A stretch of DNA of 64,000 nucleotides from Candidatus Omnitrophota bacterium. GTDB lineage: Bacteria; Omnitrophota; Gorgyraeia; Zapsychrales; Zapsychraceae. The notes under the pieces were generated by a model. That model searched no databases and was not told the origin of the DNA. It worked only from the letters and a program-made list of their open reading frames with translations. Below are positions 1 through 64,000 of the stretch, piece after piece; the first letter of the stretch is position 1; every line of letters begins with the position of its first letter. The position numbers were made by a program, and so were the translations under genes. The stretch lies in the NCBI GenBank assembly GCA_018062515.1, contig JAGOSC010000005.1, positions 880 through 64,879 on the forward strand, written 5' to 3'.

Positions 1-2
1 TT

Positions 3-128
3 AGCCGAATGGAAAATAATAAATTAACAGGGAGCATTAAAACCTATATTGCGATTGCGAATGTATTAGGCTTTCGATTAAGTGAGATGTTTGCCATGAT
101 TGAACAGATTGAAAAAAGTCGAAATTAA
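3..128 (+). CDS. 3' end of an ORF cut by the window edge; possible XRE-type HTH protein tail
   Basis: Frame 3 is open from the edge to TAA at 126-128 (..NKLTGSIKTYIAIANVLGFRLSEMFAMIEQIEKSRN*). The IANVLG..LSEMF stretch resembles the end of XRE-type HTH domains. Too short to be sure. Confidence 0.25.
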   Translation, partial: SRMENNKLTGSIKTYIAIANVLGFRLSEMFAMIEQIEKSRN

Positions 129-144
129 AAGGAAAGGTATTACC

Positions 145-699
145 ATGACAAAGAAAGAGTCAGCAGAAAACGCGGTTAATTTAATACCCCACGAAAAAAT
201 TGAAAATAATATTTATTTAATTAGGGGCAGAAAAGTAATGCTTGATGAAGAATTAGCCGAACTATATGGTGTCCCAACAAAGTCGTTAAATTTGGCAGTT
301 AAACGAAATTTGACGCGTTTCCCGTCGGATTTTATGTTTCAATTAAATGAAAAAGAGAGCCAGTTTTTGAGGTTTCAAAATGAAACCTCAAATAAAGGCC
401 GTGGTGGTCGCAGATACTTACCTTATGTTTTTACTCAAGAAGGCGTTGCTATGCTTTCGAGTGTATTAAACAGTGAAAGGGCCATTCAAGTCAACATCCA
501 GATTATGCGGGCGTTCGTAAAGCTTCGAGAATTGATGATTTCACATAAGGGATTAGCCCAAAAAATCAATGAATTGGAAAAAAAATTTAAGGATCATGAC
601 AAAAGTATCGCCTTGATTTTTAGGGCAATCAAGGAATTATTGGAAAACCCACCTGAACAGGATAAATCTAAGCAAGGAATTGGTTTTCATGTGAGGTGA
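145..699 (+). CDS. ORF6N / KilA-N-like DNA-binding domain protein (phage or island accessory gene)
   Basis: IYLIRGRKVMLDEELAELYGVPTKSLNLAVKRNLTRFPSDFMFQL...RYLPYVFTQEGVAMLSSVL matches the ORF6N-type pattern as I remember it. ATG at 145 is preceded by AAGGAAAGG, so I prefer it to the TTG at 100 in the ORF track. Confidence 0.6.
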   Translation: MTKKESAENAVNLIPHEKIENNIYLIRGRKVMLDEELAELYGVPTKSLNLAVKRNLTRFPSDFMFQLNEKESQFLRFQNETSNKGRGGRRYLPYVFTQEGVAMLSSVLNSERAIQVNIQIMRAFVKLRELMISHKGLAQKINELEKKFKDHDKSIALIFRAIKELLENPPEQDKSKQGIGFHVR

Positions 700-702
700 A
701 AT

Positions 703-897
703 ATGGCTGTCAGTGTAAACAAAAGGTTTTTAAACGTGGAAGAATTAGCTGAGTTTTTGGGAATTGCTGAAGGCACCGTTTATGTTTGGGTCTGTCATCG
801 AAAAATACCGTTTTTAAAAGTTGGACGTTTGGTTAAATTTGATCTTAGGAAGATAGAAAAATGGCTAGAACAAAAATCAGTTGAAATGTATAATTAA
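703..897 (+). CDS. Excisionase/AlpA-family helix-turn-helix DNA-binding protein
   Basis: 64 aa. LNVEELAEFLGIAEGTVYVWVCHRKIPFLKVGRLVKF is the classic Xis/MerR-type HTH_17 pattern. It sits immediately upstream of the integrase. Confidence 0.7.
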   Translation: MAVSVNKRFLNVEELAEFLGIAEGTVYVWVCHRKIPFLKVGRLVKFDLRKIEKWLEQKSVEMYN

Positions 898-929
898 TCA
901 TTAACTTTTAATATATATATTGATTAATT

Positions 930-2012
930 ATGGGCGTATATTTTAAAAATCAAAATTGGCATATTGACTATCGTTTGAAAAACGGCATACGTAGGCGTGA
1001 GAAAGTTGGAACGAGTAAAAAGCTTGCAGAAACCGTTTTAGCAAAACGCAAAGTTGAGATCGCTGAAGATAAATTCTTAGATGTAAATAAAAAAGAAAAA
1101 ATTCGTTTTGAAGAATTTTCAATCGAATTTTTAAACATTCATTCCAAACCAAATAAAAAAAGCTGGATTTCGGATTTATACAATATAAATCGTTTAAAAA
1201 AATCCTTTAAAGGTAAATATATTTTTAGTATTACTTTAAAAGATATCGAAAAATATAAAGCTGATCGCAATGAAGAAGTTTCTTCTGCCACTGTAAACCG
1301 TGAATTGGCAACTTTAAAAACAATGTTATCTAAAGCTGTTGCGTGGGGAAAATTATCTTCAAATCCAGCTCAGAATGTTAAGTTTCTCAAAGAACCTAGT
1401 GGGCGTCTTCGTTTTTTAGAACGTGAAGAAATCTTAAAACTACTCACCAATTGCAATAAACACATGAAATCGATTGTTATACTTGCCTTAAACACCGGAA
1501 TGCGAAAAGGTGAAATTTTAGGACTTAAATGGCGGGATATAGATATTAAACGTAATATAATTACTATATTAGATACAAAAAACGGTGAAAAAAGAGAAAT
1601 TTATATGAATGAACAGGTGAAAACGGCCTTGATTAGAACCCCGAAGCATCCTGATAGCCAATTTATTTTTTGTAAAGAAGATGGTAAACCGCGTCAGGAT
1701 ATACGCAAATCATTCTTTACAGCCCTACGCAAATCTGGTATAAAAGAATTTCGTTTTCATGATTTGAGGCATACTTTTGCAAGTCAATTGGTTATGTCTG
1801 GTACAGATATTAATACTGTAAGAGAATTATTAGGACATAAGGATATTAGAATGACACTTCGATATAGCCACTTGTCACCAAGTTATAAGCAACGGGCGAT
1901 TGATATTTTGGGCAGAAAAATGGACACTTTTTGGACACTTGGCCAATCACAGGTTATTTCTGAAAATTCTGAATTATCACAAACCCTTGATAATAAATCA
2001 TTAACAGTTTAA
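930..2012 (+). CDS. int: Tyrosine recombinase / phage-type integrase
   Basis: The catalytic pattern is present: ALNTGMRKGEILGLKW (Arg), HDLRHTFAS (His-x-x-Arg), LLGHKDIRMTLRYSHL (His, Tyr). There is also an N-terminal SAM-like core-binding region. Confidence 0.9.
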   Translation: MGVYFKNQNWHIDYRLKNGIRRREKVGTSKKLAETVLAKRKVEIAEDKFLDVNKKEKIRFEEFSIEFLNIHSKPNKKSWISDLYNINRLKKSFKGKYIFSITLKDIEKYKADRNEEVSSATVNRELATLKTMLSKAVAWGKLSSNPAQNVKFLKEPSGRLRFLEREEILKLLTNCNKHMKSIVILALNTGMRKGEILGLKWRDIDIKRNIITILDTKNGEKREIYMNEQVKTALIRTPKHPDSQFIFCKEDGKPRQDIRKSFFTALRKSGIKEFRFHDLRHTFASQLVMSGTDINTVRELLGHKDIRMTLRYSHLSPSYKQRAIDILGRKMDTFWTLGQSQVISENSELSQTLDNKSLTV

Positions 2013-2086
2013 CGGGGCGTAGCGCAGCTGGCTAGCGCACTTGTATGGGGTACAAGAAGTCGTGAGTTCAAATCTCACCGCCCCGA
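2013..2086 (+). tRNA. tRNA-Pro (anticodon GGG), no encoded CCA
   Basis: Hand-folded cloverleaf. Acceptor CGGGGCG/CGCCCCG; D stem GCGC/GCGC; anticodon stem CTTGT/ACAAG with loop ATGGGGT; T stem GTGAG/CTCAC with loop TTCAAAT; discriminator A. Followed by TTT. Confidence 0.85.
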
Positions 2087-2114
2087 TTTTAATTTAAAAC
2101 TAAAAGGAGCTATT

Positions 2115-2501
2115 ATGCTTCCCAAGAAAAAAGAAGAATCCTTTACTGAAAAACGTAAATACAAACGTTTCCGAAAGCATTTCTTATTACGTTATTACGA
2201 CATTAGGACCCCACAAAATAAGGAAGAGCTAACGCAGTTAAAAAATATTAGCCAAGGCGGAATGTGTTTTGTCACAACATCAGCGTTTCCCATCGGCACG
2301 CACATGGGTGTTGAATTGAATACACCTTTTATTACCGGCACGACCATACTTGAAGGCATTGTTCGCGGCAGTAATGAAAAAGTCAAAAATATGATCTATG
2401 AAACACGCTTGGAATTTGAAAACCTAAATACCGAGGCATTGGTTGTCCTCGATAAGTTGATTACCTTTTTTAATCGGGCTGAAGGAGCTACACATGATTA
2501 A
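2115..2501 (+). CDS. PilZ domain protein (putative c-di-GMP receptor)
   Basis: RKYKRFRKHF (RxxxR-type motif) followed by NISQGGMCF (D/N-x-S-x-x-G motif). AAGGAG lies upstream of the ATG. Confidence 0.65.
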   Translation: MLPKKKEESFTEKRKYKRFRKHFLLRYYDIRTPQNKEELTQLKNISQGGMCFVTTSAFPIGTHMGVELNTPFITGTTILEGIVRGSNEKVKNMIYETRLEFENLNTEALVVLDKLITFFNRAEGATHD

Positions 2502-3804
2502 ACACCGCAAAATTTCAGATCGAATGAACGTTGGGCTCGTCGGATATGGTGTTGTCGGCCAAGGAGTGGTTCAAATTTTAAAGAAAAACAGACGAACCTT
2601 CCAAGAAACGTATAACACGGATTTTAATCTCGTCGCTATCTGTGACCGCAGTATTCACAAAAAAAACACATCCGGCCTAACTGGAGTTAAGAGGACAAAA
2701 AATATTGATGATGTCCTCAATGATCCTAATATCGATATCGTGATTGAACTTATCGGTGGAAAACAGCCGGCTAAACAAATTGTTGAACGGGCCTTGAAAA
2801 ATGGCAAGGACGTTATCACCGCGAATAAAGATTTAATCGCGAATCATGGCCTCGAGTTATTTAAACTTGCCCAAGACAATGGCCGGCATCTTTACTATGA
2901 ATCTGCCGTTGGTGCTGGTATTCCGATCATCAAAATGATTTCTGAAACGATTGCCGGAAATTCCTTTAAAGGTCTTTACGGAATTATCAACGGGACATGC
3001 AACTTTATCCTCGATGAAATGACCACCAAACATTGTTCCTTTCAAGACGCTTTAAAAGATGCTCAAGCCAGAGGTTACGCGGAGTCTGATCCGACGCTGG
3101 ATGTCAATGGGATGGACACTACCCATAAACTCGCCATTTTAACTTTTCTTGCCTTCGGAAAAATGTTTCCGGTTAAATCTATTTATACAGAAGGGATCAG
3201 TGATATTTCTCACATTGATATTACTTATGCCGAAAGCCTTAATTTATCGATCAAATTACTCGCCATTGCAAAAGAAACAAAAGGAAACTTGGAAGTACGC
3301 GTTCATCCGACGCTGATTTCTAAAAACCATCCATTGTCGACGGTACGCGGAATTTTCAATGCTGTGTATTTAAACACAGATCCTCTGGGAAATGTGATGG
3401 TTTCCGGCGAAGGAGCCGGCCAAATGGCCGCTGCCAGCGGCGTTGTCGCCGATCTTATCAATGCGGCGAATGCTCCCAACAATCCTATGTATTGTAACCG
3501 TTATGTGCAATCAAAAGGCATACGGCTCAGAACCATTGATCATATTGAAACAAAATTTTATATACGTATTCTCGCCGCTGATAAGCCGGGCGTTTTGTCA
3601 CAGGTAACCGGTATTCTCGGTCGCGCTGGTATCGGCATCAATTCGGTAACACAGCAAGCCCATGATGCAGATTTGAAGGCCGTTCCGGTTATTATGTTGA
3701 CCGATTATTCGACGGAAAAAGCGTTACGGAGCGCGCTAAATAAGATTGAAAAATTATCCAGCGTTAAAAGCAAACCTGTAGCAATCAGGATGGAGCAATT
3801 ATAA
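2494..3804 (+). CDS. hom: Homoserine dehydrogenase with C-terminal ACT domain
   Basis: NVGLVGYGVVGQGV Rossmann motif, VITANKDLIA, ESAVGAGIPII, and a C-terminal ACT-like FYIRILAADKPGVLSQVTGILG. An alternative start at ATG 2524 (MNVGLVG) is at least as likely. Confidence 0.9.
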   Translation: MIKHRKISDRMNVGLVGYGVVGQGVVQILKKNRRTFQETYNTDFNLVAICDRSIHKKNTSGLTGVKRTKNIDDVLNDPNIDIVIELIGGKQPAKQIVERALKNGKDVITANKDLIANHGLELFKLAQDNGRHLYYESAVGAGIPIIKMISETIAGNSFKGLYGIINGTCNFILDEMTTKHCSFQDALKDAQARGYAESDPTLDVNGMDTTHKLAILTFLAFGKMFPVKSIYTEGISDISHIDITYAESLNLSIKLLAIAKETKGNLEVRVHPTLISKNHPLSTVRGIFNAVYLNTDPLGNVMVSGEGAGQMAAASGVVADLINAANAPNNPMYCNRYVQSKGIRLRTIDHIETKFYIRILAADKPGVLSQVTGILGRAGIGINSVTQQAHDADLKAVPVIMLTDYSTEKALRSALNKIEKLSSVKSKPVAIRMEQL

Positions 3805-4862
3805 TGAGTTACAAAGGCCTCATTCATCAATACAGAAAATTTTTACCACCGATCAAAGATGAAAACATCGTGACTCTTTTGGAATGCAACACCCCATTGA
3901 TTTATTCCGAGGATTTATCTAAACGCACCGGTTTAAATGTTTATCTTAAATATGAAGGGCTTAATCCGACGGGATCGTTTAAGGACCGCGGAATGACCAT
4001 GGCTATTTCGATGGCCAAGGAAAAAAACGCCAAGATCGTTATGTGCGCCTCGACGGGAAATACATCTGCCTCCGCGGCTGCATACGCCGCTAAAAGCGGG
4101 AGCATGGAATGCGTGGTTCTTATTCCCGAAGGTAATATTTCCCTCGGTAAATTAGCGCAAGCGATGATTCATAATGCCAAAGTCATACAGATTAAAGGAA
4201 ATTTTGATCACGCGCTTGAATTGGTCAAAAAAATTGCCGACGAGTTTCCCGTCGAATTGGTTAATTCGATTAATCCTTATCGCATTGAAGGTCAGAAAAC
4301 AGCGGCATTTGAGATTTGTGATGTACTCGGCGACGCGCCGCATTTTCATGCCATTCCCGTCGGAAACGCAGGAAATATCACCGCGTATTGGAAGGGTTAT
4401 AATGAATACGAACAGGCATGTATCAGCGAAAGGTTGCCGAAAATGCTTGGATTTCAAGCCGCAGGGTCAGCGCCGATTGTTCATAATAAAATTATTGAGA
4501 AGCCGGAAACAATCGCAACAGCGATTAAAATAGGAAACCCGGCGAGCTGGAAACAGGCTGTTGCCGCGCGAGATGAGTCTGGCGGATTAATTGAAGCTGT
4601 CACCGACGAAGAAATTCTTGAGGCTTATAAAATTTTAGCTAATTACAGCGGTGTGTTTTGCGAACCAGCGTCGGCAGCTAGCGTCGCAGGTGTTCTCAAA
4701 TTACATAAACGTGGTTATTTTAAGAATGATTCAGAAGCAAATTTAGTGTGCACCTTGACGGGACATGGACTAAAAGACCCGACTTCTGCTATTAATCTCA
4801 TTGGTAAACCAGTAACGGTTGAGGCTGATATATCGGCTGTACTTAAAGAAATAGGATTATAG
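3804..4862 (+). CDS. thrC: Threonine synthase
   Basis: PLP-lysine motif NPTGSFKDRGMT, ASTGNTSAS, GNAGNITA. Its ATG overlaps the hom stop by 1 nt (TAATG). Confidence 0.9.
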   Translation: MSYKGLIHQYRKFLPPIKDENIVTLLECNTPLIYSEDLSKRTGLNVYLKYEGLNPTGSFKDRGMTMAISMAKEKNAKIVMCASTGNTSASAAAYAAKSGSMECVVLIPEGNISLGKLAQAMIHNAKVIQIKGNFDHALELVKKIADEFPVELVNSINPYRIEGQKTAAFEICDVLGDAPHFHAIPVGNAGNITAYWKGYNEYEQACISERLPKMLGFQAAGSAPIVHNKIIEKPETIATAIKIGNPASWKQAVAARDESGGLIEAVTDEEILEAYKILANYSGVFCEPASAASVAGVLKLHKRGYFKNDSEANLVCTLTGHGLKDPTSAINLIGKPVTVEADISAVLKEIGL

Positions 4863-4929
4863 AAGTCACAAGACACAAAGTCACAAGTCACATCTGACCT
4901 TGTGACATGTGTCCTGTGACATGTGACTT
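4863..4929. repeat. GTCACA-rich imperfect palindrome, copy 1 (two arms of ~31 nt)
   Basis: Left arm is AAGTCACAAGACACAAAGTCACAAGTCACAT. Right arm is CTTGTGACATGTGTCCTGTGACATGTGACTT, and its reverse complement matches the left arm with mismatches and one indel. It fills the thrC-coaB gap and ends 5 nt before the coaB ATG. Confidence 0.8.
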
Positions 4930-4933
4930 ATAG

Positions 4934-5575
4934 ATGAGTAAACTTAAGAACAAATCAGTGCTGATCACATGCGGGCCCACATGGGTTCCGATTGATGATG
5001 TGCGGGTCATTAGTAATATATCGACGGGTGAAATGGGACAAACTCTTGCGCTCGAATGCAAAAAACGAGGAGCTAAAGTTACTTTAATTGAAGGTCCCGT
5101 CGAACGTCGCTTAGTCTCCAAGGGAATTAATGTTAAACCATTTAAATATTTTACCGATTTGGCAAAAATCATTCGGAAAGAATTGAAGAAAAATTACGAT
5201 GTCATCTTTCATGCGGCAGCGGTGAGTGATTACGCCGTGAATAAACCGTCTAAAAACAAAATCAAATCGGATCGATCACGTTTAACTTTGAACTTAGTTC
5301 CATTACCAAAATTGATCCAGTCATTACGGAAATTTAGCCCTAAAGCATTCATTGTTGGATTTAAACTGGAATCTGACATGACGGAAAAAACCGCACTGGA
5401 GTCGACTCGCGGATTATTTAAAAAATCATTTTGTGATCTTGTCATCGCGAACACCGTCCGGAAACAGAAATATCTGGGTTATATTGTTGAGCAAGATAAA
5501 GTTTTAGCGAAGGGAATCACATCGCGCTCGGCAATGGTTAAAAAAATATTAAATACGGTTGAAAATAAAATATGA
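4934..5575 (+). CDS. coaB: Phosphopantothenate-cysteine ligase (CoaB-only DFP-family protein)
   Basis: VLITCGPTWVPIDDVRVISNISTGEMG matches the CoaB pattern ITAGPT.E.IDPVR.I.N.SSGKMG as I recall it. 213 aa, with no CoaC flavoprotein half. Confidence 0.75.
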   Translation: MSKLKNKSVLITCGPTWVPIDDVRVISNISTGEMGQTLALECKKRGAKVTLIEGPVERRLVSKGINVKPFKYFTDLAKIIRKELKKNYDVIFHAAAVSDYAVNKPSKNKIKSDRSRLTLNLVPLPKLIQSLRKFSPKAFIVGFKLESDMTEKTALESTRGLFKKSFCDLVIANTVRKQKYLGYIVEQDKVLAKGITSRSAMVKKILNTVENKI

Positions 5576-6774
5576 AATACGTCGTGATTGTGCCGGATGG
5601 TATGTTCGATCATCCGCTGGAAAATTTTGATAATCGTACACCTCTGGAAATCGCTCGCACACCGAACATGGATTATCTCGCGAGAAATGGAATGAGCGGT
5701 TTGGTGCAGACTATTCCTGATAAGCTTCCCCCAGGGTCTGACGTCGGAAATATGGCCATACTTGGTTATAATCCTGAAATTTCTTTGACTGGGCGATCGC
5801 CGCTGGAAGCTGCGAACATGGGCATCGATTTAAAGGAAGATGAGATTGCATTTCGCTGCAATATGATTACCGAAATGAATGGAATCATGGCAGATTACAG
5901 CGCCGGGCATATCCGGACAGAAGAAGCAGCAATTTTGATCGAAGCGTTAAAAAACCACCTCGGAACTAGAGAGGTAAAATTTTACGCGGGAAAAAGTTAC
6001 CGCCACATTATGGTTCTAAAAACCACGAATCTTAATGAATTTCTAGCGATTAAAACTGTGCCGCCGCATGACATCATCGACCAACCCATTGAAAAGTATT
6101 TGCCGCATGGCCCATTAGCGGATAAACTCATCGGTATTATGGAACAATCCAAAGCGATTTTTGCGGAAAATTCCATTAATCAAGTCCGCATTGATTTAAA
6201 AGAAAATCCGGCGACGATGATTTGGTTGTGGGGACAAGGGACGAAACCAAATCTTATACCTTTTAAAAAAAAATATGGGATTAGCGGATCCATTATTTCC
6301 GCCGTGGATCTTGTCAACGGTTTAGGACGATTGGCCGGATTAAATGTGATTGATGTCCCAGGCGCGACGGGTTACTACGATACCAACTACCAGGGAAAAG
6401 CGGATTATGCGATGGAATCGTTAAAGAAACATGATTATGTCTATATTCACATTGAATCACCCGACGAAGCTGGCCATAACGGAGATGCGCAAGCGAAAAT
6501 TGAAGCGATTGAAAAAATTGATAAGTATGTCGTCGGAACTGTATTAAATCACTTTGGGGACCATCCGGATGCGCGTATCCTAGTTTTACCAGATCATCCG
6601 ACGCCAGTTGTATTACGTACTCATACTCATGAGCCGGTCGGTTTTGCTATGTACGGGCGCGGCATTCCACCCAGCGGTGTAGATTCATACACTGAATCAT
6701 CGACACAAGAAATAGGAATGAAATTCAAGAGTGGCGAAGAAATGATTGAATACTTTATTAAGAAAAATTTATAA
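5572..6774 (+). CDS. Cofactor-independent phosphoglycerate mutase (ApgM) family protein; by context likely the proposed alternative homoserine kinase
   Basis: MKYVVIVPDGMFDHP...RTPNMDYLARNG...LPPGSDVGNMAILGY...IHIESPDEAGHNGD fits the ApgM/metalloenzyme superfamily. It is embedded among hom, thrC and lysC, and no GHMP-type thrB is present. The ATGA overlap with coaB suggests coupling. Confidence 0.7.
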   Translation: MKYVVIVPDGMFDHPLENFDNRTPLEIARTPNMDYLARNGMSGLVQTIPDKLPPGSDVGNMAILGYNPEISLTGRSPLEAANMGIDLKEDEIAFRCNMITEMNGIMADYSAGHIRTEEAAILIEALKNHLGTREVKFYAGKSYRHIMVLKTTNLNEFLAIKTVPPHDIIDQPIEKYLPHGPLADKLIGIMEQSKAIFAENSINQVRIDLKENPATMIWLWGQGTKPNLIPFKKKYGISGSIISAVDLVNGLGRLAGLNVIDVPGATGYYDTNYQGKADYAMESLKKHDYVYIHIESPDEAGHNGDAQAKIEAIEKIDKYVVGTVLNHFGDHPDARILVLPDHPTPVVLRTHTHEPVGFAMYGRGIPPSGVDSYTESSTQEIGMKFKSGEEMIEYFIKKNL

Positions 6775-6776
6775 AT

Positions 6777-6832
6777 GACACAAGATACAAAGTCACAAGT
6801 CACATGTGTCATTGTGACCTGTGTCTTGTGTC
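6777..6832. repeat. GTCACA-rich imperfect palindrome, copy 2
   Basis: GACACAAGA (6777-6785) pairs with TCTTGTGTC (6824-6832), and GTCACAA (6792-6798) pairs with TTGTGAC (6812-6818). The 28-nt core at 6779-6806 matches 4866-4893 at 26 of 28 positions. Confidence 0.8.
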
Positions 6833-6856
6833 TGATATGAAAGGACATAATCACTC

Positions 6857-8083
6857 ATGAAAAAAGATATTGTCGTGCTAAAATTCGGCGGTTCTTCCGT
6901 CGCAAATATTGACCGCATTAAAAACGTAGCCCGGCGCATTGTCGACTCAAAAACGAAAACGAATAATTTAGTCGTTGTCGTTTCGGCCCTGGGAGATACG
7001 ACGGATGAATTAGAAGAAATGGCCTTTAAACTCTGTGATAATCCGCCGGACCGTGAAATGGATTTACTCATGTCAACTGGCGAACAAATTTCTTCTGCGC
7101 TTGTGGCTATGGCGATTAAATCACTGGGTCTTGACGCCATTGCCTTTACCGGCCCGCAAGTCGGAATTAAAACCGATAAATCGCATACAAACGCACGGGT
7201 CATGTCGATAGAATCGCCGCGCATCAAAAAAGCGCATCAGCAAAATAAAATTGTCATCGTCGCCGGTTATCAGGGAATTACCGAGGATGATGAGATTACA
7301 ACACTTGGGCGAGGCGGATCGGATCTGACAGCCGTTGCTTTAGCCGTCGCTCTTAAAGCCAAGGTATGTGAAATTTATACCGACGTGACCGGCATCTTCA
7401 CGACGGATCCACGCAAAGTTAAAGATGCGCGTAAAATAAAAACCATCACGTTTGAAGAAATGCTCGAAATGGCTTCTCTGGGCGCGCAGGTTATGCAGGC
7501 CCGCTCAATCGAAGTCGCCAAACGTTTTAATGTGCCAATCCATGTTCGATCAAGTTTTTCTAAGGAGGAAGGAACCATGATAGTGAAAGACGCACCTAAA
7601 ATCGAAGATATCGCCGTACGCGGCATTACCAGCAATACATCTGAAGCAAAAATTACCATACACGCCGTTCCTGATCAAACAGGTATCGCGGCGAGTATAT
7701 TTACGGAGATTTCTAAAAAAGGTGTCAACGTCGACATTATCGTCCAGAATGTTTCTAACACAGGCTTGACGGATATTTCTTTCACGGTTCCAAAAAAAGA
7801 ATTAGGGAAAGCTTTAGACGCATCCAATAATGTCGCCAAAAAAATTAAAGCCGGGCAAGTTACGTCGGCATCCAACATTGCCCGCGTGTCAATTATCGGT
7901 TCAGGCATGCGCTCGCATAATGGTATTGCAGCTAAGATGTTTGACACATTGGCTAAATTAAAAGTCAATATTGAAATGATTTCCACGTCGGAAATAAGCA
8001 TTTCTTGTATCATTAACGAAAAGCACGCCGAAAAGGCAACACTGGGATTACATAAAGCGTTCGCGCTCGATAAAATAAAATAA
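6857..8083 (+). CDS. lysC: Aspartate kinase with tandem ACT domains
   Basis: VLKFGGSSVA, LGRGGSDLTA, IYTDVTGIFTTDPR. The C-terminal half has two ACT-like repeats. Confidence 0.92.
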   Translation: MKKDIVVLKFGGSSVANIDRIKNVARRIVDSKTKTNNLVVVVSALGDTTDELEEMAFKLCDNPPDREMDLLMSTGEQISSALVAMAIKSLGLDAIAFTGPQVGIKTDKSHTNARVMSIESPRIKKAHQQNKIVIVAGYQGITEDDEITTLGRGGSDLTAVALAVALKAKVCEIYTDVTGIFTTDPRKVKDARKIKTITFEEMLEMASLGAQVMQARSIEVAKRFNVPIHVRSSFSKEEGTMIVKDAPKIEDIAVRGITSNTSEAKITIHAVPDQTGIAASIFTEISKKGVNVDIIVQNVSNTGLTDISFTVPKKELGKALDASNNVAKKIKAGQVTSASNIARVSIIGSGMRSHNGIAAKMFDTLAKLKVNIEMISTSEISISCIINEKHAEKATLGLHKAFALDKIK

Positions 8084-8120
8084 TCAATCCATACAAATTC
8101 TATTTGGAGGATTTTCATAC

Positions 8121-9689
8121 ATGCAACGATTTATCATTTATGACACGACATTACGCGACGGCAGTCAAACCGAGGGTGTCAGTTATACGGTAAGCGACAA
8201 AATCAAGATCACCCACAAACTCGACGAGCTGGGCGTGCATTATATCGAAGGCGGTTGGCCGGGTTCTAATCCAAAGGACCAGGAATATTTCGCGCATTTT
8301 AAGGGCAAGAAATTAAAAAGCGCCGTTATTACCGCGTTTGGTTCGACTCGACGGGCTAAATCACCGACGGCAAAAGACGCGAATATCCGCGCACTCATTC
8401 AATCCGGAGCCAAGACCATTTGTATTTTCGGTAAATCGTGGGATTTGCATGTGACCGATGTCATCAAAACAACACTCGAAGAAAATCTAAGCATGATTTA
8501 TGATTCGGTTCAATATCTTAAAAAACAAAAGAAAGAAGTCTTCTACGACGCTGAACATTTTTTTGACGGGTTTAAAAATAATCCGGAATACGCGCTTAAG
8601 GCCGTCTTAACCGCCCAGAAAGCAGGGGCCGATTGTATTATTTTCTGCGATACCAATGGCGGAACCCTTCCAAGTGAAGTTTATAAAATCATCAGCGAAA
8701 TCAAACATCACTTTGATATCCCTTTGGGTATCCATTGCCATCATGATATGGAATTAGGTGTAGCGAATTCAATTGCAGCCGTCGAGGCTGGATGTAAACA
8801 AATTCAAGGAACATTTAATGGTTTAGGCGAACGTTGTGGAAACGCGAATCTTGCGACAATCATCGGCATTTTGCAAACAAAAATGAAATTCGAATGTTTA
8901 CCCAAAGCTAATTTAAACAAGTTAATGGACACTTGTTATTTTATCAGTGAAATCTCGAACAATCTTATTCCGAACAATGCCGCGTTTGTCGGTCATTCAG
9001 CATTCGCGCATAAAGGTGGCGTGCATATTGATGCCATGATGAAAAATCCGCTCGCGTATGAGCATATTGATCCTAAGCTCGTTGGAAATCACAGCCGATT
9101 TATCACATCGGAACTCGCCGGAAAAATGCCGATTGTTAAAAAAGCTGAACAGATGAATGTTGTACTCGATAAAAAGTCCCCTCAAACGAAAAAATTGATG
9201 AAACAACTGCAAGATAAAGAACACAGTGGTTATCAATTTGAAGCGGCGGATGCATCTTTTGAACTGTTTTTGAAACGCCAATTGAAAAAATATAAACCAT
9301 TTTTTATCCTCGAAGGTTTCCGAACCTATTCTGAAAAACGTCAGGATGGACGAGTGTTTGCGGAAGCGACTGTACGCTTAAGTGTTGACGGTCAGGAAAA
9401 GTACGCGGCCGTTGAAGGCGATGGCCCCGTCGACGCATTGGATAAGGCTTTACGGCAAGCATTAAATCCTTTTTATCCCAAGCTCCAGGAAATGCGTTTG
9501 TCTGATTATAAAGTCCGGGTGTTAGATACTAAAGAAGGAACGGGCGCTAAGGTGCGGGTCTTAATCGAAACACATGATGAACATGATTCTTGGACCACCG
9601 TCGGAGTTCATGAAAATATCATTGAAGCCTCGTGGGAAGCCTTAACCGATGCAATCGAATATAAATTATTAAAAGACCAAAAGAAATAG
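8121..9689 (+). CDS. cimA: Citramalate synthase / 2-isopropylmalate synthase family (CimA-type)
   Basis: IYDTTLRDGSQTEGVSYTV, HYIEGGWPGSNPKD, HCHHDMELGVANS. The ~520-aa length with a LeuA-dimer-like C-terminus fits the CimA subgroup. Confidence 0.8.
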   Translation: MQRFIIYDTTLRDGSQTEGVSYTVSDKIKITHKLDELGVHYIEGGWPGSNPKDQEYFAHFKGKKLKSAVITAFGSTRRAKSPTAKDANIRALIQSGAKTICIFGKSWDLHVTDVIKTTLEENLSMIYDSVQYLKKQKKEVFYDAEHFFDGFKNNPEYALKAVLTAQKAGADCIIFCDTNGGTLPSEVYKIISEIKHHFDIPLGIHCHHDMELGVANSIAAVEAGCKQIQGTFNGLGERCGNANLATIIGILQTKMKFECLPKANLNKLMDTCYFISEISNNLIPNNAAFVGHSAFAHKGGVHIDAMMKNPLAYEHIDPKLVGNHSRFITSELAGKMPIVKKAEQMNVVLDKKSPQTKKLMKQLQDKEHSGYQFEAADASFELFLKRQLKKYKPFFILEGFRTYSEKRQDGRVFAEATVRLSVDGQEKYAAVEGDGPVDALDKALRQALNPFYPKLQEMRLSDYKVRVLDTKEGTGAKVRVLIETHDEHDSWTTVGVHENIIEASWEALTDAIEYKLLKDQKK

Positions 9690-9698
9690 AAAAATAAC

Positions 9699-9793
9699 TA
9701 AGTGGTAAGTGGTAAGTGGTAGGTGATAAGTGATATGAAATTTTACTAACCACTCACTGATGACTTACCACATATCACTTACCACTTATCACT
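9699..9793. repeat. AAGTGGT heptamer-based hairpin between cimA and valS
   Basis: (AAGTGGT)x3 then AGGTGATAAGTGATATG at 9700-9737. The reverse complement of 9771-9793 matches 9715-9737 at 20 of 23 positions (33-nt loop). Alternative 12-bp perfect pairing: 9700-9711 with 9776-9787. Confidence 0.8.
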
Positions 9794-9798
9794 CTAAT

Positions 9799-12408
9799 AT
9801 GGAACTAGATAAACGTTTTGATTTTAAAACTGTTGATGCCAAGTGGACGGCTTACTGGGAAAAGAATAATTGTTTTCACGCCACACCCAGCGATAAGAAG
9901 CCTTATGTCATCACCATCCCGCCCCCGAATGTTACCGGTATTCTTCACATGGGACACGCACTCAATAATACTTTGCAAGACATTCTCATCCGTTACAAAC
10001 GCATGCAAGGTTTTGAAACCTGCTGGATGCCGGGAACGGACCATGCTGGGATCGCCACGCAAAACGTCGTCGAGAAACAGTTAGCCAAAGAAGGGACTAA
10101 CCGTCATGCGGTCGGGCGGGAAAAACTTCTGCAACGCTTGTGGGAATGGAAACAGCAGTATGGGGACACCATCATCAATCAACTTAAAGCTATTGGCGCG
10201 TCCTGCGATTGGCCCCGCGCCGCCTTCACGATGGATGAACAATACAGCGAAGCCGTTAAAAAAGTTTTTATTGAGCTTTACAAAAAAGATCTCATTTATC
10301 AAGGCGAGCGAATTATCAATTGGTGCCCGCGTTGCCGCACCGCTTTATCTGATGAAGAAAGCGAACACGAAGAAAAACAGGGCACGTTAACGCATATCAA
10401 ATATCCGCTTAAAGATGATCCAAATCAATTTATTACGGTAGCGACCACCCGTCCTGAAACCATGTTAGGAGATACCGCCGTCGCTGTTCATCCGAATGAT
10501 GAACGCTACAAAAACCTTCATGGTAAAACACTTATTTTACCTATATTACGTCGAGAAATTCCTATTATTACCGATGAATTCGTGGATCCGACATTCGGCA
10601 GCGGAGCTGTCAAAGTAACGCCAGCGCATGATCCCAATGACTTTGATATGGGACGTCGCCATAATCTTAAATTTATCCGTGTCATGAATGAAGATGGAAC
10701 AATGAATGAACAAGCCGGCCCTTTTGCTGGTCAAGACCGTTTTGTCGCCCGCAAAGGTGTCCTCGAAGCTCTTAAAAATGAAGGCGTGTTTGTGAAACAA
10801 GAAGACCACACACATTCAGTCGGGCATTGTTATCGATGTCACTCAATCGTTGAACCTTATTTATCCAAACAATGGTTTGTCCGTATGGAACCGTTGGCTC
10901 GTCCAGCCATTGAAGCTGTCCGTTCCGGAGAAATAAAATTTCATCCCGCGCGTTGGGAAAAAGTCTACATGAACTGGATGGAAAATATCCGGGACTGGTG
11001 TATTTCTCGTCAGATTTGGTGGGGCCATCGCATTCCAGTTTGGTACGATGAACAAGGCAATCCTTATGCGGCGAATAATGAAGAAGAAGCGATCAAACTT
11101 TCCGGAAAGAAAAATTTACGCCAAGATGAAGATGTTCTCGATACCTGGTTCTCGTCGTGGTTATGGCCATTTGCCACGTTTGGTTATCCCAACAAAAATA
11201 AAGATTTGGAATTTTTTTATCCAGGCGATGCGCTTTTTACCGCCTCAGAAATTATCTTTTTTTGGGTGGCGCGTATGATCATGGCCGGATATGAATTCAT
11301 GGGCGATTTACCATTTAAAGACGTTTTCATTCATGGAACCGTGCGCGATGCACAAGGTCGTAAAATGAGCAAATCGCTAGGCAATGCCATTGATCCTCTG
11401 GAAATCGTCGACGAATATGGCGCCGATGCTTTAAGATTTTCTTTGATTCATAATTCCGGGCAAGACTTGTATATATCCAAAGATAATTTTGAGGTAGGAC
11501 GAAACTTTGCGAATAAAATTTGGAATGCTTCACGCCTTATATTAATGAATGTAGAATCCCGCGAATCCAAAAACACGAGTTCACTTGTTCCTATCGATGG
11601 AGATTTGGCCAGCAAGTGGATCGTTTCCCGGTTTTATTCAACATTAAAAAATGTGGAGGAAGCCATCGAGAATTTTCGTTATTCCGAGGCTGAACATTTG
11701 ATTTATGAATTCTTCTGGACGAATTTATGTGATTGGTATTTCGAAATTATTAAAAGTCAAAATCGATGGAATGAACCAGCTGTACAAAGATTGGTAGTAC
11801 AAATTCTCGAAGAATCCTTAAAGATGATGCATCCGTTTATTCCCTTTGTCACCGAGGAGATTTGGGAACATTTAAACAAAGAAAAAGGGCCACTATGCCT
11901 TCAAGATTGGCCTAAAGTTAATCAACAATTCATCAATGCTGAAATTGAGTCAGACATGCAGCAATATATCATGAACACGACTATTGCTATACGTGATATC
12001 CGAGCCACGCGGAATATTCCTCTCAAAAAAAATATACCCGTTAGCTATGATGGAGAGACCGAAGACATTGAACGTTTTCTGAAAAACCAAGATATTGTCA
12101 CATCCCTTACAAACTCTACAGTAAGTCTGGGACGAATAGTAACGGTTAACTGTGCTACTGCAATCGTCGGTAAAATCACATTGACCGTTCCCTTGGAAAA
12201 TCTTATCGACAATGAGGCCGAAAAAAATCGCATCCAAAAACAAATGGACACAGCGACAAAAAGTTATGATTCGTTGAAAAACCGACTCTCCAATGAAAGC
12301 TTTCTCGCTAAAGCCCCCGAAGATGTAGTCAAGAAAGAACAAGAGCGCTTAAAGACGTTAGAACATGAAATTACTGAATTTCAAAACGTTTTAAAAAACT
12401 TGAAATAG
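9799..12408 (+). CDS. valS: Valyl-tRNA synthetase
   Basis: PPPNVTGILHMGHA (HIGH), KMSKSLGN (KMSKS), an editing-domain insertion and a C-terminal coiled coil. I chose the start at ATG 9799 (MELDKRFDF...) because the 13 extra codons from 9760 simply translate the hairpin repeat. Confidence 0.93.
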   Translation: MELDKRFDFKTVDAKWTAYWEKNNCFHATPSDKKPYVITIPPPNVTGILHMGHALNNTLQDILIRYKRMQGFETCWMPGTDHAGIATQNVVEKQLAKEGTNRHAVGREKLLQRLWEWKQQYGDTIINQLKAIGASCDWPRAAFTMDEQYSEAVKKVFIELYKKDLIYQGERIINWCPRCRTALSDEESEHEEKQGTLTHIKYPLKDDPNQFITVATTRPETMLGDTAVAVHPNDERYKNLHGKTLILPILRREIPIITDEFVDPTFGSGAVKVTPAHDPNDFDMGRRHNLKFIRVMNEDGTMNEQAGPFAGQDRFVARKGVLEALKNEGVFVKQEDHTHSVGHCYRCHSIVEPYLSKQWFVRMEPLARPAIEAVRSGEIKFHPARWEKVYMNWMENIRDWCISRQIWWGHRIPVWYDEQGNPYAANNEEEAIKLSGKKNLRQDEDVLDTWFSSWLWPFATFGYPNKNKDLEFFYPGDALFTASEIIFFWVARMIMAGYEFMGDLPFKDVFIHGTVRDAQGRKMSKSLGNAIDPLEIVDEYGADALRFSLIHNSGQDLYISKDNFEVGRNFANKIWNASRLILMNVESRESKNTSSLVPIDGDLASKWIVSRFYSTLKNVEEAIENFRYSEAEHLIYEFFWTNLCDWYFEIIKSQNRWNEPAVQRLVVQILEESLKMMHPFIPFVTEEIWEHLNKEKGPLCLQDWPKVNQQFINAEIESDMQQYIMNTTIAIRDIRATRNIPLKKNIPVSYDGETEDIERFLKNQDIVTSLTNSTVSLGRIVTVNCATAIVGKITLTVPLENLIDNEAEKNRIQKQMDTATKSYDSLKNRLSNESFLAKAPEDVVKKEQERLKTLEHEITEFQNVLKNLK

Positions 12409-12413
12409 TCTCT

Positions 12414-13196
12414 ATGGAATACTTGATCGTATGCTTAGCATCACTCCTCGCCTCGGGATTAACATTATTTTCCGGGTTTGGTTTAGGGACTATTCTTACG
12501 CCGGTATTCGCCATATTCTTTCCCGTTCCCGTCGCTATTGCCGCCACCGCCGTTGTCCATTTAGCCAATAATATTTTTAAATTATTTTTAGTCGGCCAGA
12601 ACTCAAATAAAAAAATCCTAATCCGTTTTGGCATACCCGCCGTCGTTGCCGCCTTTTTGGGGGCATTTCTTCTCAAGTATGTGAGCGCTTTTCCTGTTCT
12701 TTGGTCTTATTCCATAGCTGAACACAGACATGAAATTACGCTCGTTAAATTAATCATTGGATTTGTTATTATTCTTTTTTCTGCCCTTGAACTTAACCCG
12801 CATTTCCAAAAAAAATCGATCGACGAAAAGTATATGCCGATCGGCGGAATATTATCCGGTTTCTTTGGCGGCCTGTCTGGTCATCAAGGCGCGCTAAGAT
12901 CTATGTTTTTAATTCGCGCCGGGCTTAGCAAAGAAGAGTTTATTGGGACCAACGTGGCATTAGCCATCATGGTCGATATGGGAAGACTTATCGTCTATGG
13001 AATGGGGTTTTATTCCTCAAAATTTTTAGCGATGGACGATATAAAGGGCCTGGTGTTGGCTGCTACTTTTTTCGCCTTCATCGGCGCGTATATCGGAATG
13101 AAATTCTTTAAAAAGGTGACTTTAACTGTTATACAAAATCTCGTCGGAATTATGCTGATTTTTCTTGGGTTGGGATTAAGCACTGGCCTGTTATAA
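12414..13196 (+). CDS. TauE/SafE (TSUP) family membrane transporter
   Basis: Polytopic hydrophobic protein with the duplicated glycine-rich motifs FSGFGLGTILTP and LSGFFGGLSGHQGAL, which are typical of TSUP. Confidence 0.65.
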   Translation: MEYLIVCLASLLASGLTLFSGFGLGTILTPVFAIFFPVPVAIAATAVVHLANNIFKLFLVGQNSNKKILIRFGIPAVVAAFLGAFLLKYVSAFPVLWSYSIAEHRHEITLVKLIIGFVIILFSALELNPHFQKKSIDEKYMPIGGILSGFFGGLSGHQGALRSMFLIRAGLSKEEFIGTNVALAIMVDMGRLIVYGMGFYSSKFLAMDDIKGLVLAATFFAFIGAYIGMKFFKKVTLTVIQNLVGIMLIFLGLGLSTGLL

Positions 13197-13214
13197 TAAA
13201 ACCCGGAGGTGGTG

Positions 13215-13622
13215 ATGATAAAACATTTTTTTATTCTGTCATTTTTATTTCTTTTTTCCTCAACAGCTCAGGCTGAACCACAAACCTATGGAGCATTTGA
13301 TCTACACCTTGAATCTTCTAAAAAAGCATTTGCCGTAGAGGAAAATTTAAATATCAAAATAGTTATCTCACACTCGTATCCAGCTGCCTTGCCAGGAACA
13401 TTTAAGGTCGAGCTTTTTCATGATGGAATTAAGTGGTCGGAAAATTTAATTAATCTCGAGGCCATTTTGCCCGGAGAAAATGATTTTACTCTTAAAGAAT
13501 TTAATATTCAGCCATTTAATCGCGACAATTCCAGCGTCGGAAACTGGCGCATCCGTATTTTTCCTATAACGGATGAAAAAAAAGCGCAAGAGATACGGAT
13601 AACCATTCATCCACAAAATTAA
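13215..13622 (+). CDS. Small secreted hypothetical protein
   Basis: GGAGG lies upstream of ATG 13215. The leader MIKHFFILSFLFLFSSTAQA|EP looks like a signal peptide. No recognisable domain. Confidence 0.5.
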   Translation: MIKHFFILSFLFLFSSTAQAEPQTYGAFDLHLESSKKAFAVEENLNIKIVISHSYPAALPGTFKVELFHDGIKWSENLINLEAILPGENDFTLKEFNIQPFNRDNSSVGNWRIRIFPITDEKKAQEIRITIHPQN

Positions 13623-13646
13623 TTGTTTTTTAAAAATGATTTGCGT

Positions 13647-13720
13647 GCGGGTGTAATTCAGTGGCAGAATGTAAGCTTCCCAAGCTTAATACGACGGTTC
13701 GATTCCGTTCACCCGCTCCA
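13647..13720 (+). tRNA. tRNA-Gly (anticodon CCC), CCA encoded
   Basis: Acceptor GCGGGTG/CACCCGC; D stem ATTC/GAAT; anticodon stem TAAGC/GCTTA with loop TTCCCAA; T stem GACGG/CCGTT with loop TTCGATT; then T-CCA. Confidence 0.85.
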
Positions 13721-13751
13721 TTAACAAATGTAAATCAACCGAAGGAGAGAT

Positions 13752-14213
13752 ATGTATAATTTGACTTTATTCGTTCATTCATGGTTACGCTGGGTGATTG
13801 TTATTTTATTAATTCTTTTAGCGGTTAAGTCATGGAGAGGATGGCGGAGTAATAGCACGTATACGAAATCAGATAATATTCTTCGCTTAGTCACCGTTTT
13901 AGTTTTTGATCTGCAAGCTCTCGTGGGAATTTATCTGTATTTTTTTCTCAGTCCCGTCGTGAAAGCGGCTTTTGAACCGAACAGTCATTTCATGAAAGAT
14001 TCACAATTAAGATTTTATGCGGTCGAACATATATTTTTGATGACCATAGCTTTGGTTATTTTGCATGTCGGGAACTTCTTGTCTAAAAAGGCACTGCAAC
14101 CACAACAAAAATTCAAAAGGATGGCGATAACCATTGCCTTGATTTTAATTTCCGTTTTAATATCGATTCCATGGCCGGGCCTGCCATATGGACGTCCGTT
14201 ATTACGATTCTAA
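13752..14213 (+). CDS. Hypothetical integral membrane protein (4 predicted TM segments)
   Basis: GGAGAG lies upstream of the ATG. Four hydrophobic stretches; no family recognised. Confidence 0.45.
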   Translation: MYNLTLFVHSWLRWVIVILLILLAVKSWRGWRSNSTYTKSDNILRLVTVLVFDLQALVGIYLYFFLSPVVKAAFEPNSHFMKDSQLRFYAVEHIFLMTIALVILHVGNFLSKKALQPQQKFKRMAITIALILISVLISIPWPGLPYGRPLLRF

Positions 14214-15388
14214 ACAAATTGAGCGGCGGCATGGCCTGACGACCAGGCCCATTGAAAATTATAACCTCCCAGATGGCCGGTCACATCCACCACTTCACCG
14301 ATAAAATAAAGACCTTTGACTTTATGCGATTCCATAGTCTTAGATGATAGTTCGTCGGTGTCAATACCACCGAGCGTTACTTCTGCTTTTGAATATCCTT
14401 CCGTCCCGGCTGGATAGATATCCCAACGATGTAAACGCTGCTCAATCTCGGTTAACTCTTTAACCGAATACTGATTCAATGGTTTATTATCTAAATACAA
14501 TTCACAAAAAACTTCAGTAAACCGCTTAGGAAGATGATTAGCGAGAAAATTTTTAAGAGTAATTCTTGATGAAGAGGATGATTTAAAAAGTTTATCTTTT
14601 TTATTAGGAAGAAGATCGACGAGAATGGGCTGGTTCTTATTCCAATAAGAGGAAATTTGCAGGACAGCCGGGCCGCTTAAACCACGGTGAGTAAAAAGTA
14701 AATTTTCTCTAAACCTTATTTCAGGCACGGAGACATCAGCGTCGAATGATAGGCCAGACAGTGCTGCGAAATGCGCTAAATCAGCTTTACTTAAAGTTAA
14801 AGGAACAAGGCCTGGTAGACGAGGGCGGAGCTTGATACCAAATTGATCCGCCAATTTATATCCAAAATCAGAAACACCCAAAGGGGGAATGGAAAGACCT
14901 CCGGTAGCAACGACGAGACTTTGACATAAAATACTTCCCTGATCCGTGTGAACTAAAAACTTATCCGTCTTAACAACTTCTTTAACACGTGTGTTTAATT
15001 GGATTTTAACCTTAACAGCCGCGCATTCTTTTAATAACATATCGATAATTTGCTGCGCGCTTTCATCACAAAAGAGTTGGCCAAGCTTTTTTTCATGAAA
15101 ACGGATATGATTTTTTTGTACGAGTTGAATAAAATCCTGCGGAGTATAACGAGAGAGGGCCGAACGAGCAAAATCTGAATTTCCGCTTAGATATTGTGCA
15201 GAACCGGCATAGACATTCGTAAAATTACAACGGCCGCCTCCGGAAATACGAATTTTTTTACCGACTTTGTCATTGTGTTCGAGAAGAAGAACCGATCGCC
15301 CGCGCTGCCCGGCTTGCATGGCACACATTAATCCAGCAGCACCAGCGCCGATAATCACGACATCATATTGTTTTTTTTGTTCAGACAT
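14210..15388 (-). CDS. HI0933/BaiN-family NAD(P)/FAD-dependent oxidoreductase
   Basis: YDVVIIGAGAAGLMCA dinucleotide-binding motif, ISGGGRCNFTN, and C-terminal GGYNFQWAWSSG. These are typical of the family. Confidence 0.8.
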   Translation of the reverse strand: MSEQKKQYDVVIIGAGAAGLMCAMQAGQRGRSVLLLEHNDKVGKKIRISGGGRCNFTNVYAGSAQYLSGNSDFARSALSRYTPQDFIQLVQKNHIRFHEKKLGQLFCDESAQQIIDMLLKECAAVKVKIQLNTRVKEVVKTDKFLVHTDQGSILCQSLVVATGGLSIPPLGVSDFGYKLADQFGIKLRPRLPGLVPLTLSKADLAHFAALSGLSFDADVSVPEIRFRENLLFTHRGLSGPAVLQISSYWNKNQPILVDLLPNKKDKLFKSSSSSRITLKNFLANHLPKRFTEVFCELYLDNKPLNQYSVKELTEIEQRLHRWDIYPAGTEGYSKAEVTLGGIDTDELSSKTMESHKVKGLYFIGEVVDVTGHLGGYNFQWAWSSGHAAAQFV

Positions 15389-15566
15389 AATTATCCTAAT
15401 AACCCGCGCTCATTGTAATCATTCACCTCAAAAGATCAATAAAAAATTAGCACCAATTCCACCTAATAAAACATTTGATATGTTTATATAACAAAAATAA
15501 ACTTTGTAGTAAAATTTTTATATGTTGATTTTATTTAATTAATTATTATTTTATTTTTCGAAACTT

Positions 15567-17228
15567 ATGACCGTTCATTATAAACCTTCGATCATTTTAC
15601 TCAGCATTATTGTCCTGGCCGCTTTTGCCATCCGGATCTCCTATCTAAACGCACTCAAAACCCATCCGCTCCCGATTCTTGCCAATCACGCGGATGAATT
15701 TGACCAATCACGCTTTATGAATCTTGCTGATAAAATAAGCGCGGGAAAATGGGAAGAGGCAGGTAAATCATTTTTCTCACCCGTCTATTCGATCTTAATA
15801 AGTCTGATTTTTTATTTCTTTGGCCACGATTTTTATAATGTATTTCTTTTTCAAAGCATCATCGCTTGTCTATCGATCATTACGGTTTATAAAACCGCGG
15901 AATTAGTATACAACAATCCGAGGATAGGCATTATTGCCGCATTCCTCATGGCTTTCTACGGGCCACTGATTTATCATGACAGTAAAATTGAGCGAGGCGC
16001 TTTAATCGCTTATTTAAATCTAACAAGCTTTTATTTCCTGGTAAAATTTCTCCAATTTAAAAATAAAATTTTTTTAGTTCTTTCCGGATTTGTGACGGGA
16101 TTATCCTTCATTATGAGAGACAATTTTTTGCCTTTTGTGGTTTTACCGTATCTTTTTATTAACGTGGATAAAAATTTTAAGGATAGAATTCTTTCTTGCG
16201 TACTTTTTTTATCAATTTTAGCTATTCCGATCGGATCCTTAATTATATTGCAAAAAACCTCTGAAAATAAAGGGATATTCACGACTCAAGGTTCTTCAGT
16301 TTTTTGGATTGGAAATACTCCGGATGCGATGGGAATCGGCCTTTACCGGTCACCGATACGGGAAGTTTATGATCAAAAAACCGAAGGAAAAGCATTAAAA
16401 ACCATCGGTCTTTTTTTAAATGAAGTTGTACATAATCCTTCGGTCTATTCAAGATTATATTGGCGTAAAATTCAAATGTATTTCAATGGTTATGAAATTC
16501 CCGGCAATTTAAGCTTTGACCTTTTCCGTGAAGATATAAAAATACTTCGTATAGGATTTGTTACTTTTACTTTTATTTGCCCTTTAGCACTTATGGCGAT
16601 GTTGATTGGCTGGAAAAAATTTGCTTATCATCGGCTTTTGGTTCTGTTCACGTTCGTTTTAAGCATGTCGGTCATTGCTTTTCATATTCAGGGACGTTAC
16701 CGTATTCCTTCCATACCATTTTTTATTTTATTAGCTGCTTTTACGATTGAATGGTTTATTCAAAAACTCGGCAATAAACAAACACTGAAGCTTATAATTG
16801 GAAGCGTAGTGTTCCTTTTATTGTTTAATTTCTGTTCTCCCAATGAGAGGATTATAAAAACATACTTCGGGGATAAAGTACGTCCGCTTGATTACGTTAA
16901 TACCGCCATTGCCTATCATTATTTACTTTTAACATATCCAGAGCGGTATCCATCTTCCCAAAAAGCAATCATTTATCAAAAAGTGATTGAATATTTTTCG
17001 AAGGCAATCGAAAGCACCCCCGGTACAGCAAAAAACTTTCGAACGGATCTTTATATCAATAAAGGATTGTTTGAAAAGTTGACCGGCCAAGAAAATGCCG
17101 CCGAAAAATCTTTTCAGGAAGCCTTGAGCCTTAATAAAGGAAAAGAAGACACGATATGGACAAATATCAAGGAAAGATGGCGCGTGTTATCCATTAGCCC
17201 TCAAGACACACAATACGTATATTTTTAA
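15567..17228 (+). CDS. GT-C-type (ArnT/PMT-like) membrane glycosyltransferase with C-terminal TPR-like region
   Basis: About 11 hydrophobic segments followed by a soluble helical-repeat tail (..AIESTPGTAKNFRTDLYINKGLFEKLTGQENAAEKSFQEALSLN). The architecture fits, but I could not verify catalytic motifs. Confidence 0.45.
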   Translation: MTVHYKPSIILLSIIVLAAFAIRISYLNALKTHPLPILANHADEFDQSRFMNLADKISAGKWEEAGKSFFSPVYSILISLIFYFFGHDFYNVFLFQSIIACLSIITVYKTAELVYNNPRIGIIAAFLMAFYGPLIYHDSKIERGALIAYLNLTSFYFLVKFLQFKNKIFLVLSGFVTGLSFIMRDNFLPFVVLPYLFINVDKNFKDRILSCVLFLSILAIPIGSLIILQKTSENKGIFTTQGSSVFWIGNTPDAMGIGLYRSPIREVYDQKTEGKALKTIGLFLNEVVHNPSVYSRLYWRKIQMYFNGYEIPGNLSFDLFREDIKILRIGFVTFTFICPLALMAMLIGWKKFAYHRLLVLFTFVLSMSVIAFHIQGRYRIPSIPFFILLAAFTIEWFIQKLGNKQTLKLIIGSVVFLLLFNFCSPNERIIKTYFGDKVRPLDYVNTAIAYHYLLLTYPERYPSSQKAIIYQKVIEYFSKAIESTPGTAKNFRTDLYINKGLFEKLTGQENAAEKSFQEALSLNKGKEDTIWTNIKERWRVLSISPQDTQYVYF

Positions 17229-17355
17229 TAGAAAGATATGCCTACATATATAGGAAATTTTTAATACACATAAAAAATCAATGGAATAACCACCCCGGAT
17301 ATGTTGTAATGAAATTTAGTATTTCGAAACCTCCTCATAAAACGGCATATTCAAC

Positions 17356-17835
17356 ATGACAAATCTGTTCGACTTTATTCAATCAACCCTGTATGGAATT
17401 TTTCCACATCCGGATATTACCGGTTTTTATGGAAACAGCCATGTTATTTACTTTGTAATTTACACACAGATCGTTTTACTTACTTTACTCATCAGTTTCT
17501 TTAAACCCTTACAAAAATATTTTGATCCATTTTTAATCTGCTTCTATCACGGCTGGAGAAACTATTTCTTTTCCCTTTTTATTTTCTTTTTTCTTCTGAT
17601 TTCTTTTACTCAGATCAGCATGCATGTTCGGTATTTTTCAAACCGCTATACCCGCCTGGTCAGTTTTGGCCCAGGCTATTTTAATAATTCCACACGCATC
17701 AAAAATTTTGCAAATGGATGTCAGCAATTTTTTGGGAAAGAACGCTTAAAAGGAAAGCTGATCACTGATTTAGACATAACGGATGATCCCGGTATGATTA
17801 TGCATAAGAATTTGCGTACCAAGCTTACCCGGTGA
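17356..17835 (+). CDS. Hypothetical membrane protein
   Basis: ORF with 2-3 hydrophobic segments. No family recognised. Confidence 0.35.
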   Translation: MTNLFDFIQSTLYGIFPHPDITGFYGNSHVIYFVIYTQIVLLTLLISFFKPLQKYFDPFLICFYHGWRNYFFSLFIFFFLLISFTQISMHVRYFSNRYTRLVSFGPGYFNNSTRIKNFANGCQQFFGKERLKGKLITDLDITDDPGMIMHKNLRTKLTR

Positions 17836-17982
17836 TCAATATTCGTGCGCACAATCGGCAGGAACAACCGGATTGCCTCGTCTATTTTTATAAGCTTAAT
17901 GCCCAACAATTCATTCCAGATGGATACGAAATTAAGTATAAATTTGATGAAATAAACATGATCGCGATGAAAAAAGAATCCA

Positions 17983-19344
17983 ATGGAAATCCTTAAACTT
18001 ATTTACAGCCTATCTTTACCCTGGTGGATGGGATATCAAATTTTATTCTTGATAGGTGGAAGAAATAAATTAGATTGGACCGTTTCCTCAGCTATTGCTT
18101 TCGGGATTGGATTCGGCATTTTGAGCCAAATCATGCTCATATTAGGTATTTTGAATGTTGAATTTTCCGTTTTTAATATTAGCGCTGTGCTTATTTTTCT
18201 AGGAGGAGGGAGCTGGCTGATTAAAAAAATAAGAACGTCCGGTAAAGAGGTTATGCCCATTATCCTTCCACATAAATTATTCACCGGCTATGATATTTTA
18301 AGTCCGTCCATGATCATTCTGATCAAGGCGATTATCGTTTACTATATTGTATACGTATTTTGGAATGCTATCAGTTTTCCTGTATACGAATGGGATTCCG
18401 TTTCGACCGCTATTTATAATGCCAAAGTTATATACTTTGACCGGTCATTAAAATCATTTGAATTTTTAGCTCATCGGGCTTACCCATTGCATATTCCATT
18501 TCTGACGGTATGGATTTCCACTAATTTAGGATTCTGGACAGAACAAACCTTTAAGATTATTTTTCCATTAACCCTGTGCATGTTTACCGGAGTGTTTTAT
18601 CAATATTTAGCGTCTCAAACCAATAAAAACTGGTCGCTGTTGGGTGTTTTTATGCTTTTTTCATCGAACTTGCTTATCTTTCACGCCAGTGCGACTTACC
18701 GTGATTTATCACTCATGTTTTATAACTGTTCCGCGATTATTTTTTTGCTCATCTGGAAAGATCAAAAACAAGACACATTTCTCATTTTGGCTGCGCTATT
18801 TTCCGGATTTGGTACTTTCATCAAGCAGGAAGGCACTGCCTATCTTTTAGTACATATTCTGGTTATGTTGACGATATTGATAAAATATAAGACCGAAAAT
18901 AATAAAGCGAAGGCGGTAAAGGCGGCAATTTTTTTAATTTTGACTTTAGGAATTTACTCGCTGTTTTTCGGCTATAAAATCCTGAATGGTTATAATACGA
19001 CGGAGTATTTGAGCTTTAATTTTTATTCTGCCTTTCAGCAGATTCCATTGATCCTTGTAGCATTTATCAAAGCCCTTTTTTTCACGGCTAATTGGAACAT
19101 ATTGTGGGCGCTTCTCTTTGTAAGCGCTGCCTTTAATATTAGAAAAATTAAAAACGATTCAAATATTCAGGTATTACTGATCACGATCACTTTATTCTTT
19201 GCTTTACTCATGTCTTTGAGTTTGGTAGTTGAAAAGGGACTCATTATTAATGTCTATAATATCTCAAGAATTTTACTTCATTTTTTCCCACTGTGCCCTT
19301 TAGCAATCATTCTTTTGATTAGTCGCTCCGATGAACAGCCTTGA
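17983..19344 (+). CDS. Polytopic membrane protein (GT-C / O-antigen-polymerase-like architecture)
   Basis: 453 aa, more than 10 hydrophobic segments. Neighbour of the GT-C-like gene. No specific motif verified. Confidence 0.4.
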   Translation: MEILKLIYSLSLPWWMGYQILFLIGGRNKLDWTVSSAIAFGIGFGILSQIMLILGILNVEFSVFNISAVLIFLGGGSWLIKKIRTSGKEVMPIILPHKLFTGYDILSPSMIILIKAIIVYYIVYVFWNAISFPVYEWDSVSTAIYNAKVIYFDRSLKSFEFLAHRAYPLHIPFLTVWISTNLGFWTEQTFKIIFPLTLCMFTGVFYQYLASQTNKNWSLLGVFMLFSSNLLIFHASATYRDLSLMFYNCSAIIFLLIWKDQKQDTFLILAALFSGFGTFIKQEGTAYLLVHILVMLTILIKYKTENNKAKAVKAAIFLILTLGIYSLFFGYKILNGYNTTEYLSFNFYSAFQQIPLILVAFIKALFFTANWNILWALLFVSAAFNIRKIKNDSNIQVLLITITLFFALLMSLSLVVEKGLIINVYNISRILLHFFPLCPLAIILLISRSDEQP

Positions 19345-19492
19345 TAAAATCTTTATTTATCCGCGCCCAGATAAAGATGATTTATCTTTTAAAAAATCGT
19401 TCTTATCTTTTTAGGATAATCTGCTAAGATAGTTCGTTGTATTTTAGAATAATCGCCACACATAGCATTAACCATAGAGAAAGAGGTCATAT

Positions 19493-19867
19493 ATGCAAAA
19501 CCCGCTGGTAGTTACCTTTCATGATCTTCCGCATTATCCCCAAATTGAAAAACTTATATCCGAAAAATTTGCTAAACTTCAAACTATCAACTCCGACGTG
19601 ACTAAATGCCATGTCATCCTCGAAAAATTGAGCAAACATCATCAAAAAGCCAACTCATCGTGCGTGCGCCTCGACCTGAAAGTGCCGCATTTAGATGATA
19701 TTGTTATTACCGAGAAATGCAGCGATGACGAAGCGGATCTTGCTTCAAATGTCATCAAAGTTTTTAAACTCGGACAATTGTCAATGCGCGAAGGAATTAA
19801 ACGTAAGCAAGATCGTCAGCGCGTCCCACGGCCAAATCTGGTAGAATCTGTCGAGGAACCTGAATAA
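19493..19867 (+). CDS. hpf: HPF/RaiA-like ribosome-associated (hibernation) factor
   Basis: Its size and pattern are colinear with short HPF/YfiA proteins as I recall them (..IEKLISEKFAKLQTINSDVTKCHVILEK....VRLDLKVPHLDDIVITEKC.D...A...VIKVF.KL..Q). AGAGG lies upstream of the ATG. Confidence 0.5.
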   Translation: MQNPLVVTFHDLPHYPQIEKLISEKFAKLQTINSDVTKCHVILEKLSKHHQKANSSCVRLDLKVPHLDDIVITEKCSDDEADLASNVIKVFKLGQLSMREGIKRKQDRQRVPRPNLVESVEEPE

Positions 19868-19883
19868 AATTACAGATACGAAC

Positions 19884-20201
19884 ATGCGTACAGATTTATC
19901 CCGGGAAGAAATCCTTAAATTCCGTCAAGACCGAACGAATTATATTTACGGCGGAACGGTGTACGCGTGCAAATCGGATCCATACGTCATTCTCCCTAAA
20001 AAAATAAAGTGGATGGGATGGACCATCAACATGGGGCATCATGACGCCCTTGCAACGTTGATGCTTATTATTTTATGGACGACGATCCCGGTTCTTTTGG
20101 TGATTTTCTTGTTTCAAAATGTACTCGCTATTTTTATCGCCGTTGTTATCGATACAATTTTATTATGTGCGTGGTGTGCCAAGAAGGCCAAGCTCACGTA
20201 A
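19884..20201 (+). CDS. Small hypothetical membrane protein
   Basis: 105 aa with two C-terminal hydrophobic segments. No family recognised. Confidence 0.35.
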   Translation: MRTDLSREEILKFRQDRTNYIYGGTVYACKSDPYVILPKKIKWMGWTINMGHHDALATLMLIILWTTIPVLLVIFLFQNVLAIFIAVVIDTILLCAWCAKKAKLT

Positions 20202-20207
20202 ATTTTT

Positions 20208-20444
20208 TTGAATGGAAAAACAGACTTTCTTATGGACAACTCATTATTAGAAAAAAAGATTATTGAACTGGAAAAACAAACGGCATTTTTAGACCAATCC
20301 GTCGATGAGCTTACCGAAGTAGTCAATAGTCAGAAGAAATTAATTGATTCCTTAGAAAAGAAGATTGAACAGCTCAGCATGCAGATGAGTGACGAACGTT
20401 TGGTTCGTCCGCTGGATGAAGAAGATAAACCACCGCATTATTGA
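20208..20444 (+). CDS. slyX: SlyX-family coiled-coil protein
   Basis: LEKKIIELEKQTAFLDQSVDELTEVVNSQKKLIDSLEKKIEQL matches the SlyX heptad pattern. The start may be the internal Met at 20232. Confidence 0.6.
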   Translation: MNGKTDFLMDNSLLEKKIIELEKQTAFLDQSVDELTEVVNSQKKLIDSLEKKIEQLSMQMSDERLVRPLDEEDKPPHY

Positions 20445-20453
20445 GAAATTTAT

Positions 20454-21782
20454 ATGACCGTGGATTTCCAAAAAATTAAAAAGTATTTAACAGACGATAT
20501 CTGGCGCATCCGTAAAAGTCAATTGAGTGGACGGCATTCGATGTGGATCAATCAATTACGGATCATGATGTTGGCTGTCCGCCGATTTGACGAGAACGAT
20601 TGCCAGCTGCGCGCCTCGGCCTTGACATTTTATTCTTTGTTATCCATTGTTCCCGTCGTGGCCATGGCCTTTGGCATCGCGAAAGGTTTTGGATTTGAAA
20701 AACTTTTGGAAACACAGCTGTATGAAAAGTTGAGAGGACAAGAAGAAGCTGTTCGTCAAATTCTGGCCTTTTCAAATTCACTTTTACAGAATACACAAGG
20801 AGGAGTCATTGCCGGAGTGGGCGTCGCCATCCTTTTCTATACAGTCATTAAAGTGTTGGGGAATATTGAAAATTCTTTCAACATTATTTGGGGTGTTAAA
20901 AAAGCCCGCTCATTCAGCCGTAAATTCAGCGACTATATGTCGATTATGATGATTTGTCCGATTCTGTTGATCATGTCGAGCAGTTTAACGGTGTTCATGA
21001 CGAGTCAAGTCACCCTCATCGTGGCAAAACTATCTTTTTTAGGGCCCGTCGGGGAAATCCTTTTATTATGTCTTAAAATTTTACCCTTTTGTGTGATGTG
21101 GGCTGTTTTTACTTTTATCTATATATTTTTGCCCAATACAAAAGTTAATTTTAAAGCTGGCCTGGTCGGAGGAATTATTGGAGGAACATTCTACCAACTC
21201 GGGCAATGGATTTACATTAAATTTCAAGTGGGTGTAGCCAGTTATGGCGCGATTTACGGAAGTTTTGCGGCTCTGCCGCTTTTTTTAATTTGGTTACAAA
21301 CCAGTTGGCTCATCGTTTTATTCGGGGCTGAACTTTCTTTTGCGGAACAAAATGTGGATACATATGAATTTGAACCCGACAGCTTAAAAGCCAGCCGGAA
21401 GTTCAAACAAATTGTCGCATTAGGCATAGCTCAAGTATCCATCAAAAGATTTTATCAAGCTGAAGTTCCTTTAACAGCCAATCAAATCGCCCAATCCCTT
21501 GAACTGCCCATACGCTTAGCGAATCAAGTTATTTTTGAAATGACTGAAGCGGGAATTCTCGCCGAGGTAAAATTCAATGAAGGAAAAATTGTCGCCTATC
21601 AGCCCGCCCGGGATATACATCAATTGACTATCCATCAAGTTTTACGTTTGATGGAAGAGAATGGACTATCCAATATTCCCTATGCGGAAACAGCGGAGAT
21701 TAAAAAGATCAAAGAATCCTTGGAATCTTTGTCGAGAAAAATCCAAAGCGCCCCGGAAAATCAGCTCCTCAAAGATATTTAG
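20454..21782 (+). CDS. YihY/BrkB-family membrane protein with C-terminal winged-helix-like extension
   Basis: DCQLRASALTFYSLLSIVPVVAM..., six hydrophobic segments, then a soluble ~130-aa tail. Confidence 0.7.
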   Translation: MTVDFQKIKKYLTDDIWRIRKSQLSGRHSMWINQLRIMMLAVRRFDENDCQLRASALTFYSLLSIVPVVAMAFGIAKGFGFEKLLETQLYEKLRGQEEAVRQILAFSNSLLQNTQGGVIAGVGVAILFYTVIKVLGNIENSFNIIWGVKKARSFSRKFSDYMSIMMICPILLIMSSSLTVFMTSQVTLIVAKLSFLGPVGEILLLCLKILPFCVMWAVFTFIYIFLPNTKVNFKAGLVGGIIGGTFYQLGQWIYIKFQVGVASYGAIYGSFAALPLFLIWLQTSWLIVLFGAELSFAEQNVDTYEFEPDSLKASRKFKQIVALGIAQVSIKRFYQAEVPLTANQIAQSLELPIRLANQVIFEMTEAGILAEVKFNEGKIVAYQPARDIHQLTIHQVLRLMEENGLSNIPYAETAEIKKIKESLESLSRKIQSAPENQLLKDI

Positions 21783-21822
21783 TTAATTAGTATATCAGTA
21801 TAGATAATTGTTAAAAATATTT

Positions 21823-21851
21823 TTGACAATGGATCGACTTTAATGTATACT
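21823..21851 (+). promoter_or_regulatory. Sigma70-type promoter for the giant-gene operon
   Basis: TTGACA (21823-21828), 17-nt spacer, TATACT (21846-21851). It lies ~170 nt upstream of the ORF A ATG in the only sizeable intergenic gap before the 30-kb cluster. Confidence 0.6.
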
Positions 21852-22018
21852 CGTTTCAATTCAATAAGTAGTTCCAAATTCCCCAATCTTTAGAAGTTAA
21901 ATTTCACCCAACTTTAGTTAATTTTATTTTTTGCAGCGCGTCTTTTTTTTGATGCCCTTTATATTTTTTTGTCAAATTTAGATAAAAATTTGTTTAAACT
22001 ATTGAGAGGAAATGAGTT

Positions 22019-23090
22019 ATGATGATTTTTAAAAGAAATAAAAGAAATTTAACCCGAAAAATAACTTCCACCTTTGTCTTATTTTCATTTATTTTCTCAT
22101 CAATACTACCTCCTCAAGTCTCGGCGCAGAGCGTATTCCATTTACCTATACCTGGGACCCTGTTTAATGTTACAAATACCTTTAATCCTTTTATCATTCA
22201 AGGGCTTACTGTAGATCCGCAAAATCCTCTTCATTTCAGTTTTATTATTGACACCGGCGACACGCAAACAAACGATCCAGACGCTTTCCGCTTAGAATCT
22301 ACAAAACTAGTCAAATATTTCTTAGCATCCTTAACCGTTCCCGAAGATCAAATGTGGGTTAACCTTTCTCCGTATGAAGGCAACCGCATTATTTCGGACA
22401 CATTTGGTCAAACCGAAATGGGCCGTGACTTATTAGCTCAAGATTATATTCTCAAACAAATGTCGGCTTCTTTAACGTATTCAGAAGAAGAATTGGGTGA
22501 AAAATTTTGGCACAGGGTCCACCAACGCGCAAAAAAAGAATACGGCGTTAAAGATATTCCTTTAAATACTTTTAATAAAGTATGGATCATTCCTCAGAAG
22601 GCAACCGTTTATGAACATGACGGCAGCGCGTATGTCGTCAATAGCCGGTTAAAAGTAATGATGGAAGAAGATTACTTAGCCTTAAACAAAAATATCGGTG
22701 AGCAAGCTTTTGGTATGAATAATGTCAAGCAAGATGAGGCGGAATCCACGAGTAAAGTTACTTCCGCCATCATTAAAGAAATTATTATCCCGGAACTCGA
22801 GAAAGAAGTGAATGAAGGCAGCCATTTTGCCAATTTGCGTCAAATTTATCAGTCGATGATTTTAGCGACCTGGTACAAAGTGAATTTAAAAGAATCACTT
22901 TTAGGAAAAGTTTATATTGATCAAAATAAAGTCCAAGGAATTGATTTAAACGACAAAAACGCGAATCAGAAAATTTATGAACAATATTTAGCCGCCTTTA
23001 AAAAAGGTGTTTACAACTATATTAAGGAAGACTACGATTCAGCCACTCATAAGTCAACACCTCGTCAATATTTCGCCGGCGGATTTGTTC
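22019..23090 (+). other. Leader plus shared N-terminal module, copy A (unknown family)
   Basis: MMIFKRNKRNLTRKITSTFVLFSFIFSSILPPQVSA|QS, then LPIPGTLFNV...GLTVDPQNPLHFSFIIDTGD...FLASLTVPEDQMWVNLSPYE...FGQTEMGRDLLAQDYILKQ...NLRQIYQSMILATWYK...AFKKGVYNYIKEDYD...PRQYFAGGF. Colinear with the same region of ORFs B, C and D. Confidence 0.85.
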
Positions 23091-26000
23091 CAAAAACCGA
23101 AGATAATGCGACTTTAGCAGAATTGATCACACGAGAGAAGACCACTCGTTTAGCCGCTACGGATCAGGCAGCTTTAACTCCGAAAGGAAACCAGATTCGA
23201 GCTGATTTCGCTTTATTAGAAGACTTAACCGATGAAGATGCTCCAAAGGTACAAAAACCGATTGAAAAAATTGAAGACGCGCAGATAGCTGTGGACCCTA
23301 ATTGGGTTGAGGACTATTTGGAAAATCTTTTCCCTGAAAACAGCTTTCCTAAACCAGTCAAACAAGAACCAGTCATTATCAGCAAAGAAAGAAAAGAATT
23401 AGAAGACGAATTAATCGCCAATCGTTCTCAATTCTCGGGCTCTAGAATAAATCGGAATATTAAGGAAAAAACAGGGCTTGACGTTCCCGAGGACACTGTC
23501 GATTATTTCGTCGAGCATAGTGGAACCCTCCCTGGATTAAATCACCGTGCTGACCGTTCCCAGGTTATAGGGCAACTTATCCGCAATCATCGTCCTTATG
23601 AAATCTCTAAATTATTTGCCTTATCAGAATCCAAAAATTTTGAAAGAAAATATTATCCTGCCTGGATCCAAGCTTTATCAAAAATATTTACTTTTTTGAA
23701 AGATAAAAATTCAACCATTAATACAGAATTAACCGTTCAAGTCAATTTAGACGGAATTCTTTTAATTAAAGACGGCTCGGGAGAAGAACTCAAGGCGTTT
23801 CAGAAATTGGATCAATTGCACACGGAAAAAGCTTCCGTCGGTGCACTGGCCCTTCAAATTGTCAAATTATTAACCCATGATTACGACGGTTTGGAACTCA
23901 CCAACACTAAAGAATTGTCAGATGATTTAGTATCCATCTTTAATATTTTCGGAATCAAGCCGACGGTGATTAATGATGCGTGGATGCAAACTGTCCTGGG
24001 ATACGGAGATTCTTCATTAAATCTTCAAGCTCTAAAAGAAGGCGTTGAAGTAACTGAAGCTGATGTCGACACTTATCTTTTCCGTCTGGACACAGAAAAA
24101 AGTTTAGCTCGTCAAGCCGGAGAGACTGTATATCTTTCTACGCGCTCAGAAGCCGTCGCTGAAATGATTAAAGAAAATAAATATGATTCTGCTCTTTTAG
24201 CCTCCATCGATGAAAAGGCTTTAACACCGGAAATTCTTACTGCTTTTGGCGGAAATGTAACGGCCGCACAAACGGTCGTGGCCGAGCGTCTTGAGGCTAT
24301 GCGCGTCGCTGATCCGAATGCCACCGTCGAGCAAGCTGTCGCCCGTTTAGCTTGGGAATATAAGCCGCGCGATATTCAAAACGTTTTTCCTGGAGACAAC
24401 TGGAAATTTATGTTTTTGGCCGCCAAAGCCGGCATGAAAGCTCCGATTCTTTTATTAGACTTGGAAGACGCAGTTGCGACAACTCGTAAAGAAATTGCCC
24501 GCGGTGTTATCGTACAATTGATCCGGGCTTTTAAAGGTGAAGGATTAACACAAGATGAATTTGATTTCTTGCAGAAGAACGCGCTTCAGGCTGATGATGA
24601 AAAATATCCGATGACTAGTTTCTTTACACAAAGTCTTGTCGACGGAAAAACTGTTTATACGTTAAATCCTGAAAATCAATTCCATAAAGATCAAATGGTT
24701 CTTTTCCGCCCGAATAATTTAAGAACAAAGTGGTCGGCAGGGGATTATTCTCAAGTTTTTCGTAAAGTCGGTCATTTGGTAGACGGTATTTATATGCCTA
24801 AAGTAGAAGGCCCAGAAGATATCAAAATCGGCGCGTCTATTTTACGCGCCATTCAGAAAGAACAAAACTGGGTCGTTGGTCGTCACAAAATTTTTGTTTT
24901 AACCGAACTTCCCGGCGCTGTTTTGACCGCTGAAAATATTTTAAAAATAGCTCCTGAAGTTGAAGAAGTTCAATTAGGAGTCGTCGATTACACCGCAGCG
25001 ACGGGTGGAAAAAATCAAGTTCAAATCGAACAATTTCCATTTATGCGTTATGCCTTATTACGCTTGGTTGAAGCCGCTAATAATATAGGGAAATCCGCCG
25101 GTTTAGGTATTACCGTTCAATTTACTCCAGAAGCAACAGCCGAGGATACAGTCAAGGCTATTAATATTGGCCTTCATCGCAAATGGAGCGTTCATCCAGC
25201 GCATTTGAAAGGCATGGAATCATTCATCGGAAAATTCCCAAAGATTGTCCGAAAAGATATTCAATATGATGAACTACAAGGATTTGATTTGGTACAGCTA
25301 GATCAATACGCTAGTGAAAGCCGTCCAATTTTAGCTCCTAAAGTTTTAACACCTAAAGATGTGGTTTTATCCAGAGCTGTGGTCACTGTTTCATCCGGAA
25401 ATATTGATGGGCTTAAAAAAGCTCTGGATTCAAATGCTGATACTATTATTTTGGATTTCGGGAAAAAAGAAAATTTGTCTGAAATTAAAAAAATATTAGT
25501 TCAGGCTAAAACAACAAAGAGTATTCTTGTTGTCGATGAGCTTGATTCCCTACAATCAATTAAACAAATTGTAACTGAGTTAAATGGATATTTTCAAGGA
25601 TTTAACCTGAATAACATACAGAATGCATCAACAGTAAGAGATGTGGATGGATTGTTATCAGAAGCAGAAAGTGATTTGGGATTAAACGCAGGCAGCTTAA
25701 AAATTGCCGTCAGCTTTAATGACCCGCAAGTGGTCGAGGAGCAATCCCGCTATCTCGGCACCGATCCAGCTAAAGCTCTTTTGTATTCCAGTCAACGCCT
25801 CAGCTGGGCCATCTTGAATTTGCCTACCATGCCGACTGAAGATTTAGATGATCCGGAAACGAGAGGATACAATTATTATCATTCTTTATTTATTGCCATG
25901 ACCGCTCATGCCGAAGTCGATTCCATCGACGGTTATAGCGCGGATGAGAATTTAACAGAACAAGTTGCGACCTCAGCCATTTGGGGATTTCAAGGAAAAC

Positions 26001-29000
26001 TAGCTAACTTGAATCAAGTTGATGAAATTACTGAAGCCATGAGCCCGCAGCGAGCTGGAATTATGCCAGAATTTTCTACTCCAGAGGAACGTAAAGCTTG
26101 GTTAGCTACTGCCGAAGGAAAAATTTATGTAGCACGTTGGAAAAATTCATTAGAACGAGATTTGGAACTGATGGATCTGTATGCCGAAGCGGATCAAGAA
26201 CGGCAATTAGGTGCGGTAGGTTATAAGGATCCTTTAACCGGCGCTATTGAAATCGTCGACGCTGCTTCAGCTCGAATTCCATTCCGACAATTAGAAAAAG
26301 CTTTAAAGACAAATCAATTAACCGATACGGAAAAAGTTCGATATGCAAAATCACGAGAAAAATTACTTTTAGCCATGCGTCCAGGCGGACGAGAAGGCAG
26401 CGGTGAAAAAGTTTTTGCCGGGCAAAAAATTACAGCTCCGGCCATTGTGATGCGTCCTTGGATGGTTAATGCGTTTGCTAAAGATGGCGATCAAAACCGT
26501 TATCATTTAGATGAAGCTTATGCCAACGCCTCAAAATTTAAAGGATTAGTTGCTCATGGATTATTGACGGTAACTAAGGCTTTAAGTTCTTTAAAAGCTC
26601 AATTACCGGCTTATAAAATTGAAGAAGTCGACGACGCTAAATTCTTAGCTCCTGTACGCTTTAATGATACGATTACCCCGGTCATTGATGTTACGAGTGT
26701 CGACAATGAAAAAGCCAATGTAAAAATTAGTGTAATCAATCAAGACGGAAAAACAGTCAGTGAAATCAAAGTTTTATTAATAGAAAGCACTGATTCTCAA
26801 ATCATTCCAAAAATTAATAATGATTCTTTAAAATCAGCAGAAAAGGTGCCGGCTTCTATTCCGGCCGTCATTTACGATTTTACTGATCCACAAAGTCCTC
26901 GAGAACAAACGTTCAAGCAGGAAATCACATCCAGTTATTTAGAAAATGTTCAAGGATCTAATTTGATTACAAGCCGGGATTTATTAAGTCAATTAGCTGC
27001 CTTTAAAATGATGGCCGGTACTTCCGCCAATGCCGTCCCAGGCCACATATTATTGAATGCAACAAATGTAAAATTCGGAGCTGAAATTCATTTAGGTGAT
27101 GTATTGACCGCCAAAGCTACTGTTCCTGCAGCTGATCAAATTAAATTGACTAAAGACAATCTTCCTAAAGTTCCAGTCACGATTGAAATCACGAATCAAA
27201 ATGGAGAAATGGTTTTAAAAGGACAAGTATTAAAACTCATGGAACCGGGTAAAGATCGAGCGATGCTGGCCAAAAAACCATACCTTCTGCCAAGAGGAAA
27301 AATTGTTACATCGCCGGATGAACTTCCAACACATATGGAAGCATATGTAGTCCGACGCGGTGAGCATGGTGACCCAATTGATGCGTTTAAAAAATCCATT
27401 CAACCCGTTCCCGATGTGGGCGATTATGAAGTCCTTGTCCAAGTTATGGCTGGAGGATTAAATTTTAATGGAACATGGGCCCTTCAAGGTCTTCCCATTT
27501 CTCCATTTACTTATCCTTTGAATAAATTCCACGATGAACAACGCTTAGGTAGTGATGCTTCAGGCATTGTTGTGGCCGTTGGCAAACATGTCACACAATA
27601 TAAAATTGGTGATCAGGTTGTTATGGCTACCGGTGAAGATGACCGCGCTGAAAAAGATCCTGATCATGGCGATACCATGCAAAAACGAACGTTTGTTATC
27701 ACCGGGTATGAAACTCCGGATGGAACGTTCGGTCAATTTGTCGCTTTGGATGAACGTCAAGTACATCCGAAAGAGGCAAATATGACTTGGGAACAAGCCG
27801 CCAGTTATCATTTAGTCGCCGACACAGCTTGGCGAGATATGAAATACAAACTGGGTGTTAAAAAGGGAGATACTGTATTAATCTGGGGGGCATCAACAGG
27901 AGTAGGAGCTTTTAATGTCCAGATCGCTAAATATTTAGGAGCCAAGAATATTGTGGCGGTTGTTTCCAGTGCTTCAAGAGCGGAACAAGCCAGAAAATTC
28001 GGGGCCACTCAAGTGATTAATCGAACTGAACTTCCTAAAATTTTGGGATACAGTGATGCTGAAATTTGGGGTGAACTCTCTAACAATCCCCAAAAGCAGC
28101 AAAAACAAATTGAAATGTTAAATAAGTTCAGAGAATATTTTCTTTCTCTAACGGGTGGTGAATTAGCCGATGCCGTTGCGGAACAAATCGGCCAAACAAC
28201 TTATCCAATTAGTCAATATTTAGCTAAAGATTCCGGAAAAGTCACTCATTTTGCCGGAACATTTGGTTTCAAATTTACCTTTATGGGAAAAGATTTACCG
28301 TTGGATGAGAATACAAAAAAGCAAAAAACGCCACTTCAAATGTTAGAAGAAGCTGGTGTACGCGACGCTAAACGAGTGCTGATATATGGTGCTGATCAAC
28401 TTTCTAAAGAAATTTTTGAGGAAGTTAAAAAATACAGCACTAATATTGCTTTCATCGTTAAAAGCCAAGAAGAACAAAATACAGTCGAAAACTGGGATTT
28501 AGAAAAGACATATATCAAAGGTATTGTAGATTTAAATCCGATTTCTTTTCCTGAAGATATGCCTACACCTCCTCATCCAGACATCCCGGCAGATAAACAG
28601 GCAAAAAATCTTGAAGAATTTAATGAGTATCGTATCAAAGTACTGGATCCAATCCGAGGATCGGTTGTAAAAGCTTTAGGCGGTCAGCCCGACTTAATTG
28701 TTGAAAGAGCGGGGAACAAAAATACTTTGGATATCAGCGTATTTGTCGTGCGTCCTCATGGCGTCGTAACATATGTTGAATCAACAAAAGGAAAACGTTT
28801 AGTCTTTGATGCCCGATTTATTTGGATGTTCCAAAAGCAAATTTATCCTTGGGTTCTTGGGACTCATTATGCGAACCACACACAAACCAAGGAATTAAAT
28901 GATTTAGTTTTAAAAGGCATCATAAGCGTACCTGAACCCGAAGTATTTTCTTGGGATGAATTACCCTTAGCCCAGCAGAAAATGTATGAAAATAAATTAA

Positions 29001-29941
29001 TCGCAACCAAAGCGTCTGTTCTTATCGGAGCTGTTAAACCAGGACTGAAAGGTCTGCCCGAAGAAACTGCGGCAGAACTGCCCATAAAAAACGAAGAGGG
29101 ATTGCTTCCGGCTTTCATGATTACCTCAAAAATCATAGAACCCACCATTTCTGATAATCAAATCAATCTTTATAAGAATCCGGCCATTGATCTATCTGAG
29201 AAATTCGCAATATTAGCTGCTAAATCAAAATTTAAAGACCCAAATAGCGCCCTAGGAATGTATGCCTTGGAAACAAAGGCATTTATACCTGCCATTGTTG
29301 AAAAAGTTTTCGGGAACACGGCGGAATTAGGGGAATTTAAATTAAAGGGGTTTACATCATTTGCTCCTAGCGGATTAGATGCTAATGATCAAATTCGAAC
29401 GACATTGCAAGTAAGCCGCAATTTTAAGATCGACGGGGATGATGTATACCTTAATGCCCGTATATCTTTGGATAAATTTTTTGTCGATTCCGGAAAATGG
29501 AAAGAGTTGTTGGTCGGAAATCAAATACTAAAAATGCCAATTAACGACTTAAACTCTTTAGGTTTTTACTTACCGTCTGAAAAAATTGACTCCGCTTTGA
29601 TTGGAGAAAAAAACGATGTTAGCCTGAATAATAATATCGCTGAATCCAAAAAAGAATACGGCGGTATTGACTTTAATTCAAAATTTTTGAATCTTCAGAT
29701 CAAGCGTGATGGACGAGGAATTCCATTGCCGGTGAATCAGCAGCCATTGATGAACATTCACATCAATGGATTTTATCCGGTTCTCATTGAAACAATGCCG
29801 ATTAATTTACCATTGATTCTCGGTTTAGAGACGGAAGAAGAAGATTCGAATTCAAGAACTCAACAAAGTTCACTTGATCCTTTGCATAAACAAGAAGACA
29901 TACGTATCGAAGATTTAGAAACAGCCAGCATACTAAACTAA
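22019..29941 (+). CDS. Giant fusion protein A (2640 aa): leader + shared N module + 2x CitE/HpcH-like lyase + 2x MaoC hot-dog + crotonyl-CoA carboxylase/reductase-like MDR + shared C module
   Basis: Uninterrupted 7.9-kb ORF in AT-rich DNA. GAGGAA lies 8 nt upstream of the ATG. Domain motifs are listed in the sub-features. Confidence 0.9.
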   Translation: MMIFKRNKRNLTRKITSTFVLFSFIFSSILPPQVSAQSVFHLPIPGTLFNVTNTFNPFIIQGLTVDPQNPLHFSFIIDTGDTQTNDPDAFRLESTKLVKYFLASLTVPEDQMWVNLSPYEGNRIISDTFGQTEMGRDLLAQDYILKQMSASLTYSEEELGEKFWHRVHQRAKKEYGVKDIPLNTFNKVWIIPQKATVYEHDGSAYVVNSRLKVMMEEDYLALNKNIGEQAFGMNNVKQDEAESTSKVTSAIIKEIIIPELEKEVNEGSHFANLRQIYQSMILATWYKVNLKESLLGKVYIDQNKVQGIDLNDKNANQKIYEQYLAAFKKGVYNYIKEDYDSATHKSTPRQYFAGGFVPKTEDNATLAELITREKTTRLAATDQAALTPKGNQIRADFALLEDLTDEDAPKVQKPIEKIEDAQIAVDPNWVEDYLENLFPENSFPKPVKQEPVIISKERKELEDELIANRSQFSGSRINRNIKEKTGLDVPEDTVDYFVEHSGTLPGLNHRADRSQVIGQLIRNHRPYEISKLFALSESKNFERKYYPAWIQALSKIFTFLKDKNSTINTELTVQVNLDGILLIKDGSGEELKAFQKLDQLHTEKASVGALALQIVKLLTHDYDGLELTNTKELSDDLVSIFNIFGIKPTVINDAWMQTVLGYGDSSLNLQALKEGVEVTEADVDTYLFRLDTEKSLARQAGETVYLSTRSEAVAEMIKENKYDSALLASIDEKALTPEILTAFGGNVTAAQTVVAERLEAMRVADPNATVEQAVARLAWEYKPRDIQNVFPGDNWKFMFLAAKAGMKAPILLLDLEDAVATTRKEIARGVIVQLIRAFKGEGLTQDEFDFLQKNALQADDEKYPMTSFFTQSLVDGKTVYTLNPENQFHKDQMVLFRPNNLRTKWSAGDYSQVFRKVGHLVDGIYMPKVEGPEDIKIGASILRAIQKEQNWVVGRHKIFVLTELPGAVLTAENILKIAPEVEEVQLGVVDYTAATGGKNQVQIEQFPFMRYALLRLVEAANNIGKSAGLGITVQFTPEATAEDTVKAINIGLHRKWSVHPAHLKGMESFIGKFPKIVRKDIQYDELQGFDLVQLDQYASESRPILAPKVLTPKDVVLSRAVVTVSSGNIDGLKKALDSNADTIILDFGKKENLSEIKKILVQAKTTKSILVVDELDSLQSIKQIVTELNGYFQGFNLNNIQNASTVRDVDGLLSEAESDLGLNAGSLKIAVSFNDPQVVEEQSRYLGTDPAKALLYSSQRLSWAILNLPTMPTEDLDDPETRGYNYYHSLFIAMTAHAEVDSIDGYSADENLTEQVATSAIWGFQGKLANLNQVDEITEAMSPQRAGIMPEFSTPEERKAWLATAEGKIYVARWKNSLERDLELMDLYAEADQERQLGAVGYKDPLTGAIEIVDAASARIPFRQLEKALKTNQLTDTEKVRYAKSREKLLLAMRPGGREGSGEKVFAGQKITAPAIVMRPWMVNAFAKDGDQNRYHLDEAYANASKFKGLVAHGLLTVTKALSSLKAQLPAYKIEEVDDAKFLAPVRFNDTITPVIDVTSVDNEKANVKISVINQDGKTVSEIKVLLIESTDSQIIPKINNDSLKSAEKVPASIPAVIYDFTDPQSPREQTFKQEITSSYLENVQGSNLITSRDLLSQLAAFKMMAGTSANAVPGHILLNATNVKFGAEIHLGDVLTAKATVPAADQIKLTKDNLPKVPVTIEITNQNGEMVLKGQVLKLMEPGKDRAMLAKKPYLLPRGKIVTSPDELPTHMEAYVVRRGEHGDPIDAFKKSIQPVPDVGDYEVLVQVMAGGLNFNGTWALQGLPISPFTYPLNKFHDEQRLGSDASGIVVAVGKHVTQYKIGDQVVMATGEDDRAEKDPDHGDTMQKRTFVITGYETPDGTFGQFVALDERQVHPKEANMTWEQAASYHLVADTAWRDMKYKLGVKKGDTVLIWGASTGVGAFNVQIAKYLGAKNIVAVVSSASRAEQARKFGATQVINRTELPKILGYSDAEIWGELSNNPQKQQKQIEMLNKFREYFLSLTGGELADAVAEQIGQTTYPISQYLAKDSGKVTHFAGTFGFKFTFMGKDLPLDENTKKQKTPLQMLEEAGVRDAKRVLIYGADQLSKEIFEEVKKYSTNIAFIVKSQEEQNTVENWDLEKTYIKGIVDLNPISFPEDMPTPPHPDIPADKQAKNLEEFNEYRIKVLDPIRGSVVKALGGQPDLIVERAGNKNTLDISVFVVRPHGVVTYVESTKGKRLVFDARFIWMFQKQIYPWVLGTHYANHTQTKELNDLVLKGIISVPEPEVFSWDELPLAQQKMYENKLIATKASVLIGAVKPGLKGLPEETAAELPIKNEEGLLPAFMITSKIIEPTISDNQINLYKNPAIDLSEKFAILAAKSKFKDPNSALGMYALETKAFIPAIVEKVFGNTAELGEFKLKGFTSFAPSGLDANDQIRTTLQVSRNFKIDGDDVYLNARISLDKFFVDSGKWKELLVGNQILKMPINDLNSLGFYLPSEKIDSALIGEKNDVSLNNNIAESKKEYGGIDFNSKFLNLQIKRDGRGIPLPVNQQPLMNIHINGFYPVLIETMPINLPLILGLETEEEDSNSRTQQSSLDPLHKQEDIRIEDLETASILN
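24360..25230 (+). other. CitE/HpcH-family (malyl-CoA lyase / citrate lyase beta-like) domain 1
   Basis: APILLLDLEDAVA, LFRPNNL, IYMPKVEGPEDI, IFVLTELPGAV, LGVVDYTAATGG, WSVHPAHL. This is colinear with CitE-family motifs from memory. Boundaries are approximate. Confidence 0.6.
25350..26060 (+). other. Second, degenerate CitE-like domain
   Basis: SRAVVTVSSGNIDGLKKALDSNADTIILDFGKKEN, where the DLEDAV-type motif is replaced, and later IWGFQGKLANLNQVDEITEAMSP (compare GF.GK..IHP.QV). Boundaries are approximate. Confidence 0.45.
26400..27240 (+). other. Tandem MaoC-like hot-dog (enoyl-CoA hydratase/dehydratase) domains
   Basis: DGDQNRYHLDEAYANASKFKGLVAHGLLT is the MaoC signature D.NP.H.D...A....F...IAHG. 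A second hot-dog-like half follows (...GHILLNATNVKFGAEIHLGDVLTAKATV). Confidence 0.65.
27330..29040 (+). other. Crotonyl-CoA carboxylase/reductase-like medium-chain reductase domain with an internal insertion
   Basis: EVLVQVMAGGLNFNGTWAL, LGSDASGIVVAVGKHVTQYKIGDQVV, ETPDGTFGQFVALDERQVHPK, GDTVLIWGASTGVGAFNVQIAKYLGAKNIVAVVSSASRAEQARKFGA. All are colinear with Ccr-type sequences as I remember them. It is ~120 aa longer than stand-alone Ccr. Confidence 0.65.
29657..29835 (+). other. Shared C-terminal module, copy A
   Basis: YGGIDFNSKFLNLQIKRDGRGIPLPVNQQPLMNIHINGFYPVLIETMPINLPLILGLE, followed by a polar/acidic ~35-aa tail. Confidence 0.85.
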
Positions 29942-29957
29942 TAAGGGACGCAGCTAA

Positions 29958-31000
29958 GTGATTAATCAATTTAAGAAGTTTCAGCCACGATTTGCTTATA
30001 AATTATTCTGTGCGGTCATCAATGTTGCGTTTATTTCAACTTCGGTTCTCCCACCGAGTTATGCTCAGGTTTTACCAACCGCATTTGCATTACCGCAACC
30101 CGGGGCAATGGTTAACCTAACGGAGAAGTTTATGCCGGTCATCGTGCGCGGCATAACCATTCATCCTGAAAATCCGCTTATGTTTGATTTTATGGTGGAT
30201 CAAGGCGACACAACTCTTGATGCGACCGCCCTCAAAAACGAATCGTTAAAACTAATTAAATACTTTCTCGCTTCCTTGACCATTCCAGAAAAGGAAATGT
30301 GGGTCAATCTTTCTCCGACGGAAAAAGATAGAATTATTCCTGATTCGTTTGGAGAAACCGAAATGGGACGGGATCTCTTAGCCCAAGATTATGTTCTCAA
30401 ACAGTTGACGGCCTCTTTGATGTATCCGGAAAAAGAATTAGGCCAAAAATTCTGGCAGCGCGTCCGTGAACGGGCGAAATCCGAATATGGTCTAACAGAT
30501 ATTCCGATGGATACATTTAATAAGGTATGGATTGTGCCTAAATCAGCGGTTGTTTTTGAAGGTAAAAATTCTGCCTTTGTCGTTGAGAGTGAGTTGGACG
30601 TCATGCTTGAAGAAGAGTATTCCCAGTTAGATGGTGTCATCCAGGCTCAAGGTTCCTCGTCGATAAAAAGTAGTTCAGCAAAAGAAATTATTAAAGAAGT
30701 CATTTTACCGGAAATCAAAAAAGAAGTTAACACGGGAGAGACTTTTGCGAATTTGCGTCAGATTTATAATTCCATGATCTTGGCTTCCTGGTATAAAGAT
30801 AATTTAAAAAAGAGTCTTTTAGGACAAGTATACGTCGATCAGAATAAAATACGCGGCATTGATGTTGAGGATAAAAATGTCAAACTAAAGATTTACGACC
30901 AATATATGAAGGCCTTTAAAAAAGGTGTTTACAACTATATAAGAGAAGATTATGACTCAGCATCTAAGAAAATGGTTCCGAGAAGATATTTTTCCGGTGG
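29958..31000 (+). other. Leader plus shared N-terminal module, copy B
   Basis: ..INVAFISTSVLPPSYA|QV, LPQPGAMVNL..GITIHPENPLMFDFMVDQGD..FLASLTIPEKEMWVNLSPTE..FGETEMGRDLLAQDYVLKQ..NLRQIYNSMILASWYK..AFKKGVYNYIREDYD..PRRYFSGG. Confidence 0.85.
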
Positions 31001-34000
31001 GGAAACATTTACAAATTTAAAAATCACTCGCCAGGATATAGATGATTCCGGGATGCTAAGCGCTTCACAAAAAGATGCAATGAATCCGGGTAATACCGAC
31101 GTCATTGTGACAGTAGCGTTAGCTGACTTTGGAAGCAATGTCGATACGACAACTTTAAAACAAGCCGCAAAAGAACTCAATGAAGATCAATCCATGGTTG
31201 GCGAAAATCCTGAGAATAAAAAGGGAATAACCGGAGGATTTTTAACGGACGGCAATTTGGTTGTATATGATAATCCTAAAATTGTCCTTTATCCGGAAAA
31301 TGTTAAAGATCATCCTGATGTCGACACAATGTATCAAATGTTTGAATCCATCTTGGGTCAAAATTCTGAAATTGTACAATCAGTGGGTGAAAGGATTGAC
31401 ACGAAAGAAATTCACGTCGAAGAACCATATGAAGTTACCGTTAACGGGAAAAATGAATCACGAGAAAGTTTAATTAAACAATTAGGCGGTTTAGGTCTTT
31501 TAGGCATGTCGGTACCGGCTGAATATCGAACCGTTGAACTCGGTGGTGATGGTAAAAAGGCCTTCCCTAAAATTGTTAAATCATTGGCGGATAAATGGGC
31601 ATGGTATGGGAACGCGTCTATTGGATCGCTGGTGCGTGTTCATGGCGGCGTGTCTACATTTCCAATTTTAATTTACGGAACGGAAGAACAAAAGAAAAAA
31701 TATTTGCCAAAATTAGCCTCGGGAGAAATGATCGGCGCTTATGCGTTGACGGAATCGAATCATGGGTCTGATACTCTTAATCAGGAAACTGTATTTGATA
31801 CCACCGGGGTTATCGTCGAGCAAGATGGCAAAAAGTATGTAAAAATAAATGGTTCAAAACAATATATTACCAATACACGTTTTGCGGATATTTTCACCGT
31901 GTTTGTGTCTGTCCAAAATCCTGAATGGAATAAGGATCAACCAGACGCAGCCCCACAATGGTTAAAAAGCGTTTTTGTCGTTGAGAAGAAAGATTCCACA
32001 CCGGATACTTTTTCATTTGGACCCGAAATGGAAAAAATTGGGCTTCCCGGATCTGCGACCCAAGAAATATTTTTTAATGATTTACTGATACCGATGGACA
32101 ACCTTTTAGGCAAATTAGGCCAAGGCGATAAAATCGGCATGAGTATTCTTAATTATGGACGATTAGCGATTGGCGCCGGATCTTTAGGCGGAAGCCAACG
32201 TATTCTCGATGAGAGTATACGCTGGATCCTTACTCGTCAGCAATTCGGACATCCCTTGGCCGACTTTAGCGCTGTTCAAACCAATATCGCCGAAATGGAA
32301 GCGAATATTTATGCGATGGAAGCCTTGGTTTATGCCGTCAGCGCGTTATTAGATAACAATGAAGCACCGGGGTTAGAAGCATCAATAGCCAAGGTCTGGG
32401 GGTCCAACACATTTCAGAAAATTGCCCAGATGGGTGTCAATCTGCGTGATGATGAAGGTTTTCTCAAATCAACGCATGTTAACCGCATACTCGGTGATTC
32501 CGTTGTCATGTCTATTTTTGAAGGGGCGAATGAAGTTCTTTCGTCACAGGTCATCGCCGCTTTATCCATGAAATACTTAGACAAAAAAGATAAATTATTA
32601 GGCAGCTGGACAATCCCTCAAGATAGCCCTGTTTACGACGAGAGTTTGCATATAAAACAGGCTGCCGAAACAATTATGCAAGCCAAGGATAAATTGATTA
32701 AAACCTACGGAACGACGTCGGTCTTGCGGGAGCGCGGGAAAGAACATCTTCAAGAATATTTTAATGCATTTGGATTAATGATCGCCGATCTGTACGTATT
32801 AGTGAATACGCTTAATCGAACACATCATTTGCTTTTGTCAAATCCTCAATCACAACATGAAAGGAATTTAGCTAAATTGGTTGTTGAAGAAGGTATTCGT
32901 CGAATCGAAAGCAATGCCGGGCTCATCTTGACTCAGGATGAAATTAAACTAGTTAATCTGGGTACCGAAAGCCCTGTGGAGCTCAAAATACAAGTAGCAA
33001 AACATATTTTAGAGAATAATAAATTTATGACGTGGACCCCTGCGACAGCCACCGACGAAGAAATAGTGAGTACGGAAGGCGCAAAACCGGTATCAACATT
33101 CCTCTTTAGTGGTCAAAAAGGTGAATACCCGGAATCAGCTTTACCATTTATGGAAGATAATGAGCAGTTTGCTGAAGGCCCGATGTACGAAGGTCTTAAA
33201 GAAATTTTCGCGGATATGGTCGTTTCTAAACAGATTAATAAAAATTTGGATGAAGGCCATTTAAAACTCACGCAGATTTGGGACGAACTGAAAGAATTAG
33301 GCCTTTTTGATCCGGAATACTCTACCATTGTAAAAAATTGGGTGAATCAATTTGCGGCATATGCCAGCCCGTCGCTAGGACTTACTTTAGCCGTTCATAA
33401 CGGCGTAGGTTCTATGCCCATTAAACTTTTTGGAAGTGATGCGCAGAAGGAAAAATATTTACCGCTATTTAACTCTGGTGAAAATATCGCGGCCATGGCC
33501 ATCACGGAAAAAGAGCATAACTCAGATATTTATTCTGACAATACGGTATTAGAAACGACCGCCACGCCCATCACCGACGAGAATGGAACGATTGTTTCTT
33601 ACCAAATCAAGGGTTCAAAAGATTATGTGATTAATGCGAGTGACAACAGCATATATATTATCTTAGCTTCGGTTTTGAATGAATCACAAGGAAAACAAAA
33701 ATCTTTATTTATCGTCGAGCATAACGATACTGGAAAAATTTCGGTCACAGAACAAAAAAATAAAATGGGTTTGAGATCAGCTATGACCGCGGTTGTTGAT
33801 TTTAATATCACCGTTCCGGCAGACCGCATGATCGGTGAGGCGGATCAAAGCGATATGATCAACCAAAACATTCAAGGTTATACGTGGACTGCTTTGGGTT
33901 CCATTTATTTAGGCGCCAGTGACATTGCGTTTAAAGAAACTTTAAAGTACGTAACTCAGCGCAAACAATTTTCCTACAAAAAAGATAATGTTTTAAAAAG

Positions 34001-35141
34001 AAAATTCATCGCGGATTTCGGTGCCGTACAAATATCCTTAGCCAACTCAGAAGCCATGTTATACGCCTTGGAATCGATGGTCTATGCTGTCAATGCAGAA
34101 TTTGATAGCGGCCGTAATCCCGTTTTTGAATCAGCTATTTTGAAAGTGATCGGGACAAACACATTCCAGGATATTGCCCGTCAAGGTGTGCAAAAACACG
34201 GCGGCATGGGTTTCGGGCGGGAAACGGAAGTCGCTAAATATTTCGAAGATTCCATCGCACTCGCGCAGATTGGCGGATCAAATAATGTCCTATTAGGTGT
34301 TGTTATCGGCCCCTTGGGATTAACGGCTTTAAAAGAAAATTCCGGCCTGAGCATTTTGGAAAACTGGAATATTCCGGAAGGCCCGTTGACGGATGATGTC
34401 CTTAGAATAAAAGTAGCCGCTAAAACTATTTTGAATATGGTGAGTGAATTTGAAAAACGCGGCATTACGAAAAATAACCCTTCCGCCAGTATATATTTTC
34501 ACCTGCTTGGAGAAATGTTTGTCCAACTCTATGTGATGACCACGACGGTGAACCGCACTCAACATCGTTTAGATAAGGGCATGGATTCTGCGCATGAAAT
34601 TGGTTTAACAAAAACCATTGTCATTGACGGGATACAAAAAATACAAAAATTAGCGCAAGAATTACGTATTTCTGCGCCATCCACGCCATCCCTAAACAGT
34701 GATCAATTGGTGGCCTTGAAAACAGAAATCGCGGAATCAACATTAGAACGCACGACCGATTGGGAAAAACCACAAACAGAAAAAGATATAGCCATGGTGG
34801 CAGAAACCGAAGATCCATACTTGATGAATAAAGCAGATCTCAATACACCGTCGACAAAAGATAAGGTAGGGGGTATTAATTTAGACCGTTCCTTACTGAA
34901 TATGCAAATCCTCCGGGATGAGGGCGGTGTTCCTCTTCCGCTCGACGATCAACCGCTTTTGGAAATGAATATCGAAGGGTTTATTCCGGTGATCATTCAA
35001 ATTACACCGGCTCTAAATGTGCCTTTATTGTTGGGGTTAGCCGGTGAAAAGAAAGATTCAAATTCAAACAGCCAACGCGGTTCGCTAGACCCTTTGCAAA
35101 AAAAAGAGCATATGCTTGTAGAATATGAGGAACGCAGCTAA
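29958..35141 (+). CDS. Giant fusion protein B (1727 aa): leader + shared N module + two acyl-CoA dehydrogenase units + shared C module
   Basis: GTG start 16 nt after the ORF A stop, preceded by AGGGA. 5.2-kb open frame. Motifs are in the sub-features. Confidence 0.88.
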   Translation: MINQFKKFQPRFAYKLFCAVINVAFISTSVLPPSYAQVLPTAFALPQPGAMVNLTEKFMPVIVRGITIHPENPLMFDFMVDQGDTTLDATALKNESLKLIKYFLASLTIPEKEMWVNLSPTEKDRIIPDSFGETEMGRDLLAQDYVLKQLTASLMYPEKELGQKFWQRVRERAKSEYGLTDIPMDTFNKVWIVPKSAVVFEGKNSAFVVESELDVMLEEEYSQLDGVIQAQGSSSIKSSSAKEIIKEVILPEIKKEVNTGETFANLRQIYNSMILASWYKDNLKKSLLGQVYVDQNKIRGIDVEDKNVKLKIYDQYMKAFKKGVYNYIREDYDSASKKMVPRRYFSGGETFTNLKITRQDIDDSGMLSASQKDAMNPGNTDVIVTVALADFGSNVDTTTLKQAAKELNEDQSMVGENPENKKGITGGFLTDGNLVVYDNPKIVLYPENVKDHPDVDTMYQMFESILGQNSEIVQSVGERIDTKEIHVEEPYEVTVNGKNESRESLIKQLGGLGLLGMSVPAEYRTVELGGDGKKAFPKIVKSLADKWAWYGNASIGSLVRVHGGVSTFPILIYGTEEQKKKYLPKLASGEMIGAYALTESNHGSDTLNQETVFDTTGVIVEQDGKKYVKINGSKQYITNTRFADIFTVFVSVQNPEWNKDQPDAAPQWLKSVFVVEKKDSTPDTFSFGPEMEKIGLPGSATQEIFFNDLLIPMDNLLGKLGQGDKIGMSILNYGRLAIGAGSLGGSQRILDESIRWILTRQQFGHPLADFSAVQTNIAEMEANIYAMEALVYAVSALLDNNEAPGLEASIAKVWGSNTFQKIAQMGVNLRDDEGFLKSTHVNRILGDSVVMSIFEGANEVLSSQVIAALSMKYLDKKDKLLGSWTIPQDSPVYDESLHIKQAAETIMQAKDKLIKTYGTTSVLRERGKEHLQEYFNAFGLMIADLYVLVNTLNRTHHLLLSNPQSQHERNLAKLVVEEGIRRIESNAGLILTQDEIKLVNLGTESPVELKIQVAKHILENNKFMTWTPATATDEEIVSTEGAKPVSTFLFSGQKGEYPESALPFMEDNEQFAEGPMYEGLKEIFADMVVSKQINKNLDEGHLKLTQIWDELKELGLFDPEYSTIVKNWVNQFAAYASPSLGLTLAVHNGVGSMPIKLFGSDAQKEKYLPLFNSGENIAAMAITEKEHNSDIYSDNTVLETTATPITDENGTIVSYQIKGSKDYVINASDNSIYIILASVLNESQGKQKSLFIVEHNDTGKISVTEQKNKMGLRSAMTAVVDFNITVPADRMIGEADQSDMINQNIQGYTWTALGSIYLGASDIAFKETLKYVTQRKQFSYKKDNVLKRKFIADFGAVQISLANSEAMLYALESMVYAVNAEFDSGRNPVFESAILKVIGTNTFQDIARQGVQKHGGMGFGRETEVAKYFEDSIALAQIGGSNNVLLGVVIGPLGLTALKENSGLSILENWNIPEGPLTDDVLRIKVAAKTILNMVSEFEKRGITKNNPSASIYFHLLGEMFVQLYVMTTTVNRTQHRLDKGMDSAHEIGLTKTIVIDGIQKIQKLAQELRISAPSTPSLNSDQLVALKTEIAESTLERTTDWEKPQTEKDIAMVAETEDPYLMNKADLNTPSTKDKVGGINLDRSLLNMQILRDEGGVPLPLDDQPLLEMNIEGFIPVIIQITPALNVPLLLGLAGEKKDSNSNSQRGSLDPLQKKEHMLVEYEERS
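31330..32580 (+). other. Acyl-CoA dehydrogenase domain 1
   Basis: LGLLGMSVPAEY, GAYALTESNHGSD, INGSKQYITN, RQQFGHPLADF, IFEGANEV (the Y-E-G-T-type position keeps the Glu). Boundaries are approximate. Confidence 0.7.
33200..34330 (+). other. Acyl-CoA dehydrogenase domain 2 (divergent)
   Basis: ELGLFDPEYS, AAMAITEKEHNSD, IKGSKDYVINA, RKQFSY. The C-terminal motif reads AQIGGSNNV, where ACADs of the MCAD type have Y-E-G-T. Confidence 0.6.
34866..35045 (+). other. Shared C-terminal module, copy B
   Basis: VGGINLDRSLLNMQILRDEGGVPLPLDDQPLLEMNIEGFIPVIIQITPALNVPLLLGLAGE, followed by a polar tail. Confidence 0.85.
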
Positions 35142-36200
35142 GTGATTATTCAGTTTAAAAAATTCCAGTTAAAATTTACCTATAAATTTCTTTGTACGGT
35201 TATCAATATTGCGTTTATCTCGACTTGTGTTCTACCGCCGAGCTATGCTCAGGTTTTATCTTTACCCCAACCTGGAACCATGCTGAATGTAAGCCCGGTT
35301 TATACTCCGCCCATGATCAAAGGACTGACCATTGATCAAGAAAACCCGCTGCATTTTCAATTTATTATTGATACTGGAAATGAACAATATAAAGATAATG
35401 ATCAGCTTCGAGAAGAATCAACACGCTTAATTAAATATTTCCTTGCTTCGTTAACAGTTCCTGAAAATGAAATGTGGGTGAACCTTTCACCCCATGAAAA
35501 AGACCGCATTATTCCCGACGGGTTCGGCCAAACCGAAATGGGCCGTGACCTTTTAGCCCAGGATTATATTTTAAAACAACTCACCGCGTCATTGATTTAT
35601 CCTGAAAAAGAATTAGGGGCTGAGTTTTGGAAAAAAGTGCATGACCGCGCTTGGAAAGAATTTAAAACAAAAGAAATTCCATTGGATACATTTAATAAGG
35701 TTTGGATTGTTCCGGAAAAAGCAGTGATTTATGAACATGAAAGAAGCGCTTATGTTCTGGAAAGTCATTTAAAGGTCATGTTGGAAGAAGATTATCAAGC
35801 ACTTATATCCAATACTTCGTCGACATCCGCGGACAATCAAAAATTAAAAGATGATAATCGGCAACTGACAGCGTCGATCATGAAAGAAATTATTATTCCG
35901 GAAATCGAACGGGAAGTTAATGAAGGTAAAAATTTCACAAATCTACGCCAAATTTACCAGTCGATGATTTTAGCGACGTGGTACAAGATGAACTTAAAAG
36001 AGTCATTACTTGGACAAATTTACGTCGATCAGAATAAACTCATAGGGATTGATCTCGACGATAAGAATGTTAAAGACAAAATTTACGCGCAGTATATAGA
36101 AGCCTTTAAAAAAGGTGTTTATAACTATATCAAAGAAGATTATGATCCTGACCAGCAAAAGACCGTTCCTCGTCAATACATTTCGGGCGGTTTCTCGACG
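35142..36200 (+). other. Leader plus shared N-terminal module, copy C
   Basis: ..INIAFISTCVLPPSYA|QV, LPQPGTMLNV..GLTIDQENPLHFQFIIDTGN..FLASLTVPENEMWVNLSPHE..FGQTEMGRDLLAQDYILKQ..NLRQIYQSMILATWYK..AFKKGVYNYIKEDYD..PRQYISGGF. Confidence 0.85.
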
Positions 36201-39200
36201 GTAGGAAAAGATAACGCAACGCTCGTTGATCTCGTTGGCCGAGAAATCATTAAGTCCAGCGCCGGCTATGTGAGCGCGGATCAATATAAACGTATTTCCA
36301 AAGGACTTAAACCCAGCGGTGATCAATTCAGAACAGATGTTCAATTATTAGAAAACGGAAATAATGGAATTATTAACGCCGATCAATCCATGCTGGTTAA
36401 GATCGACGATGCTTTACAAAAAAATCCTTCTCAAAAAGTTCATACGGTTAAAGGATACACACCGGCTGGAAATCCAATTGAAGATGTTCTTACATATCAG
36501 GATATCAGCGACCAATCCAATCAATTTGCCCATGTATTAAAAAATGCGGGGATTGAAAAAGGCGACCGTGTGGCTGTTATGTCGCCGGTCTCAGGTTTGG
36601 AAATGATCGCGTCTTTGGGAATTTGGAAAGCCGGGGCAGTACGTGTACCGTTTAAAACCCAATGGACGTCGAATGAAATTAAAAAATATTTGACCCAAAC
36701 CACGCCTGAAGCGATGGTTATTCTAAATGTGTATTACGATCAACATTTATTGTCAATTTTAAATGAATTTAAAGATTTAAAAGTTTATATCATTTCTTCC
36801 GGCGAAACTATTTCTTCAACACCTCACGTCATGACTTTTCAAAATAGTTTAATCAATCAAACAACGGATTTCTTAAATATTTCTTCCGATCCGAGGGATT
36901 TAGTCCAATTGGCTATTTCCACCGGAACAACCGGTGAATCAAAAATTGTAAAGCAAACACAAGAAAACTTTTATTTCAGTACGCAAGAGTATAGTGAGTG
37001 GCTTGATGATGCTCCTCAAGGCCCTGTCGTCAGCACTTTACCGCCGGGAACGTACGGAAGCCATAGTATTTTAGGAACTGTTCTGCGAGGACGTCCGTTA
37101 TATATCGTTCCCCGTTTACCCAAAAATCAAACGACCGATGAATATACCCAGACATTATCGGAAACATTGAAGAGAACAAACGCGAAAATTTTATTCGGCG
37201 TTCCAACGCAATTTCAGGCTTTAGCCATGACGGGAGAAAAATTCCCCGGCCTTATTGGTTTAAGCCGAGGAGCCGCGTTAAGAGATGTAAAACAATTATT
37301 TGAGTCGGTGACCGGAGGACGGGTTATCGAAGGTTATGGATTGACAGAAGGAACCAGTTCAGTCACCAATCCGATTAATAGAGATAAGCCGGGTACCGTC
37401 GGAATTCCGTCAAAAGATACGACATTTAAAGTCATTAATCCATCCACGCAAAAAGAACTTCCCATTGGTGAAGAAGGTGAATTAGTGTTAAAAGGCCCGC
37501 AGGTTATGGCCGGATATTGGGAAGATCCTGTGGGCACTAAAGCCGCTTTTACAGAAGATGGATTTTTAAGGACCGGCGATTTGGGCTCCATCGACAAAGA
37601 TGGTTATATAAAAATCACCGGCCGCTTAAAAGACATTATTATTTCCGGCGGTGATAATGTCATTCCGTCGGAGGTAGAAAAAATTATTAAAACCAACGCC
37701 GCTATCGAAGAAGTTACCGTCGTCGGTATAAGTGATCCTGGCCGTTTTCCTGATGATCCGGCATTTGCTGAGCTCGTTGAACATTGGGGGGAAGTTGTTG
37801 TCGCGTTTGTCGTCCCGAAAAAGGGCATGAATACTTTAAATTTAGAGCCATCCATACGAGAATTTGCCAAAAAGAATTTGGCTGCTTATAAAGTCCCCAA
37901 AAAAGTTGTTGTCCTCAATAAACTGCCTCTGCTAGGAGACCTTTTTAAAATTGACCGTCAACAACTCATCCGAGGCGACAATGACAATGCTGTTTTAGTT
38001 ATTCCTTCAGCCATCAAGAATATAGAAAATATAAAAGCCAAATTAGTGTTAAATTTTATGATAAATGAGACTTTAAGAAATGGTTTAATTTCCCAAATTG
38101 ATGGCGAAAAACTTATTCCTTCTGTGGCCATTGATGATGAACAAATAACAGTTGCAAAAAAAGTCAGCGATGAAGAATATGAACTATCCGGAACGAAGGC
38201 GGCTGTTGTCAATGGAGGCCGGGCTTCTTTTTATATTGTATTTGCGCAGCTCAACGGAAAATCAAAAGCGTTCTTAGTCGACAATCCAAAAGGGATAACC
38301 AAAAAATCTGTTCCCACCATGGGCTTGGCTGAAAATAATATTGCTCAAGTTCAGTTTAACCGTGTTAGAGCCAAACTCATCACTGATAATTTAGACGATT
38401 CCGAAATACTTAAAGCTGTACAAAATAAAGAAAATAAAATCATTCGAGCCCTGGCTATTTCCGAAGCCCAAAGGATATATAAAATGGGCGAGAAATATGC
38501 CGCCGAAAGACGCGCCTTTGGACAATCCATCAATAAATTCCCATCTTTAAAACGATTAATGGATGGTATTCAAACGGATGTAGAAAACATCAATGCATCC
38601 CCGAATCCAACCGCCATGCTGGTTGATATAGCCAACCGTGTCCTTCAAATTTTTGCGGCGCGCGGATTTGAAAATAATACGCCGGCTGTAAAAATCTGGC
38701 GTGAGGCACAGGCCCTACATGCCATTGTCACTTATCGGCAATCTTTAACAAAAACAACTCCGGAAAACATATCTCTTGACCCTGAAGAGGTATTTAAAAA
38801 AGGTTCATGGGAAGATTTTGGATTAACACCGGATCAGATTTCTCTAAAATCGAAAATTCGCAATTTTGCGGAAAATATCGTCGCGCCAATGTATGAAGAG
38901 CTTGATCGTGATGGACAGTATCCGCTTTCTATATTGAAGAAAATGGGGGATGCCGGCATTACAAAACCCGGTTATCCAAAAGAAGTTGGCGGTGAAGAAG
39001 CTGACACATTAAGCTGGGCCATCGTCGTCGAGGAACTGGTTAAAGCGGCTCCGGCCTTCGGTATATTTTCCGGTGTTCCGCACACGGCTTCCGTTCCAAT
39101 TCTCAAATCCGGCACTCCCGAACAGAAAGAAATTGTCGCGCAAGTTGTCCGCGGAGAAATTCCTCTATCTTACGGACAGAGCGAACCTCACAGCGGATCG

Positions 39201-42200
39201 GACGTTGGCGGAATTAAGACAACGGCTCATTTAACAAAACGTGATGGTGTTGAAGGTTATGTTATTAACGGTGAAAAAATTTGGATTGGAAGCGCGACCG
39301 TAGCTCCGTGGTTGGTATTATTGGCAAAAACAGGCGAGGCTACTGATCGAGATTTAAATAAATTTGCATTTTTCCTAGTCCCGTTTCGGGATCAAGATGG
39401 TAAATTCCAAAAAGGAATTGAAGTTCATGAAATGGATTTATTGGGAATGCGGGGAATTGGCAACAGCCATATCATTATGAAAGATGTATTTATTCCCAAA
39501 GAAAATATATTAGGTGAAGTTGGTAAAGGATTTAAAACCGCTATGCACGCCATGGATAGCGGGCGTATTTTTGTTTCCTCTCGAGGATTGGGCGTGATAA
39601 GCCACGCGGTGGAGAATGCCAAAGAAGCTTTAAAAGAAGCATTGCGAGAAAATCCGAACTTGCCCCACGCTCAAAATTATATTTCTCAGATTGACTTAAT
39701 GGAAGCCGAACGGCTAAGCGTGCGGGCTATGCTGCAAAAAACATCTGACATGAATGACCGAGGCAAACGCATGACTTATGAAACGGCGATCATGAAATGG
39801 ATTGCCGGAGAAGTTGCTGCCGACATTGCTCAGCGTTCCTACGATCTAATTCACACCATCTCATATAATCCATCACGATGGGCGCATTCCGAACGGGTTT
39901 TGCGGGATTCGCGGCAAATTCGTATCGGCGAAGGGACGCCGCAAATTATGCAACGTATCGCTGGTCTTAAAATCCGACGTCAAATGAAAAAAAAGTTAAC
40001 ACATTTATCAAGTGACATTATTTTACAGGATGCCCTAAAACAAATTCTCGACGAAAAAGAAAATGATTCTGTGCCTACCCGTCTGAATATTCTGTTTAAT
40101 ATAGCTCTGGCCGCATACCTCAAAGCGATTAAAGATGGACAATTTGATATTACGCCCGTCGAGCCATATGGCATTGAATTGGATTTGGCTAATTTAGAAG
40201 CCTTGCGTATGCGTGTGAATGATTTTCAAAAAATGCTCACACAAATGGCGCAATCTGGACAACCTTTTCCTTATGGAAATGCTGTTCAGATATTTATGAA
40301 TCAGAAGTATGTCGAAGCTGAGACGATAGTTCATAATATTTTTACACAATTAAGTTTTAAGACCGAATTGGAAGAAATAAAAGACTATGCTATGATCGCT
40401 TCACTGCAAGTCGAAGAGCTTCGCAAACGTTTTAAAGAAACCGGCGGAGCGATCACACGGGAAGAAGCGCAACAAATAGTAAAAGGTGCAAAGCCAGAAG
40501 AGGTTGCAGTTGTCCTTGAGCAAATAGCATATCAGTCAAGCCTTTATGGGCCTGTCAACGATCCTGCCATTAACAGAGTTGATCCAAAAATTTATGAATC
40601 TTTAATTGGAATTCCTGGTCAAGCGCCGTTTGTCCGCGGATTGTTTCCTTCAGTTACGCAGCGCGCTGCTGGCCGATGGCCGACGGTACGACGTTATGGT
40701 TCGTATGGAACTGCGGAAGAATCAAACGCCAATCTTAAAAAACAATTAGAAGCGGGTGTTACTGGATTTAGTATTGCTTTTGATTTACCGACTCAAAATG
40801 GTTATGACACAGGTCATCCTTTAGCTGTTGGAGAAGCTGGCCGCGTCGGTATCGCCATTAACACATTGCAAGATATGGAAGATCTTTTTGATGGACTGCC
40901 TTTAGAGAAAATTAGTACATCAATGACCATTAATCCAACCGCGCCAATTCTTTTTGCCATGTATGTGGCTGCAGCGCGTAAGAAAGGCGTGCCAGACAAA
41001 TTAATTGCCGGAAGCGTTCAAAATGATAGCTTGAAAGAATACACGGCGCGTAATACGTATGTTCTACCTTATAAAGGTATGATGCGCATGACCACAGATG
41101 TATTTCGTTGGACGAAAGACAATTTGCCGCGATTTAATACGATTACGATTTCTGGTTATCATATCCGTGAATCCAACGTCGATGCGGTTAAAGAAATTGC
41201 TTTTACGATAACGAACGCGCTTCAATATGTCGCCGAATTAAAACGCAAAGGTCTAAGCCGTGATGAAATCGCCGGATCATTGGCCACGATGGCTTGGTTT
41301 ATCAATTTGAAAATGAATACGTTTGAAGAAGTCGGAAAACTTCGCGCACTCCGACGGGTATGGTCGAAAATTGTCCGTGATGGATTAGGCATTAAACCTG
41401 AAAATGTGACTGATCCTAAGCTCAAAGATGTGTATCAAAAAGCAACGAACGCCCGGGTTGCAACCTGGTCGGGTGGAAGCGAAGTCCGGTTACCGTACGC
41501 AACGACACTGAATTTTGCCCGTAACGCTATCCGTGCTTTTAACGCACCGTTAAGCGGCGTTCAAAGTTGGGACGGAGCAGCCTTTGATGAATCCATCGGA
41601 ATACCGACGGATTTTGCTCAAGAAGAAGCTATGCTTCGGCTTTTCGCGGCACAGTCGGAAACAGGCCTTATGGAATTAGATGATCCATTCGGCGGATCAT
41701 ATTTCTTGGAAGCTGAGACAAATCGAATTGAGCAAGGAATTTGGAATGAATTATCTGAATTATCACAAAAAGATTCATTCTTGGATGTTCTCCAATTTAT
41801 GGTCGATGAACGAACGCGCTTAACTGATCAGGACCGAATAGATTTAGAAGGGGGACAACGAAAAATCGTCGGGTACAACATTTCCACCGACGGGGCAGAT
41901 GCTTATCCTCAACCCAAAGCTCGGCCGATGAACACCGAAAATTTCGATGTAAAACAGGGCAAAAGATTAAAGAAAGTTTTGGAAACTCGCGATAATGACG
42001 CTGTACAATCCGCCTTGGATGAACTTGAAAAAGCATTAAAAAATGAAACTGAAAATGTCCTGCCATATATTTTTAAAGCCGTCGAAGTTTACGCTACGGT
42101 TGGAGAGATTAGTGACCGCATGCGACGCATATATGGCGCCTCCGACGGAAAGACTCCATGGAATGCGCAACCTGTTTGGAAAGATTTGAAAGACAAAGAA

Positions 42201-45200
42201 TGGACTCCTCCAATACAAGAGAAGCCAGAAATTTTTGATCAAGATATACGGAACTTTATCGAAACACAAAAAAATCTTATTGGGAATAGCTATCAAGAAA
42301 TTTATGACCGAGGGATTGCCCGCGGATATTTCTTGGCTGGCGACATGCCATATGTTAGACATTTGCATGTTGAAGAGCGCCCCGGGGAGTATCCATATAC
42401 ACGCGGAATTATTAAGCAGCGACCAGAAAAATTAAATAACATTAGTGGATATTTATTAAGAGAAGCTGGGATGGATGGAATGCAGGAATTGGCTTTGAGT
42501 TTATTTGCTGCTAAAAAGGAAATTGAAAAAGGAAATACTCCCAGCGAACGTGCAGACATTGCCAATCAAATCCGTATTGTGCTTTCTTCCAGCGATAATT
42601 TTATGGAAGAAACCGCTCGAATATTTTTAGCACGTAGAATGTGGGCTGAAATGCTCAAAGAAATGGGAATCACCGATGAAAATGCATTGCAATTGATCGT
42701 CGGTGTTAAAACCGATGCAACCACATACACGGAAGATAAACATTGGCTGAATATTAGCCGCGGCACACGTCAAGCATATCAAGCTTATTTAGCCGGTGTT
42801 GATCCGCAAGATATTATCATTACCCGTTTTGATGCTCCTTATGGCCATACAGATCAAACTCGATTAGCCGAACAAATTGCCAAAGATACTCTCGATGTAT
42901 TCCGTTATGAATTACCCAAAAAAGTTCAAAATCCTTTAAGCGGAATGTTTGCTTTAGAAGCTAAGATCGAAACAATGGAAGGTGAATTAAAAGCTGAATT
43001 AACAAAACTTGAAGATTTGTCATCTGATAAAAAATCAATATCTATTTCCGCAGAATCTGAAATGAAAGCCCTTATACCTGTTACCAATGTTACTGGATCC
43101 ACGGGTGTTCCAACTTGGTTAACTCCGTCATTAGCGAATTATCTGATCACTTCACTTTTACATTCGCAGGCTGTTCAGCTAGCCAAAGTTACCGCCGGAT
43201 TGACTCCAAAAGTAGGCGAGAATATTAAAACCAGTTCGACGAAATATTTTCCGCCAATGAATACCGAGGCCATGGGTATGAAACTTCTACCGCCATCAGA
43301 ACAAGTCACCATTGATGCCTTAGCCTCTGATTCAGAGGATTTAAGAATTGCAATTGCGGACGCATGGTTCAATCAAGCTGCAAATTTATATACAAAACTT
43401 TTAGGCGCGCTTCATCTTAATAACAGTAATCGTCATATTACAAAACTCCTCAGAGGTTTAGCAGCGGCTAATTTAAGTGTGAATGCTGAACAATTTTCAA
43501 AAATTGCTGAAAAATGGTCAATTATTTCTGAAGGCGATCAATTCACTATTCAGACGGATAATGGATCACAACTGAATATTATCCGTGATACTGATCACCA
43601 AGGGAAAATGGGCATTGAATTGGCGGGAAATGTTTCAGAAATAATGCGGTATGTTTCACAGTATACACTAAAAAATAAAATGACTAAAAAAGATAAATTA
43701 CGTATTCTCGTCGCTAAACCAGGACTTGATGGTCATGATGTCGGTGCACGAACAATCGCCAATGGCTTTCGTGACGCCGGCTTTGATGTAATTTATACGG
43801 GATTGCAAAACACCCCGGAACAAATTGTGGAAACAGCTCGCCAAGAAAATATTGATGTCATTGGGTTAAGCATTCTTTCTAACGCTCATAATTCGATTGG
43901 ACCAAAAGTCGCTAGCCTTTTAAATAAGAATGGAATGGATGATGTTTTTGTCGCCATGGGCGGAATGATTCCTGACGATGATCAGCGTAATTTATTTCGA
44001 AAAAGCGCGGTCAACGCAATCTATATTGCCGGTACAACCATGCAAAAGATTGTTGACGATATCAACCATTGGAATGAATGGCGGGGGAAATCAGATAAAA
44101 TAAAAATCACAAATGATCATCAGTTTACGGCAACATTATTCGATGGAAGTTCAGTCGAAGTTGTTGTCATCAATAAGGAAATTCCAACAGCTAAACCGGT
44201 CACGGACGTAGAAGAAACGGAAATTCCTCAAACTGCTTTAGCCGTGCCAACAAAACTAGGCCCATTGCATCGATCAAATATTCCCGTCGTTGAAGGCGTT
44301 TGGAGCGATGATCCAGAAATTCGAAACCGTGCTCTACAACACTATGCTTTAGCTGGAGACATATTGTTAGAACAGGTCATAAAAACGAGTCCAGTACTGG
44401 GACGATTTATTATTCCGGTTTCGAATGCCGTTTCTCCTCATATTGAACACGCCACTGTTGCCTCAGCTGGAATTGCTTTAACACCCGAACATTTTGAACA
44501 AGCCTGGGAGGCTAATGGAAACCCTCATCGTTCCAATGTACCGGAAGACGTCCGTGCAGAAGAATTTGAAGTTATAGTAACAATGCCCGATGGAAGTAAG
44601 CGAATTTTGGATATTCTTCGTGATAAAAAGGATGACTTTGAAGCTGGCGATATTGTCCGAAGAAAGATAGACGTCTCACACACGTTGGTTGAAGCATGGA
44701 ATAAAAAAGCTAAAACCAACCCTAAAGCCAAAGATCAAGAAGCAGAATGGTTAAATATGACCATAAAACAAATTCTTAATCCGCCGTTTGCTTCAAATAT
44801 TTTTCCAGCTAATGCGATTGTGATAAAGGTTCAAAACAGAAATAGTGAATTGGACCGAGGTATTATTGAACTTGATCAAGAATTAAATATTTACGTGAAG
44901 GTTCTCGACGTCACCCCATTTAATCAACAAACTGTCGACGGAAAATCATTCATTAAAGCGGATGTCATCGTTAAAGATAAAGAAGAAAACATTCTCATCG
45001 ACAGTATCGTCACAGTCATGAAACCGCTGACCATCGCTCGTCATATTAATGAATACAGTGAAGCGGTGATTCAGCAAGTTGAAGTTTGGACCGACGACAT
45101 TCAAGCGGCTCACAAAGCGATTTCCGCAGCGGCTAAAGATAAAACAAATGGTATTAATGTCGTACTGCCTGTCCGTGACGGAGCGAATGGAACAAAGGTT

Positions 45201-45560
45201 TTCTTTACGATGGTGACAATCGAAGGCGGCGTCAAAGTTCTCGTTGAGTTAATTCAAAATCCAAAAGCCGCGGTTGATAACGCTTCGCTCAGCCAATACG
45301 GCGGTATCGACCTTAATCCAGCGCATTTGGATTTGCAAATCAAGCGTGATGGACGAGGAATTCCGCTTCCGGTTAATCAACAGCCAATCATCAATATGCA
45401 TATCGACGGTTTTTATCCGATTATTATTGAAATGACGCCAGTGAATTTGCCGATGTTGCTCGGTTTCGCGGATGAAAATATGCCTGCGGATGAAACAGAT
45501 GATTATTCTCAATCAGAATTAAACGCCAGAGAACCTGAAGATTTAAGTTATTTAAATTAA
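35142..45560 (+). CDS. Giant fusion protein C (3472 aa): leader + shared N module + acyl-CoA synthetase + partial ACAD + ACAD + B12-dependent acyl-CoA mutase barrel + truncated second barrel + B12-binding domain + unassigned region + shared C module
   Basis: The GTG start directly abuts the ORF B TAA, with GAGGAA upstream. 10.4-kb open frame. Motifs are in the sub-features. Confidence 0.88.
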   Translation: MIIQFKKFQLKFTYKFLCTVINIAFISTCVLPPSYAQVLSLPQPGTMLNVSPVYTPPMIKGLTIDQENPLHFQFIIDTGNEQYKDNDQLREESTRLIKYFLASLTVPENEMWVNLSPHEKDRIIPDGFGQTEMGRDLLAQDYILKQLTASLIYPEKELGAEFWKKVHDRAWKEFKTKEIPLDTFNKVWIVPEKAVIYEHERSAYVLESHLKVMLEEDYQALISNTSSTSADNQKLKDDNRQLTASIMKEIIIPEIEREVNEGKNFTNLRQIYQSMILATWYKMNLKESLLGQIYVDQNKLIGIDLDDKNVKDKIYAQYIEAFKKGVYNYIKEDYDPDQQKTVPRQYISGGFSTVGKDNATLVDLVGREIIKSSAGYVSADQYKRISKGLKPSGDQFRTDVQLLENGNNGIINADQSMLVKIDDALQKNPSQKVHTVKGYTPAGNPIEDVLTYQDISDQSNQFAHVLKNAGIEKGDRVAVMSPVSGLEMIASLGIWKAGAVRVPFKTQWTSNEIKKYLTQTTPEAMVILNVYYDQHLLSILNEFKDLKVYIISSGETISSTPHVMTFQNSLINQTTDFLNISSDPRDLVQLAISTGTTGESKIVKQTQENFYFSTQEYSEWLDDAPQGPVVSTLPPGTYGSHSILGTVLRGRPLYIVPRLPKNQTTDEYTQTLSETLKRTNAKILFGVPTQFQALAMTGEKFPGLIGLSRGAALRDVKQLFESVTGGRVIEGYGLTEGTSSVTNPINRDKPGTVGIPSKDTTFKVINPSTQKELPIGEEGELVLKGPQVMAGYWEDPVGTKAAFTEDGFLRTGDLGSIDKDGYIKITGRLKDIIISGGDNVIPSEVEKIIKTNAAIEEVTVVGISDPGRFPDDPAFAELVEHWGEVVVAFVVPKKGMNTLNLEPSIREFAKKNLAAYKVPKKVVVLNKLPLLGDLFKIDRQQLIRGDNDNAVLVIPSAIKNIENIKAKLVLNFMINETLRNGLISQIDGEKLIPSVAIDDEQITVAKKVSDEEYELSGTKAAVVNGGRASFYIVFAQLNGKSKAFLVDNPKGITKKSVPTMGLAENNIAQVQFNRVRAKLITDNLDDSEILKAVQNKENKIIRALAISEAQRIYKMGEKYAAERRAFGQSINKFPSLKRLMDGIQTDVENINASPNPTAMLVDIANRVLQIFAARGFENNTPAVKIWREAQALHAIVTYRQSLTKTTPENISLDPEEVFKKGSWEDFGLTPDQISLKSKIRNFAENIVAPMYEELDRDGQYPLSILKKMGDAGITKPGYPKEVGGEEADTLSWAIVVEELVKAAPAFGIFSGVPHTASVPILKSGTPEQKEIVAQVVRGEIPLSYGQSEPHSGSDVGGIKTTAHLTKRDGVEGYVINGEKIWIGSATVAPWLVLLAKTGEATDRDLNKFAFFLVPFRDQDGKFQKGIEVHEMDLLGMRGIGNSHIIMKDVFIPKENILGEVGKGFKTAMHAMDSGRIFVSSRGLGVISHAVENAKEALKEALRENPNLPHAQNYISQIDLMEAERLSVRAMLQKTSDMNDRGKRMTYETAIMKWIAGEVAADIAQRSYDLIHTISYNPSRWAHSERVLRDSRQIRIGEGTPQIMQRIAGLKIRRQMKKKLTHLSSDIILQDALKQILDEKENDSVPTRLNILFNIALAAYLKAIKDGQFDITPVEPYGIELDLANLEALRMRVNDFQKMLTQMAQSGQPFPYGNAVQIFMNQKYVEAETIVHNIFTQLSFKTELEEIKDYAMIASLQVEELRKRFKETGGAITREEAQQIVKGAKPEEVAVVLEQIAYQSSLYGPVNDPAINRVDPKIYESLIGIPGQAPFVRGLFPSVTQRAAGRWPTVRRYGSYGTAEESNANLKKQLEAGVTGFSIAFDLPTQNGYDTGHPLAVGEAGRVGIAINTLQDMEDLFDGLPLEKISTSMTINPTAPILFAMYVAAARKKGVPDKLIAGSVQNDSLKEYTARNTYVLPYKGMMRMTTDVFRWTKDNLPRFNTITISGYHIRESNVDAVKEIAFTITNALQYVAELKRKGLSRDEIAGSLATMAWFINLKMNTFEEVGKLRALRRVWSKIVRDGLGIKPENVTDPKLKDVYQKATNARVATWSGGSEVRLPYATTLNFARNAIRAFNAPLSGVQSWDGAAFDESIGIPTDFAQEEAMLRLFAAQSETGLMELDDPFGGSYFLEAETNRIEQGIWNELSELSQKDSFLDVLQFMVDERTRLTDQDRIDLEGGQRKIVGYNISTDGADAYPQPKARPMNTENFDVKQGKRLKKVLETRDNDAVQSALDELEKALKNETENVLPYIFKAVEVYATVGEISDRMRRIYGASDGKTPWNAQPVWKDLKDKEWTPPIQEKPEIFDQDIRNFIETQKNLIGNSYQEIYDRGIARGYFLAGDMPYVRHLHVEERPGEYPYTRGIIKQRPEKLNNISGYLLREAGMDGMQELALSLFAAKKEIEKGNTPSERADIANQIRIVLSSSDNFMEETARIFLARRMWAEMLKEMGITDENALQLIVGVKTDATTYTEDKHWLNISRGTRQAYQAYLAGVDPQDIIITRFDAPYGHTDQTRLAEQIAKDTLDVFRYELPKKVQNPLSGMFALEAKIETMEGELKAELTKLEDLSSDKKSISISAESEMKALIPVTNVTGSTGVPTWLTPSLANYLITSLLHSQAVQLAKVTAGLTPKVGENIKTSSTKYFPPMNTEAMGMKLLPPSEQVTIDALASDSEDLRIAIADAWFNQAANLYTKLLGALHLNNSNRHITKLLRGLAAANLSVNAEQFSKIAEKWSIISEGDQFTIQTDNGSQLNIIRDTDHQGKMGIELAGNVSEIMRYVSQYTLKNKMTKKDKLRILVAKPGLDGHDVGARTIANGFRDAGFDVIYTGLQNTPEQIVETARQENIDVIGLSILSNAHNSIGPKVASLLNKNGMDDVFVAMGGMIPDDDQRNLFRKSAVNAIYIAGTTMQKIVDDINHWNEWRGKSDKIKITNDHQFTATLFDGSSVEVVVINKEIPTAKPVTDVEETEIPQTALAVPTKLGPLHRSNIPVVEGVWSDDPEIRNRALQHYALAGDILLEQVIKTSPVLGRFIIPVSNAVSPHIEHATVASAGIALTPEHFEQAWEANGNPHRSNVPEDVRAEEFEVIVTMPDGSKRILDILRDKKDDFEAGDIVRRKIDVSHTLVEAWNKKAKTNPKAKDQEAEWLNMTIKQILNPPFASNIFPANAIVIKVQNRNSELDRGIIELDQELNIYVKVLDVTPFNQQTVDGKSFIKADVIVKDKEENILIDSIVTVMKPLTIARHINEYSEAVIQQVEVWTDDIQAAHKAISAAAKDKTNGINVVLPVRDGANGTKVFFTMVTIEGGVKVLVELIQNPKAAVDNASLSQYGGIDLNPAHLDLQIKRDGRGIPLPVNQQPIINMHIDGFYPIIIEMTPVNLPMLLGFADENMPADETDDYSQSELNAREPEDLSYLN
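36440..37980 (+). other. AMP-dependent acyl-CoA synthetase/ligase domain
   Basis: TYQDISDQSNQFAHVLKNAGIEKGDRVAV, ISTGTTGESKIV (a divergent SGTTG.PKG), EGYGLTEG, LRTGDLGSIDKDGYIKITGRLKDIIISGGDNVIPSEVE, AAYKVPKKVVVLNKLP. Confidence 0.75.
38000..38700 (+). other. Partial/degenerate acyl-CoA dehydrogenase-like unit (middle and C-terminal parts only)
   Basis: YELSGTKAAVVNGGRASFYIVFAQLNG..AFLVD, PTMGLAENNIAQVQFNRV, AERRAFGQSINKFPSL. No clear N-terminal helical domain. Confidence 0.45.
38800..39980 (+). other. Acyl-CoA dehydrogenase domain (complete)
   Basis: FAENIVAPMYEELDRDGQYP, MGDAGI, SYGQSEPHSGSDVGG, INGEKIWIGSA, DLLGMRGIGNSHIIMKDVFIP, IGEGTPQIMQRIAG. Confidence 0.75.
40590..42140 (+). other. 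Adenosylcobalamin-dependent acyl-CoA mutase catalytic (TIM-barrel) domain, methylmalonyl/ethylmalonyl-CoA mutase type
   Basis: PGQAPFVRG, WPTVRRYGSYGTAEESNANLKKQLEAGVTGFSIAFDLPTQNGYDTGHPLAVGEAGRVGIAI, ISTSMTIN, LKEYTARNTYVLP (Arg retained where I recall isobutyryl-CoA mutases having Gln), ISGYHIRESN, YATVGEISDRMRRIYG. Confidence 0.8.
42300..42990 (+). other. Truncated second mutase-barrel-like segment (beta-subunit-like remnant)
   Basis: PGEYPYTRGI jumps directly to LREAGMDGMQELALSLFAAKKEI...NFMEETARIFLARRMWAEMLKEMG...TDATTYTEDKHWLNISRGTRQAYQAYLAGV. It is colinear with the start and the last third of a mutase barrel; the middle is missing. Confidence 0.5.
43690..44060 (+). other. Cobalamin-binding (B12) Rossmann-like domain
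   Basis: LRILVAKPGLDGHDVGARTIANGFRDAGFDVIYTG contains the D-x-H-x-x-G motif (43728-43745). Then IDVIGLSILS and FVAMGGMIP. Confidence 0.8.
45295..45475 (+). other. Shared C-terminal module, copy C
   Basis: YGGIDLNPAHLDLQIKRDGRGIPLPVNQQPIINMHIDGFYPIIIEMTPVNLPMLLGFADE. A 26-nt run (45339-45364) is identical to 29699-29724 in copy A. Confidence 0.85.
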
Positions 45561-45566
45561 TAAACC

Positions 45567-46600
45567 ATGAAAAAGAAAATTTTCCTTATGAAAAAGTTTG
45601 TGTCTATATTAATTCTTTGCGCATTTACAATGAACACCATTGTTCCGCCGAGTTTGGCGCAGAGCATATCGTCAACGATCCTACCGCCGGTAGGTTCAAT
45701 GCTAACCATGACACCATCGTTTGTTCCGATACAAATCAAGGGTCTAACCATCGATCCCGAAAATCCTTTGCATTTTGAATTTATCATCGATACCGGCGAT
45801 TCAAAAATTGTAAACGATGAAGAATTGCGCGCCGAAACAACAAAACTGGTTAAATATTTTCTTACATCGCTGACCGTTCCGGAAGAAGATATGTGGGTCA
45901 ATCTTTCTCCTTATGAAGGAAATCGTATTGTTACCGACGGATTCGGACAAACGCAAATGGGTCAGGATCTCTTAGCGCAAGATTATATTCTAAAACAAAT
46001 CACCGCATCATTAATGTTCCCTGAAAAAGAGTTGGGCAAAAAGTTCTGGGATAAAATTTATCAGAGAGCAGAACAAGAATACGGAACTAAAGATATTCCA
46101 ACGAATACATTTAATAAAGTATGGATCATTCCGGAAAAAGCCACGGTTTATGAGCATGACGGCAGTGTTTTTGTTATCGAAAGCCGTTTAAAGGTTTTAT
46201 TGGAAGAAGATTATTTTGCCCAAAGAAAATCTGAAGGAGCCTCCGTCGATCCAAATAAATCTGTGTATACCGACATCGTTCGAGAAATTTTAATTCCGGA
46301 GATTGAAAAAGAAGTCAATGAAGGACAGCATTTTGCCAAACTGCGTCAAATTTATAATGCGATGATCTTAGCGACTTGGTATAAAACCAATCTGCAAAAA
46401 TCCGTCTTAGGACAAATTTATGTTGATCAAAATAAGTTGGAAGGCATTAACGGCGAGAATAAAAACGCTAAGTCAGATATTTATAATCAATATCTCAAGG
46501 CTTTTAAGGCCGGCGTTTATAACTATATTAAAGAAGACTATGATTCGACAACTCGGTCAACGATTCCCCGACAGTACTTCTCCGGTGGATTTGCCGCTAC
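45567..46600 (+). other. Leader plus shared N-terminal module, copy D
   Basis: MKKKIFLMKKFVSILILCAFTMNTIVPPSLA|QS, LPPVGSMLTM..GLTIDPENPLHFEFIIDTGD..FLTSLTVPEEDMWVNLSPYE..FGQTQMGQDLLAQDYILKQ..KLRQIYNAMILATWYK..AFKAGVYNYIKEDYD..PRQYFSGGF. Confidence 0.85.
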
Positions 46601-49600
46601 TTCAGATAAAGCGGCATTATCCACCGTAGTTAAGGAATCAAACCTGGGTCAAAACAACACGCCGTTATCCGACGAGGACTCAGCACTCATCGCAGATGCA
46701 TTATCCGCGCGAGGCAAACAGTTTAATACAGATATCCTCCTTAGAGAAGCCGTCTCGGGGATAACTTCCGGCGATGAAGCTATTCTTAGTTCTTTTACTG
46801 AAGATGAAATTGTGTCACGAATTCTAAATACTCCATATGATCCGATAAAAATTGGTCAGCAAATGCGGGCATGGTACGCTGATGGTAACCTCGACGCTGA
46901 TATCTTAAAAGCAACCTTGACCAATTTAAGCCGCCGTGTTGTGTACGTAAAAAGTACAGCTGATTTAAAAGACTATGAAAAAATGAAGCCTTTTTTGATC
47001 AAGACCTGGGCGCTGCTTAAAGAAGCGAATGACTCTCAGTATACCGAAAGCATTTCGATCATTGAGAGAACCATGGCCTACTCCTTATATATTTCGGATC
47101 CAAAATTATTTTATGCCGAACCGATTGAATCCATGGTCGCTGATTTAAGAAAAATTAAAGACAGCACCGCGGATGAACGTATTAAATTTGATGAAGCTTG
47201 GACACTGATTTCCAAACGCTACAGCCAAAAAAATCCGCGAGATATTTTTTATATCGCCCGGGCGATGAAACGTCCCAAGGCCTCAGATATTGTTAAAAGT
47301 TCTTTATTTAAAGATTTCATGGAATTGCGGGATGCCAAAGATCCGCTCGACCCTCAAAAAAATGAACGTTACACGCCGACGGAAAATGAGATTCAAGAGG
47401 CCATGTCGATCGGGTTCAAAGATAAATTAGAAGCCCGTGAATATGTCATTGCCAAACGAGACGCCCAATATGATGACGCATCCGTACTTACGGGAATAGG
47501 GACTTTTGTGGATCCAAAAACCGGAAAAGAGACAAAAGTTATGGTTGTTGCTTTACAAAATGGAAGTGATATTAAGGAATTATTTGAAAGAAATGCCGGT
47601 TTAAACCGCCCGTGGGGATATTGGAAAGCGATCCGCGCTTTTCGTTTGGCGGAATCTACAGAGTATAGAATTCCAATTGTCACTTTTGTTGACACGAAGG
47701 GGGCGGATAACACATTACCGTCGGAAATCGCCAATCAATCGGGCGTGGTTTCCTACGCCATACAAGTTCAACAAGAGCTGACGGTTCCGTTTATTTCCAT
47801 CATCAATATCGACGGCGTAAGTGCTGGAGGCATGGTTGTCACTCAAGGCGGCGCATTATATATGATGGATTATTCGAATCGATATTTAGCTGCTCCGGCA
47901 GGGTCTTTAGATATTATCGGCAAAGCAAAAACGACTATTCCCGTCGCTGAGCAACGCGGCGTGAAAGATACAATCGGAATGCAAATCATTGAAAAAGAAG
48001 TGCAAAGTGTGTGGGGAGATGCTTTTCATGCGGACGCGAAAAGATCATTGGAAGAATTAAAAACCATTTCCGGAATTATCCCTGAAGCGCTCGGTGGTGC
48101 GCATCGATTCCCTGAACTTTCTTATGAAATGATAGGCGATGTCATTCACAATTACTTAAAGGAAAATGCCAACAAAACAGTTGCGCAGCTTAAAGCCCAG
48201 CGTCATGACTTTTTCCGTCGATTAGGTGGAATTCCTGAAAAAGATTTTAGAATCGTCGACGATCAAGATGTCCCAACCTTGACCAAATCCATCATCACAC
48301 CGGATGAATTTGCACAGTTGGTGGAAACTATTCTTGACAATAAACAAAATACCGAACGTATGCTCCATGCGTATCGCCAGTACACTTTTACACTGAAATC
48401 AGCGAAACAAAAAAAAGAGGTTGTCGCTGTATGGATGAAAGTTTTTAGAGCTAACCGCAGCTGGTTTGATAATCGCTGGATGGTCAAAGTTTTAAATGCT
48501 TCGTTAACAGAATTTGAAAAGAAGGGAACGCAAAATGCTAAAACTCTTAAAGAGGCGATGATCAAGAGTTTCTTTCCGGAACCGCGCAGTATTGCTGATC
48601 GTCTCGAACAATTTGTCGACCGCAAAAAAGATGGAAGTTTGGAGATTATTGAAGAATTAAATGCGAATTTAGCCGAGACACCCATCATCGATTTTGATGA
48701 AACCATTCATGAAGCCTATCCCTTTTTGAAGATTGATGGCCAGGATATTGCGGCCAAGTTTGACCAATTCCGCAAATTAACCGGCTCATTAACCGGCGTT
48801 TGGACCGGTTATGTTAAAATCGGCGGAGTAAAGACGATGCTGGTTTTAAAAGATCCACGCTGGTTGAACGCCAGCGCAACAACGGCCGTCATCGGCGAGA
48901 AAGTGACCCGCGCCTTGGAAGATGTGCGTCAAAAATTTGATAAAACCAAAGAAAAAATTCCCGTGATCATGTTGACGACGGCGAGCGGTGCTCTTCAGCA
49001 AGAAGGCCAGCGCGCTATGGACCCGTTAAATAAAAAACTCGCTGGATTGGTTGAATTGAAGGAACGAAATATTCCCGTCGTGATTTTAGGTGCCTACGAA
49101 GTTTTCGGTGGTGATAGCGCCTCCGACGCGACATATCAAGATGCTGATCTTTTACTATTAGAAAAAGGGACAAGAAAAGGATTCACCGGCCACCCGACGC
49201 TGACCGGAGAAAATGATCGACGTAAGAAAAAAGGTGTTAAAGATACTTCGCAAAATGAGGTTGTGCCATTAACCGTTTTGCCTTTTCCATATCAGACTGA
49301 TCAGTTCTTAGACCGGCTTGGATTTATCGATGGAATTGTGACTGTCGAGCAAGAAACGCCTTTATTACAAGCTTTCTTACAAGACGTGACTAATAAAGAA
49401 CTGACTGTTAAATCCGAAGAAATTAAAGAACTTTTAAAAACCTTTAAAGACAAACGTGAAATGCGAGTAAAGCTTGTACGCGCCTTGGAACGAAAACCAT
49501 TTAAGACGACGTTTCAAAATGGAAATGAGGCTGAAGTTTTTAATCTGCGAAATAAGGCAAGACTATTGATGAATCAGCCAGGCATTGGCTGGCGTTATGA

Positions 49601-52088
49601 AAAGCCCGCAACAGGCCAAGAAACGGTGAATTCAGATGAAGCCATGCTGACCAACGTTTATGAAAATGCTGAAACGATGTATCAAAATTTGCCGCAAGAT
49701 ATTGAAAAATTTATGATGAGTACGGCATCGAAAATTAACGGCGGTGAAGCTGTAATGAATGATCAAAAAGCGATTACGGACATGATGTCCTTAATCGGAG
49801 AAATTTATGAAAAAGAAATGGACGGCCTGACGACGAAAAATTATCACAATCATATGCATAATCTTTCTGTCTCATTTGGAAGTTTAATTCTCGCCCAAAA
49901 TGCAAATTTAATTAAAGATAAGAATGATTTGATTATCGTCTTTTTAGGATCATTGTTTCATGATTTTCATGTGCGCGATGTCCGTCCTTTGCGTGAACGC
50001 GGCCCGGCAACGCCCGCCTTGGTTAATGAAACATTAGGTATTGAAGGATCAGGTGGGCAGCTCCCTGATTTATTAGCAATAGATGGATTCGTTTATAAAA
50101 ATCCAGCTATTGCCAATGCGCGTTATGGAGTGGTCGGAACCGATGTTAAAAAATCGGCCCGGGAAATCTATCAAACTTTAACTGGTAATGATGGTTCAAA
50201 TGGAATTTATAATGAAATTGCCGCCATTATACGGCGAACTGATTTTTCATCGGATCTCCCGCCAGCTATCGATAAGTATAAAAACCGTACTTTTGTTGTC
50301 CGCGATTTTATGGATGCAAAGGTTAATGAATGGTCACAAACGAAATCAGAAATATCCGACACTGATTTAACGCAACTCATTAATCAGGTGGAAAAACAAT
50401 ACCAGGATATTTATACTGATATGGCTCGGGACAAAGAATTGACTCCTGTAGGAAAAAGGGAAGTTTCCGAGAAGTGGGTAACACGTCAGCGTAATATTGA
50501 ACTGGCCTTCTTAAATGCTTTAACTAAAGTCAGATCTTCTCGACGATTAAATGTTTACCAAATAGCCAATCGTGTTGAGCTGGCCGATCAATCTGTTGCC
50601 TCGTGGATCGGATCCCCGGATATTGCCAAAAATATCACGTTAGGACTTAAAGAGGAACTGCCTTTTGTCAGCATCGAAGCTAATTATCCCTTATTTTATA
50701 CACCGCAATTATTACCCACACGGGTTTTATCACGCTTAAGAGATCTTCCCCTCAATTTAAGAATTAATTTCTTAAAAAATATGGAATATTTTGCCAGTTA
50801 TAGTACTGATTTCGCTAAAAATCTGAATGATGAGCAGAAAACGAAAATAAATGAATTTGTTTATAAGATGATGTTAAATTCTTTAGGAGAGTGGGACAAG
50901 ATTGAAGAAGATGTCCTTATGGAATTACGACTATATGTAGATGAAGAAGGTCAGATTAAACAACAAAGAATGGATCCTGAAGTAGTGCAGGGACTGAGAA
51001 AATCTATTATCGGAACAGTCTTTAACCTACGTGACATACATTCAATGGTTGCACAAAGAACAGTGAAAAAAATAAACTTGGCAGCAAATCAAACGATCAT
51101 TGAAGAAGGTGATGTCATTAATCACAAGAATTCAGAAGGTCTTTACATTATTATTTCCGGGGAAGTTAAGGTTATTGTCGGTGGAAGTCCTGTGGCAACG
51201 CTTAAGGCGGGGGACCATTTCGGAGAATTGGCCATCATCAGTCGCCTACCGCGCAATGCCACTGTTGTTTCCACTAGTCCTACAGTATTGGTTAAAATGC
51301 CGAGCAGATTTTTACATGGATTAAGATTAGTCAGCGATGAATTTAGTGATGCATTATATGCTGAAGCCAGAGCTAAAACGCGAAAAGGAACATCGATTCT
51401 GCCATATTGGGTTGAATCAGAAATTGTCATGAAAATGGCGCGGTCAAACCAAATATTAAATGAACAATCTAAAATTTTAGCTTGGCAGATGCCACAGTTT
51501 GTTAGGGGAAATGAAAATAAGAGCGAACGTTTAACACTCCAAAGCGTATATGACCGTTTACCAGCTGCCCTTTATGAATTTGAAAATGATTATCCTGAAA
51601 TAGGACCGATTAAGCTTGTTGGAATTGCCTCTAACGGACCGTCCGTCAGTGTTTATGTGGATCCGATTGACCATAAGTCGATTGTGGTTTTCTCCGATGA
51701 TTTCTTTAAGAGAGACTTGGACAACTTTAATCAACGTATAAAAACGGCTTTGCAGACTGCGATGAATGACGCGGCCATGTTCGCTGATGATGAATCTCCC
51801 AACGCTTTAACCAAAGGTGGTATTGATTTAAATCCCCAGGCGCTGGACCTAAAAATTAAAAATACCGGCACACAAATTCCTTTTCCCGTCGATGAGAACA
51901 TCGAACAGTTTATCGATATCAAAGGATTTTCTCCTGTCATTATTAATATAACCCCGATCCACAATCTTCCGCTTATTTTAGGAATCATTGATGGGAAGAA
52001 TGACCAATCTCCCCAAGTTAAAAGTGATCATTTTCCGTTATATAACGTGAAAGGTCGTTTTGAATCCGTCGAGGATTATCCTTCCTAA
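45567..52088 (+). CDS. Giant fusion protein D (2173 aa): leader + shared N module + AccA-like and AccD-like carboxyltransferase halves + HD domain + cyclic-nucleotide-binding domain + shared C module
   Basis: ATG 6 nt after the ORF C stop. 6.5-kb open frame. Motifs are in the sub-features. Confidence 0.88.
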   Translation: MKKKIFLMKKFVSILILCAFTMNTIVPPSLAQSISSTILPPVGSMLTMTPSFVPIQIKGLTIDPENPLHFEFIIDTGDSKIVNDEELRAETTKLVKYFLTSLTVPEEDMWVNLSPYEGNRIVTDGFGQTQMGQDLLAQDYILKQITASLMFPEKELGKKFWDKIYQRAEQEYGTKDIPTNTFNKVWIIPEKATVYEHDGSVFVIESRLKVLLEEDYFAQRKSEGASVDPNKSVYTDIVREILIPEIEKEVNEGQHFAKLRQIYNAMILATWYKTNLQKSVLGQIYVDQNKLEGINGENKNAKSDIYNQYLKAFKAGVYNYIKEDYDSTTRSTIPRQYFSGGFAATSDKAALSTVVKESNLGQNNTPLSDEDSALIADALSARGKQFNTDILLREAVSGITSGDEAILSSFTEDEIVSRILNTPYDPIKIGQQMRAWYADGNLDADILKATLTNLSRRVVYVKSTADLKDYEKMKPFLIKTWALLKEANDSQYTESISIIERTMAYSLYISDPKLFYAEPIESMVADLRKIKDSTADERIKFDEAWTLISKRYSQKNPRDIFYIARAMKRPKASDIVKSSLFKDFMELRDAKDPLDPQKNERYTPTENEIQEAMSIGFKDKLEAREYVIAKRDAQYDDASVLTGIGTFVDPKTGKETKVMVVALQNGSDIKELFERNAGLNRPWGYWKAIRAFRLAESTEYRIPIVTFVDTKGADNTLPSEIANQSGVVSYAIQVQQELTVPFISIINIDGVSAGGMVVTQGGALYMMDYSNRYLAAPAGSLDIIGKAKTTIPVAEQRGVKDTIGMQIIEKEVQSVWGDAFHADAKRSLEELKTISGIIPEALGGAHRFPELSYEMIGDVIHNYLKENANKTVAQLKAQRHDFFRRLGGIPEKDFRIVDDQDVPTLTKSIITPDEFAQLVETILDNKQNTERMLHAYRQYTFTLKSAKQKKEVVAVWMKVFRANRSWFDNRWMVKVLNASLTEFEKKGTQNAKTLKEAMIKSFFPEPRSIADRLEQFVDRKKDGSLEIIEELNANLAETPIIDFDETIHEAYPFLKIDGQDIAAKFDQFRKLTGSLTGVWTGYVKIGGVKTMLVLKDPRWLNASATTAVIGEKVTRALEDVRQKFDKTKEKIPVIMLTTASGALQQEGQRAMDPLNKKLAGLVELKERNIPVVILGAYEVFGGDSASDATYQDADLLLLEKGTRKGFTGHPTLTGENDRRKKKGVKDTSQNEVVPLTVLPFPYQTDQFLDRLGFIDGIVTVEQETPLLQAFLQDVTNKELTVKSEEIKELLKTFKDKREMRVKLVRALERKPFKTTFQNGNEAEVFNLRNKARLLMNQPGIGWRYEKPATGQETVNSDEAMLTNVYENAETMYQNLPQDIEKFMMSTASKINGGEAVMNDQKAITDMMSLIGEIYEKEMDGLTTKNYHNHMHNLSVSFGSLILAQNANLIKDKNDLIIVFLGSLFHDFHVRDVRPLRERGPATPALVNETLGIEGSGGQLPDLLAIDGFVYKNPAIANARYGVVGTDVKKSAREIYQTLTGNDGSNGIYNEIAAIIRRTDFSSDLPPAIDKYKNRTFVVRDFMDAKVNEWSQTKSEISDTDLTQLINQVEKQYQDIYTDMARDKELTPVGKREVSEKWVTRQRNIELAFLNALTKVRSSRRLNVYQIANRVELADQSVASWIGSPDIAKNITLGLKEELPFVSIEANYPLFYTPQLLPTRVLSRLRDLPLNLRINFLKNMEYFASYSTDFAKNLNDEQKTKINEFVYKMMLNSLGEWDKIEEDVLMELRLYVDEEGQIKQQRMDPEVVQGLRKSIIGTVFNLRDIHSMVAQRTVKKINLAANQTIIEEGDVINHKNSEGLYIIISGEVKVIVGGSPVATLKAGDHFGELAIISRLPRNATVVSTSPTVLVKMPSRFLHGLRLVSDEFSDALYAEARAKTRKGTSILPYWVESEIVMKMARSNQILNEQSKILAWQMPQFVRGNENKSERLTLQSVYDRLPAALYEFENDYPEIGPIKLVGIASNGPSVSVYVDPIDHKSIVVFSDDFFKRDLDNFNQRIKTALQTAMNDAAMFADDESPNALTKGGIDLNPQALDLKIKNTGTQIPFPVDENIEQFIDIKGFSPVIINITPIHNLPLILGIIDGKNDQSPQVKSDHFPLYNVKGRFESVEDYPS
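47200..48225 (+). other. Carboxyltransferase alpha (AccA-like) domain
   Basis: IARAMKRPKASD, NRPWGYWKAIRAFRLAESTEYRIPIVTFVDTKGA, SGVVSYAIQVQQELTVPFISIINIDGVSAGGM, IIPEALGGAHRFPE. It is colinear with E. coli AccA as I recall it, but the glycine-rich GEGGSGGA motif is altered. Confidence 0.7.
48690..49330 (+). other. Carboxyltransferase beta (AccD-like) domain, divergent, no zinc ribbon seen
   Basis: GYVKIGGVKTMLVLKD, AVIGEKVTRALE, IPVIMLTTASGALQQEG, IPVVILGAYEVFGGDSASDA, KGFTGHP, YQTDQFLDRLGFIDGIV. It is colinear with AccD. FMGGSMG is replaced by WLNASAT. Confidence 0.6.
49790..50300 (+). other. HD-domain (metal-dependent phosphohydrolase-type)
   Basis: NYHNHMHNLSVSFGSLILA....VFLGSLFHDFHV gives the H...HD pattern. 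Confidence 0.55.
51010..51330 (+). other. Cyclic-nucleotide-binding (CAP/PKA-type) domain
   Basis: NQTIIEEGDVINHKNSEGLYIIISGEVKVIVGGSPVATLKAGDHFGELAIISRLPRNATVVSTSPTVLVKM is the classic beta-roll with the FGE(L/I)A...R.A(T/S) phosphate-binding cassette. Confidence 0.75.
51813..51990 (+). other. Shared C-terminal module, copy D (most divergent)
   Basis: KGGIDLNPQALDLKIKNTGTQIPFPVDENIEQFIDIKGFSPVIINITPIHNLPLILGIIDG, followed by a polar tail. Confidence 0.8.
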
Positions 52089-52179
52089 AATAATTCGTTA
52101 AAAATATTAGTATAATCCTGAATATTTTCGTTATAATACTACACAAAAGTTATTCCAACCTATAACGTCAGGATTATAT

Positions 52180-52773
52180 ATGAACCCATCGATCAATTTC
52201 AGCGACCTACGAAAATCTCTGGATGAAGCAATCACGTTCGCCGAGCTCGAAAAAGCCGAACAAATTGCCGATCAAGGTTTAGAATTTGCCCTTTTTAAAG
52301 AAGACTTGGGCGAAATTATGTACTTCCAAGCACAACACGCCATTCTCGATGAGAATTTTAATCTCGCTATTCGATTTCTAAAAGAAGCGGTTGAATATAA
52401 CCCCTTCGACGGAGCCGCGTACAATGATATTGCTTTGTGTATGATTGAAATCGAAGAAGATGTTCACGAAACAATGTCTTATTTCGACATTGGCATAGAA
52501 GTAGAACCCGACTATGCCACCATTTTCCATAATAAAGGTTGGTTTTTGAATCAACTCGGACGCCCGCAAGAGGCAATTGCCTATTTAAATAAGGCATTAA
52601 CGATTGAACCAGATAGAGCGGTGACTTTCGAGAATTTAGCCGACGTTTATATAAAACTCGGTGAAACCGCCAAGGCCATCTCGGCCTATCAGACGTCCTT
52701 ACGTCTTCTCGATCAATCCTATCCTGATATTCGTCAGCAAATTTTCGAAAAACTCAAAATCCTGATGAGCTAA
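52180..52773 (+). CDS. Tetratricopeptide-repeat protein
   Basis: Repeated A..Y...G/A..A...Y..AL...P helical pairs (e.g. AAYNDIALCMIEIEE, FHNKGWFLNQLGRPQEAIAYLNKALTIEPD, FENLADVYIKLGETAKAISAYQTSL). Confidence 0.65.
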   Translation: MNPSINFSDLRKSLDEAITFAELEKAEQIADQGLEFALFKEDLGEIMYFQAQHAILDENFNLAIRFLKEAVEYNPFDGAAYNDIALCMIEIEEDVHETMSYFDIGIEVEPDYATIFHNKGWFLNQLGRPQEAIAYLNKALTIEPDRAVTFENLADVYIKLGETAKAISAYQTSLRLLDQSYPDIRQQIFEKLKILMS

Positions 52774-52780
52774 TCTTTGT

Positions 52781-53143
52781 ATGATTCATATTCCCGATAC
52801 TTTTCTCCCCAGGGATGAAAACGGACAAATCATCTGTCCAAAATGTAAACTTCCGACAAATAAATGTCAATGTCCTTCTTACGATCCGACACAGCCTAAA
52901 ACGGAACGCTATAGTCCGACGATCAAGTTAGAGAAGGCAGGCCGTTCAGGAAAAATTGTTTCGGTTATTCAGCATTTACCCAATGATGAGGCCTACTTGA
53001 AACGATTGATAAAAATAATTAAAACGAGGACAGCCAGCGGCGGAACCTTTTATATCCTCGACGCTGAAGGTGTCATCGAAATTCAAGGCAATCATCAAGC
53101 GATCATTGAAAAAATATTAGGTGATGAAAATTTTTCAGTGTAG
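52781..53143 (+). CDS. yciH: SUI1/YciH-family translation initiation factor-like protein
   Basis: The C-terminal RSGKIVSVIQHLP....LKRLIKIIKTRTASGGTF......IEIQGNHQAIIEKIL fits the SUI1 fold pattern. An N-terminal CPKC...C.C zinc-knuckle-like segment is present. Confidence 0.7.
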   Translation: MIHIPDTFLPRDENGQIICPKCKLPTNKCQCPSYDPTQPKTERYSPTIKLEKAGRSGKIVSVIQHLPNDEAYLKRLIKIIKTRTASGGTFYILDAEGVIEIQGNHQAIIEKILGDENFSV

Positions 53144-53157
53144 GAAAAATTAATCCC

Positions 53158-53814
53158 GTGGAAAAAATCCAATTTGATTTAGCGCAACACGACGGTAAAT
53201 TAAGTTTATTGTTTGCGGATGAACTTAAAATTAAACCAATTTCTGTTGATTTTACGTCGGACGTTTTGAATTATCGCCTCAAACATGGAGGCGGAAAAAA
53301 ACAATTAATCGCCCGCGCCGTCGGGATAAAATCAGGAAAAGATCTTCCCACCATCTTGGATGCCACGGCGGGTTTTGGACGTGATGCCTTTGTTTTGGCT
53401 TCGTTGGGATGCCGAGTACACATGCGAGAACGTTCAGCGGTAATTCGGGCTTTATTAGAAGACGGTTTGAACCGCGCTAAATTGGATCCTAAAATCGGCA
53501 GTTGGGTGGAAGAGCGTTTAAGTTTAGCATTGAATGATTCACAAAAAATACCGTTTAAACCGGATGTTGTTTATCTTGACCCTATGTATCCAACTAAAAA
53601 AAAATCAGCGCATGCTAAACAGGAAATGCGGATCATTAAAATGGTGGTGGGTGAGGATCCTGATGCGGATGAATTGCTGGAACCGGCCTTAAAAATAGCT
53701 TTAAAGAGAGTGGCTGTCAAACGTCCGGCCTATGCGGGCTGGTTGGCTGACCGAAAACCCGACGCTGTGATCGAATCTAAAAACAGCCGATTTGATATTT
53801 ATATGATTAAATAA
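53158..53814 (+). CDS. rsmJ: 16S rRNA m2G1516 methyltransferase RsmJ-like SAM-dependent methyltransferase
   Basis: ILDATAGFGRDAFVLASLGCRV (SAM motif I) and VVYLDPMYP (motif IV, D-P-M-Y/F). Confidence 0.75.
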   Translation: MEKIQFDLAQHDGKLSLLFADELKIKPISVDFTSDVLNYRLKHGGGKKQLIARAVGIKSGKDLPTILDATAGFGRDAFVLASLGCRVHMRERSAVIRALLEDGLNRAKLDPKIGSWVEERLSLALNDSQKIPFKPDVVYLDPMYPTKKKSAHAKQEMRIIKMVVGEDPDADELLEPALKIALKRVAVKRPAYAGWLADRKPDAVIESKNSRFDIYMIK

Positions 53815-53840
53815 TACCAAAGATCGTGATAGATTCTGTG

Positions 53841-53869
53841 TTGACGATGTGTACAATATCAATTATATT
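53841..53869 (+). promoter_or_regulatory. Candidate sigma70 promoter for the serpin gene
   Basis: TTGACG (53841-53846), 17-nt spacer, TATATT (53864-53869). This argues against the GTG 53849 start given in the ORF track. Confidence 0.4.
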
Positions 53870-53908
53870 ATTTACACATATCCACGGTCTAAACGCTTAA
53901 AAAAATTC

Positions 53909-55177
53909 ATGAATAAAATGCGAAAATCAATTTTTATTATGGGCAGAAAATTTACGATTTTATTATCCTTATTTTTAATTTTCTTAACATGTCAAGAAAG
54001 CTGCGTATTCGCTTCACAGGAAGAAGACATCAAGACGGTCGCTGAAAATAATCAGCAATTTGCCTTTGATTTGTATTCTCAAATTAAAAACAATGATGAC
54101 AATCTGTTCTTTTCTCCATTTAGTATTTCGATGGCTTTGGCCATGACCTACGCTGGCGCCCGCGGAAATACAGAAAAGCAAATGGCGGAAACTCTCCATT
54201 TTTCTCTCAACCAAGATGAGTTACATCCGATTTTCCTAAAAATCAACCGGGATTTACAAGCTGATCAAGGGGAAAAAGGTTTTGAACTTTCGATTGCGAA
54301 TGCCCTATGGGGAGAAAAAAGTTTTAAATTTCATAAGTCTTTTATCGATCTAACAAAAAATTATTATGAAGCCGGGTTTAAAGAAGCTGATTTTAAAAAC
54401 AACGCCGAACCCGAACGTCAAACGATCAATAGCTGGGTTGAAAAACAAACCAAAGATAAGATCAAAGACTTACTTCTCCCGAGAGTTTTGACAGAAATAA
54501 CAAAATTGGTTTTAGTAAATGCCATTTACTTTAAAGGACATTGGATATATCCATTTGAGAAAGAATACACACAACCAAGAAAATTTGAATTAATAAGCGG
54601 AGAGCAAATTGAAGTGCCGACGATGAATCAGGAAAGTTCGTATGGATATTCGGAAAATGAAACGCTTCAAATTCTTGAAATGCCTTACAAAGGCGATGAG
54701 CTGTCTATGGTTATTTTTCTTCCTAAAAAAGCGGGCGGAATAAAAGAATTAGAGGCTTCGCTTAAAACAGAGAATGTCCGAAATTGGCTTTCAAAATTAG
54801 AGAAACAAGAAGTCACTGTATTTTTACCAAAATTTACAATGACCAGAGAATTTTCTTTAAAAGAAAACTTTGAATCACTCGGAATGACCGATGCGTTTAA
54901 TCCATACGCGGCTGATTTTTCCGGTATGTCTCCGCTAGCCTTAGATACAGAATATCATTTATGCATATCGGAAATAATTCATAAAGCCTTTGTGGATGTG
55001 AATGAAGAAGGTACTGAGGCTGCTGCCGCGACCGCTGTTGTCATGGTCAAGATGACTGCCGCAGCCGTAGAACCAAAACCTATTTTTAACGCTGACCATC
55101 CGTTTATTTTTATTATTCGTGATAAGATTTCCGATAATATTTTATTTATCGGCCGGGTAATGGACCCTTTAAAATAA
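53909..55177 (+). CDS. Serpin-family protease inhibitor with signal peptide
   Basis: FSPFSISMALAMTYAGARGNT, VLVNAIYFKGHW, and a hinge/reactive-centre loop EEGTEAAAATAVVMVKMTAAAVEP followed by FNADHPFIFIIRD. Hydrophobic leader FTILLSLFLIFLTC. I chose the start at ATG 53909. Confidence 0.88.
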   Translation: MNKMRKSIFIMGRKFTILLSLFLIFLTCQESCVFASQEEDIKTVAENNQQFAFDLYSQIKNNDDNLFFSPFSISMALAMTYAGARGNTEKQMAETLHFSLNQDELHPIFLKINRDLQADQGEKGFELSIANALWGEKSFKFHKSFIDLTKNYYEAGFKEADFKNNAEPERQTINSWVEKQTKDKIKDLLLPRVLTEITKLVLVNAIYFKGHWIYPFEKEYTQPRKFELISGEQIEVPTMNQESSYGYSENETLQILEMPYKGDELSMVIFLPKKAGGIKELEASLKTENVRNWLSKLEKQEVTVFLPKFTMTREFSLKENFESLGMTDAFNPYAADFSGMSPLALDTEYHLCISEIIHKAFVDVNEEGTEAAAATAVVMVKMTAAAVEPKPIFNADHPFIFIIRDKISDNILFIGRVMDPLK

Positions 55178-55178
55178 T

Positions 55179-55496
55179 ATGAACTCAAACAATAAAGAAG
55201 TCAAAGAAGTTGACATCAATCAAGCCAAAGAAATGCTCGGGCGGGATGACACCATCATCATCGATATTCGTCATATATCCGATTATGAAGCCGGAAATAT
55301 CGAAGGCTCTCAACATCTAACGCCTGAAACATTCAAAGATTTTCTCGAATTAACTGATAAAACAAAAACAATATTATGTTATTGTTATCATGGAATCAGC
55401 AGCCTGGACGTATGCGAAACTTTGAAGGATCATGGATTTCAAAATCCTATCAGCCTCAAAGGCGGCTTCAGTGCCTGGCAGACAAATCAACCCTAA
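55179..55496 (+). CDS. Single-domain rhodanese sulfurtransferase
   Basis: ~105 aa with an active-site loop CYCYHGISS (C-x-x-x-G-x-x-S/R type). Confidence 0.75.
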   Translation: MNSNNKEVKEVDINQAKEMLGRDDTIIIDIRHISDYEAGNIEGSQHLTPETFKDFLELTDKTKTILCYCYHGISSLDVCETLKDHGFQNPISLKGGFSAWQTNQP

Positions 55497-55508
55497 AAGG
55501 AAATACCT

Positions 55509-55991
55509 ATGCAAATTGCGGATAAAAAAGTGGCTCAGTTTCATTTTTCTTTAAAGAATGATCAAGGTGAAATACTGGATTCTTCTAAAGGAGAAACACC
55601 ATTAGGATATATTCACGGTCAAAATAATTTAATGCCCGGGCTTGAAAAGGCGCTGGCTGGCCACAAAAAAGGCGACAAATTCAGCGTTAAACTTGATCCG
55701 GAAGACGCTTTTGGGTCTTACGCGGAAGAATTAATCAAAGAAGTACCGCTCAATGAATTTGAAAACCCAAAAGAATTAAAGCCGGGAACAAAAATGCAGG
55801 TCCACAGCCAACAAGGCGACCAAATCGTTACAGTTCTCGATATCGTTGGAGAAACGGTGCGCGTTGATTTTAATCATCCGTTTGCCGGCCAAACATTACA
55901 GTTTGATATTGAAGTTCTTGAAGTTAGAGATGCGACCGCGGATGAATTATCTCACGGCCATTTGCACGGAGACGGCGGTTGCTGTCATTAA
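55509..55991 (+). CDS. slyD: FKBP-type peptidyl-prolyl isomerase SlyD with short His/Cys metal-binding tail
   Basis: V.FHF.LKND.GE..DSS....PL.YIHGQNNLMPGLEKAL.GH..GDKF, an IF-domain insertion, NHPFAGQTL.F.IEVLEVR, and the tail HGHLHGDGGCCH. Confidence 0.85.
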   Translation: MQIADKKVAQFHFSLKNDQGEILDSSKGETPLGYIHGQNNLMPGLEKALAGHKKGDKFSVKLDPEDAFGSYAEELIKEVPLNEFENPKELKPGTKMQVHSQQGDQIVTVLDIVGETVRVDFNHPFAGQTLQFDIEVLEVRDATADELSHGHLHGDGGCCH

Positions 55992-56049
55992 TTTTTATTT
56001 ATCAGCGTCGATCATTTGAAAAATAATTGTCAATGAAAGGATCAATAAG

Positions 56050-56475
56050 ATGAGTTTAAACAGTGTCAATATGCTGGGGAATTTGACCCGGGATCCGGAA
56101 ATGCGCTTTACCACCGCCGGGCGTCCGGTCTGCAATATATCCATCGCGAATAACCGTATTTATACAAAAGACGGACAAAGAGTCCAGGAAGTATCTTACT
56201 TTGACGTTGAGGTATGGGGCACGATGGCGGAAAATTGTAATAAATATTTATCCAAAGGCAGCGGAATTGTCGTCGAAGGCCGGCTCAAACAAGACCGTTG
56301 GGAAAAAGACGGCAAAACACAAACCCGCGTGCGGATTGTCGCTAACAATATCCATTTTCTACCTAAGAAAAGTGGAGATAATTCAGCCCCGTCGGGAAAT
56401 GACTATCAACCAGAAGCTCAAATGGCCCCGGCCGCTCAAGATCCTGGCTATGATACAACCTCATGGGACGGATAA
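56050..56475 (+). CDS. ssb: Single-stranded DNA-binding protein
   Basis: An OB-fold pattern NSVNMLGNLTRDPEMRFT..G..V.N.SIA.N......G...E.VSYFDVEVWG..AEN...YL.KGS.IVVEGRL, then a Gly/Pro/Gln-rich linker. The C-terminal tip is atypical. Confidence 0.85.
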   Translation: MSLNSVNMLGNLTRDPEMRFTTAGRPVCNISIANNRIYTKDGQRVQEVSYFDVEVWGTMAENCNKYLSKGSGIVVEGRLKQDRWEKDGKTQTRVRIVANNIHFLPKKSGDNSAPSGNDYQPEAQMAPAAQDPGYDTTSWDG

Positions 56476-56478
56476 TTC

Positions 56479-56856
56479 GTGAGTGAACAGTATCAACATC
56501 CCAGTTTTATTGCTCAAGAAGTAGATGACCTGATCATTGTTCGCCTCTACGGTGATTTCAATCAGCATACGCTGCATCAATCACGGAAAATGATTGATGA
56601 AATGATGCGTATTCATCAAATCAATGAACGGCATAATCTCAGCATCATCATCGACTATCAAAATGTCAATGATGTTGATTCCTCGACGATAGCGGACATC
56701 TTGGAACATATTGAAGAGAACAGTGAGCATTCGCATAAAGTGGCATTCATCAATGTTCCGGACGAATTTATTAAATTACTGGAAATCTATAAGCTCCAGG
56801 ACAAAATCCTCGTTTTCAAAACAGAAAAAGAGGCTATCAAAGCTCTGCAACAATAA
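56479..56856 (+). CDS. STAS-domain protein (anti-sigma-factor-antagonist-like)
   Basis: GTG start. IIVRLYGDFNQHTL......IIIDYQNVNDVDSSTIADIL......KVAFINVPDEFIKLLEIYKLQDKILVFKTEKEAIKAL fits the SpoIIAA/STAS layout. Confidence 0.5.
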   Translation: MSEQYQHPSFIAQEVDDLIIVRLYGDFNQHTLHQSRKMIDEMMRIHQINERHNLSIIIDYQNVNDVDSSTIADILEHIEENSEHSHKVAFINVPDEFIKLLEIYKLQDKILVFKTEKEAIKALQQ

Positions 56857-56877
56857 TACATATCAATCTTTCACAGG

Positions 56878-57336
56878 ATGAATGTAAAACCACAATCAAT
56901 AACCGCAAAAACCTTCCGATCATATGGAAAATTGATTGAATATCCTGATCAAAATAAAAAGGGAACGGTAAGGAATTTGTGGCGGATAATCCATCGGGCG
57001 CCGAATAAAAATGGCTGGCGCGTTGCCTATCTGATTTTACGTGATCGTTCTATCGGCCGTTTGGAATGCCATCCAACCAGTGACGAAACATTCGAACCCA
57101 TTAAAAACAGCGCCTTATTTTTTGTATCTAAAACTAAAAACATTGACGACATTGAATGTTTTATCCTCGACCGTCCCATTATTTTATATAAAGGAATTTG
57201 GCATGGGCTCATCACGCAGGGAAATGAAGCCGAAATTAAAATAACCGAAAATTTAAATATTTCCAGCCGTTACTGGCCGTTTGGTTTCCGTATTAAAAAT
57301 TTAACTGATTTAAACCGAAAAAGGACAAGAACATGA
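56878..57336 (+). CDS. Ureidoglycolate-lyase-like (AllA/cupin-type) protein
   Basis: F..YGKLIE........LECHPTSDETFEPI....LFFV........ECFILD.PIILYKGIWHG is colinear with the AllA family as I recall it. Weak call. Confidence 0.4.
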   Translation: MNVKPQSITAKTFRSYGKLIEYPDQNKKGTVRNLWRIIHRAPNKNGWRVAYLILRDRSIGRLECHPTSDETFEPIKNSALFFVSKTKNIDDIECFILDRPIILYKGIWHGLITQGNEAEIKITENLNISSRYWPFGFRIKNLTDLNRKRTRT

Positions 57337-57716
57337 ACAAAACAATTATTCTTTCCACAAACGCACCGCAACCCGTCGGTCCTTATAGCCAAGCCGTTAT
57401 GTCGGGTCAATTCATCTTTCTGGCCGGACAGATTCCTTTGACGAAAGAAGGCAAGAAGATCGACGGTGGCATCACTGAGCAAACCGAACAGGTCATTACC
57501 AATATTATTGCCGTTCTCGCCGCCGGGGGAACAACGCTGGAAAGAGTCGTTAAGGTGACAGTGTTTCTACAAGATATGAATGACTTTAAAGCCATGAATG
57601 AAGTGTATGCCAAATATTTTAAGCCAGGCTATGCGCCGGCCCGCTCAACCGTTCAGGTCGCGCGTTTACCCATGGACAGCCTGGTCGAAATTGAAGCCAT
57701 AGCTGAAATCAGTTAA
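57333..57716 (+). CDS. ridA: RidA/YjgF-family reactive-intermediate deaminase
   Basis: APQPVGPYSQAV..GQFIFLAGQIPL, ...KVTVFLQDMNDF.AMNEVYAKYF....PARSTVQVARLP....VEIEAIA. Confidence 0.88.
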   Translation: MNKTIILSTNAPQPVGPYSQAVMSGQFIFLAGQIPLTKEGKKIDGGITEQTEQVITNIIAVLAAGGTTLERVVKVTVFLQDMNDFKAMNEVYAKYFKPGYAPARSTVQVARLPMDSLVEIEAIAEIS

Positions 57717-57744
57717 TCAAGCAGTCTAAAGAAAGGACGCTACG

Positions 57745-59502
57745 TTGATTAAAAATTTACTAAAGGATACGTCAGCCAAATTCATTCATATTTCCGCATT
57801 AATGATCATTGGCCTCATTATCTATGCGAATTCACTCCATGGTGAATTTATAGCTGATGATTTTGGTTCCATTCTCGCGCACGCGAAAGCACTTTCAACG
57901 TTTAATCTTATTGAACTTTGGCAAGCCTACAGCACACGTCTCATCGGAGGCCTGACTTTCGCGATTAATTATCAGCTTAGCCATGAAGATGTGCTTAGTT
58001 ATCATTTTTTTAATGTCATGATACATATCCTCAATGCCGTCCTGTTTTATCATTTTATTCTGCAGATATTCACAACACCCGTCGGGAAAAAATCATCAAT
58101 AGTCGATCATGCCGGCGGCGTAGCTTTCTTAAGCGCGGTTTTATTCCTTGTCCATCCAATCCAGAGCCAAGCGGTGGCTTACATCGTCCAGAGATATATT
58201 TCGCTGGCGACTTCTTTATGCCTGGCATCAATCTTGTTTTATGGGAAAGCCCGATTGATGGGAGATAAAAAATATTATTTTATTTCATTTCTATTTTTGG
58301 TTTTCGCCATGTTCACCAAAGAGTCGGCATACCCATTTTTCATTTTAATTATTTTGTACGATATTATTTTCTGGGGAAAGACAACGGCTTCACTAAAAAG
58401 GGTAGGGGCTTACGGGCTTTCGGCGCTGCTTTTTATTAGTTATATGCTTCGGTTGTCAACGTCTCGCGTTGAACAAAATCTTTTCGTGGATTATCCATCC
58501 TCTTCCATGCCCAGCCTTTGGAATCTTTTTTTAACTCAACTGAATGTTCTACGCACATATTTCCGTCTGCTTATTTTGCCCTATAAACAATCCTATTCCT
58601 ACGACTATAACATTGTTTCTCATTTGGATTTGAACACTTTGGTTTCGATTATTTTATTGTCATCCATTGGTATTCTGGCTGTATATCTATATAAGAAAAA
58701 TAAATTAATTCCGTTTTTTACTATTCTTTGGTATTTTTTAACGCTTTCGATTCATGCTTTATTTGTGATCGTTTATGGCCAAAACGGCGACGGGTTACTA
58801 AACGATCATTGGCTATATTTACCCACGGCCGGTTTCGCTTTATTTATTGTTTATACTCTGGTCGACTTGGTTAACATTAAAAATGCACGGCGAATACTGT
58901 TTATGGTCCTGATTGTTTTTTGTGTACTGACATTCCAACGGAATAAAGTCTGGCGGTCCAGTACTACATTATGGGAAAATGTCGTCAAGAATAACCCGGA
59001 TCGTTTTTACCATACTCTGGGGCTGGGAGGAAGTTATCAAGCGAAAGGTTTAACGGAAAAAGCTTATTCAGTCTATACAGAAGCATTATATCAGCATCGA
59101 TTCGAATCGATTAAAGACATGTTGCCCGCCCAACAGTTTTACATGGCGCAAATGTATTTTAATTTAGGATTAGCGGCAAATGGTCTGGGAAAAAAAGATG
59201 AATTTATTTCATCATTACATGCGGCCGTAGCTATTGCCCCGAAAGAACCTTTCTACACGTACCATTTAGGAATAGCCTATTATCAGTTATCCATACCGGA
59301 AAAAGCGATTTTCTACTTAAATCAGGTTGAAAAAAGATTTCAAAACGCCCCCTATTTGCATTATTATCTAGGCTCCGCGTATCTCCAAATAAACAACAAA
59401 GTTTTAGCGAAAGAACATTTGGACCACGCTTTGACCTTATTCCATGCGGCGGGAGATGTGGTCAAAGAGCAAGAGGTGGAAGCGATGGTCAAAAAACTAT
59501 AA
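57745..59502 (+). CDS. Polytopic membrane protein with C-terminal TPR domain (GT-C/PMT_2-like architecture)
   Basis: TTG start. ~10 hydrophobic segments, then TPR-like repeats (GLGGSYQAKGLTEKAYSVYTEAL; MAQMYFNLGLAANGLGKKDEFISSLHAAVAIAP; YHLGIAYYQLSIPEKAIFYLNQV). Confidence 0.55.
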   Translation: MIKNLLKDTSAKFIHISALMIIGLIIYANSLHGEFIADDFGSILAHAKALSTFNLIELWQAYSTRLIGGLTFAINYQLSHEDVLSYHFFNVMIHILNAVLFYHFILQIFTTPVGKKSSIVDHAGGVAFLSAVLFLVHPIQSQAVAYIVQRYISLATSLCLASILFYGKARLMGDKKYYFISFLFLVFAMFTKESAYPFFILIILYDIIFWGKTTASLKRVGAYGLSALLFISYMLRLSTSRVEQNLFVDYPSSSMPSLWNLFLTQLNVLRTYFRLLILPYKQSYSYDYNIVSHLDLNTLVSIILLSSIGILAVYLYKKNKLIPFFTILWYFLTLSIHALFVIVYGQNGDGLLNDHWLYLPTAGFALFIVYTLVDLVNIKNARRILFMVLIVFCVLTFQRNKVWRSSTTLWENVVKNNPDRFYHTLGLGGSYQAKGLTEKAYSVYTEALYQHRFESIKDMLPAQQFYMAQMYFNLGLAANGLGKKDEFISSLHAAVAIAPKEPFYTYHLGIAYYQLSIPEKAIFYLNQVEKRFQNAPYLHYYLGSAYLQINNKVLAKEHLDHALTLFHAAGDVVKEQEVEAMVKKL

Positions 59503-61166
59503 TGAACAAACAAAACGATTATAAATCAAATAAAATCACTGAATGGAAGAAGAAACTAGCACGTCCGACGAACCCGGTAAGCCTGGCTTGTTTCCGTATC
59601 GGCTTCGGTATATTCATGTTTTTTCACATTTATCTATACCAAACACCGGATGTGATTAATGCTGTTTATTTATCACCGGATTTTCACTTTACCTTTCCTT
59701 TATTTGATTGGTTACATCTACCGATCCCAACAGCGGTGAGCATTTCCATTTTACTAAAAATAATAGCTGTTTCAGCTTTATGTATTGCCATAGGGCTATT
59801 GACCCGTATATCGGCCGGTATTTTTTTCATCACGTTCGGTTACATCTTTCTCCTCGAGAAATCAGAATACAGCCAATATTATTATTTGGTTTTGCTATTA
59901 TCCTTTTTATTTATGATAACCAACGCGAACCGGTTTTTTTCCGTCGACAATCTTATATTCAAGCAATCAAAGAAAAATGCTATTCCCTATTGGAACCTTT
60001 TCTTATTTCAGTTTCAGTTTATTTTGGTGTACTTTTTCGGTGGCATAGCCTATTTGAATAATGATTGGATCAGCGGACGGGTGGTTCAATCGATTTTTGA
60101 AGGGGCGGGCGATTTATTTTTCTTTGCGACTTCGATCAGCGCATTGCTCATCCTGCTCAGCGCTCCGTTAATGTTAATTTATAAACCGTTAAAATATGCC
60201 GGAATCTTGCTTTTGGTGATTTTCAATGCATTTATCAAATATAGTCTTGGTTTTGGAATTTTTCCATATTTGATGATTATCTCGTCGGTGTTATTCATTC
60301 ATTTAGAGGAAATAAGAGGCCTTTCCCGTTTATTCCGTCCTAAGAAGGCTGCGGCAACTATTCAACCGGAAATGGCTCATTCCGAGGCGATAAAGCCGGG
60401 AGTTTGGTTATTTATTATCACTTATGTTTTCTTTCAATTTTTTATCCCCTTACGATTTTTATTAGAAAAAGGACCTGTACAGTGGACACTCAATGGCAGC
60501 CGTTTTTCCTGGAGATTGTTGGCACAAAATAATCTTGGCCATATTGATTTTTTTGTCACCGATATAGTGACGGGAGAAACAAAAGAGGCGCCCCGATTAA
60601 AAGGGATAACCGTTAGCTCTTATCTTCAAATGGCTTGTCACCCCGACATGATTATTCAATATGCAAGGTACCTGCACGACGTTTATCAAAAACAGGGAGT
60701 TTATAATCCCATTATCACGTCAAATTCTTTTGTTTCATTTAACGGCCGGCCTTTTTCTCTATTCATTAATCCTGAATTCAATTTAGCTCACCCCACGATT
60801 CATCCGAACAGCGACAATCTTCTCACGCCCGCGCCTTTTGTAAGGCAAGACACTATGATCACACCAAAAAATGTCGGACGGTTTTTCCCTCCTGAGTATC
60901 AGTTAGCGGTTATCGAAGAGGAGAGTTTACTGCCGGGTGATCATCCGACCGTTGGTGTCATGAACGATTTAATTTATCAATTGATCGGTGACCCGACGGT
61001 GAGCCCGGCTGAGATTTCAGATACCGTCGTAGAACTTCACAATATGCTTTATTCAAAATATGGCCGGCATTTCACCATCAAACAGATTCTGGAGACACTG
61101 TATGATAAAGCCGGTCAAATGACAACTGTACCTTCCATCGACGAACTCATAAAATATTTTCTTTAA
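59502..61166 (+). CDS. HTTM-domain (vitamin-K-dependent gamma-carboxylase-like) membrane protein
   Basis: N-terminal PVSLACFRIGFGIFMFFHI..., multiple TM segments and a ~250-aa soluble C-terminal region, as in bacterial HTTM proteins. Its ATG overlaps the upstream stop (ATAATG). Confidence 0.6.
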   Translation: MNKQNDYKSNKITEWKKKLARPTNPVSLACFRIGFGIFMFFHIYLYQTPDVINAVYLSPDFHFTFPLFDWLHLPIPTAVSISILLKIIAVSALCIAIGLLTRISAGIFFITFGYIFLLEKSEYSQYYYLVLLLSFLFMITNANRFFSVDNLIFKQSKKNAIPYWNLFLFQFQFILVYFFGGIAYLNNDWISGRVVQSIFEGAGDLFFFATSISALLILLSAPLMLIYKPLKYAGILLLVIFNAFIKYSLGFGIFPYLMIISSVLFIHLEEIRGLSRLFRPKKAAATIQPEMAHSEAIKPGVWLFIITYVFFQFFIPLRFLLEKGPVQWTLNGSRFSWRLLAQNNLGHIDFFVTDIVTGETKEAPRLKGITVSSYLQMACHPDMIIQYARYLHDVYQKQGVYNPIITSNSFVSFNGRPFSLFINPEFNLAHPTIHPNSDNLLTPAPFVRQDTMITPKNVGRFFPPEYQLAVIEEESLLPGDHPTVGVMNDLIYQLIGDPTVSPAEISDTVVELHNMLYSKYGRHFTIKQILETLYDKAGQMTTVPSIDELIKYFL

Positions 61167-61171
61167 TCTGA

Positions 61172-62569
61172 ATGAATCTAAAATATTTCAAAATTATTTT
61201 TCTTATTCTCAGTTTGCAAATGATATATATCCATCCGGCCGTATCTCAGGAATATCCGCCGCTGCCGAAAATTCTCCCTGAAGACCGTATATTAATTATC
61301 GCGCCTCATCCCGACGATGAAACCATCGCCGCCGCCGGTGTTATTCAGAACACACTAGAAAGTAAATCCCAACTTCGAATGGTATGGCTGACGAACGGAG
61401 ACAGCAATGAATATGCGTTTCTCCTCTACAAGAAAAAACCCGTCCTTAAGCGTTCCGCCGTTATAAAAATGGGGACTTTACGACGGAAAGAAGCTATTGA
61501 CGCCATGAAGGTGTTAGGCGTTGATGAAAGCCAACTGACTTTTTTGGGTTATCCGGACTTCGGCACCATGAGTATTTTTAAAGACTTTTGGAAAAGTTCA
61601 AAATCTCTGAAGAGTGTATTAACTCGGGTGCGAAGCGTTCCTTATTACAGCAGCCCATCATTCGGCAAGCCGTATATTGGAGACAGCATTCTCGAGGATA
61701 TGATCCGCATCCTCATTGAATTTAAGCCGACGAAAATATTCGTGACTTTATCGTCCGACTTAAATTCTGACCATCAAGCCGCTTTTCTTTTTTTGCAGGT
61801 CGCTGTTTGGGAAATAAAGGATCTGATCGGAGAGCCGGAAATTTATTCTTATCTCGTCCATTCCGCCCGTTGGCCAAAACCAAAAGGCTATCATCCCGAA
61901 TTGGCGTTTGAACCACCTAAACGGTTTAGTACATCGAGCATTCAGTGGTATACATTAAAATTAAATCCTGAACAAATCGAAAAAAAAAGAGAGGCAATAT
62001 TAAAATATAAATCTCAACGCTACAAGCCTGGTTATCTTTTAGCGTTTGCGCGCAGTAATGAATTATTCGGACAGTATCCCGATATTAAACTTTATGATAA
62101 AGAAGAATCACTTGATTGGAATTCCGTCGAGAAAGAAATGAATATTGAATCCCAAATCTATGATGAAGACTATCCGGGAAGTAATACCATCGAGGAAGTA
62201 CTTTACGCCAAAACGGCCGATTCACTGTATGTAAAAATCAAATCACCGACGTATAAGAGCCGATTATTCGGCGTTAATTTATTCTTGTATGGGTATAAGA
62301 AAGACAAACATTTTAGTGAAATGCCTAAACTGCGTTTTCATTTCCAACGTCCGAATAAAGTGGTTATTTATGATAAACGTCATCCCGTTATGTTGCCGGA
62401 TATTAAATATGAGTACAAAAAAAGAGAGATTGAGGTCCGGATTCCATTGAAATTATTGGATAATCCGGAAATGATCCTGACCAGCGTCTCGTCGTGGCTG
62501 CGCGGAATTCCTCAAGAAACAACGGCTTGGCGTGTATTGGAATTTCCATCGGAAGAGGACAATCCATAA
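61172..62569 (+). CDS. Secreted PIG-L/LmbE-family deacetylase with C-terminal extension
   Basis: A signal-like leader, then ILIIAPHPDDETIAAAG (P-D-D motif) and SDLNSDHQAA (H-x-D-H-type metal site). Confidence 0.75.
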   Translation: MNLKYFKIIFLILSLQMIYIHPAVSQEYPPLPKILPEDRILIIAPHPDDETIAAAGVIQNTLESKSQLRMVWLTNGDSNEYAFLLYKKKPVLKRSAVIKMGTLRRKEAIDAMKVLGVDESQLTFLGYPDFGTMSIFKDFWKSSKSLKSVLTRVRSVPYYSSPSFGKPYIGDSILEDMIRILIEFKPTKIFVTLSSDLNSDHQAAFLFLQVAVWEIKDLIGEPEIYSYLVHSARWPKPKGYHPELAFEPPKRFSTSSIQWYTLKLNPEQIEKKREAILKYKSQRYKPGYLLAFARSNELFGQYPDIKLYDKEESLDWNSVEKEMNIESQIYDEDYPGSNTIEEVLYAKTADSLYVKIKSPTYKSRLFGVNLFLYGYKKDKHFSEMPKLRFHFQRPNKVVIYDKRHPVMLPDIKYEYKKREIEVRIPLKLLDNPEMILTSVSSWLRGIPQETTAWRVLEFPSEEDNP

Positions 62570-62570
62570 C

Positions 62571-63215
62571 ATGAATGTCATCATTCGTCCCTACGAATCG
62601 AACGATTTAGAAGCGTTACGTCAAATCGCCTGCGATACGGTCTTTATGGGAAAACCCTATCACCACATCGTATCGAATGCCGAAGTTGTTGCCGACGTGA
62701 TAACCCTTTGTTATACGCAGTACGAACCTGAATCCTGTCTTGTCGCGGAAATTGGAGGTAAGGTCGTCGGTTATCTTATCGGGACAAAAGATATACGACG
62801 AATGAACAAAATAAAAGCAAAAATGATACCCCGCATAACGCTTAAAATCATCCGGTATGGTTTATTGTTTAACAAAAAAAATTTAAAATTTCTTTGGTTT
62901 AATTTATTTAGTTTTTTTAAAGGAGAAACTCGGAAGGAAGACTATGCGATAGAATACCCGGCGACAGGTCATATTAATATTGACGCTCAATATCAATCCA
63001 GCGGTATTGCGAGCAAACTACTGGGGGAATCTCTCCATTACTTACGAAAAAATAATATTCCCGGCGTACAAGTATCGATCAACACCGAAGCCGGAAAGAA
63101 ATTCTTTTTAAAGCATAAATTCAATTTTTTATATAGTCAAAAGAGAAGTGAGTTACGATATCTCATTCATCAAGACTTCACCAATTACATTTATGGACTG
63201 AAACTTTCCGAATGA
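62571..63215 (+). CDS. GNAT-family N-acetyltransferase
   Basis: MNVIIRPYESNDLEALRQI..., VAEIGGKVVGYLIG, IDAQYQSSGIASKLL (the Q/R-x-x-G-x-G/A acetyl-CoA motif). ATG 62571 sits 2 nt after the upstream stop, so I prefer it to the overlapping 62532 start. Confidence 0.75.
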   Translation: MNVIIRPYESNDLEALRQIACDTVFMGKPYHHIVSNAEVVADVITLCYTQYEPESCLVAEIGGKVVGYLIGTKDIRRMNKIKAKMIPRITLKIIRYGLLFNKKNLKFLWFNLFSFFKGETRKEDYAIEYPATGHINIDAQYQSSGIASKLLGESLHYLRKNNIPGVQVSINTEAGKKFFLKHKFNFLYSQKRSELRYLIHQDFTNYIYGLKLSE

Positions 63216-63236
63216 TGGTCGGGCAGGAAATAAAAA

Positions 63237-63326
63237 TGGCGGAGAGGCAGGGGTTCGAACCCTGGGTCCCGTTTCCAGGACAACTGCTTAGCAGGCAGCT
63301 GCAATCGACCACTCTGCCACCTCTCC
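63237..63326 (-). tRNA. tRNA-Ser (anticodon GCT), long variable arm, CCA encoded
   Basis: On the reverse complement: acceptor GGAGAGG/CCTCTCC; D stem GCAG/(C)TGC; anticodon stem GCTGC/GCAGT with loop CTGCTAA; ~18-nt variable arm; T stem CAGGG/CCCTG with loop TTCGAAC; then G-CCA. Confidence 0.85.
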
Positions 63327-63446
63327 GACAATATTTTATGGTAATACTTTGGCTAGATATTTAGTTAGGAAAATAACGAGAACTCTTTATACCAGACTTT
63401 ATCTTCAGTGTAAAGAGCGAAGTTTCGGAATCAAGGAAGAATGTAA

Positions 63447-63573
63447 GAGTTATTGAGTTATTTGTGTTTATTGCGTTTGCTGAGTTAAACACGGCAACTC
63501 AAAAACTCAATCAACCCAATCAACTCGACCAACTCAATTAACTCAATTAACTCAAGAAACTCAACAAACGCAA
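63447..63573. repeat. AACTCAA/TTGAGTT short-period repeat tract with inverted flank
   Basis: About eight AACTCAA-containing units of 7-11 nt at 63496-63565 (e.g. TTAACTCAA x2). The left flank GAGTTATTGAGTTA...TTGCGTTTGCTGAGTT carries the reverse-complement motif. 63471-63486 pairs with 63558-63573 at 15 of 16 positions. Confidence 0.75.
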
Positions 63574-63576
63574 GTT

Positions 63577-63597
63577 TATTTGACATTTCGTCAAATA
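63577..63597. other. Small perfect hairpin (8-bp stem, 5-nt loop)
   Basis: TATTTGAC-ATTTC-GTCAAATA. AT-rich, with no clear U-tract, so its function is unknown. Confidence 0.4.
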
Positions 63598-63707
63598 TAG
63601 TTTATTCTTTCTTCAGGTAATCGCCTCCCCAATAGTTCTACCCATAAACAGGCAAGCCTACGAAGGGTGTTAACATTACAAGTCTAATAATTCGGAATAA
63701 CCTGTTT

Positions 63708-64000
63708 ATGTTCAAAAATCCTATTCTTAAAATCATCCTTCTGATCGCAGCGGTTTTGTCCTTTTATATAAGGGAAGCCGACGCGATGAAACAAATCGAA
63801 CCCCGCGATAATAAAGTCCTAATCAACTTTACCCACAACGGAACTTGGCAAACCGTCAATCTTACGCCAATTCTTAATTTCAGCGGTTCTACCAAATTGG
63901 TAACAATCATGATTGTTTCAAGCGCGGACAGAAAGGTCGGGATCCGTCCGACGGGAACAACGTTCGGGGACGATAAGACCCGCTGGAGAACTGATCCGAC
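63708..64000 (+). CDS. 5' part of a hypothetical secreted protein (runs off the window)
   Basis: ATG 63708 opens a frame to the window end: MFKNPILKIILLIAAVLSFYIREADA|MKQIEPRDNKVLINF... with a signal-peptide-like leader. No domain recognised. Confidence 0.4.
   Translation, partial: MFKNPILKIILLIAAVLSFYIREADAMKQIEPRDNKVLINFTHNGTWQTVNLTPILNFSGSTKLVTIMIVSSADRKVGIRPTGTTFGDDKTRWRTDP

What the first reader, a model, noticed from the sequence alone, without database searches (positions are those of the whole stretch)
29657..29941. Shared ~60-aa C-terminal module GGID(L/F)N...LQIKRDG.G.PLP...QP....I.GF.PVII...P..NLPLLLG plus polar tail (also 34866, 45295, 51813)
All four proteins end the same way: a GGIDLN-type turn, a basic/Gly/Pro segment, a hydrophobic Pro-punctuated stretch (GFYPVLIETMPINLPLILGL) and a 30-40-aa acidic/polar tail. 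Copies A and C share a 26-nt identical run (29699-29724 = 45339-45364), which suggests gene conversion or very strong constraint. A leader peptide combined with a conserved C-terminal domain is the logic of two-step sorting systems, such as T9SS CTDs or sortase/exosortase signals. This motif matches none of those that I know.
Basis: partly seen in the sequence, partly recalled or inferred. Interest (0 to 1): 0.8.

Follow-up and report, generated by a model that had tools for sequence, protein, structure and literature searches.

The report
End-cap on exported, cysteine-free enzyme giants
The shared C-terminal motif is real: it is the tail half of an undescribed pair of end-caps that Omnitrophota bacteria put on huge, almost cysteine-free proteins made of strung-together metabolic enzymes, which look exported from the cytoplasm even though their enzymes need cytoplasmic cofactors.

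Summary
Four tandem ORFs of 2640, 1727, 3472 and 2173 aa all end in the motif GGID(L/F)N..LQIKRDGxGxPLP..GFxPVIIxxxPxxNLPLLLG, followed by an acidic tail.

A profile of this module finds 5,136 protein clusters. The module is always single and always at the extreme C-terminus. All named sources are Omnitrophota.

It is half of a pair. In 40 of 40 intact relatives, the protein starts with a conserved Sec-type leader (A|Q site) and a ~350-aa N-terminal module of novel predicted fold.

Between the caps lie cytoplasmic-type enzymes:
- In the window, an ethylmalonyl-CoA-like set.
- In relatives, GAPDH-PGK-enolase and others.

The mature window proteins have 0 Cys in 9,852 residues, against 0.9% in neighbouring genes. 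Relatives have 0.036%, and many of the few retained Cys (at least 11 of 37) lie in recognised catalytic motifs. This is the signature of exported proteins.

The hydrophobic stretch is not a TM helix (about +7 kcal/mol). The tail is acidic. The module does not fold alone in AF2. It matches no Pfam, NCBIfam or PDB entry.

Best reading: it is a partner-dependent docking or sorting element of a new bipartite cap. No machinery was found, and gene conversion is not needed to explain the 26-nt run.

The parts
22019..29941 (+). ORF A (2640 aa): leader + N-cap + HpcH/malyl-CoA-lyase-like, MaoC hydratase and crotonyl-CoA carboxylase/reductase-like cargo + C-cap
22019..22126 (+). Leader of A (aa 1-36, ...ILPPQVSA|QSVF): basic n-region, hydrophobic h-region, PP, small residues at -3/-1, Gln at +1
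22127..23083 (+). N-cap core of A (to YFAGG, aa 355). A conserved trailing beta-strand motif GNQIRADFALLE follows at about nt 23186-23221
29657..29941 (+). C-cap of A (the finding). GGIDFN turn at 29660. LQIKRDGRGIPLP hairpin region. Pro-punctuated hydrophobic strand GFYPVLIETMPINLPLILG at 29768-29824. A 38-aa acidic tail ending ...ETASILN, then the stop codon
29958..35141 (+). ORF B (1727 aa, GTG start): leader (29958-30065) + N-cap (core to 31001) + two acyl-CoA dehydrogenase units + C-cap
34866..35141 (+). C-cap of B (GGINLD at 34869; strand GFIPVIIQITPALNVPLLLG at 34977-35036; 34-aa tail)
35142..45560 (+). ORF C (3472 aa, GTG start abutting the stop of B): leader (35142-35249) + N-cap (core to 36191) + acyl-CoA ligase, acyl-CoA dehydrogenase, B12-dependent acyl-CoA mutase and B12-binding domain (DGHDVG motif) + C-cap
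45295..45560 (+). C-cap of C (GGIDLN at 45300; strand GFYPIIIEMTPVNLPMLLG at 45408-45464; 31-aa acidic tail ending ...EDLSYLN)
45567..52088 (+). ORF D (2173 aa): leader (45567-45659) + N-cap (core to 46589) + carboxyltransferase alpha- and beta-like domains and a cNMP-binding domain + C-cap
51813..52088 (+). C-cap of D (GGIDLN at 51816; strand GFSPVIINITPIHNLPLILG at 51924-51983; 34-aa tail)

Best explanation
The motif is the core of a ~95-120-aa C-terminal cap. This cap terminates a large, Omnitrophota-specific class of proteins of about 0.55 to 5.8 kaa or more. Their architecture is:
1. a Sec-type leader;
2. a ~350-aa N-cap plus a trailing beta-strand;
3. a chain of metabolic enzymes;
4. the C-cap.

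Step 1, supported by sequence statistics but inferred. The leader drives Sec export and is cut at A|Q. The whole polypeptide crosses the inner membrane, because the C-terminal hydrophobic stretch is far too polar and Pro-rich to stop transfer. Selection has removed nearly every non-catalytic cysteine from the mature chain, as happens in exported proteins.

Step 2, inferred. The C-cap emerges last. It is not an autonomous domain. It consists of:
- a GGID turn;
- a beta-hairpin (LDLQIKRDGxGxPLP);
- a nearly invariant Pro-punctuated strand (GFxPVIINITPxxNLPLLLG);
- an acidic tail that often ends in [IVL]SxLN-COOH.

I propose that the C-cap works as a docking or sorting element that becomes ordered only on a partner, by beta-strand addition. 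The most likely partner is the N-cap, either of the same chain (which would clasp the cargo into a loop) or of an operon neighbour (head-to-tail assembly). The alternative partner is an unidentified envelope receptor.

The caps therefore mark and organise exported multi-enzyme 'pathway polypeptides'. They are not catalytic parts of the cargo.
For: Obligate pairing and position:
- In 44 loci from Omnitrophota genomes, all 40 intact ORFs with the C-cap start with the N-cap. Tandem arrays are common.
- Apparent stand-alone C-caps or N-caps are frameshift-split genes.
- Among the 150 best of 5,136 clusters, the match is a single stretch at the very C-terminus.

Export:
- The leader n-region has a median charge of +3. 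The uncharged run is ~18 residues. Ala is at -1 in 95 of 104, small residues are at -3, and Gln is at +1.
- The leader h-region has dG(15) of about -0.7 kcal/mol.
- The mature parts of A-D have 0 Cys in 9,852 residues, against 92 in 10,393 (0.885%) for the 35 other window ORFs.
- Relatives have 37 Cys in 103,055 residues (0.036%), against 1.14% in flanking ORFs.
- 109 diverse representatives have 0.03%.
- Met is normal (ratio 0.89), so this is not sulphur economy.
- Other ORFs with heuristically assigned signal peptides in the same genomes are also Cys-poor (0.40% vs 1.32%).
- At least 11 of the 37 retained Cys lie in motifs I recognise from memory as catalytic: GAPDH SNASCTTNA twice (with the usual second Cys replaced by Ala), the nicotinamidase GLACDYCV motif (two Cys each, twice), and the KKCGHM motif of the isocitrate-lyase family. 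Six more form CxxC pairs. The other 20 or so were not assigned.
- Cysteine exclusion from exported proteins is established (PMC2823432).

Not a TM anchor, not autonomous:
- Summed Hessa dG for the best 19-mer in the C-cap has a median of +7.25 kcal/mol in 320 members, and none is <=0. Real TM segments in window membrane proteins score -1.2 to 0.06.
- At least 90% conservation of G, I, I and three Pro in the strand indicates specific recognition, not mere hydrophobicity.
- AF2 on the C-cap alone (124-sequence alignment) gives no secondary structure and pTM 0.26.
- In the natural near-cargo-less protein P0164 (N-cap + C-cap), the same residues form strands 457-459, 466-471 and 492-503, with pLDDT up to 87.
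Against: - No coordinates or PAE were available, so what the C-cap strands pair with in the AF2 model is unknown. The P0164 C-cap pLDDT is only 60-87.
- Mutual-information covariation between the N-cap and C-cap was uninformative (Neff 103).
- No receptor or processing enzyme was found.
- The cargo needs ATP, CoA, NAD(P)H, FAD, adenosylcobalamin and cNMP. These are not expected outside the cytoplasm, so export creates a functional paradox.
- Cleavage at A|Q is predicted, not shown.
- The signal-peptide and dG analyses are simple heuristics. The Hessa scale values were recalled from memory and used without position weighting.
Confidence: 0.5

Rival explanations
1. Cleaved C-terminal sorting signal, following sortase, exosortase or rhombosortase logic. 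After Sec export, a dedicated but unidentified enzyme recognises the GGID...PLP / GFxPVIINITP motif. It removes the C-cap and attaches or releases the protein.
For: - Strict C-terminal position.
- Layout of motif, then hydrophobic stretch, then tail.
- Nearly invariant GG and Pro residues, suggestive of enzyme recognition.
- Conserved extreme C-terminus [IVL]SxLN-COOH in 50 of 218 members.
- Paired with a leader, and export is supported.
Against: - No match to any NCBIfam or Pfam sorting-signal model, even at E<=10.
- The hydrophobic stretch is not TM-competent.
- The tail is acidic: mean net charge -3.2, 80% negative and only 10% positive. All known sortase-type signals have a basic tail.
- No sortase-, exosortase- or rhomboid-like gene recurs in the window or in 44 loci.
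- This model does not explain the obligate ~350-aa N-cap.
Confidence: 0.2
2. Type-I-secretion-like uncleaved C-terminal secretion signal for one-step export of giant acidic proteins.
For: - The signal lies in the last ~60-100 aa.
- The proteins are giant and acidic, with pI 5.0-5.6.
- They are almost Cys-free.
- The tail is acidic with a hydrophobic extreme C-terminus.
- C39 peptidase domains have been reported in Omnitrophota giant proteins (10.1101/2023.11.21.568195).
Against: - A canonical and strongly conserved Sec leader is present on essentially every member. T1SS substrates lack one.
- No RTX GGxGxD repeats are present; GG[IVL][DN] occurs only once or twice per protein, and one of those is the cap itself.
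- No ABC, MFP or TolC genes are nearby.
- T1SS signals are poorly conserved in sequence, whereas this one is nearly invariant.
Confidence: 0.07
3. Cytoplasmic scaffold tag. The proteins are not exported. The hydrophobic N-terminus is a membrane tether or a buried helix. The N-cap and C-cap assemble enzymes into cytoplasmic or membrane-attached metabolons.
For: - The cargo consists of cofactor-dependent cytoplasmic-type enzymes and signalling domains, including cNMP-binding, HATPase_c and HEAT domains.
- Each protein or operon concatenates one pathway. The window holds an ethylmalonyl-CoA-like set. L024 holds GAPDH x2, PGK, enolase and an aldolase-like domain.
Against: - A 30-fold Cys depletion limited to the mature part has no known rationale in a reducing cytoplasm. 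Cys is still tolerated inside the leader h-region, where about half of all family Cys are found.
- The leader has full SPase-I features.
- Uncapped enzymes in the same window have normal Cys content.
Confidence: 0.1
4. Simple C-terminal stop-transfer (tail) anchor. It would hold the exported chain in the inner membrane, with the acidic tail in the cytoplasm.
For: - A ~19-aa stretch has Kyte-Doolittle means of 1.43-1.81 in A, B and D; in C the stretch did not reach the 1.4 cut-off.
- Published DeepTMHMM surveys assign many Omnitrophota long proteins to an 'SP+TM' class (10.64898/2026.06.07.730766).
Against: - dG median of +7.25 kcal/mol, none <=0 among 320 members.
- Three conserved Pro and conserved Asn residues within the stretch.
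- Near-invariant sequence, which is atypical of anchors.
- The acidic flank violates the positive-inside rule.
- AF2 models the stretch as a beta-strand.
Confidence: 0.05

Closest known systems
Omnitrophota giant 'Archaeovorin' and 'multi-enzyme metabolic cluster' proteins (West-Roberts et al. 2023, bioRxiv 10.1101/2023.11.21.568195; bioRxiv 10.64898/2026.06.07.730766)
   Same: - Same phylum.
- Very long proteins that string together glycolytic and other cytoplasmic-type enzyme domains.
- They carry signal-peptide or TM predictions, and the authors found the implied extracellular location puzzling.
   Different: - Those papers treat proteins of 10-147 kaa with many predicted TM helices. In the text searched, they describe no conserved terminal modules and no cysteine depletion.
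- The family here is 0.55-5.8 kaa (among the hits examined), has no credible TM segment after the leader, and is defined by the N-cap/C-cap pair.
- Whether the giants carry the same caps was not tested.
Two-signal sorting systems: Sec signal plus a C-terminal signal (LPXTG/sortase, PEP-CTERM/exosortase, GlyGly-CTERM/rhombosortase, T9SS CTD)
   Same: - An N-terminal Sec-type leader combined with a conserved element at the extreme C-terminus.
- A large paralogous substrate family within one lineage.
   Different: - No homology to any of these signals.
- No TM helix.
- An acidic rather than basic tail.
- No autonomous beta-sandwich fold.
- No cognate enzyme found.
- An additional obligatory ~350-aa N-terminal domain.
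Two-partner secretion exoproteins (TpsA, such as FHA or CdiA)
   Same: - Giant Cys-poor exoproteins.
- A conserved (extended) signal peptide followed by a conserved N-terminal recognition domain of a few hundred residues, then variable cargo.
   Different: - The N-cap is a predicted alpha/beta fold with long helices, not a TPS beta-helix. It has no Pfam hit.
- No TpsB/Omp85 gene is adjacent.
- TpsA proteins have no conserved C-terminal cap.
- The cargo here is housekeeping-type enzymes, not adhesins or toxins.
Cohesin-dockerin assembly of cellulosomes
   Same: As a 'works like' analogy only: a short terminal module that is meaningful only when docked to a partner module, and that organises many different exported enzymes.
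   Different: - No sequence or fold similarity.
- Docking is hypothetical here.
- Both modules sit on the same polypeptide.
- The cargo is intracellular-type metabolism rather than glycoside hydrolases.
Metabolism in the intermembrane compartment of Ignicoccus hospitalis (recalled: Kueper 2010 and Flechsler 2021, PNAS; see also PMC5468417)
   Same: A precedent for energy- and carbon-metabolism enzymes working outside the DNA- and ribosome-containing compartment of a prokaryote that interacts with a tiny partner cell.
   Different: - An archaeon.
- No targeting signal is known.
- No evidence here that Omnitrophota have such a compartment.

Membership tests
LPXTG / sortase cell-wall sorting signal | LPXTG-like pentapeptide followed by a TM-competent hydrophobic helix | tested here: not met
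   No LPXTG-type motif in the consensus. The best 19-mer dG has a median of +7.25 kcal/mol, none <=0. No NCBIfam hit.
LPXTG / PEP-CTERM / GlyGly-CTERM (all sortase-type signals) | Short positively charged tail after the hydrophobic segment | tested here: not met
   The tail has a median length of 33.5 aa and a mean net charge of -3.2. It is negative in 80% and positive in 10% of 218 members.
PEP-CTERM / exosortase | Match to the PEP-CTERM model, and an exosortase gene in the genome or neighbourhood | tested here: inconclusive
   No NCBIfam match at E<=10. No exosortase-like gene in the window or in 44 loci. Whole genomes could not be searched.
T9SS C-terminal domain (Por_Secre_tail) | Autonomously folding ~70-100-aa beta-sandwich CTD that matches the TIGR04183/TIGR04131-type models | tested here: not met
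   No NCBIfam or Pfam match. AF2 of the module alone shows no secondary structure, pTM 0.26.
Type I secretion substrates | No N-terminal Sec signal; RTX GGxGxD repeats are common; cognate ABC, MFP and OMP genes | tested here: not met
   A canonical Sec-type leader is found on 104 of 117 N-termini examined. No RTX repeat arrays. No transporter genes nearby.
Type V autotransporters | C-terminal beta-barrel translocator: about 250 aa or more in the classical type, ~70-100 aa ending in an aromatic residue in the trimeric type | tested here: not met
   The conserved core is ~60 aa and is followed by a 5-87-aa acidic tail. The commonest last residue is Asn. No Pfam autotransporter hit.
Two-partner secretion TpsA | N-terminal TPS domain (beta-helix, Pfam Haemagg_act) and an adjacent TpsB | tested here: not met
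Encapsulin / BMC cargo-targeting peptides | Short C-terminal peptide or amphipathic helix, plus shell-protein genes | tested here: inconclusive
   No helix is predicted in the conserved core. No shell-protein Pfam was found among the neighbours scanned. Cargo of 188-383 kDa is implausibly large. Genomes were not searched.
Omnitrophota N-cap/C-cap proteins (family defined here) | Leader with an A|Q site, N-cap, Cys-poor cargo and C-cap at the extreme C-terminus | tested here: met
   All four window ORFs have these features. So do 40 of 40 intact relatives.

The most novel reading that the evidence does not exclude
Omnitrophota deliberately export whole central-carbon pathways as capped, cysteine-purged 'pathway polypeptides'. 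Examples are lower glycolysis and an ethylmalonyl-CoA-type CoA-ester pathway. The enzymes would be active outside the cytoplasm, in one of three places:
- a metabolically active periplasm-like compartment;
- a surface coat;
- the cytoplasm of the attached prey or host, where cofactors are available.

The N-cap/C-cap pair would then be the targeting and assembly code of this extracytoplasmic metabolism. This would be a new principle of bacterial cell organisation, or of predation by metabolic hijack.
Probability: 0.3. Interest if true: 0.95.

Novelty: new variant of a known kind. Interest (0 to 1): 0.82.

Why it matters
Why the family is worth attention:
- It is very large: 5,136 clusters at 50% identity carry the C-cap.
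- It is completely unannotated.
- It covers core energy-metabolism enzymes in a widespread phylum of ultra-small bacteria that probably depend on host cells.

What the caps provide:
- A sequence handle (two HMMs) for finding every member.
- A sharp, testable question: where do these organisms run glycolysis and CoA-ester metabolism?

How this relates to earlier work:
- Earlier papers were puzzled by 'extracellular' glycolytic domains in Omnitrophota giant proteins, and suspected errors in topology prediction.
- The cysteine-exclusion signal found here does not depend on topology predictors. It argues that the export is real.

If that holds, it would change how the physiology and the predatory or parasitic lifestyle of Omnitrophota are modelled. 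It would also give a natural example of Cys-free, concatenated pathway enzymes with modular end-caps, which is of interest for synthetic biology.

Tried and rejected
- **Gene conversion as the cause of the 26-nt run.** Similar 20-29-nt exact runs occur in the N-caps, and the run covers nine invariant residues. Constraint is enough to explain it.
- **Stand-alone C-caps or N-caps as evidence for action in trans.** P0068, P0001 and P0237 turned out to be pieces of frameshift-split genes.
- **Internal copies of the modules (polyprotein junctions).** None were found in the window or the loci. All but one of the top 150 hits have a single stretch.
- **A conserved neighbouring 'machinery' gene.** Clustering flanking ORFs from 45 loci gave only a TPR-driven group that includes PMT_2-like membrane proteins (8 loci) and local synteny blocks.
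- **Structural homology.**
  - Foldseek against PDB: best E 0.36, TM <0.1.
  - HMM against PDB sequences: no hit for either cap.
  - afdb50 was unavailable.
- **N-cap/C-cap covariation (MI-APC, 113 sequences, Neff 103).** The top pairs fall in variable, poorly aligned loops, so the result is inconclusive. A first attempt with mean-field DCA timed out.
- **A recurring 'SSP' linker motif seen in some relatives.** It is absent from the window proteins.
- **Tat signal.** The examples shown typically have a single Arg before the h-region, with no SRRxFLK motif.
- **Lipobox.** No conserved Cys at the cleavage site.
- **Literature.** No paper in the library contains the motif strings. Kizina et al. 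2022 (PMC9004380) is not held.
- **P0121, 'ribosomal S9' cargo.** It sits on a 2.4-kb contig and was judged unreliable.


Full report
**1. The observation**

The region holds four adjacent + strand ORFs separated by 0-16 nt:
- A, 22019-29941 (2640 aa)
- B, 29958-35141 (1727 aa)
- C, 35142-45560 (3472 aa)
- D, 45567-52088 (2173 aa)

The GGI(D/N) turn lies at nt 29660, 34869, 45300 and 51816. A 19-20-aa Pro-punctuated hydrophobic stretch follows, then a 31-38-aa polar or acidic tail.

The C-termini match each other at 35-55% identity, with E 1e-10 to 8e-25.

The 26-nt identical run (29699-29724 = 45339-45364) is real. But exact runs of 20-29 nt also link the N-terminal regions of the paralogues. 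The run covers nine invariant residues in a module that is 74% identical at the DNA level. Constraint is therefore enough to explain it, and gene conversion is not required.

**2. The motif is half of a pair**

The four proteins also share their first ~355-420 residues at 48-57% identity. This region contains:
- a ~36-aa leader;
- a conserved core ending in Y(F/I)(S/A)GG;
- after a variable linker, a conserved strand-like motif (xFxVxLLEN type).

Neither this 'N-cap' nor the 'C-cap' matches any Pfam or NCBIfam model, even at E<=10. Neither matches any PDB sequence.

Profile searches gave these results:
- More than 1,528 N-cap proteins among the 8,000 candidates scored.
- 5,136 C-cap cluster representatives (E<=1e-3) among 1.84 billion proteins.
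- Among the best 150 of those, the match is always at the extreme C-terminus and is a single stretch in 149. The proteins reach 5,808 aa.

Most hits that carry a source name are called Omnitrophota or Omnitrophica. A few are labelled Deltaproteobacteria, Bathyarchaeia or Heimdallarchaeota, which are probably mis-binned MAGs. All 44 genome loci recovered come from Omnitrophota MAGs, some of them labelled 'uncultured Planctomycetales'.

In those loci, all 40 intact ORFs that carry the C-cap start with the N-cap. Tandem arrays of 2-5 such genes are common. Apparent exceptions, namely short 'C-only' or 'N-only' proteins, are pieces of frameshift-split genes. There are no internal copies.

**3. The cargo**

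Between the caps lie cytoplasmic-type enzymes:

| ORF | Cargo domains |
|---|---|
| A | HpcH/malyl-CoA-lyase-like, MaoC hydratase, crotonyl-CoA carboxylase/reductase-like |
| B | two acyl-CoA dehydrogenase units |
| C | acyl-CoA ligase, acyl-CoA dehydrogenase, B12-dependent acyl-CoA mutase, B12-binding domain (DxHxxG present) |
| D | carboxyltransferase alpha- and beta-like domains, cNMP-binding domain |

Taken together, this looks like an ethylmalonyl-CoA-pathway-type set. That is my inference from the known pathway.

The cargo of 37 relatives includes PGK, enolase, PGM, PGI, GAPDH, TIM, PEPCK, PPDK, DeoC, NAPRTase, isochorismatase, HEAT, WD40 and HATPase_c. One protein of Ca. Zapsychrus exili (L024, 2,991 aa) contains GAPDH x2, PGK, enolase and an aldolase-like domain. 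Each capped protein or operon therefore tends to concatenate one pathway.

Ordinary uncapped enzymes lie in the same window: homoserine dehydrogenase, threonine synthase-like, aspartokinase, LeuA-like, ValRS and apgM.

**4. Evidence that these proteins are exported**

The leader has all the features of a Sec/SPase-I signal:
- The n-region has a median net charge of +3, and is >=+2 in 95%.
- The uncharged run is ~18 residues and often ends in PP.
- Ala is at -1 in 95 of 104, small residues are at -3, and Gln is at +1.

The leader h-region scores about -0.7 kcal/mol over 15 residues on the Hessa scale.

The strongest and independent signal is cysteine exclusion:

| Sequence set | Cys / residues | Cys % |
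|---|---|---|
| A-D, mature parts | 0 / 9,852 | 0 |
| 35 other window ORFs | 92 / 10,393 | 0.885 |
| 71 relatives' ORFs in the loci | 37 / 103,055 | 0.036 |
| Flanking ORFs in the loci | 1,161 / 101,749 | 1.14 |
| 109 diverse cluster representatives | 40 / ~132,000 | 0.03 |

At the window background rate, about 87 Cys would be expected in A-D. The four Cys that A-D do have all lie inside the leader h-regions.

Met is not depleted (ratio 0.89). The depletion is therefore specific to Cys and is not sulphur economy.

Many of the rare retained Cys sit in motifs I recognise from memory as catalytic:
- both GAPDH copies keep SNASCTTNA, with the catalytic Cys kept and the usual second Cys of SCTTNC replaced by Ala;
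- the nicotinamidase/isochorismatase motif GLACDYCV, twice;
- the isocitrate-lyase-family motif KKCGHM;
- a few CxxC pairs.

These account for at least 11 of the 37, plus six in the CxxC pairs. The other 20 or so were not assigned.

This argues that the enzymes are active, and that non-essential Cys is strongly selected against.

Cysteine exclusion is a known property of exported proteins in bacteria that do not rely on disulphide formation (PMC2823432). Other ORFs with heuristically assigned signal peptides in the same genomes are also Cys-poor, at 0.40% against 1.32% for heuristic cytoplasmic ORFs.

**5. What the C-cap is not**

- **Not a TM anchor.** The best 19-mer has a summed Hessa dG with a median of +7.25 kcal/mol in 320 members, and none is <=0. 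Real TM segments of window membrane proteins score -1.2 to 0.06. The stretch contains three conserved Pro and conserved Asn residues.
- **Not a sortase-type signal.** The tail is acidic (mean net charge -3.2, 80% negative) with a median length of 33.5 aa. In 50 of 218 members it ends in [IVL]SxLN-COOH, as in A and C. This is the opposite of the short basic tail of LPXTG, PEP-CTERM and GlyGly-CTERM signals.
- **Not an autonomous domain.** AF2 on the C-cap alone, with a 124-sequence alignment, shows no secondary structure and pTM 0.26. This differs from a T9SS CTD.
- **No nearby machinery.** No sortase-, exosortase-, T1SS-, TpsB- or T9SS-like genes occur near these genes, in the window or in 44 loci. 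No gene family recurs beside them, except TPR-containing proteins, some of them PMT_2-like membrane proteins, in 8 of 45 loci.

**6. What it most likely is**

AF2 was run on P0164, a natural 549-aa protein that is little more than N-cap plus C-cap:
- The N-cap is modelled confidently, with pLDDT 85-96.
- In this context the C-cap residues form strands (GID; DLQIKR; GFLPIIINVTPI) with pLDDT up to 87.

The contrast with the disordered stand-alone model suggests a partner-dependent element that is ordered by beta-strand addition. Two other facts point the same way: the obligate N/C pairing, and the near-invariance of consecutive residues in the strand.

The likeliest partner is the N-cap, including its trailing strand. 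This could happen in cis, which would clasp the cargo as an inserted loop, or in trans between operon neighbours. An unknown envelope receptor is the alternative.

I could not obtain coordinates or PAE. A covariation test with 113 paired sequences was uninformative. This step is therefore inference.

**7. Comparison with what is known**

Earlier work on Omnitrophota describes giant proteins of 10-147 kaa that tile many enzyme Pfams. It notes with some discomfort that topology predictors place glycolytic domains outside the cell.

In the text I could search, none of these papers mentions conserved terminal modules or cysteine depletion. The motif strings occur in no paper in the library.

The architecture resembles two-signal sorting systems and TpsA exoproteins in its logic. 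But every defining feature of those families that I could test is unmet (see the membership table). I therefore file it as a new variant of terminal sorting or assembly signals within the known phenomenon of enzyme-laden exported Omnitrophota proteins.

**8. The open paradox**

Exported enzymes would need ATP, CoA, NAD(P)H, FAD, adenosylcobalamin and cNMP. Possible resolutions are:
- a metabolically active periplasm-like compartment (compare Ignicoccus);
- a surface coat;
- action inside the attached prey, whose cytoplasm is reported to be in open contact with Ca. Velamenicoccus cells (PMC13153191).

None of these is tested here. This is the most novel reading that the evidence does not exclude.

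**9. Verdict**

- The mechanism is proposed with moderate confidence. Export is well supported, while docking is inferred.
- Interest is high, because the finding is large-scale and unannotated. It also turns a puzzling literature observation into a testable question.

Noticed in passing
window 22019-52088 (ORFs A-D): The mature parts of all four proteins contain no cysteine at all (0 in 9,852 residues). Their only 4 Cys lie in the leader h-regions. Neighbouring genes have 0.885% Cys.
   Followed up: yes
window 22019-52088: Taken together, the cargo of A-D resembles an ethylmalonyl-CoA-pathway-type operon. It comprises a Ccr-like reductase/carboxylase, a MaoC hydratase, an HpcH/malyl-CoA-lyase-like domain, three acyl-CoA dehydrogenase units, an acyl-CoA ligase, a B12 mutase and a carboxyltransferase. 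No thiolase, biotin carboxylase/BCCP or ETF was seen in the window.
   Followed up: partly
L024:1292-10264: A single capped protein of Ca. Zapsychrus exili (2,991 aa) carries GAPDH x2, PGK, enolase and an aldolase-like domain. It has 3 Cys, and two of them are the GAPDH catalytic Cys in SNASCTTNA. The usual second Cys of that motif is replaced by Ala.
   Followed up: yes
window 100-2012: An ORF6N/Rha-like gene and a tyrosine integrase at the window start suggest a mobile-element or prophage remnant. It lies ~20 kb upstream of the capped-gene array.
   Followed up: no
window 57745-62569: Three envelope-modification-type genes lie together: a multi-TM + TPR protein, an HTTM / vitamin-K-dependent gamma-carboxylase-like membrane protein with its lumenal domain (59502-61166), and a PIG-L deacetylase. 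Bacterial HTTM proteins have no known function (from my own knowledge), and the Glu-rich tails of exported capped proteins would be conceivable substrates. This is pure speculation.
   Followed up: no
window 15567-17228, 52180-52773, 57745-59502; L010, L016, L017, L018, L025, L034, L040: TPR-containing proteins, some of them large PMT_2-like membrane proteins, recur near capped-gene arrays in 8 of 45 loci. The clustering may be driven by the TPR repeats alone.
   Followed up: partly
window 53849-55177: A full-length serpin (Pfam E 3e-127) is encoded 1.8 kb downstream of the array.
   Followed up: no
window 20454-21782: The gene immediately upstream of ORF A is a BrkB-family membrane protein fused to a weak Rrf2-like C-terminal region.
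   Followed up: no
window 22994/30912, 22409/35529, 22571/46110 and others: Exact nucleotide runs of 20-29 nt are shared between the N-cap regions of the paralogues. They are comparable to the 26-nt run in the C-caps.
   Followed up: yes
L007, L022, L034, L045, L046, L048: Many MAG copies of capped genes are split into 2-3 ORFs by frameshifts or stops. These could be assembly errors, pseudogenes or something programmed. They produce spurious 'stand-alone' cap proteins in databases.
   Followed up: partly
model m7f9bacc1be84 (P0164): The best Foldseek PDB hits of the N-cap model are ClyA-family alpha-pore-forming toxins (MakA/B/E, NheA, SmhA). They are not significant (E 0.36, TM <0.1). They are worth a look only if a better model becomes available.
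   Followed up: partly
C-termini of A (29918-29938) and C (45537-45557); 50 of 218 family members: The extreme C-terminus is conserved as E(E/D)[IVL]SxLN-COOH. This hints at recognition of the free carboxyl end, for example by a PDZ-type or tail-specific protein. B and D lack it.
   Followed up: partly

Follow-up and report, generated by a model that had tools for sequence, protein, structure and literature searches.

Gene conversion and mosaic tracts between tandem paralogues are well known, for example from duplicated tuf genes and from surface-protein gene families. Translationally coupled junctions are also familiar: the stop codon of one gene overlaps or abuts the start codon of the next (UGAUG, AUGA), the SD sequence lies inside the upstream ORF, and the downstream gene is translated by termination-reinitiation. 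In PKS/NRPS assembly lines, consecutive polypeptides carry matched C- and N-terminal docking domains. For the phylum Omnitrophota, two preprints describe very long multi-enzyme proteins with signal peptides or TM segments (bioRxiv 10.64898/2026.06.07.730766; bioRxiv 10.1101/2023.11.21.568195).

Here we describe a pair of gene junctions from a Candidatus Omnitrophota bacterium that invite comparison with each of these systems. They lie in a 64,000-nt stretch of DNA (GCA_018062515.1, JAGOSC010000005.1:880-64879; hereafter the window), where four large ORFs follow one another, three of which (B, C and D) stand in one common reading frame:

22019-29941, + strand: ORF A, ATG start, 2640 aa; head and N-domain, HpcH/HpaI lyase-like domain, MaoC, Ccr-like reductase, C-motif and tail
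29958-35141, + strand: ORF B, GTG start, 1727 aa; head and N-domain, two acyl-CoA dehydrogenases, C-motif and shortened tail (..EYEERS)
35142-45560, + strand: ORF C, GTG start, 3472 aa; head and N-domain, acyl-CoA ligase, acyl-CoA dehydrogenase, B12-dependent mutase, C-motif and canonical tail (..EDLSYLN)
45567-52088, + strand: ORF D, ATG start, 2173 aa; head and N-domain, carboxyltransferase, cNMP-binding domain, C-motif and tail

All four ORFs open with a signal-peptide-like head (a basic N-terminus, a hydrophobic stretch and ..PPSYAQ), followed by a conserved N-domain of ~320 aa that is 52-64% identical among them and matches the family N-domain profile with E values of 1e-177 to 1e-186. 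They close with a C-terminal motif of ~55 aa, GGI[DN]L..LQIKRDG.G.PLP..GF.PVII..P..LP.LLG (E 1e-28 to 1e-35), after which comes a variable, acidic tail, and each has one N-domain and one C-motif. The tails end in ..ILN in ORF A and ..YLN in ORF C, both canonical, in ..ERS in ORF B, which is truncated, and in ..YPS in ORF D. Neither the N-domain nor the C-motif has any match in Pfam, NCBIfam or PDB sequences. The N-domain family comprises 8247 representatives of 50%-identity clusters (E <=0.001), and each of the best 150 of these has just one N-domain, always at its N-terminus, even where the protein exceeds 5000 aa (2-3 stretches in each of P0240 and P0244 were counted as one split match). Between the terminal domains of ORFs A-D lie CoA-ester enzymes, and other family members carry glycolytic, glycogen, glyoxylate-cycle and regulatory domains. 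Constant ends with differing cargo are a family-wide property (more than 8000 representatives), and are not special to this array. This N-domain/C-motif family of 'capped enzymes' is undescribed, and is defined in the present analysis.

The ORFs resemble the long proteins reported from the same phylum in that enzyme domains are strung together in long polypeptides that open with a predicted signal peptide, but they measure 1.7-3.5 kaa, against 10 kaa or more for the reported proteins. A search by term for the ~320-aa N-domain and the ~55-aa C-motif returned neither in bioRxiv 10.64898/2026.06.07.730766 and 10.1101/2023.11.21.568195. We also considered whether very long Omnitrophota proteins might be such modules concatenated in frame, so that the junction would mark a point of fusion, and found no support for this, as the N-domain is never internal in the best 150 representatives.

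The feature under study is a 17-nt string, ACGCAGCTAAGTGATTA, which an earlier note on this DNA had reported at both the A/B and the B/C junction. It is listed here with the elements around it:

29939-29944, + strand: double stop TAA TAA of ORF A (ORF A stop 29939-29941, second TAA 29942-29944)
29944-29948, + strand: SD-like AGGGA, 9 nt upstream of the ORF B GTG; a pattern match only
29948-29964, + strand: 17-nt match, copy 1; 10 nt of the A/B intergenic spacer (ACGCAGCTAA) plus GTGATTA, the latter being ORF B codons 1-2 and the first base of codon 3
35127-35131, + strand: SD-like GAGGA within the 3' end of ORF B, 10 nt ahead of the ORF C GTG; a pattern match only
35132-35148, + strand: 17-nt match, copy 2; final base of a Glu codon and the Arg-Ser-stop that closes ORF B, then GTGATTA of ORF C
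35139-35141, + strand: lone in-frame TAA between ORF B and ORF C, by sequence reading

Direct reading of the window returned exact copies of the string at 29948-29964 and 35132-35148 and no third match, even with 3 mismatches allowed, and two copies were present in 0 of 100 dinucleotide-preserving shuffles of the window. An independent Logan assembly of SRR11088468 (L001) is 100% identical to positions 28440-43610 of the window, 15,171 nt in all, and reproduces both junctions with the match intact; an assembly artefact was therefore rejected as its source. The arrangement of ORFs around the two copies matches that in the earlier note. At A/B, ORF A closes with TAA TAA, as does ORF C (at 45558-45563), and 16 nt separate the stop of ORF A from the GTG of ORF B, the first 3 of them forming the second TAA. 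Within this gap, CGC AGC TAA (29949-29957) lies in the +1 frame relative to ORF A and in frame with the GTG at 29958. At B/C the same CGC AGC TAA (35133-35141) forms the last codons of ORF B, and the GTG of ORF C at 35142 abuts it with a gap of 0 nt.

Similarity between the two junctions extends well beyond 17 nt. In an ungapped alignment running from -24 to +117 around the GTGs, 109 of 141 positions are identical, with exact runs of 17, 15, 10 and 8 nt, and the similarity falls off abruptly past the ..SYAQVL codons. On the upstream side, the tails of ORF A and ORF B agree at 70 of 102 nt (..DSNS..SLDPL.K.E..) as far as a 28-nt gap, and beyond the 28-nt segment the alignment pairs TAATAAGGGACGCAGCTAA with TA-TGAGGAACGCAGCTAA. 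The earlier note's view of the shared unit, one gene's tail joined to the head of its downstream neighbour, thus holds, as homology crosses the junction on both sides, and the unit can now be delimited:

29825-30074, + strand: 250-nt A/B copy of the junction cassette; ORF A variable tail past the LLG motif, TAA TAA, 16-nt gap with AGGGA, GTG, and head codons 1-39 of ORF B
35037-35258, + strand: 222-nt B/C copy of the junction cassette; ORF B tail, TAA joined directly to GTG, and head codons 1-39 of ORF C

Judged by alignment, the two 17-mers are the best-preserved core of this ~220-250-nt paralogous junction cassette. In simulations, an exact run of at least 17 nt arose in ~40% of tracts that equal the ungapped -24 to +117 stretch in length and identity (77%), and exact runs of 18-20 nt are present elsewhere in the B-vs-C coding alignment of the N-domain. 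The 17-mer is the longest exact run in a paralogous tract, and no discrete element. Between unrelated DNAs such a match would far exceed chance, but these two sites are paralogues, and the sole peculiarity of the 17-mer is that 10 of its 17 nt lie upstream of a start codon.

The ends joined in the cassette and the domain cores that flank them differ in their relationships. Over aa 1-40, the heads of B and C are 0.76 identical, against a family median of 0.32. Window by window, residues 1-20 (0.65) and 21-40 (0.75) both rank 1 of 190 (family medians 0.20 and 0.40), whereas from residue 41 onwards B-vs-C identity is at or below the family median, at ranks 113, 165 and 169 of 190 in the next three 20-residue windows; this ranking places the similarity boundary at ~codon 40. 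Head identity of at least 0.70 is found in only 9 of the 13,510 family pairs with core identity 0.55-0.66. The N-cores themselves (aa 41-355) are 0.58-0.66 identical among A-D, with a median of 0.62 to homologues from other genomes; the B-vs-C value is 0.61, against a family median of 0.62, and ORF B finds its best N-core matches in other genomes, at 0.65. The same discordance is seen on the upstream side. Amino acid identity between the tails of ORF A and ORF B is at the 99th percentile of 6216 family pairs, while their C-motif cores, at 0.50-0.51, fall below the family median, and tails as alike as these occur in only 5 of 2165 pairs with C-core identity <=0.60. The C-domain core of ORF B is nearer to foreign proteins (0.70) than to that of ORF A (0.51). 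The C-core of ORF A is closest to that of ORF C (76-77% nt), so the 3' end of ORF A is itself a mosaic.

Synonymous positions speak to the ages of these segments. Third-position identity is 0.44-0.47 in all N-domain pairs, which marks the N-domains as old paralogues; in the head, 25 of 40 third positions are identical, against ~0.47 in N-domain pairs. Among conserved residues, identical codons number 19 of 29 in the head and 90 of 184 in the core, an excess that is not significant alone (Fisher p = 0.11), so the case for a younger cassette rests mainly on the comparison with the family distribution. Taken together, the data fit better with a cassette that is younger than its flanks, and with a history of heads and tails separate from that of the cores. 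Homogenisation of heads throughout the genome was considered as a source of the similarity and rejected: in other genomes, head identity is 0.21-0.50 for 5 of 6 same-contig pairs, and A and D have heads unlike those of B and C.

This arrangement recalls the mosaic tracts of other tandem paralogues, as a short segment is far more similar than its flanks, has a sharp boundary (codon 40), and lies in paralogues on the same strand a few kb apart. It differs from them in that the tract straddles a gene boundary, joining a 3' tail to the next 5' head, and in that it is old, at 77% identity, and not near-identical.

The two copies of the cassette differ by one segment, which bears on how the junctions arose:

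29912-29939, + strand: A/B-only segment, 28 nt; encodes ..DLETASILN and the first base of the stop; absent at B/C, where it was presumably deleted

The commonest C-terminus of the family is ..REPEE[IV]SxLN (E..[IVL]SxLN), and the dipeptide LN ends 23 of 176 C-motif proteins, the next dipeptide ending 6. In L084, for example, GAG CCG GAA GAG ATT AGC GCG TTG AAT TAA is followed by a 22-nt spacer and ATG ATC ACA. ORF A (..EDLETASILN TAA TAA) and ORF C (..PEDLSYLN TAA TAA) have the canonical ending, and ORF B (..EYEERS TAA) is without it. The canonical codons sit exactly in the A-only 28 nt, and homology resumes on both sides. Because these 28 nt carry the canonical ending and are flanked by homology, the A/B state looks ancestral. 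The earlier note had called the A/B bases an out-of-frame, non-coding relic, a polarity that is probably reversed, since the A/B-only segment encodes the commonest ending of the family, which ORF C has in common. Conversely, CGCAGCTAA is probably a spacer that was captured as coding sequence in ORF B. The EYEERS of ORF B also allows an alignment in place to the canonical EPEEIS, which would favour the relic reading. A scan of genome contigs for the cargo of ORF B returned no close orthologous array, only a Helicobacter ACAD; the best non-self match in a search with full-length ORF B was 41% identical (P0122), and the junctions of its array, L003, are unlike these; with the B/C head by itself as query, no candidate for an orthologous array was returned. 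With no close orthologous array found, the direction of the indel has to be read without a true outgroup. On balance, we judge a deletion at B/C to be distinctly likely as the origin of the 28-nt difference, with a substantial minority chance that the change ran the other way.

The GTG starts that the earlier note had assigned to ORFs B and C are borne out by the family-canonical N-terminus and by two gene callers (PGAP, Logan). The N-termini read from these codons fit M-I-x4-K..Y-K/R (residues 14-15), as in MITYIEKRR.., and both GTGs are the first start codon past an in-frame stop. Among 83 family starts from other genomes ATG predominates, and GTG is a minority trait common to B and C. The purine-rich sites noted earlier upstream of both GTGs are likewise present, as AGGGA and GAGGA at -15 to -11; they resemble the motifs ahead of other genes in the window; genes here generally overlap or lie only a short distance apart. 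The best sigma-70-like site of the region precedes the whole array:

21823-21851, + strand: TTGACA-17-TATACT, 11/12, upstream of ORF A; a candidate operon promoter, from a consensus scan only

A consensus scan of the A/B and B/C junctions gave no promoter-like site above 9/12 on the + strand near either of them, and no terminator-like site between the genes. We infer that translation of B and C is initiated within the conserved piece, in a co-transcribed A-B-C-D operon. Initiation of the downstream gene would probably be ordinary and SD-dependent, and/or proceed by termination-reinitiation; the SD-like sites and tight spacing are compatible with translational coupling, as the earlier note had predicted, and make it plausible. 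Like described coupled junctions, B/C has a TAA that abuts the GTG, A/B has a gap of 16 nt, and an SD-like purine run stands 9-10 nt upstream; in the homologous array L003, stop and start overlap. Unlike them, the junctions use GTG starts that are a minority in the family, and the abutment looks like a by-product of deletion and not like design.

How could two junctions of one operon have come to share such a cassette? We propose that local duplication or gene conversion carried a copy of one unit of tail, SD-like site, start codon and head to another junction within the operon, with the conserved C-domain and N-domain cores on either side as the likely homology arms, and long after those cores had diverged. 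The B/C copy would then have lost ~28 nt (27 + 1), and with them the canonical ..SxLN ending and both stops. This loss would have shifted the frame by one, so that ORF B reads through the former spacer (..E-E-R-S) and stops at a TAA that was once just the in-frame stop ahead of the GTG. Both the abutment of stop and start and the common frame of B and C would be products of that deletion. Because the heads of B and C and the tails of A and B are more alike than the cores, local duplication or gene conversion is favoured over duplication of whole modules. One point stands against local copying: flanking cores of 65-77% identity would recombine poorly by a RecA-type route, although they do contain exact runs of 20-29 nt. 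We hold the account as a whole (paralogous cassette, local copying, deletion at B/C, and an initiation region of B and C in an A-B-C-D operon) with moderate confidence. The junction would be a case of ordinary paralogy or recombination, a mosaic tract combined with a compact, possibly coupled operon junction, and unusual only in crossing a gene boundary.

The explanation given in the earlier note was growth of the array by tandem duplication, with the interior cargo replaced later. Spelled out, whole modules would have been duplicated at a boundary inside the cargo, each unit carrying C-domain, tail, junction, head and N-domain; the B/C state would be ancestral, and CGCAGCTAA at A/B a frameshifted, non-coding remnant of an earlier coding tail. 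This agrees with homology that spans the junction on both sides, with the presence of both terminal domains in all four genes, and with the in-place alignment of E-Y-E-E-R-S to E-P-E-E-I-S, where A, B and L084 have the same AGC Ser codon. However, the N- and C-cores of the array are not each other's closest relatives and stand at family background. After duplication of a whole unit, fast-evolving heads and tails should be less similar than the cores, and the opposite is seen. A random insertion would not make the canonical family ending found in the A-only 28 nt. The nucleotide self-comparison that the note had proposed, run as blastn on 21719-52388, returned only the N-domains (67-75%) and one C-domain pair (A vs C, 77% over 172 nt), without any cargo match, and constant ends with variable cargo are seen across the family. 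Array growth of this kind is unsupported by these comparisons, and we consider the model fairly unlikely. A further reading is fusion of B and C (and D) into one polyprotein, in which the TAA is read through, recoded or the result of a recent nonsense mutation, so that the junction would merely link two modules. The common frame of B, C and D and the single TAA between B and C would suit it, as would the very long multi-enzyme proteins reported for Omnitrophota (bioRxiv 10.64898/2026.06.07.730766), but among the 8247 representatives the best 150 have no second or internal N-domain, ORF C has an entire signal-peptide-like head of its own with an SD-like site ahead of it, more genes of the window end in TAA than in any other stop (26 of 37), and two consecutive TAA codons stand at C/D. 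A polyprotein is highly improbable on these grounds.

Two further readings concern the 17-mer itself. Selection on a functional cis-element, either the 17-mer or the 10 nt upstream of the GTG, could act through RNA structure, processing, a regulator or a ribosome stand-by site. The identity of 10 nt that are non-coding at A/B is in its favour, as a third-position identity of ~0.46 would give 0.46^10 = 4e-4, and ACGCAGC is GC-rich in a window of 40% GC. At the local identity of 77-79%, however, identity at all ten bases would be expected with p ~0.09, and an exact run of 17 nt or more at some point with p ~0.4. The two junctions have no stable or shared fold (z = +0.14 and +0.27, with different folds), and RNA structure there was rejected, folding being no better than that of shuffles (z ~0). 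No Rfam match falls at the junctions, the only ones in the window being three tRNAs elsewhere. Eight family-family junctions from other genomes, with spacers of -4 to 132 nt, have no common sequence, the junctions upstream of A and at C/D in the window share nothing with the 17-mer, and the upstream regions of 83 N-domain starts yielded only generic SD sites of AAGGAG and GGAGA type. We regard a selected element as very unlikely. Coincidence or convergence between unrelated junctions, through chance or similar constraints on start regions, fares worst. Such strings do arise by chance in very large collections: the 17-mer has one exact match in IMG/VR, in an unrelated, GC-rich viral contig, which we take as chance and reject as a meaningful relative. 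GTGATTA, moreover, encodes the M-I start typical of the family. Yet none of the 100 shuffles held two copies, and the similarity runs on for ~100 nt upstream and ~117 nt downstream, which effectively refutes chance and leaves coincidence scarcely credible. The earlier note had held that related arrays lacking junction conservation would point to coincidence; related arrays do lack it, but coincidence does not follow, the match being one of paralogy within a genome.

If cassette copying is the correct reading, it may have a wider meaning. The unit of tail, SD-like site, start and head could be a portable joint: recombination between C-motif cores and N-domain cores would move or copy joints, stringing together and reshuffling genes of the family into pathway operons. 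We offer this as a speculation that is doubtful at best; if true, it would be a mechanism by which Omnitrophota build pathway operons from a very large undescribed family. In a stronger version, the tail of protein i and the head or N-domain of protein i+1 may be matched to one another and set the order of the proteins within an assembly. The likeness to PKS/NRPS docking is one of analogy only, in that the coding sequences of tail i and head i+1 adjoin and would be passed on as a unit. The head resembles a Sec signal peptide and not a docking helix, and the tail of ORF B is without the canonical end.

Taken alone, the junction is of small weight, as it records one local recombination and one deletion and supports two GTG starts reasonably well. 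It is valuable as a marker of the evolution of the family, with a history of the variable ends separate from that of the conserved cores, and as an example of how a 28-nt deletion can make a spacer coding and leave two genes of 5-10 kb one stop codon short of fusion. The host family is more interesting than the junction. Thousands of Omnitrophota proteins combine glycolytic, glycogen, glyoxylate or CoA-ester enzymes with an export-type signal and two uncharacterised terminal domains, which raises the question of where and how these cells run central metabolism. In ORFs A-D, the cargo is like an ethylmalonyl-CoA set of cytoplasmic-type enzymes. The Ccr-like domain of ORF A is crotonyl-CoA carboxylase/reductase-like (TIGR01751, 342 bits, below the cut-off of 378), and the B12-dependent mutase of ORF C comes with a B12-binding domain.

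ORF A has a patchwork 3' end. Its core of the conserved C-terminal motif (29655-29826) shares 77% nucleotide identity with the corresponding core of ORF C (45295-45466), which is higher than the identity of any pair of N-domains. The tail of ORF A, unlike this core, is similar to that of ORF B. Such a patchwork suggests that the ends of the array genes have been exchanged repeatedly.

ORFs B, C, and D lie in a single reading frame, and two junctions separate them:

35139-35144, B/C junction: B, then TAA, then C
45558-45569, C/D junction: C, then TAA TAA ACC, then D

Fusion of these 5-10-kb genes is within reach of single-codon changes. At ORF D, no Shine-Dalgarno-like site is recognisable 5' of the ATG.

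At another locus, L084 (GCA_040960315.1, 10001-22337), two genes of the same protein family, P0180 (with PGI cargo) and P0165, adjoin with a spacer of 22 nt. Their heads are very similar (0.70), and their canonical tails are near-identical (..MKAREPEEISALN and ..MKAREPEEVSYLN). The pair may have arisen by a similar duplication at a more recent date.

The combined cargo of the four genes (22019-52088) resembles an ethylmalonyl-CoA-type pathway set. It includes a Ccr-like reductase (TIGR01751 match of 342 bits, slightly under the cut-off), a malyl-CoA-lyase-like HpcH/HpaI protein, a MaoC hydratase, three acyl-CoA dehydrogenases, one acyl-CoA ligase, a B12-dependent acyl-CoA mutase, and a carboxyltransferase. 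No paper connecting this pathway with Omnitrophota turned up in a full-text search. Apart from the three tRNA genes listed here with the genes flanking the array, Rfam gave no matches in the window:

2013-2086 (+), tRNA gene (Rfam)
13647-13717 (+), tRNA gene (Rfam)
20454-21782, BrkB-like membrane protein gene, flanking
52781-53143, SUI1-type translation factor gene, flanking
53849-55177, serpin gene (Pfam E = 3e-127), flanking
63240-63326 (-), tRNA gene (Rfam)

A comparable array occurs in a distant Omnitrophota MAG (L003; GCA_041643075.1, JBGGHH010000506.1, 1-22026), with its cargo partitioned differently: malate synthase, enolase, and PGK in one gene, HpcH and MaoC in another, ACADs, mutase, and B12 in a third, and an AprA-like cargo in a fourth. 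At one L003 junction, stop and start overlap (GTGATG).

Follow-up and report, generated by a model that had tools for sequence, protein, structure and literature searches.

The window, i.e., the whole 64,000-nucleotide stretch of DNA that was analyzed, comes from an uncultivated Omnitrophota bacterium and carries four giant open reading frames. One of them, ORF B, encodes an N-terminal module, an acyl-CoA dehydrogenase (ACAD) unit with its extension, a linker, a second ACAD unit with its extension, and a C-terminal module, in this order:

29958-35141, plus strand: ORF B, GTG start, 1727 aa
29958-31247, plus strand: N-terminal module (aa 1 to ∼430), made up of a hydrophobic signal/anchor helix and, after it, a conserved domain
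31440-32561, plus strand: ACAD unit 1 core (aa ∼495 to 868), Pfam N/M/C domains, putative catalytic, alpha-like half
32433-32462, plus strand: unit 1 partner-side motif GVNLRDDEGF, degenerate (Q to N828, GG to D831-D832)
32514-32537, plus strand: unit 1 catalytic loop IFEGANEV (aa 853 to 860), with E855 as the base and also E859
32562-33047, plus strand: unit 1 VLCAD-type helical extension (aa ∼869 to 1030)
33048-33269, plus strand: interunit linker and the start of unit 2 (aa ∼1031 to 1104), of low confidence by AF2 pLDDT
33270-34322, plus strand: ACAD unit 2 core (aa ∼1105 to 1455), Pfam domains, putative noncatalytic, beta-like half
34185-34214, plus strand: unit 2 partner-side motif GVQKHGGMGF, intact
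34269-34289, plus strand: unit 2 catalytic loop IGGSNNV (aa 1438 to 1444), degenerate (base to G1439, second Glu to N1443)
34323-34757, plus strand: unit 2 VLCAD-type helical extension (aa ∼1456 to 1600), with Pfam PF21343 at aa 1517 to 1572
34869-35093, plus strand: C-terminal module, 'GGINLD...PVIIQITP..NVPLLLGL' (aa ∼1638 to 1712, ∼80 aa)

The Pfam domains Acyl-CoA_dh_N, _M, and _1 are each found twice, with PF02771/PF02770/PF00441 above the cutoff in both units, placing both in the ACAD superfamily. The two units, extensions included, are 33% identical across 502 aa (E=1e-81); the tandem ACAD proposed in an earlier note on this DNA stands. Its range, 31330 to 34330, takes in unit 1, the unit 1 extension, and the unit 2 core, but the unit 2 extension runs to ∼34757 and the ORF is far larger. 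The motifs IFEGANEV and IGGSNNV are each present once in ORF B. ORF B shows 100% identity to P0001, which bears the name 'acyl-CoA dehydrogenase family protein [Candidatus Omnitrophica bacterium]'. A Logan contig assembled separately from run SRR11088468, possibly from shared reads, encodes the identical 1727 aa as well.

Both units have a VLCAD-type fold. Their best PDB sequence matches are 2z1q, 3owa, human VLCAD, and ACAD9; the unit 1 alignment with 2z1q reaches into the extension, the C-terminal extensions of the two units align to each other, and the PF21343 match is to ACAD9/ACADV_C. In a FAD-free AF2 model of aa 470 to 1600, each unit resembles dimeric VLCAD-type structures, with a Foldseek TM score of ∼0.8 (target normalized) over ∼580 columns against 3owa and 2z1q. 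These matches agree with the VLCAD/ACAD9-type helical extensions described earlier. The pTM of 0.83 for this 1,131-residue, two-unit chain implies that the units would form a compact, confidently placed pair. The pLDDT falls below 50 at model residues 553 to 636 and 646 to 666, and the low-confidence linker region between the units covers ∼85 to 110 residues.

In human SCAD, FAD is contacted by L154, S155, T187, G160, S161, and E396 of its own subunit, in which E392 is the base, and by R297, Q365, and G369 of the neighboring subunit (PMC13027082); our contact mapping rests on this one paper and the human SCAD sequence. A preprint on ACAD9 describes the same division, in which one monomer binds the flavin ring and the other binds ADP. 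FAD-contact columns were obtained by placing the SCAD residues on a 110-sequence alignment. The human SCAD sequence used in this step matches the published numbering at 11 of 12 positions.

The FAD-binding residues, which the earlier note had flagged for inspection, reveal opposite losses in the two units. Unit 1 has a whole ring side and base (L597, T598, G603, S604, T638, E855, and E859) and also keeps R735 and R760; its partner side is altered, with Q replaced by N828 and GG by D831-D832, in columns that are Q, G, and G at 97 to 99% among relatives. Conversely, all six ADP-clamp residues on the partner side of unit 2 are kept (R1335, F1338, Q1412, G1415, G1416, and G1418), and its ring side is altered (G to N1188, T to I1225, and E to N1443). 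Of 107 relatives, 104 have Glu in the catalytic-loop column; as the motifs had indicated, unit 1 keeps this Glu of the Y/F-E-G-T loop (E855), as does the full ACAD unit of ORF C (E1597), and unit 2 has G1439 instead. Because the losses in units 1 and 2 fall on opposite sides, only one complete FAD site, combining the pocket of unit 1 with the clamp of unit 2, could be assembled in ORF B, and because N828, D831, and D832 lie on the partner-facing side of unit 1, the units would be mutually dependent.

The absence of the Glu from unit 2 had earlier been explained in two ways, as an alternative-base enzyme or as a pseudo-enzyme partner. In the first case, unit 2 would be an active ACAD with a differently placed base, as in IVD or LCAD, and ORF B would have two dehydrogenase activities. 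IGGSNNV is superficially like the I-G-A-G-T-S-E loop of the IVD type, and genuine tandem ACADs with IVD-type units are known (P0165, P0243, and, in its N-terminal unit, P0122). However, the IVD/LCAD base column of unit 2 is T1309, and W1310 takes the place of the adjacent Arg, which every one of the 107 relatives has; IVD-type control units in the same alignment have Glu in this helix G column, reading E-R where unit 2 reads T1309-W1310. The flavin-ring contacts are also gone from unit 2 (N1188, I1225, and N1443), and the ADP clamp for a unit 2 FAD would have to be N828 and D831-D832 of unit 1. For comparison, SCAD is severely impaired by G160S, in the column of N1188, and its substrate affinity is reduced by R272C, in the column of W1310 (PMC13027082). 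An alternative-base enzyme is thus very improbable; the residues kept for the FAD of a partner and lost for its own FAD argue that unit 2 is a pseudo-enzyme partner.

We scored substitutions (ring, partner) as changes in 7 columns on the ring side and 6 on the partner side. Among 111 relatives, 93 score (0,0), versus (0,3) for unit 1 and (5,0) for unit 2, and two or more changes in at least one column set are seen in a single relative, likely a fragment. The weight of the case lies in this near-invariance of the contact columns, not in per-unit Fisher tests, which on such small contact sets give p=0.07 for each unit. Across unit 2, where the alignment is shallow, the interface helices of the C-domain retain 13 of 16 conserved columns, whereas the ring/beta/helix-G region retains 16 of 38 (Fisher p=0.015), a pattern that points to selective rather than uniform decay. 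Single-unit ACADs of the same clade, carried by other giant proteins (P0002, P0121, P0125, and P0126), have virtually no losses on either side (one partner-side change each in P0125 and P0126, plus one ring-side change in P0126), so the split is peculiar to the ORF B tandem.

On the phylogenetic tree, unit 2 lies within the six-member clade of unit 1, on a longer branch, which would fit duplication inside this lineage followed by divergence. The clade is made up of ACADs from giant proteins, and all identified ones are from Omnitrophota. We found no orthologue with the ORF B tandem among 5.8 billion clustered proteins or 1.84 billion representatives, so selection keeping the degenerate states cannot be demonstrated. 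This singleton status, with purifying selection on unit 2 not demonstrable, and the longer branch are what would be seen if unit 2 were a decaying, functionless duplicate and unit 1 an ordinary homodimer across two ORF B chains. Such a homodimer, however, would offer N828 and D831-D832 to both FADs, in columns that are nearly always Q, G, and G, and unit 2 has an unbroken 560-aa reading frame and a confident AF2 fold, with the partner side (6/6) and interface helices (13/16) kept and the ring side lost. We regard simple decay as distinctly unlikely.

Rather, ORF B is probably a whole VLCAD-type ACAD dimer within a single polypeptide, with one of the two active sites functional. Unit 1 would be the catalytic half, providing the flavin-ring pocket, the substrate-side Arg, and Glu855; unit 2 would be the pseudo-enzyme half that packs on unit 1, with R1335, Q1412, and G1415-G1416 holding the ADP end of the unit 1 FAD. 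The mirror-image site would be broken from both sides, by the ring pocket of unit 2 (N1188, I1225, G1439, N1443, and W1310) and by the clamp of unit 1 (N828 and D831-D832), so one FAD and one active site are expected per chain. We infer this stoichiometry from the residue pattern, which exactly fits a single FAD shared by the two partners, the catalytic one binding its ring and the noncatalytic one its ADP. The same α/β logic could also work in trans, with unit 1 of one chain joined to unit 2 of another in head-to-tail dimers or polymers: sequence complementarity alone does not separate cis from trans pairing, and the terminal modules common to all four giant proteins might arrange higher-order assemblies. 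The single-chain pTM and a linker region long enough for intramolecular pairing speak against this arrangement, and neither is decisive; we consider trans pairing unlikely and infer that units 1 and 2 pair within one chain.

Two more ACADs are found in ORF C:

38139-38741, plus strand: truncated ACAD (aa ∼1000 to 1200), beta and C-terminal domains, without the base
38814-39971, plus strand: full ACAD (aa 1225 to 1610), SCAD/Bcd-like, base E1597 kept

With these, the operon holds 3.5 ACAD units, as counted earlier. The truncated unit keeps R1123, F1126, Q1169, and G1175, with GG changed to AA, and all six partner-side residues of the full unit are replaced (A1500, E1503, D1568, H1571, T1572, and S1574). 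This complementarity would be similar to that in ORF B but weaker, and the half-unit pattern alone is not significant (p=0.19). The truncated and full ACADs would follow the same pairing logic, and the 3.5 units of the operon would probably amount to about two active sites; if so, the claim that they exceed the need of any pathway fails. The earlier note had named a normal base in unit 2, together with all units being recent duplicates of one ACAD, as evidence against its view; unit 2 has no such base, and the full ORF C unit belongs to a SCAD/Bcd-like lineage. Neither the degeneracy of unit 1 (N828, D831, and D832) nor the split in ORF C figured in that note.

The operon also encodes a Ccr-like reductase/carboxylase, a CitE/malyl-CoA-lyase-like domain, a MaoC hydratase, an acyl-CoA ligase, a B12 mutase, and an AccA/AccD carboxyltransferase, a domain set suggestive of ethylmalonyl-CoA-type metabolism of short-chain or dicarboxylic CoA esters. 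We considered (2S)-methylsuccinyl-CoA dehydrogenase (Mcd; PDB 6es9 and 8ciw), to be recognized by closest similarity to Mcd and an Mcd-type N-terminal extension, as an identity for two of the ACADs and rejected it for both, since 6es9 comes far down the list of matches: unit 1 matches 6es9 with E=6e-31 versus 5e-62 for 2z1q, and the full ORF C unit matches 6es9 with E=1e-30 versus 7e-50 for Bcd. These ACADs may still act on methylsuccinyl-CoA.

All four giant ORFs have the N-terminal and C-terminal modules in common. The N-terminal module is shared with thousands of Omnitrophota proteins; it matched no Pfam or NCBIfam family, and no recognizable fold was found for it. These proteins may represent a previously undescribed 'cassette' that consists of a signal/anchor helix, a conserved N-module (∼400 aa), a variable cargo of enzymes, a C-module of ∼80 aa, and a tail of ∼50 aa. 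A more speculative and rather doubtful idea is that the dead-partner ACAD is one case of a design rule in this Omnitrophota cassette; the four-gene operon would then build a tethered CoA-ester pathway of ethylmalonyl-CoA type in an unusual cellular location. If chains are exported or tethered singly, obligately oligomeric enzymes would have to carry their partner in cis; possible cases are the α/β ACAD pair of ORF B, the truncated and full ACADs and the two mutase barrels of ORF C, and AccA with AccD in ORF D. Omnitrophota multienzyme proteins that join cofactor-dependent enzymes of a cytoplasmic type to a signal peptide are poorly understood, and in-cis partner domains, if general, would bear on how these giant chains are deployed. 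For annotation, ACAD domain counts would overstate catalytic capacity, since 3.5 units probably mean two active sites here.

Among known enzymes, VLCAD, ACAD9, and the bacterial VLCAD-type ACADs (PDB 3b96, 8phe, 2z1q, and 3owa; Bacillus-type FadE) share with the ORF B units a core followed by a helical C-terminal extension of ∼150 to 180 aa; the NCBIfam FadE model gives 282 and 168 bits for the two units (cutoff, 600). Unlike these homodimers, in which both FAD sites are equivalent, ORF B has units with opposite substitution sets at the FAD-contact columns and would be two diverged, fused copies with one site kept. Uncharacterized metagenome tandem ACADs of ∼770 aa (such as P0131 and P0137) likewise have one unit without the base and another with a partly degenerate partner-side motif, but their units are short, their order is β-α, their degeneration is much milder, and the ring side is whole in both.

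The design of a catalytic and a dead partner in one chain is itself already known from steroid-degrading bacteria. CasC, a fused steroid/bile-acid ACAD of Rhodococcus jostii RHA1, has two ACAD domains in one polypeptide; the Glu is in just one of them, and FAD binding depends on the other (PMC8399759; PMC11333196). In the α2β2 ChsE enzymes, α holds the isoalloxazine and the Glu and β holds ADP-ribose (PMC11153573; PMC8399759). In ChsE1-ChsE2, ChsE4-ChsE5, and IpdE1-IpdE2, each αβ pair has a single FAD and a single active site, as proposed for ORF B, but these enzymes are encoded by separate genes, form tetramers, and act on steroids. ORF B has the base in just one of two paired ACAD folds (E855 versus G1439), as these enzymes do. 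Membership of ORF B in the steroid ACAD families was rejected: the NCBIfam IpdE2 model gives its units 35 and 19 bits, far below the cutoff of 450, and both fall in the VLCAD-type giant-protein clade. This placement makes the split look independent of that in CasC. CasC has its catalytic domain at the C terminus and ORF B at the N terminus; ORF B has two ∼560-aa VLCAD-type units, whereas CasC-like proteins, judged from the ∼770-aa tandem ACADs, would have short ones (∼380 aa) that lack the VLCAD extension; and, unlike CasC, it is set between Omnitrophota terminal modules. ORF B would thus be a single-chain α/β pseudo-dimer that works like CasC and ChsE and is of independent origin. If so, a catalytic subunit with an FAD-holding pseudo-subunit, a solution so far known from steroid-degrading Actinobacteria and Proteobacteria, would have arisen another time, on a long VLCAD-type scaffold and with an unusually clean reciprocal loss of three changes versus five.

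ORF B is the second of four giant ORFs that form one operon, all in the same direction and nearly gapless, with housekeeping genes of the ordinary kind on both flanks:

22019-29941, ORF A, 2640 aa: crotonyl-CoA carboxylase/reductase-like region, CitE/malyl-CoA-lyase-like domain, MaoC hydratase
29958-35141, ORF B, 1727 aa: tandem acyl-CoA dehydrogenase (ACAD)
35142-45560, ORF C, 3472 aa: acyl-CoA ligase, methylmalonyl-CoA-mutase-type barrel and B12 domain, besides ACADs
45567-52088, ORF D, 2173 aa: AccA and AccD carboxyltransferase halves, cNMP-binding domain

ORF B is 100% identical to an NCBI-named protein of Candidatus Omnitrophica bacterium, and a Logan contig of run SRR11088468, assembled separately but possibly built from the same reads, encodes the identical 1727-aa protein. 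Pfam finds the three ACAD domains twice in ORF B, with a match to the ACAD9/ACADV C-terminal domain after the second set. Units 1 and 2 share 33% identity over 502 residues (E=1e-81); this alignment runs through both helical extensions, so the duplicated item is a whole long-type ACAD gene. Among solved structures, both units come nearest to the long, dimeric type of ACAD (2z1q, 3owa, human VLCAD, and ACAD9), and the top NCBI model for both is the Bacillus-type FadE, yet under its cut-off. IFEGANEV (aa 853-860, unit 1) and IGGSNNV (aa 1438-1444, unit 2) occur once each, and both align with the catalytic loop of VLCAD and other solved ACADs. Pfam, motif positions, and alignments thus confirm the earlier note's account of the two loops, and of an extra 1.5 ACAD units in ORF C.

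The earlier note had offered two readings of the unusual loop in unit 2: an enzyme with an alternative base, or a pseudo-enzyme partner. Units 1 and 2 and the ORF C unit were aligned with 107 relatives drawn from 1.84 billion representative proteins, which were searched exhaustively. The usual base column holds Glu in 104 of the 107 relatives and G1439 in unit 2. An alternative base would be expected at the IVD/LCAD position, one residue ahead of an Arg that is invariant in 107/107, where unit 2 has T1309 and W1310; in the same alignment, ~770-aa tandem ACADs with an IVD-type loop, which serve as a positive control, show Glu in this helix-G column. Given T1309 and W1310, set against Glu in the IVD-type controls, we reject the alternative-base reading; the base is absent from both known positions in unit 2.

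The pseudo-enzyme partner reading gains from the pattern of FAD contacts. In ACAD dimers, two subunits build each FAD site. Columns were numbered through a human SCAD sequence that matches the numbering of PMC13027082 at 11/12 residues. In the cryo-EM structure of human SCAD, whose catalytic base is E392, a subunit contacts its own FAD through L154, S155, and T187 at the ring and through G160, S161, and E396 at the ribityl-pyrophosphate, and the adjacent subunit of the dimer contributes R297, Q365, and G369 (PMC13027082). An ACAD9 preprint describes the same split in VLCAD-type enzymes: one monomer holds the ring, and the other holds the ADP. The own-subunit (ring-side) and adjacent-subunit (partner-side) columns are occupied reciprocally in ORF B.

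FAD-contact residues of the two ORF B units
Unit 1, ring side: L597, T598, G603, S604, T638, E855, E859, R735; all intact
Unit 1, partner side: R760 kept; Q replaced by N828; GG replaced by D831-D832
Unit 2, ring side, lost: G to N1188, T to I1225, E to G1439, E to N1443, R to W1310
Unit 2, partner side: R1335, F1338, Q1412, G1415, G1416, G1418; all intact

The columns examined are 93-100% conserved across the family, and SCAD mutations at matching sites are harmful: G160S severely impairs activity, Q365H blocks assembly, and R272C reduces affinity for substrate (PMC13027082). When substitutions were counted over seven ring-side and six partner-side columns, in that order, 93 of 111 relatives scored (0,0), and a single relative, likely a fragment, had two or more changes in one of the sets; unit 1 scored (0,3) and unit 2 (5,0). 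Of the conserved columns, unit 2 keeps 13/16 within the interface helices of the C-terminal domain vs 16/38 within the ring/beta/helix-G region (p=0.015). Both sides are essentially intact in the single-unit ACADs of the same clade from other giant proteins (P0002, P0121, P0125, and P0126); P0125 and P0126 have one partner-side change each, and P0126 additionally has one ring-side change. Covariation of the inter-subunit salt bridge (equivalents of VLCAD D391/R416/R419) was uninformative, these residues being variably lost in the clade's single-unit relatives too.

This residue pattern sharpens the partner reading: ORF B is probably a reciprocal, single-site α/β pseudo-dimer. The pocket of unit 1 and the clamp of unit 2 would make the sole complete FAD site, and the mirror site, made of the unit 2 pocket and the unit 1 clamp, would be damaged from both sides. 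Unit 1 would have no normal homodimer site, because Asn and Asp-Asp would face the partner's ADP, and unit 2, judged by its residues, could not perform catalysis; the units would therefore be mutually dependent. We predict a single FAD and a single active site for each ORF B chain. Modelled with AF2, aa 470-1600 (a 1131-residue chain; mean pLDDT 78.5, pTM 0.83) form two bodies joined through a low-confidence linker region of ~85-110 residues; each body resembles 3owa and 2z1q, both of them VLCAD-type structures (TM ~0.8). For two bodies of ~500 residues, a pTM of 0.83 implies that their mutual arrangement is confidently predicted, and from the model we infer that units 1 and 2 pair within one chain.

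On a distance tree, unit 1 and unit 2 (the latter on a longer branch) form a six-member clade together with ACADs from four further giant proteins, of which those identified are from Omnitrophota. The closest relatives of unit 2 are P0121 (37%), unit 1 (34%), and P0002 (34%); nothing outside the clade exceeds about 30%. These relationships fit a duplication inside this lineage followed by subfunctionalisation. No tandem orthologue was found with whole ORF B or unit 2 as the query, nor in the 1.84 billion representatives. On this tree, the ORF C unit sits in a separate SCAD/Bcd-like lineage; thus, the earlier note's counter-scenario, a normally placed base in unit 2 and all units recent duplicates of one ACAD, does not hold.

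In ORF C, a truncated ACAD consisting of just the beta and C-terminal domains (aa ~1000-1200) is followed immediately by a full one of the SCAD/Bcd-like type (aa 1225-1610). The latter retains its base, E1597, along with most residues of the ring side, and its partner-side residues are replaced at 6/6 positions (A1500, E1503, D1568, H1571, T1572, and S1574), giving a score of (2,6) and a regional bias opposite to that of unit 2 (26/38 vs 4/16, p=0.006). The truncated unit has neither base nor ring-side motif, keeps R1123, F1126, Q1169, and G1175, and has GG softened to AA. These features are suggestive of a second in-cis α/β pair, and they go no further than that because the enrichment test on the half-unit alone was not significant (p=0.19) and a search for an orthologue of the half-plus-full region found none. 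The count of 3.5 ACAD units in the operon stands; if the ORF C pair holds, they amount to two active sites, and the excess that had seemed apparent is gone.

A second mutase-like segment of ORF C (42440-43010, aa ~2434-2623) lies between the main mutase barrel and the B12-binding domain. It is strongly diverged (26% identity, E=5e-9, in a comparison with 41150-41760, aa ~2003-2207) and could be an inactive partner in cis, like MutA, which would parallel the ACAD pairs. A methylmalonyl-CoA epimerase-like domain in the last ~250 aa of the ORF C cargo was rejected, as phmmer against the PDB returned nothing at E≤1. The operon's domain vocabulary is that of CoA-ester metabolism of the ethylmalonyl-CoA type; the crotonyl-CoA carboxylase/reductase-like region of ORF A reaches 342 bits with TIGR01751, slightly below the cut-off. 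Mcd orthology of the ORF B or ORF C ACADs is unsupported, with the Mcd structures 6es9 and 8ciw ranking low. ORF D joins its AccA-like and AccD-like halves to the cyclic-nucleotide-binding domain (aa 1837-1917) in one chain; neither a biotin carboxylase nor a BCCP domain turned up anywhere in the operon. Shortly downstream of the operon is a full-length serpin gene (53849-55177; Pfam Serpin, 425 bits). Near the start of the window, where GC is lowest (0.33 in 1-2000), a phage-type integrase gene (930-2012) adjoins a tRNA-Pro(GGG) gene (2013-2086); 930-2086 resembles the boundary of an integrated element that lies at the end of the contig.

All four giant ORFs are bracketed by shared modules:

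22019-23300, 29958-31247, 35142-36430, 45567-46800: N-modules of ORFs A to D
29650-29900, 34869-35093, 45300-45520, 51800-52040: C-modules of ORFs A to D (approximate)

The N-module (~400-430 aa) opens with a hydrophobic, signal-like helix and continues as a highly conserved domain; the C-module (~80 aa), "GGI(D/N)L...PVI..I.P..NLP.LLG", lies about 50 aa before the end. Among the best 120 N-module matches, 118 have the motif, 116 have a hydrophobic N terminus, and 109 contain the C-module exactly once, with its end about 50 aa short of the C terminus. Thousands of Omnitrophota proteins carry the N-module, with glycolytic, glycogen, nucleotide-sugar, and signalling enzymes as cargo. Neither module matched Pfam or NCBIfam, and a fold search with an N-module model gave no match. 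The accessible portions of two preprints report giant proteins of Omnitrophota that combine several enzymes and bear signal peptides or TM helices, and make no mention of this bracket. The first ~35 codons of ORFs A-D (29958-30060 in ORF B) encode basic residues, a hydrophobic core, and then "PPSYAQ", and these N termini look like Sec signal peptides. They stand alongside enzymes that require FAD, B12, ATP, NADPH, and CoA, a topology puzzle that West-Roberts et al. likewise raise for glycolytic domains of giant proteins.

The proposed mechanism of ORF B has clear precedents in two groups of ACADs. In the α2β2 ACADs that act in cholesterol catabolism, the Glu and isoalloxazine binding reside in α and ADP-ribose binding in β (PMC11153573). 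[quoted passage not shown] Metagenomes also hold uncharacterised ~770-aa tandem ACADs (P0122, P0123, P0131, P0137, P0165, and P0243), composed of two standard units, two IVD-type units, or one of each; P0131 and P0137 are CasC-like, with an N-terminal unit without a base and a C-terminal unit with a base and a partly degenerate partner-side motif.

ORF B resembles CasC and the α2β2 ACADs in working principle, but it does not belong to their families. With the IpdE2 model, whose cut-off is 450 bits, units 1 and 2 score 35 and 19 bits, and on the tree both units fall in the VLCAD-type clade of giant-protein ACADs. Unlike these enzymes, ORF B uses the long VLCAD-type unit, places the catalytic half first, and has degenerated more deeply.
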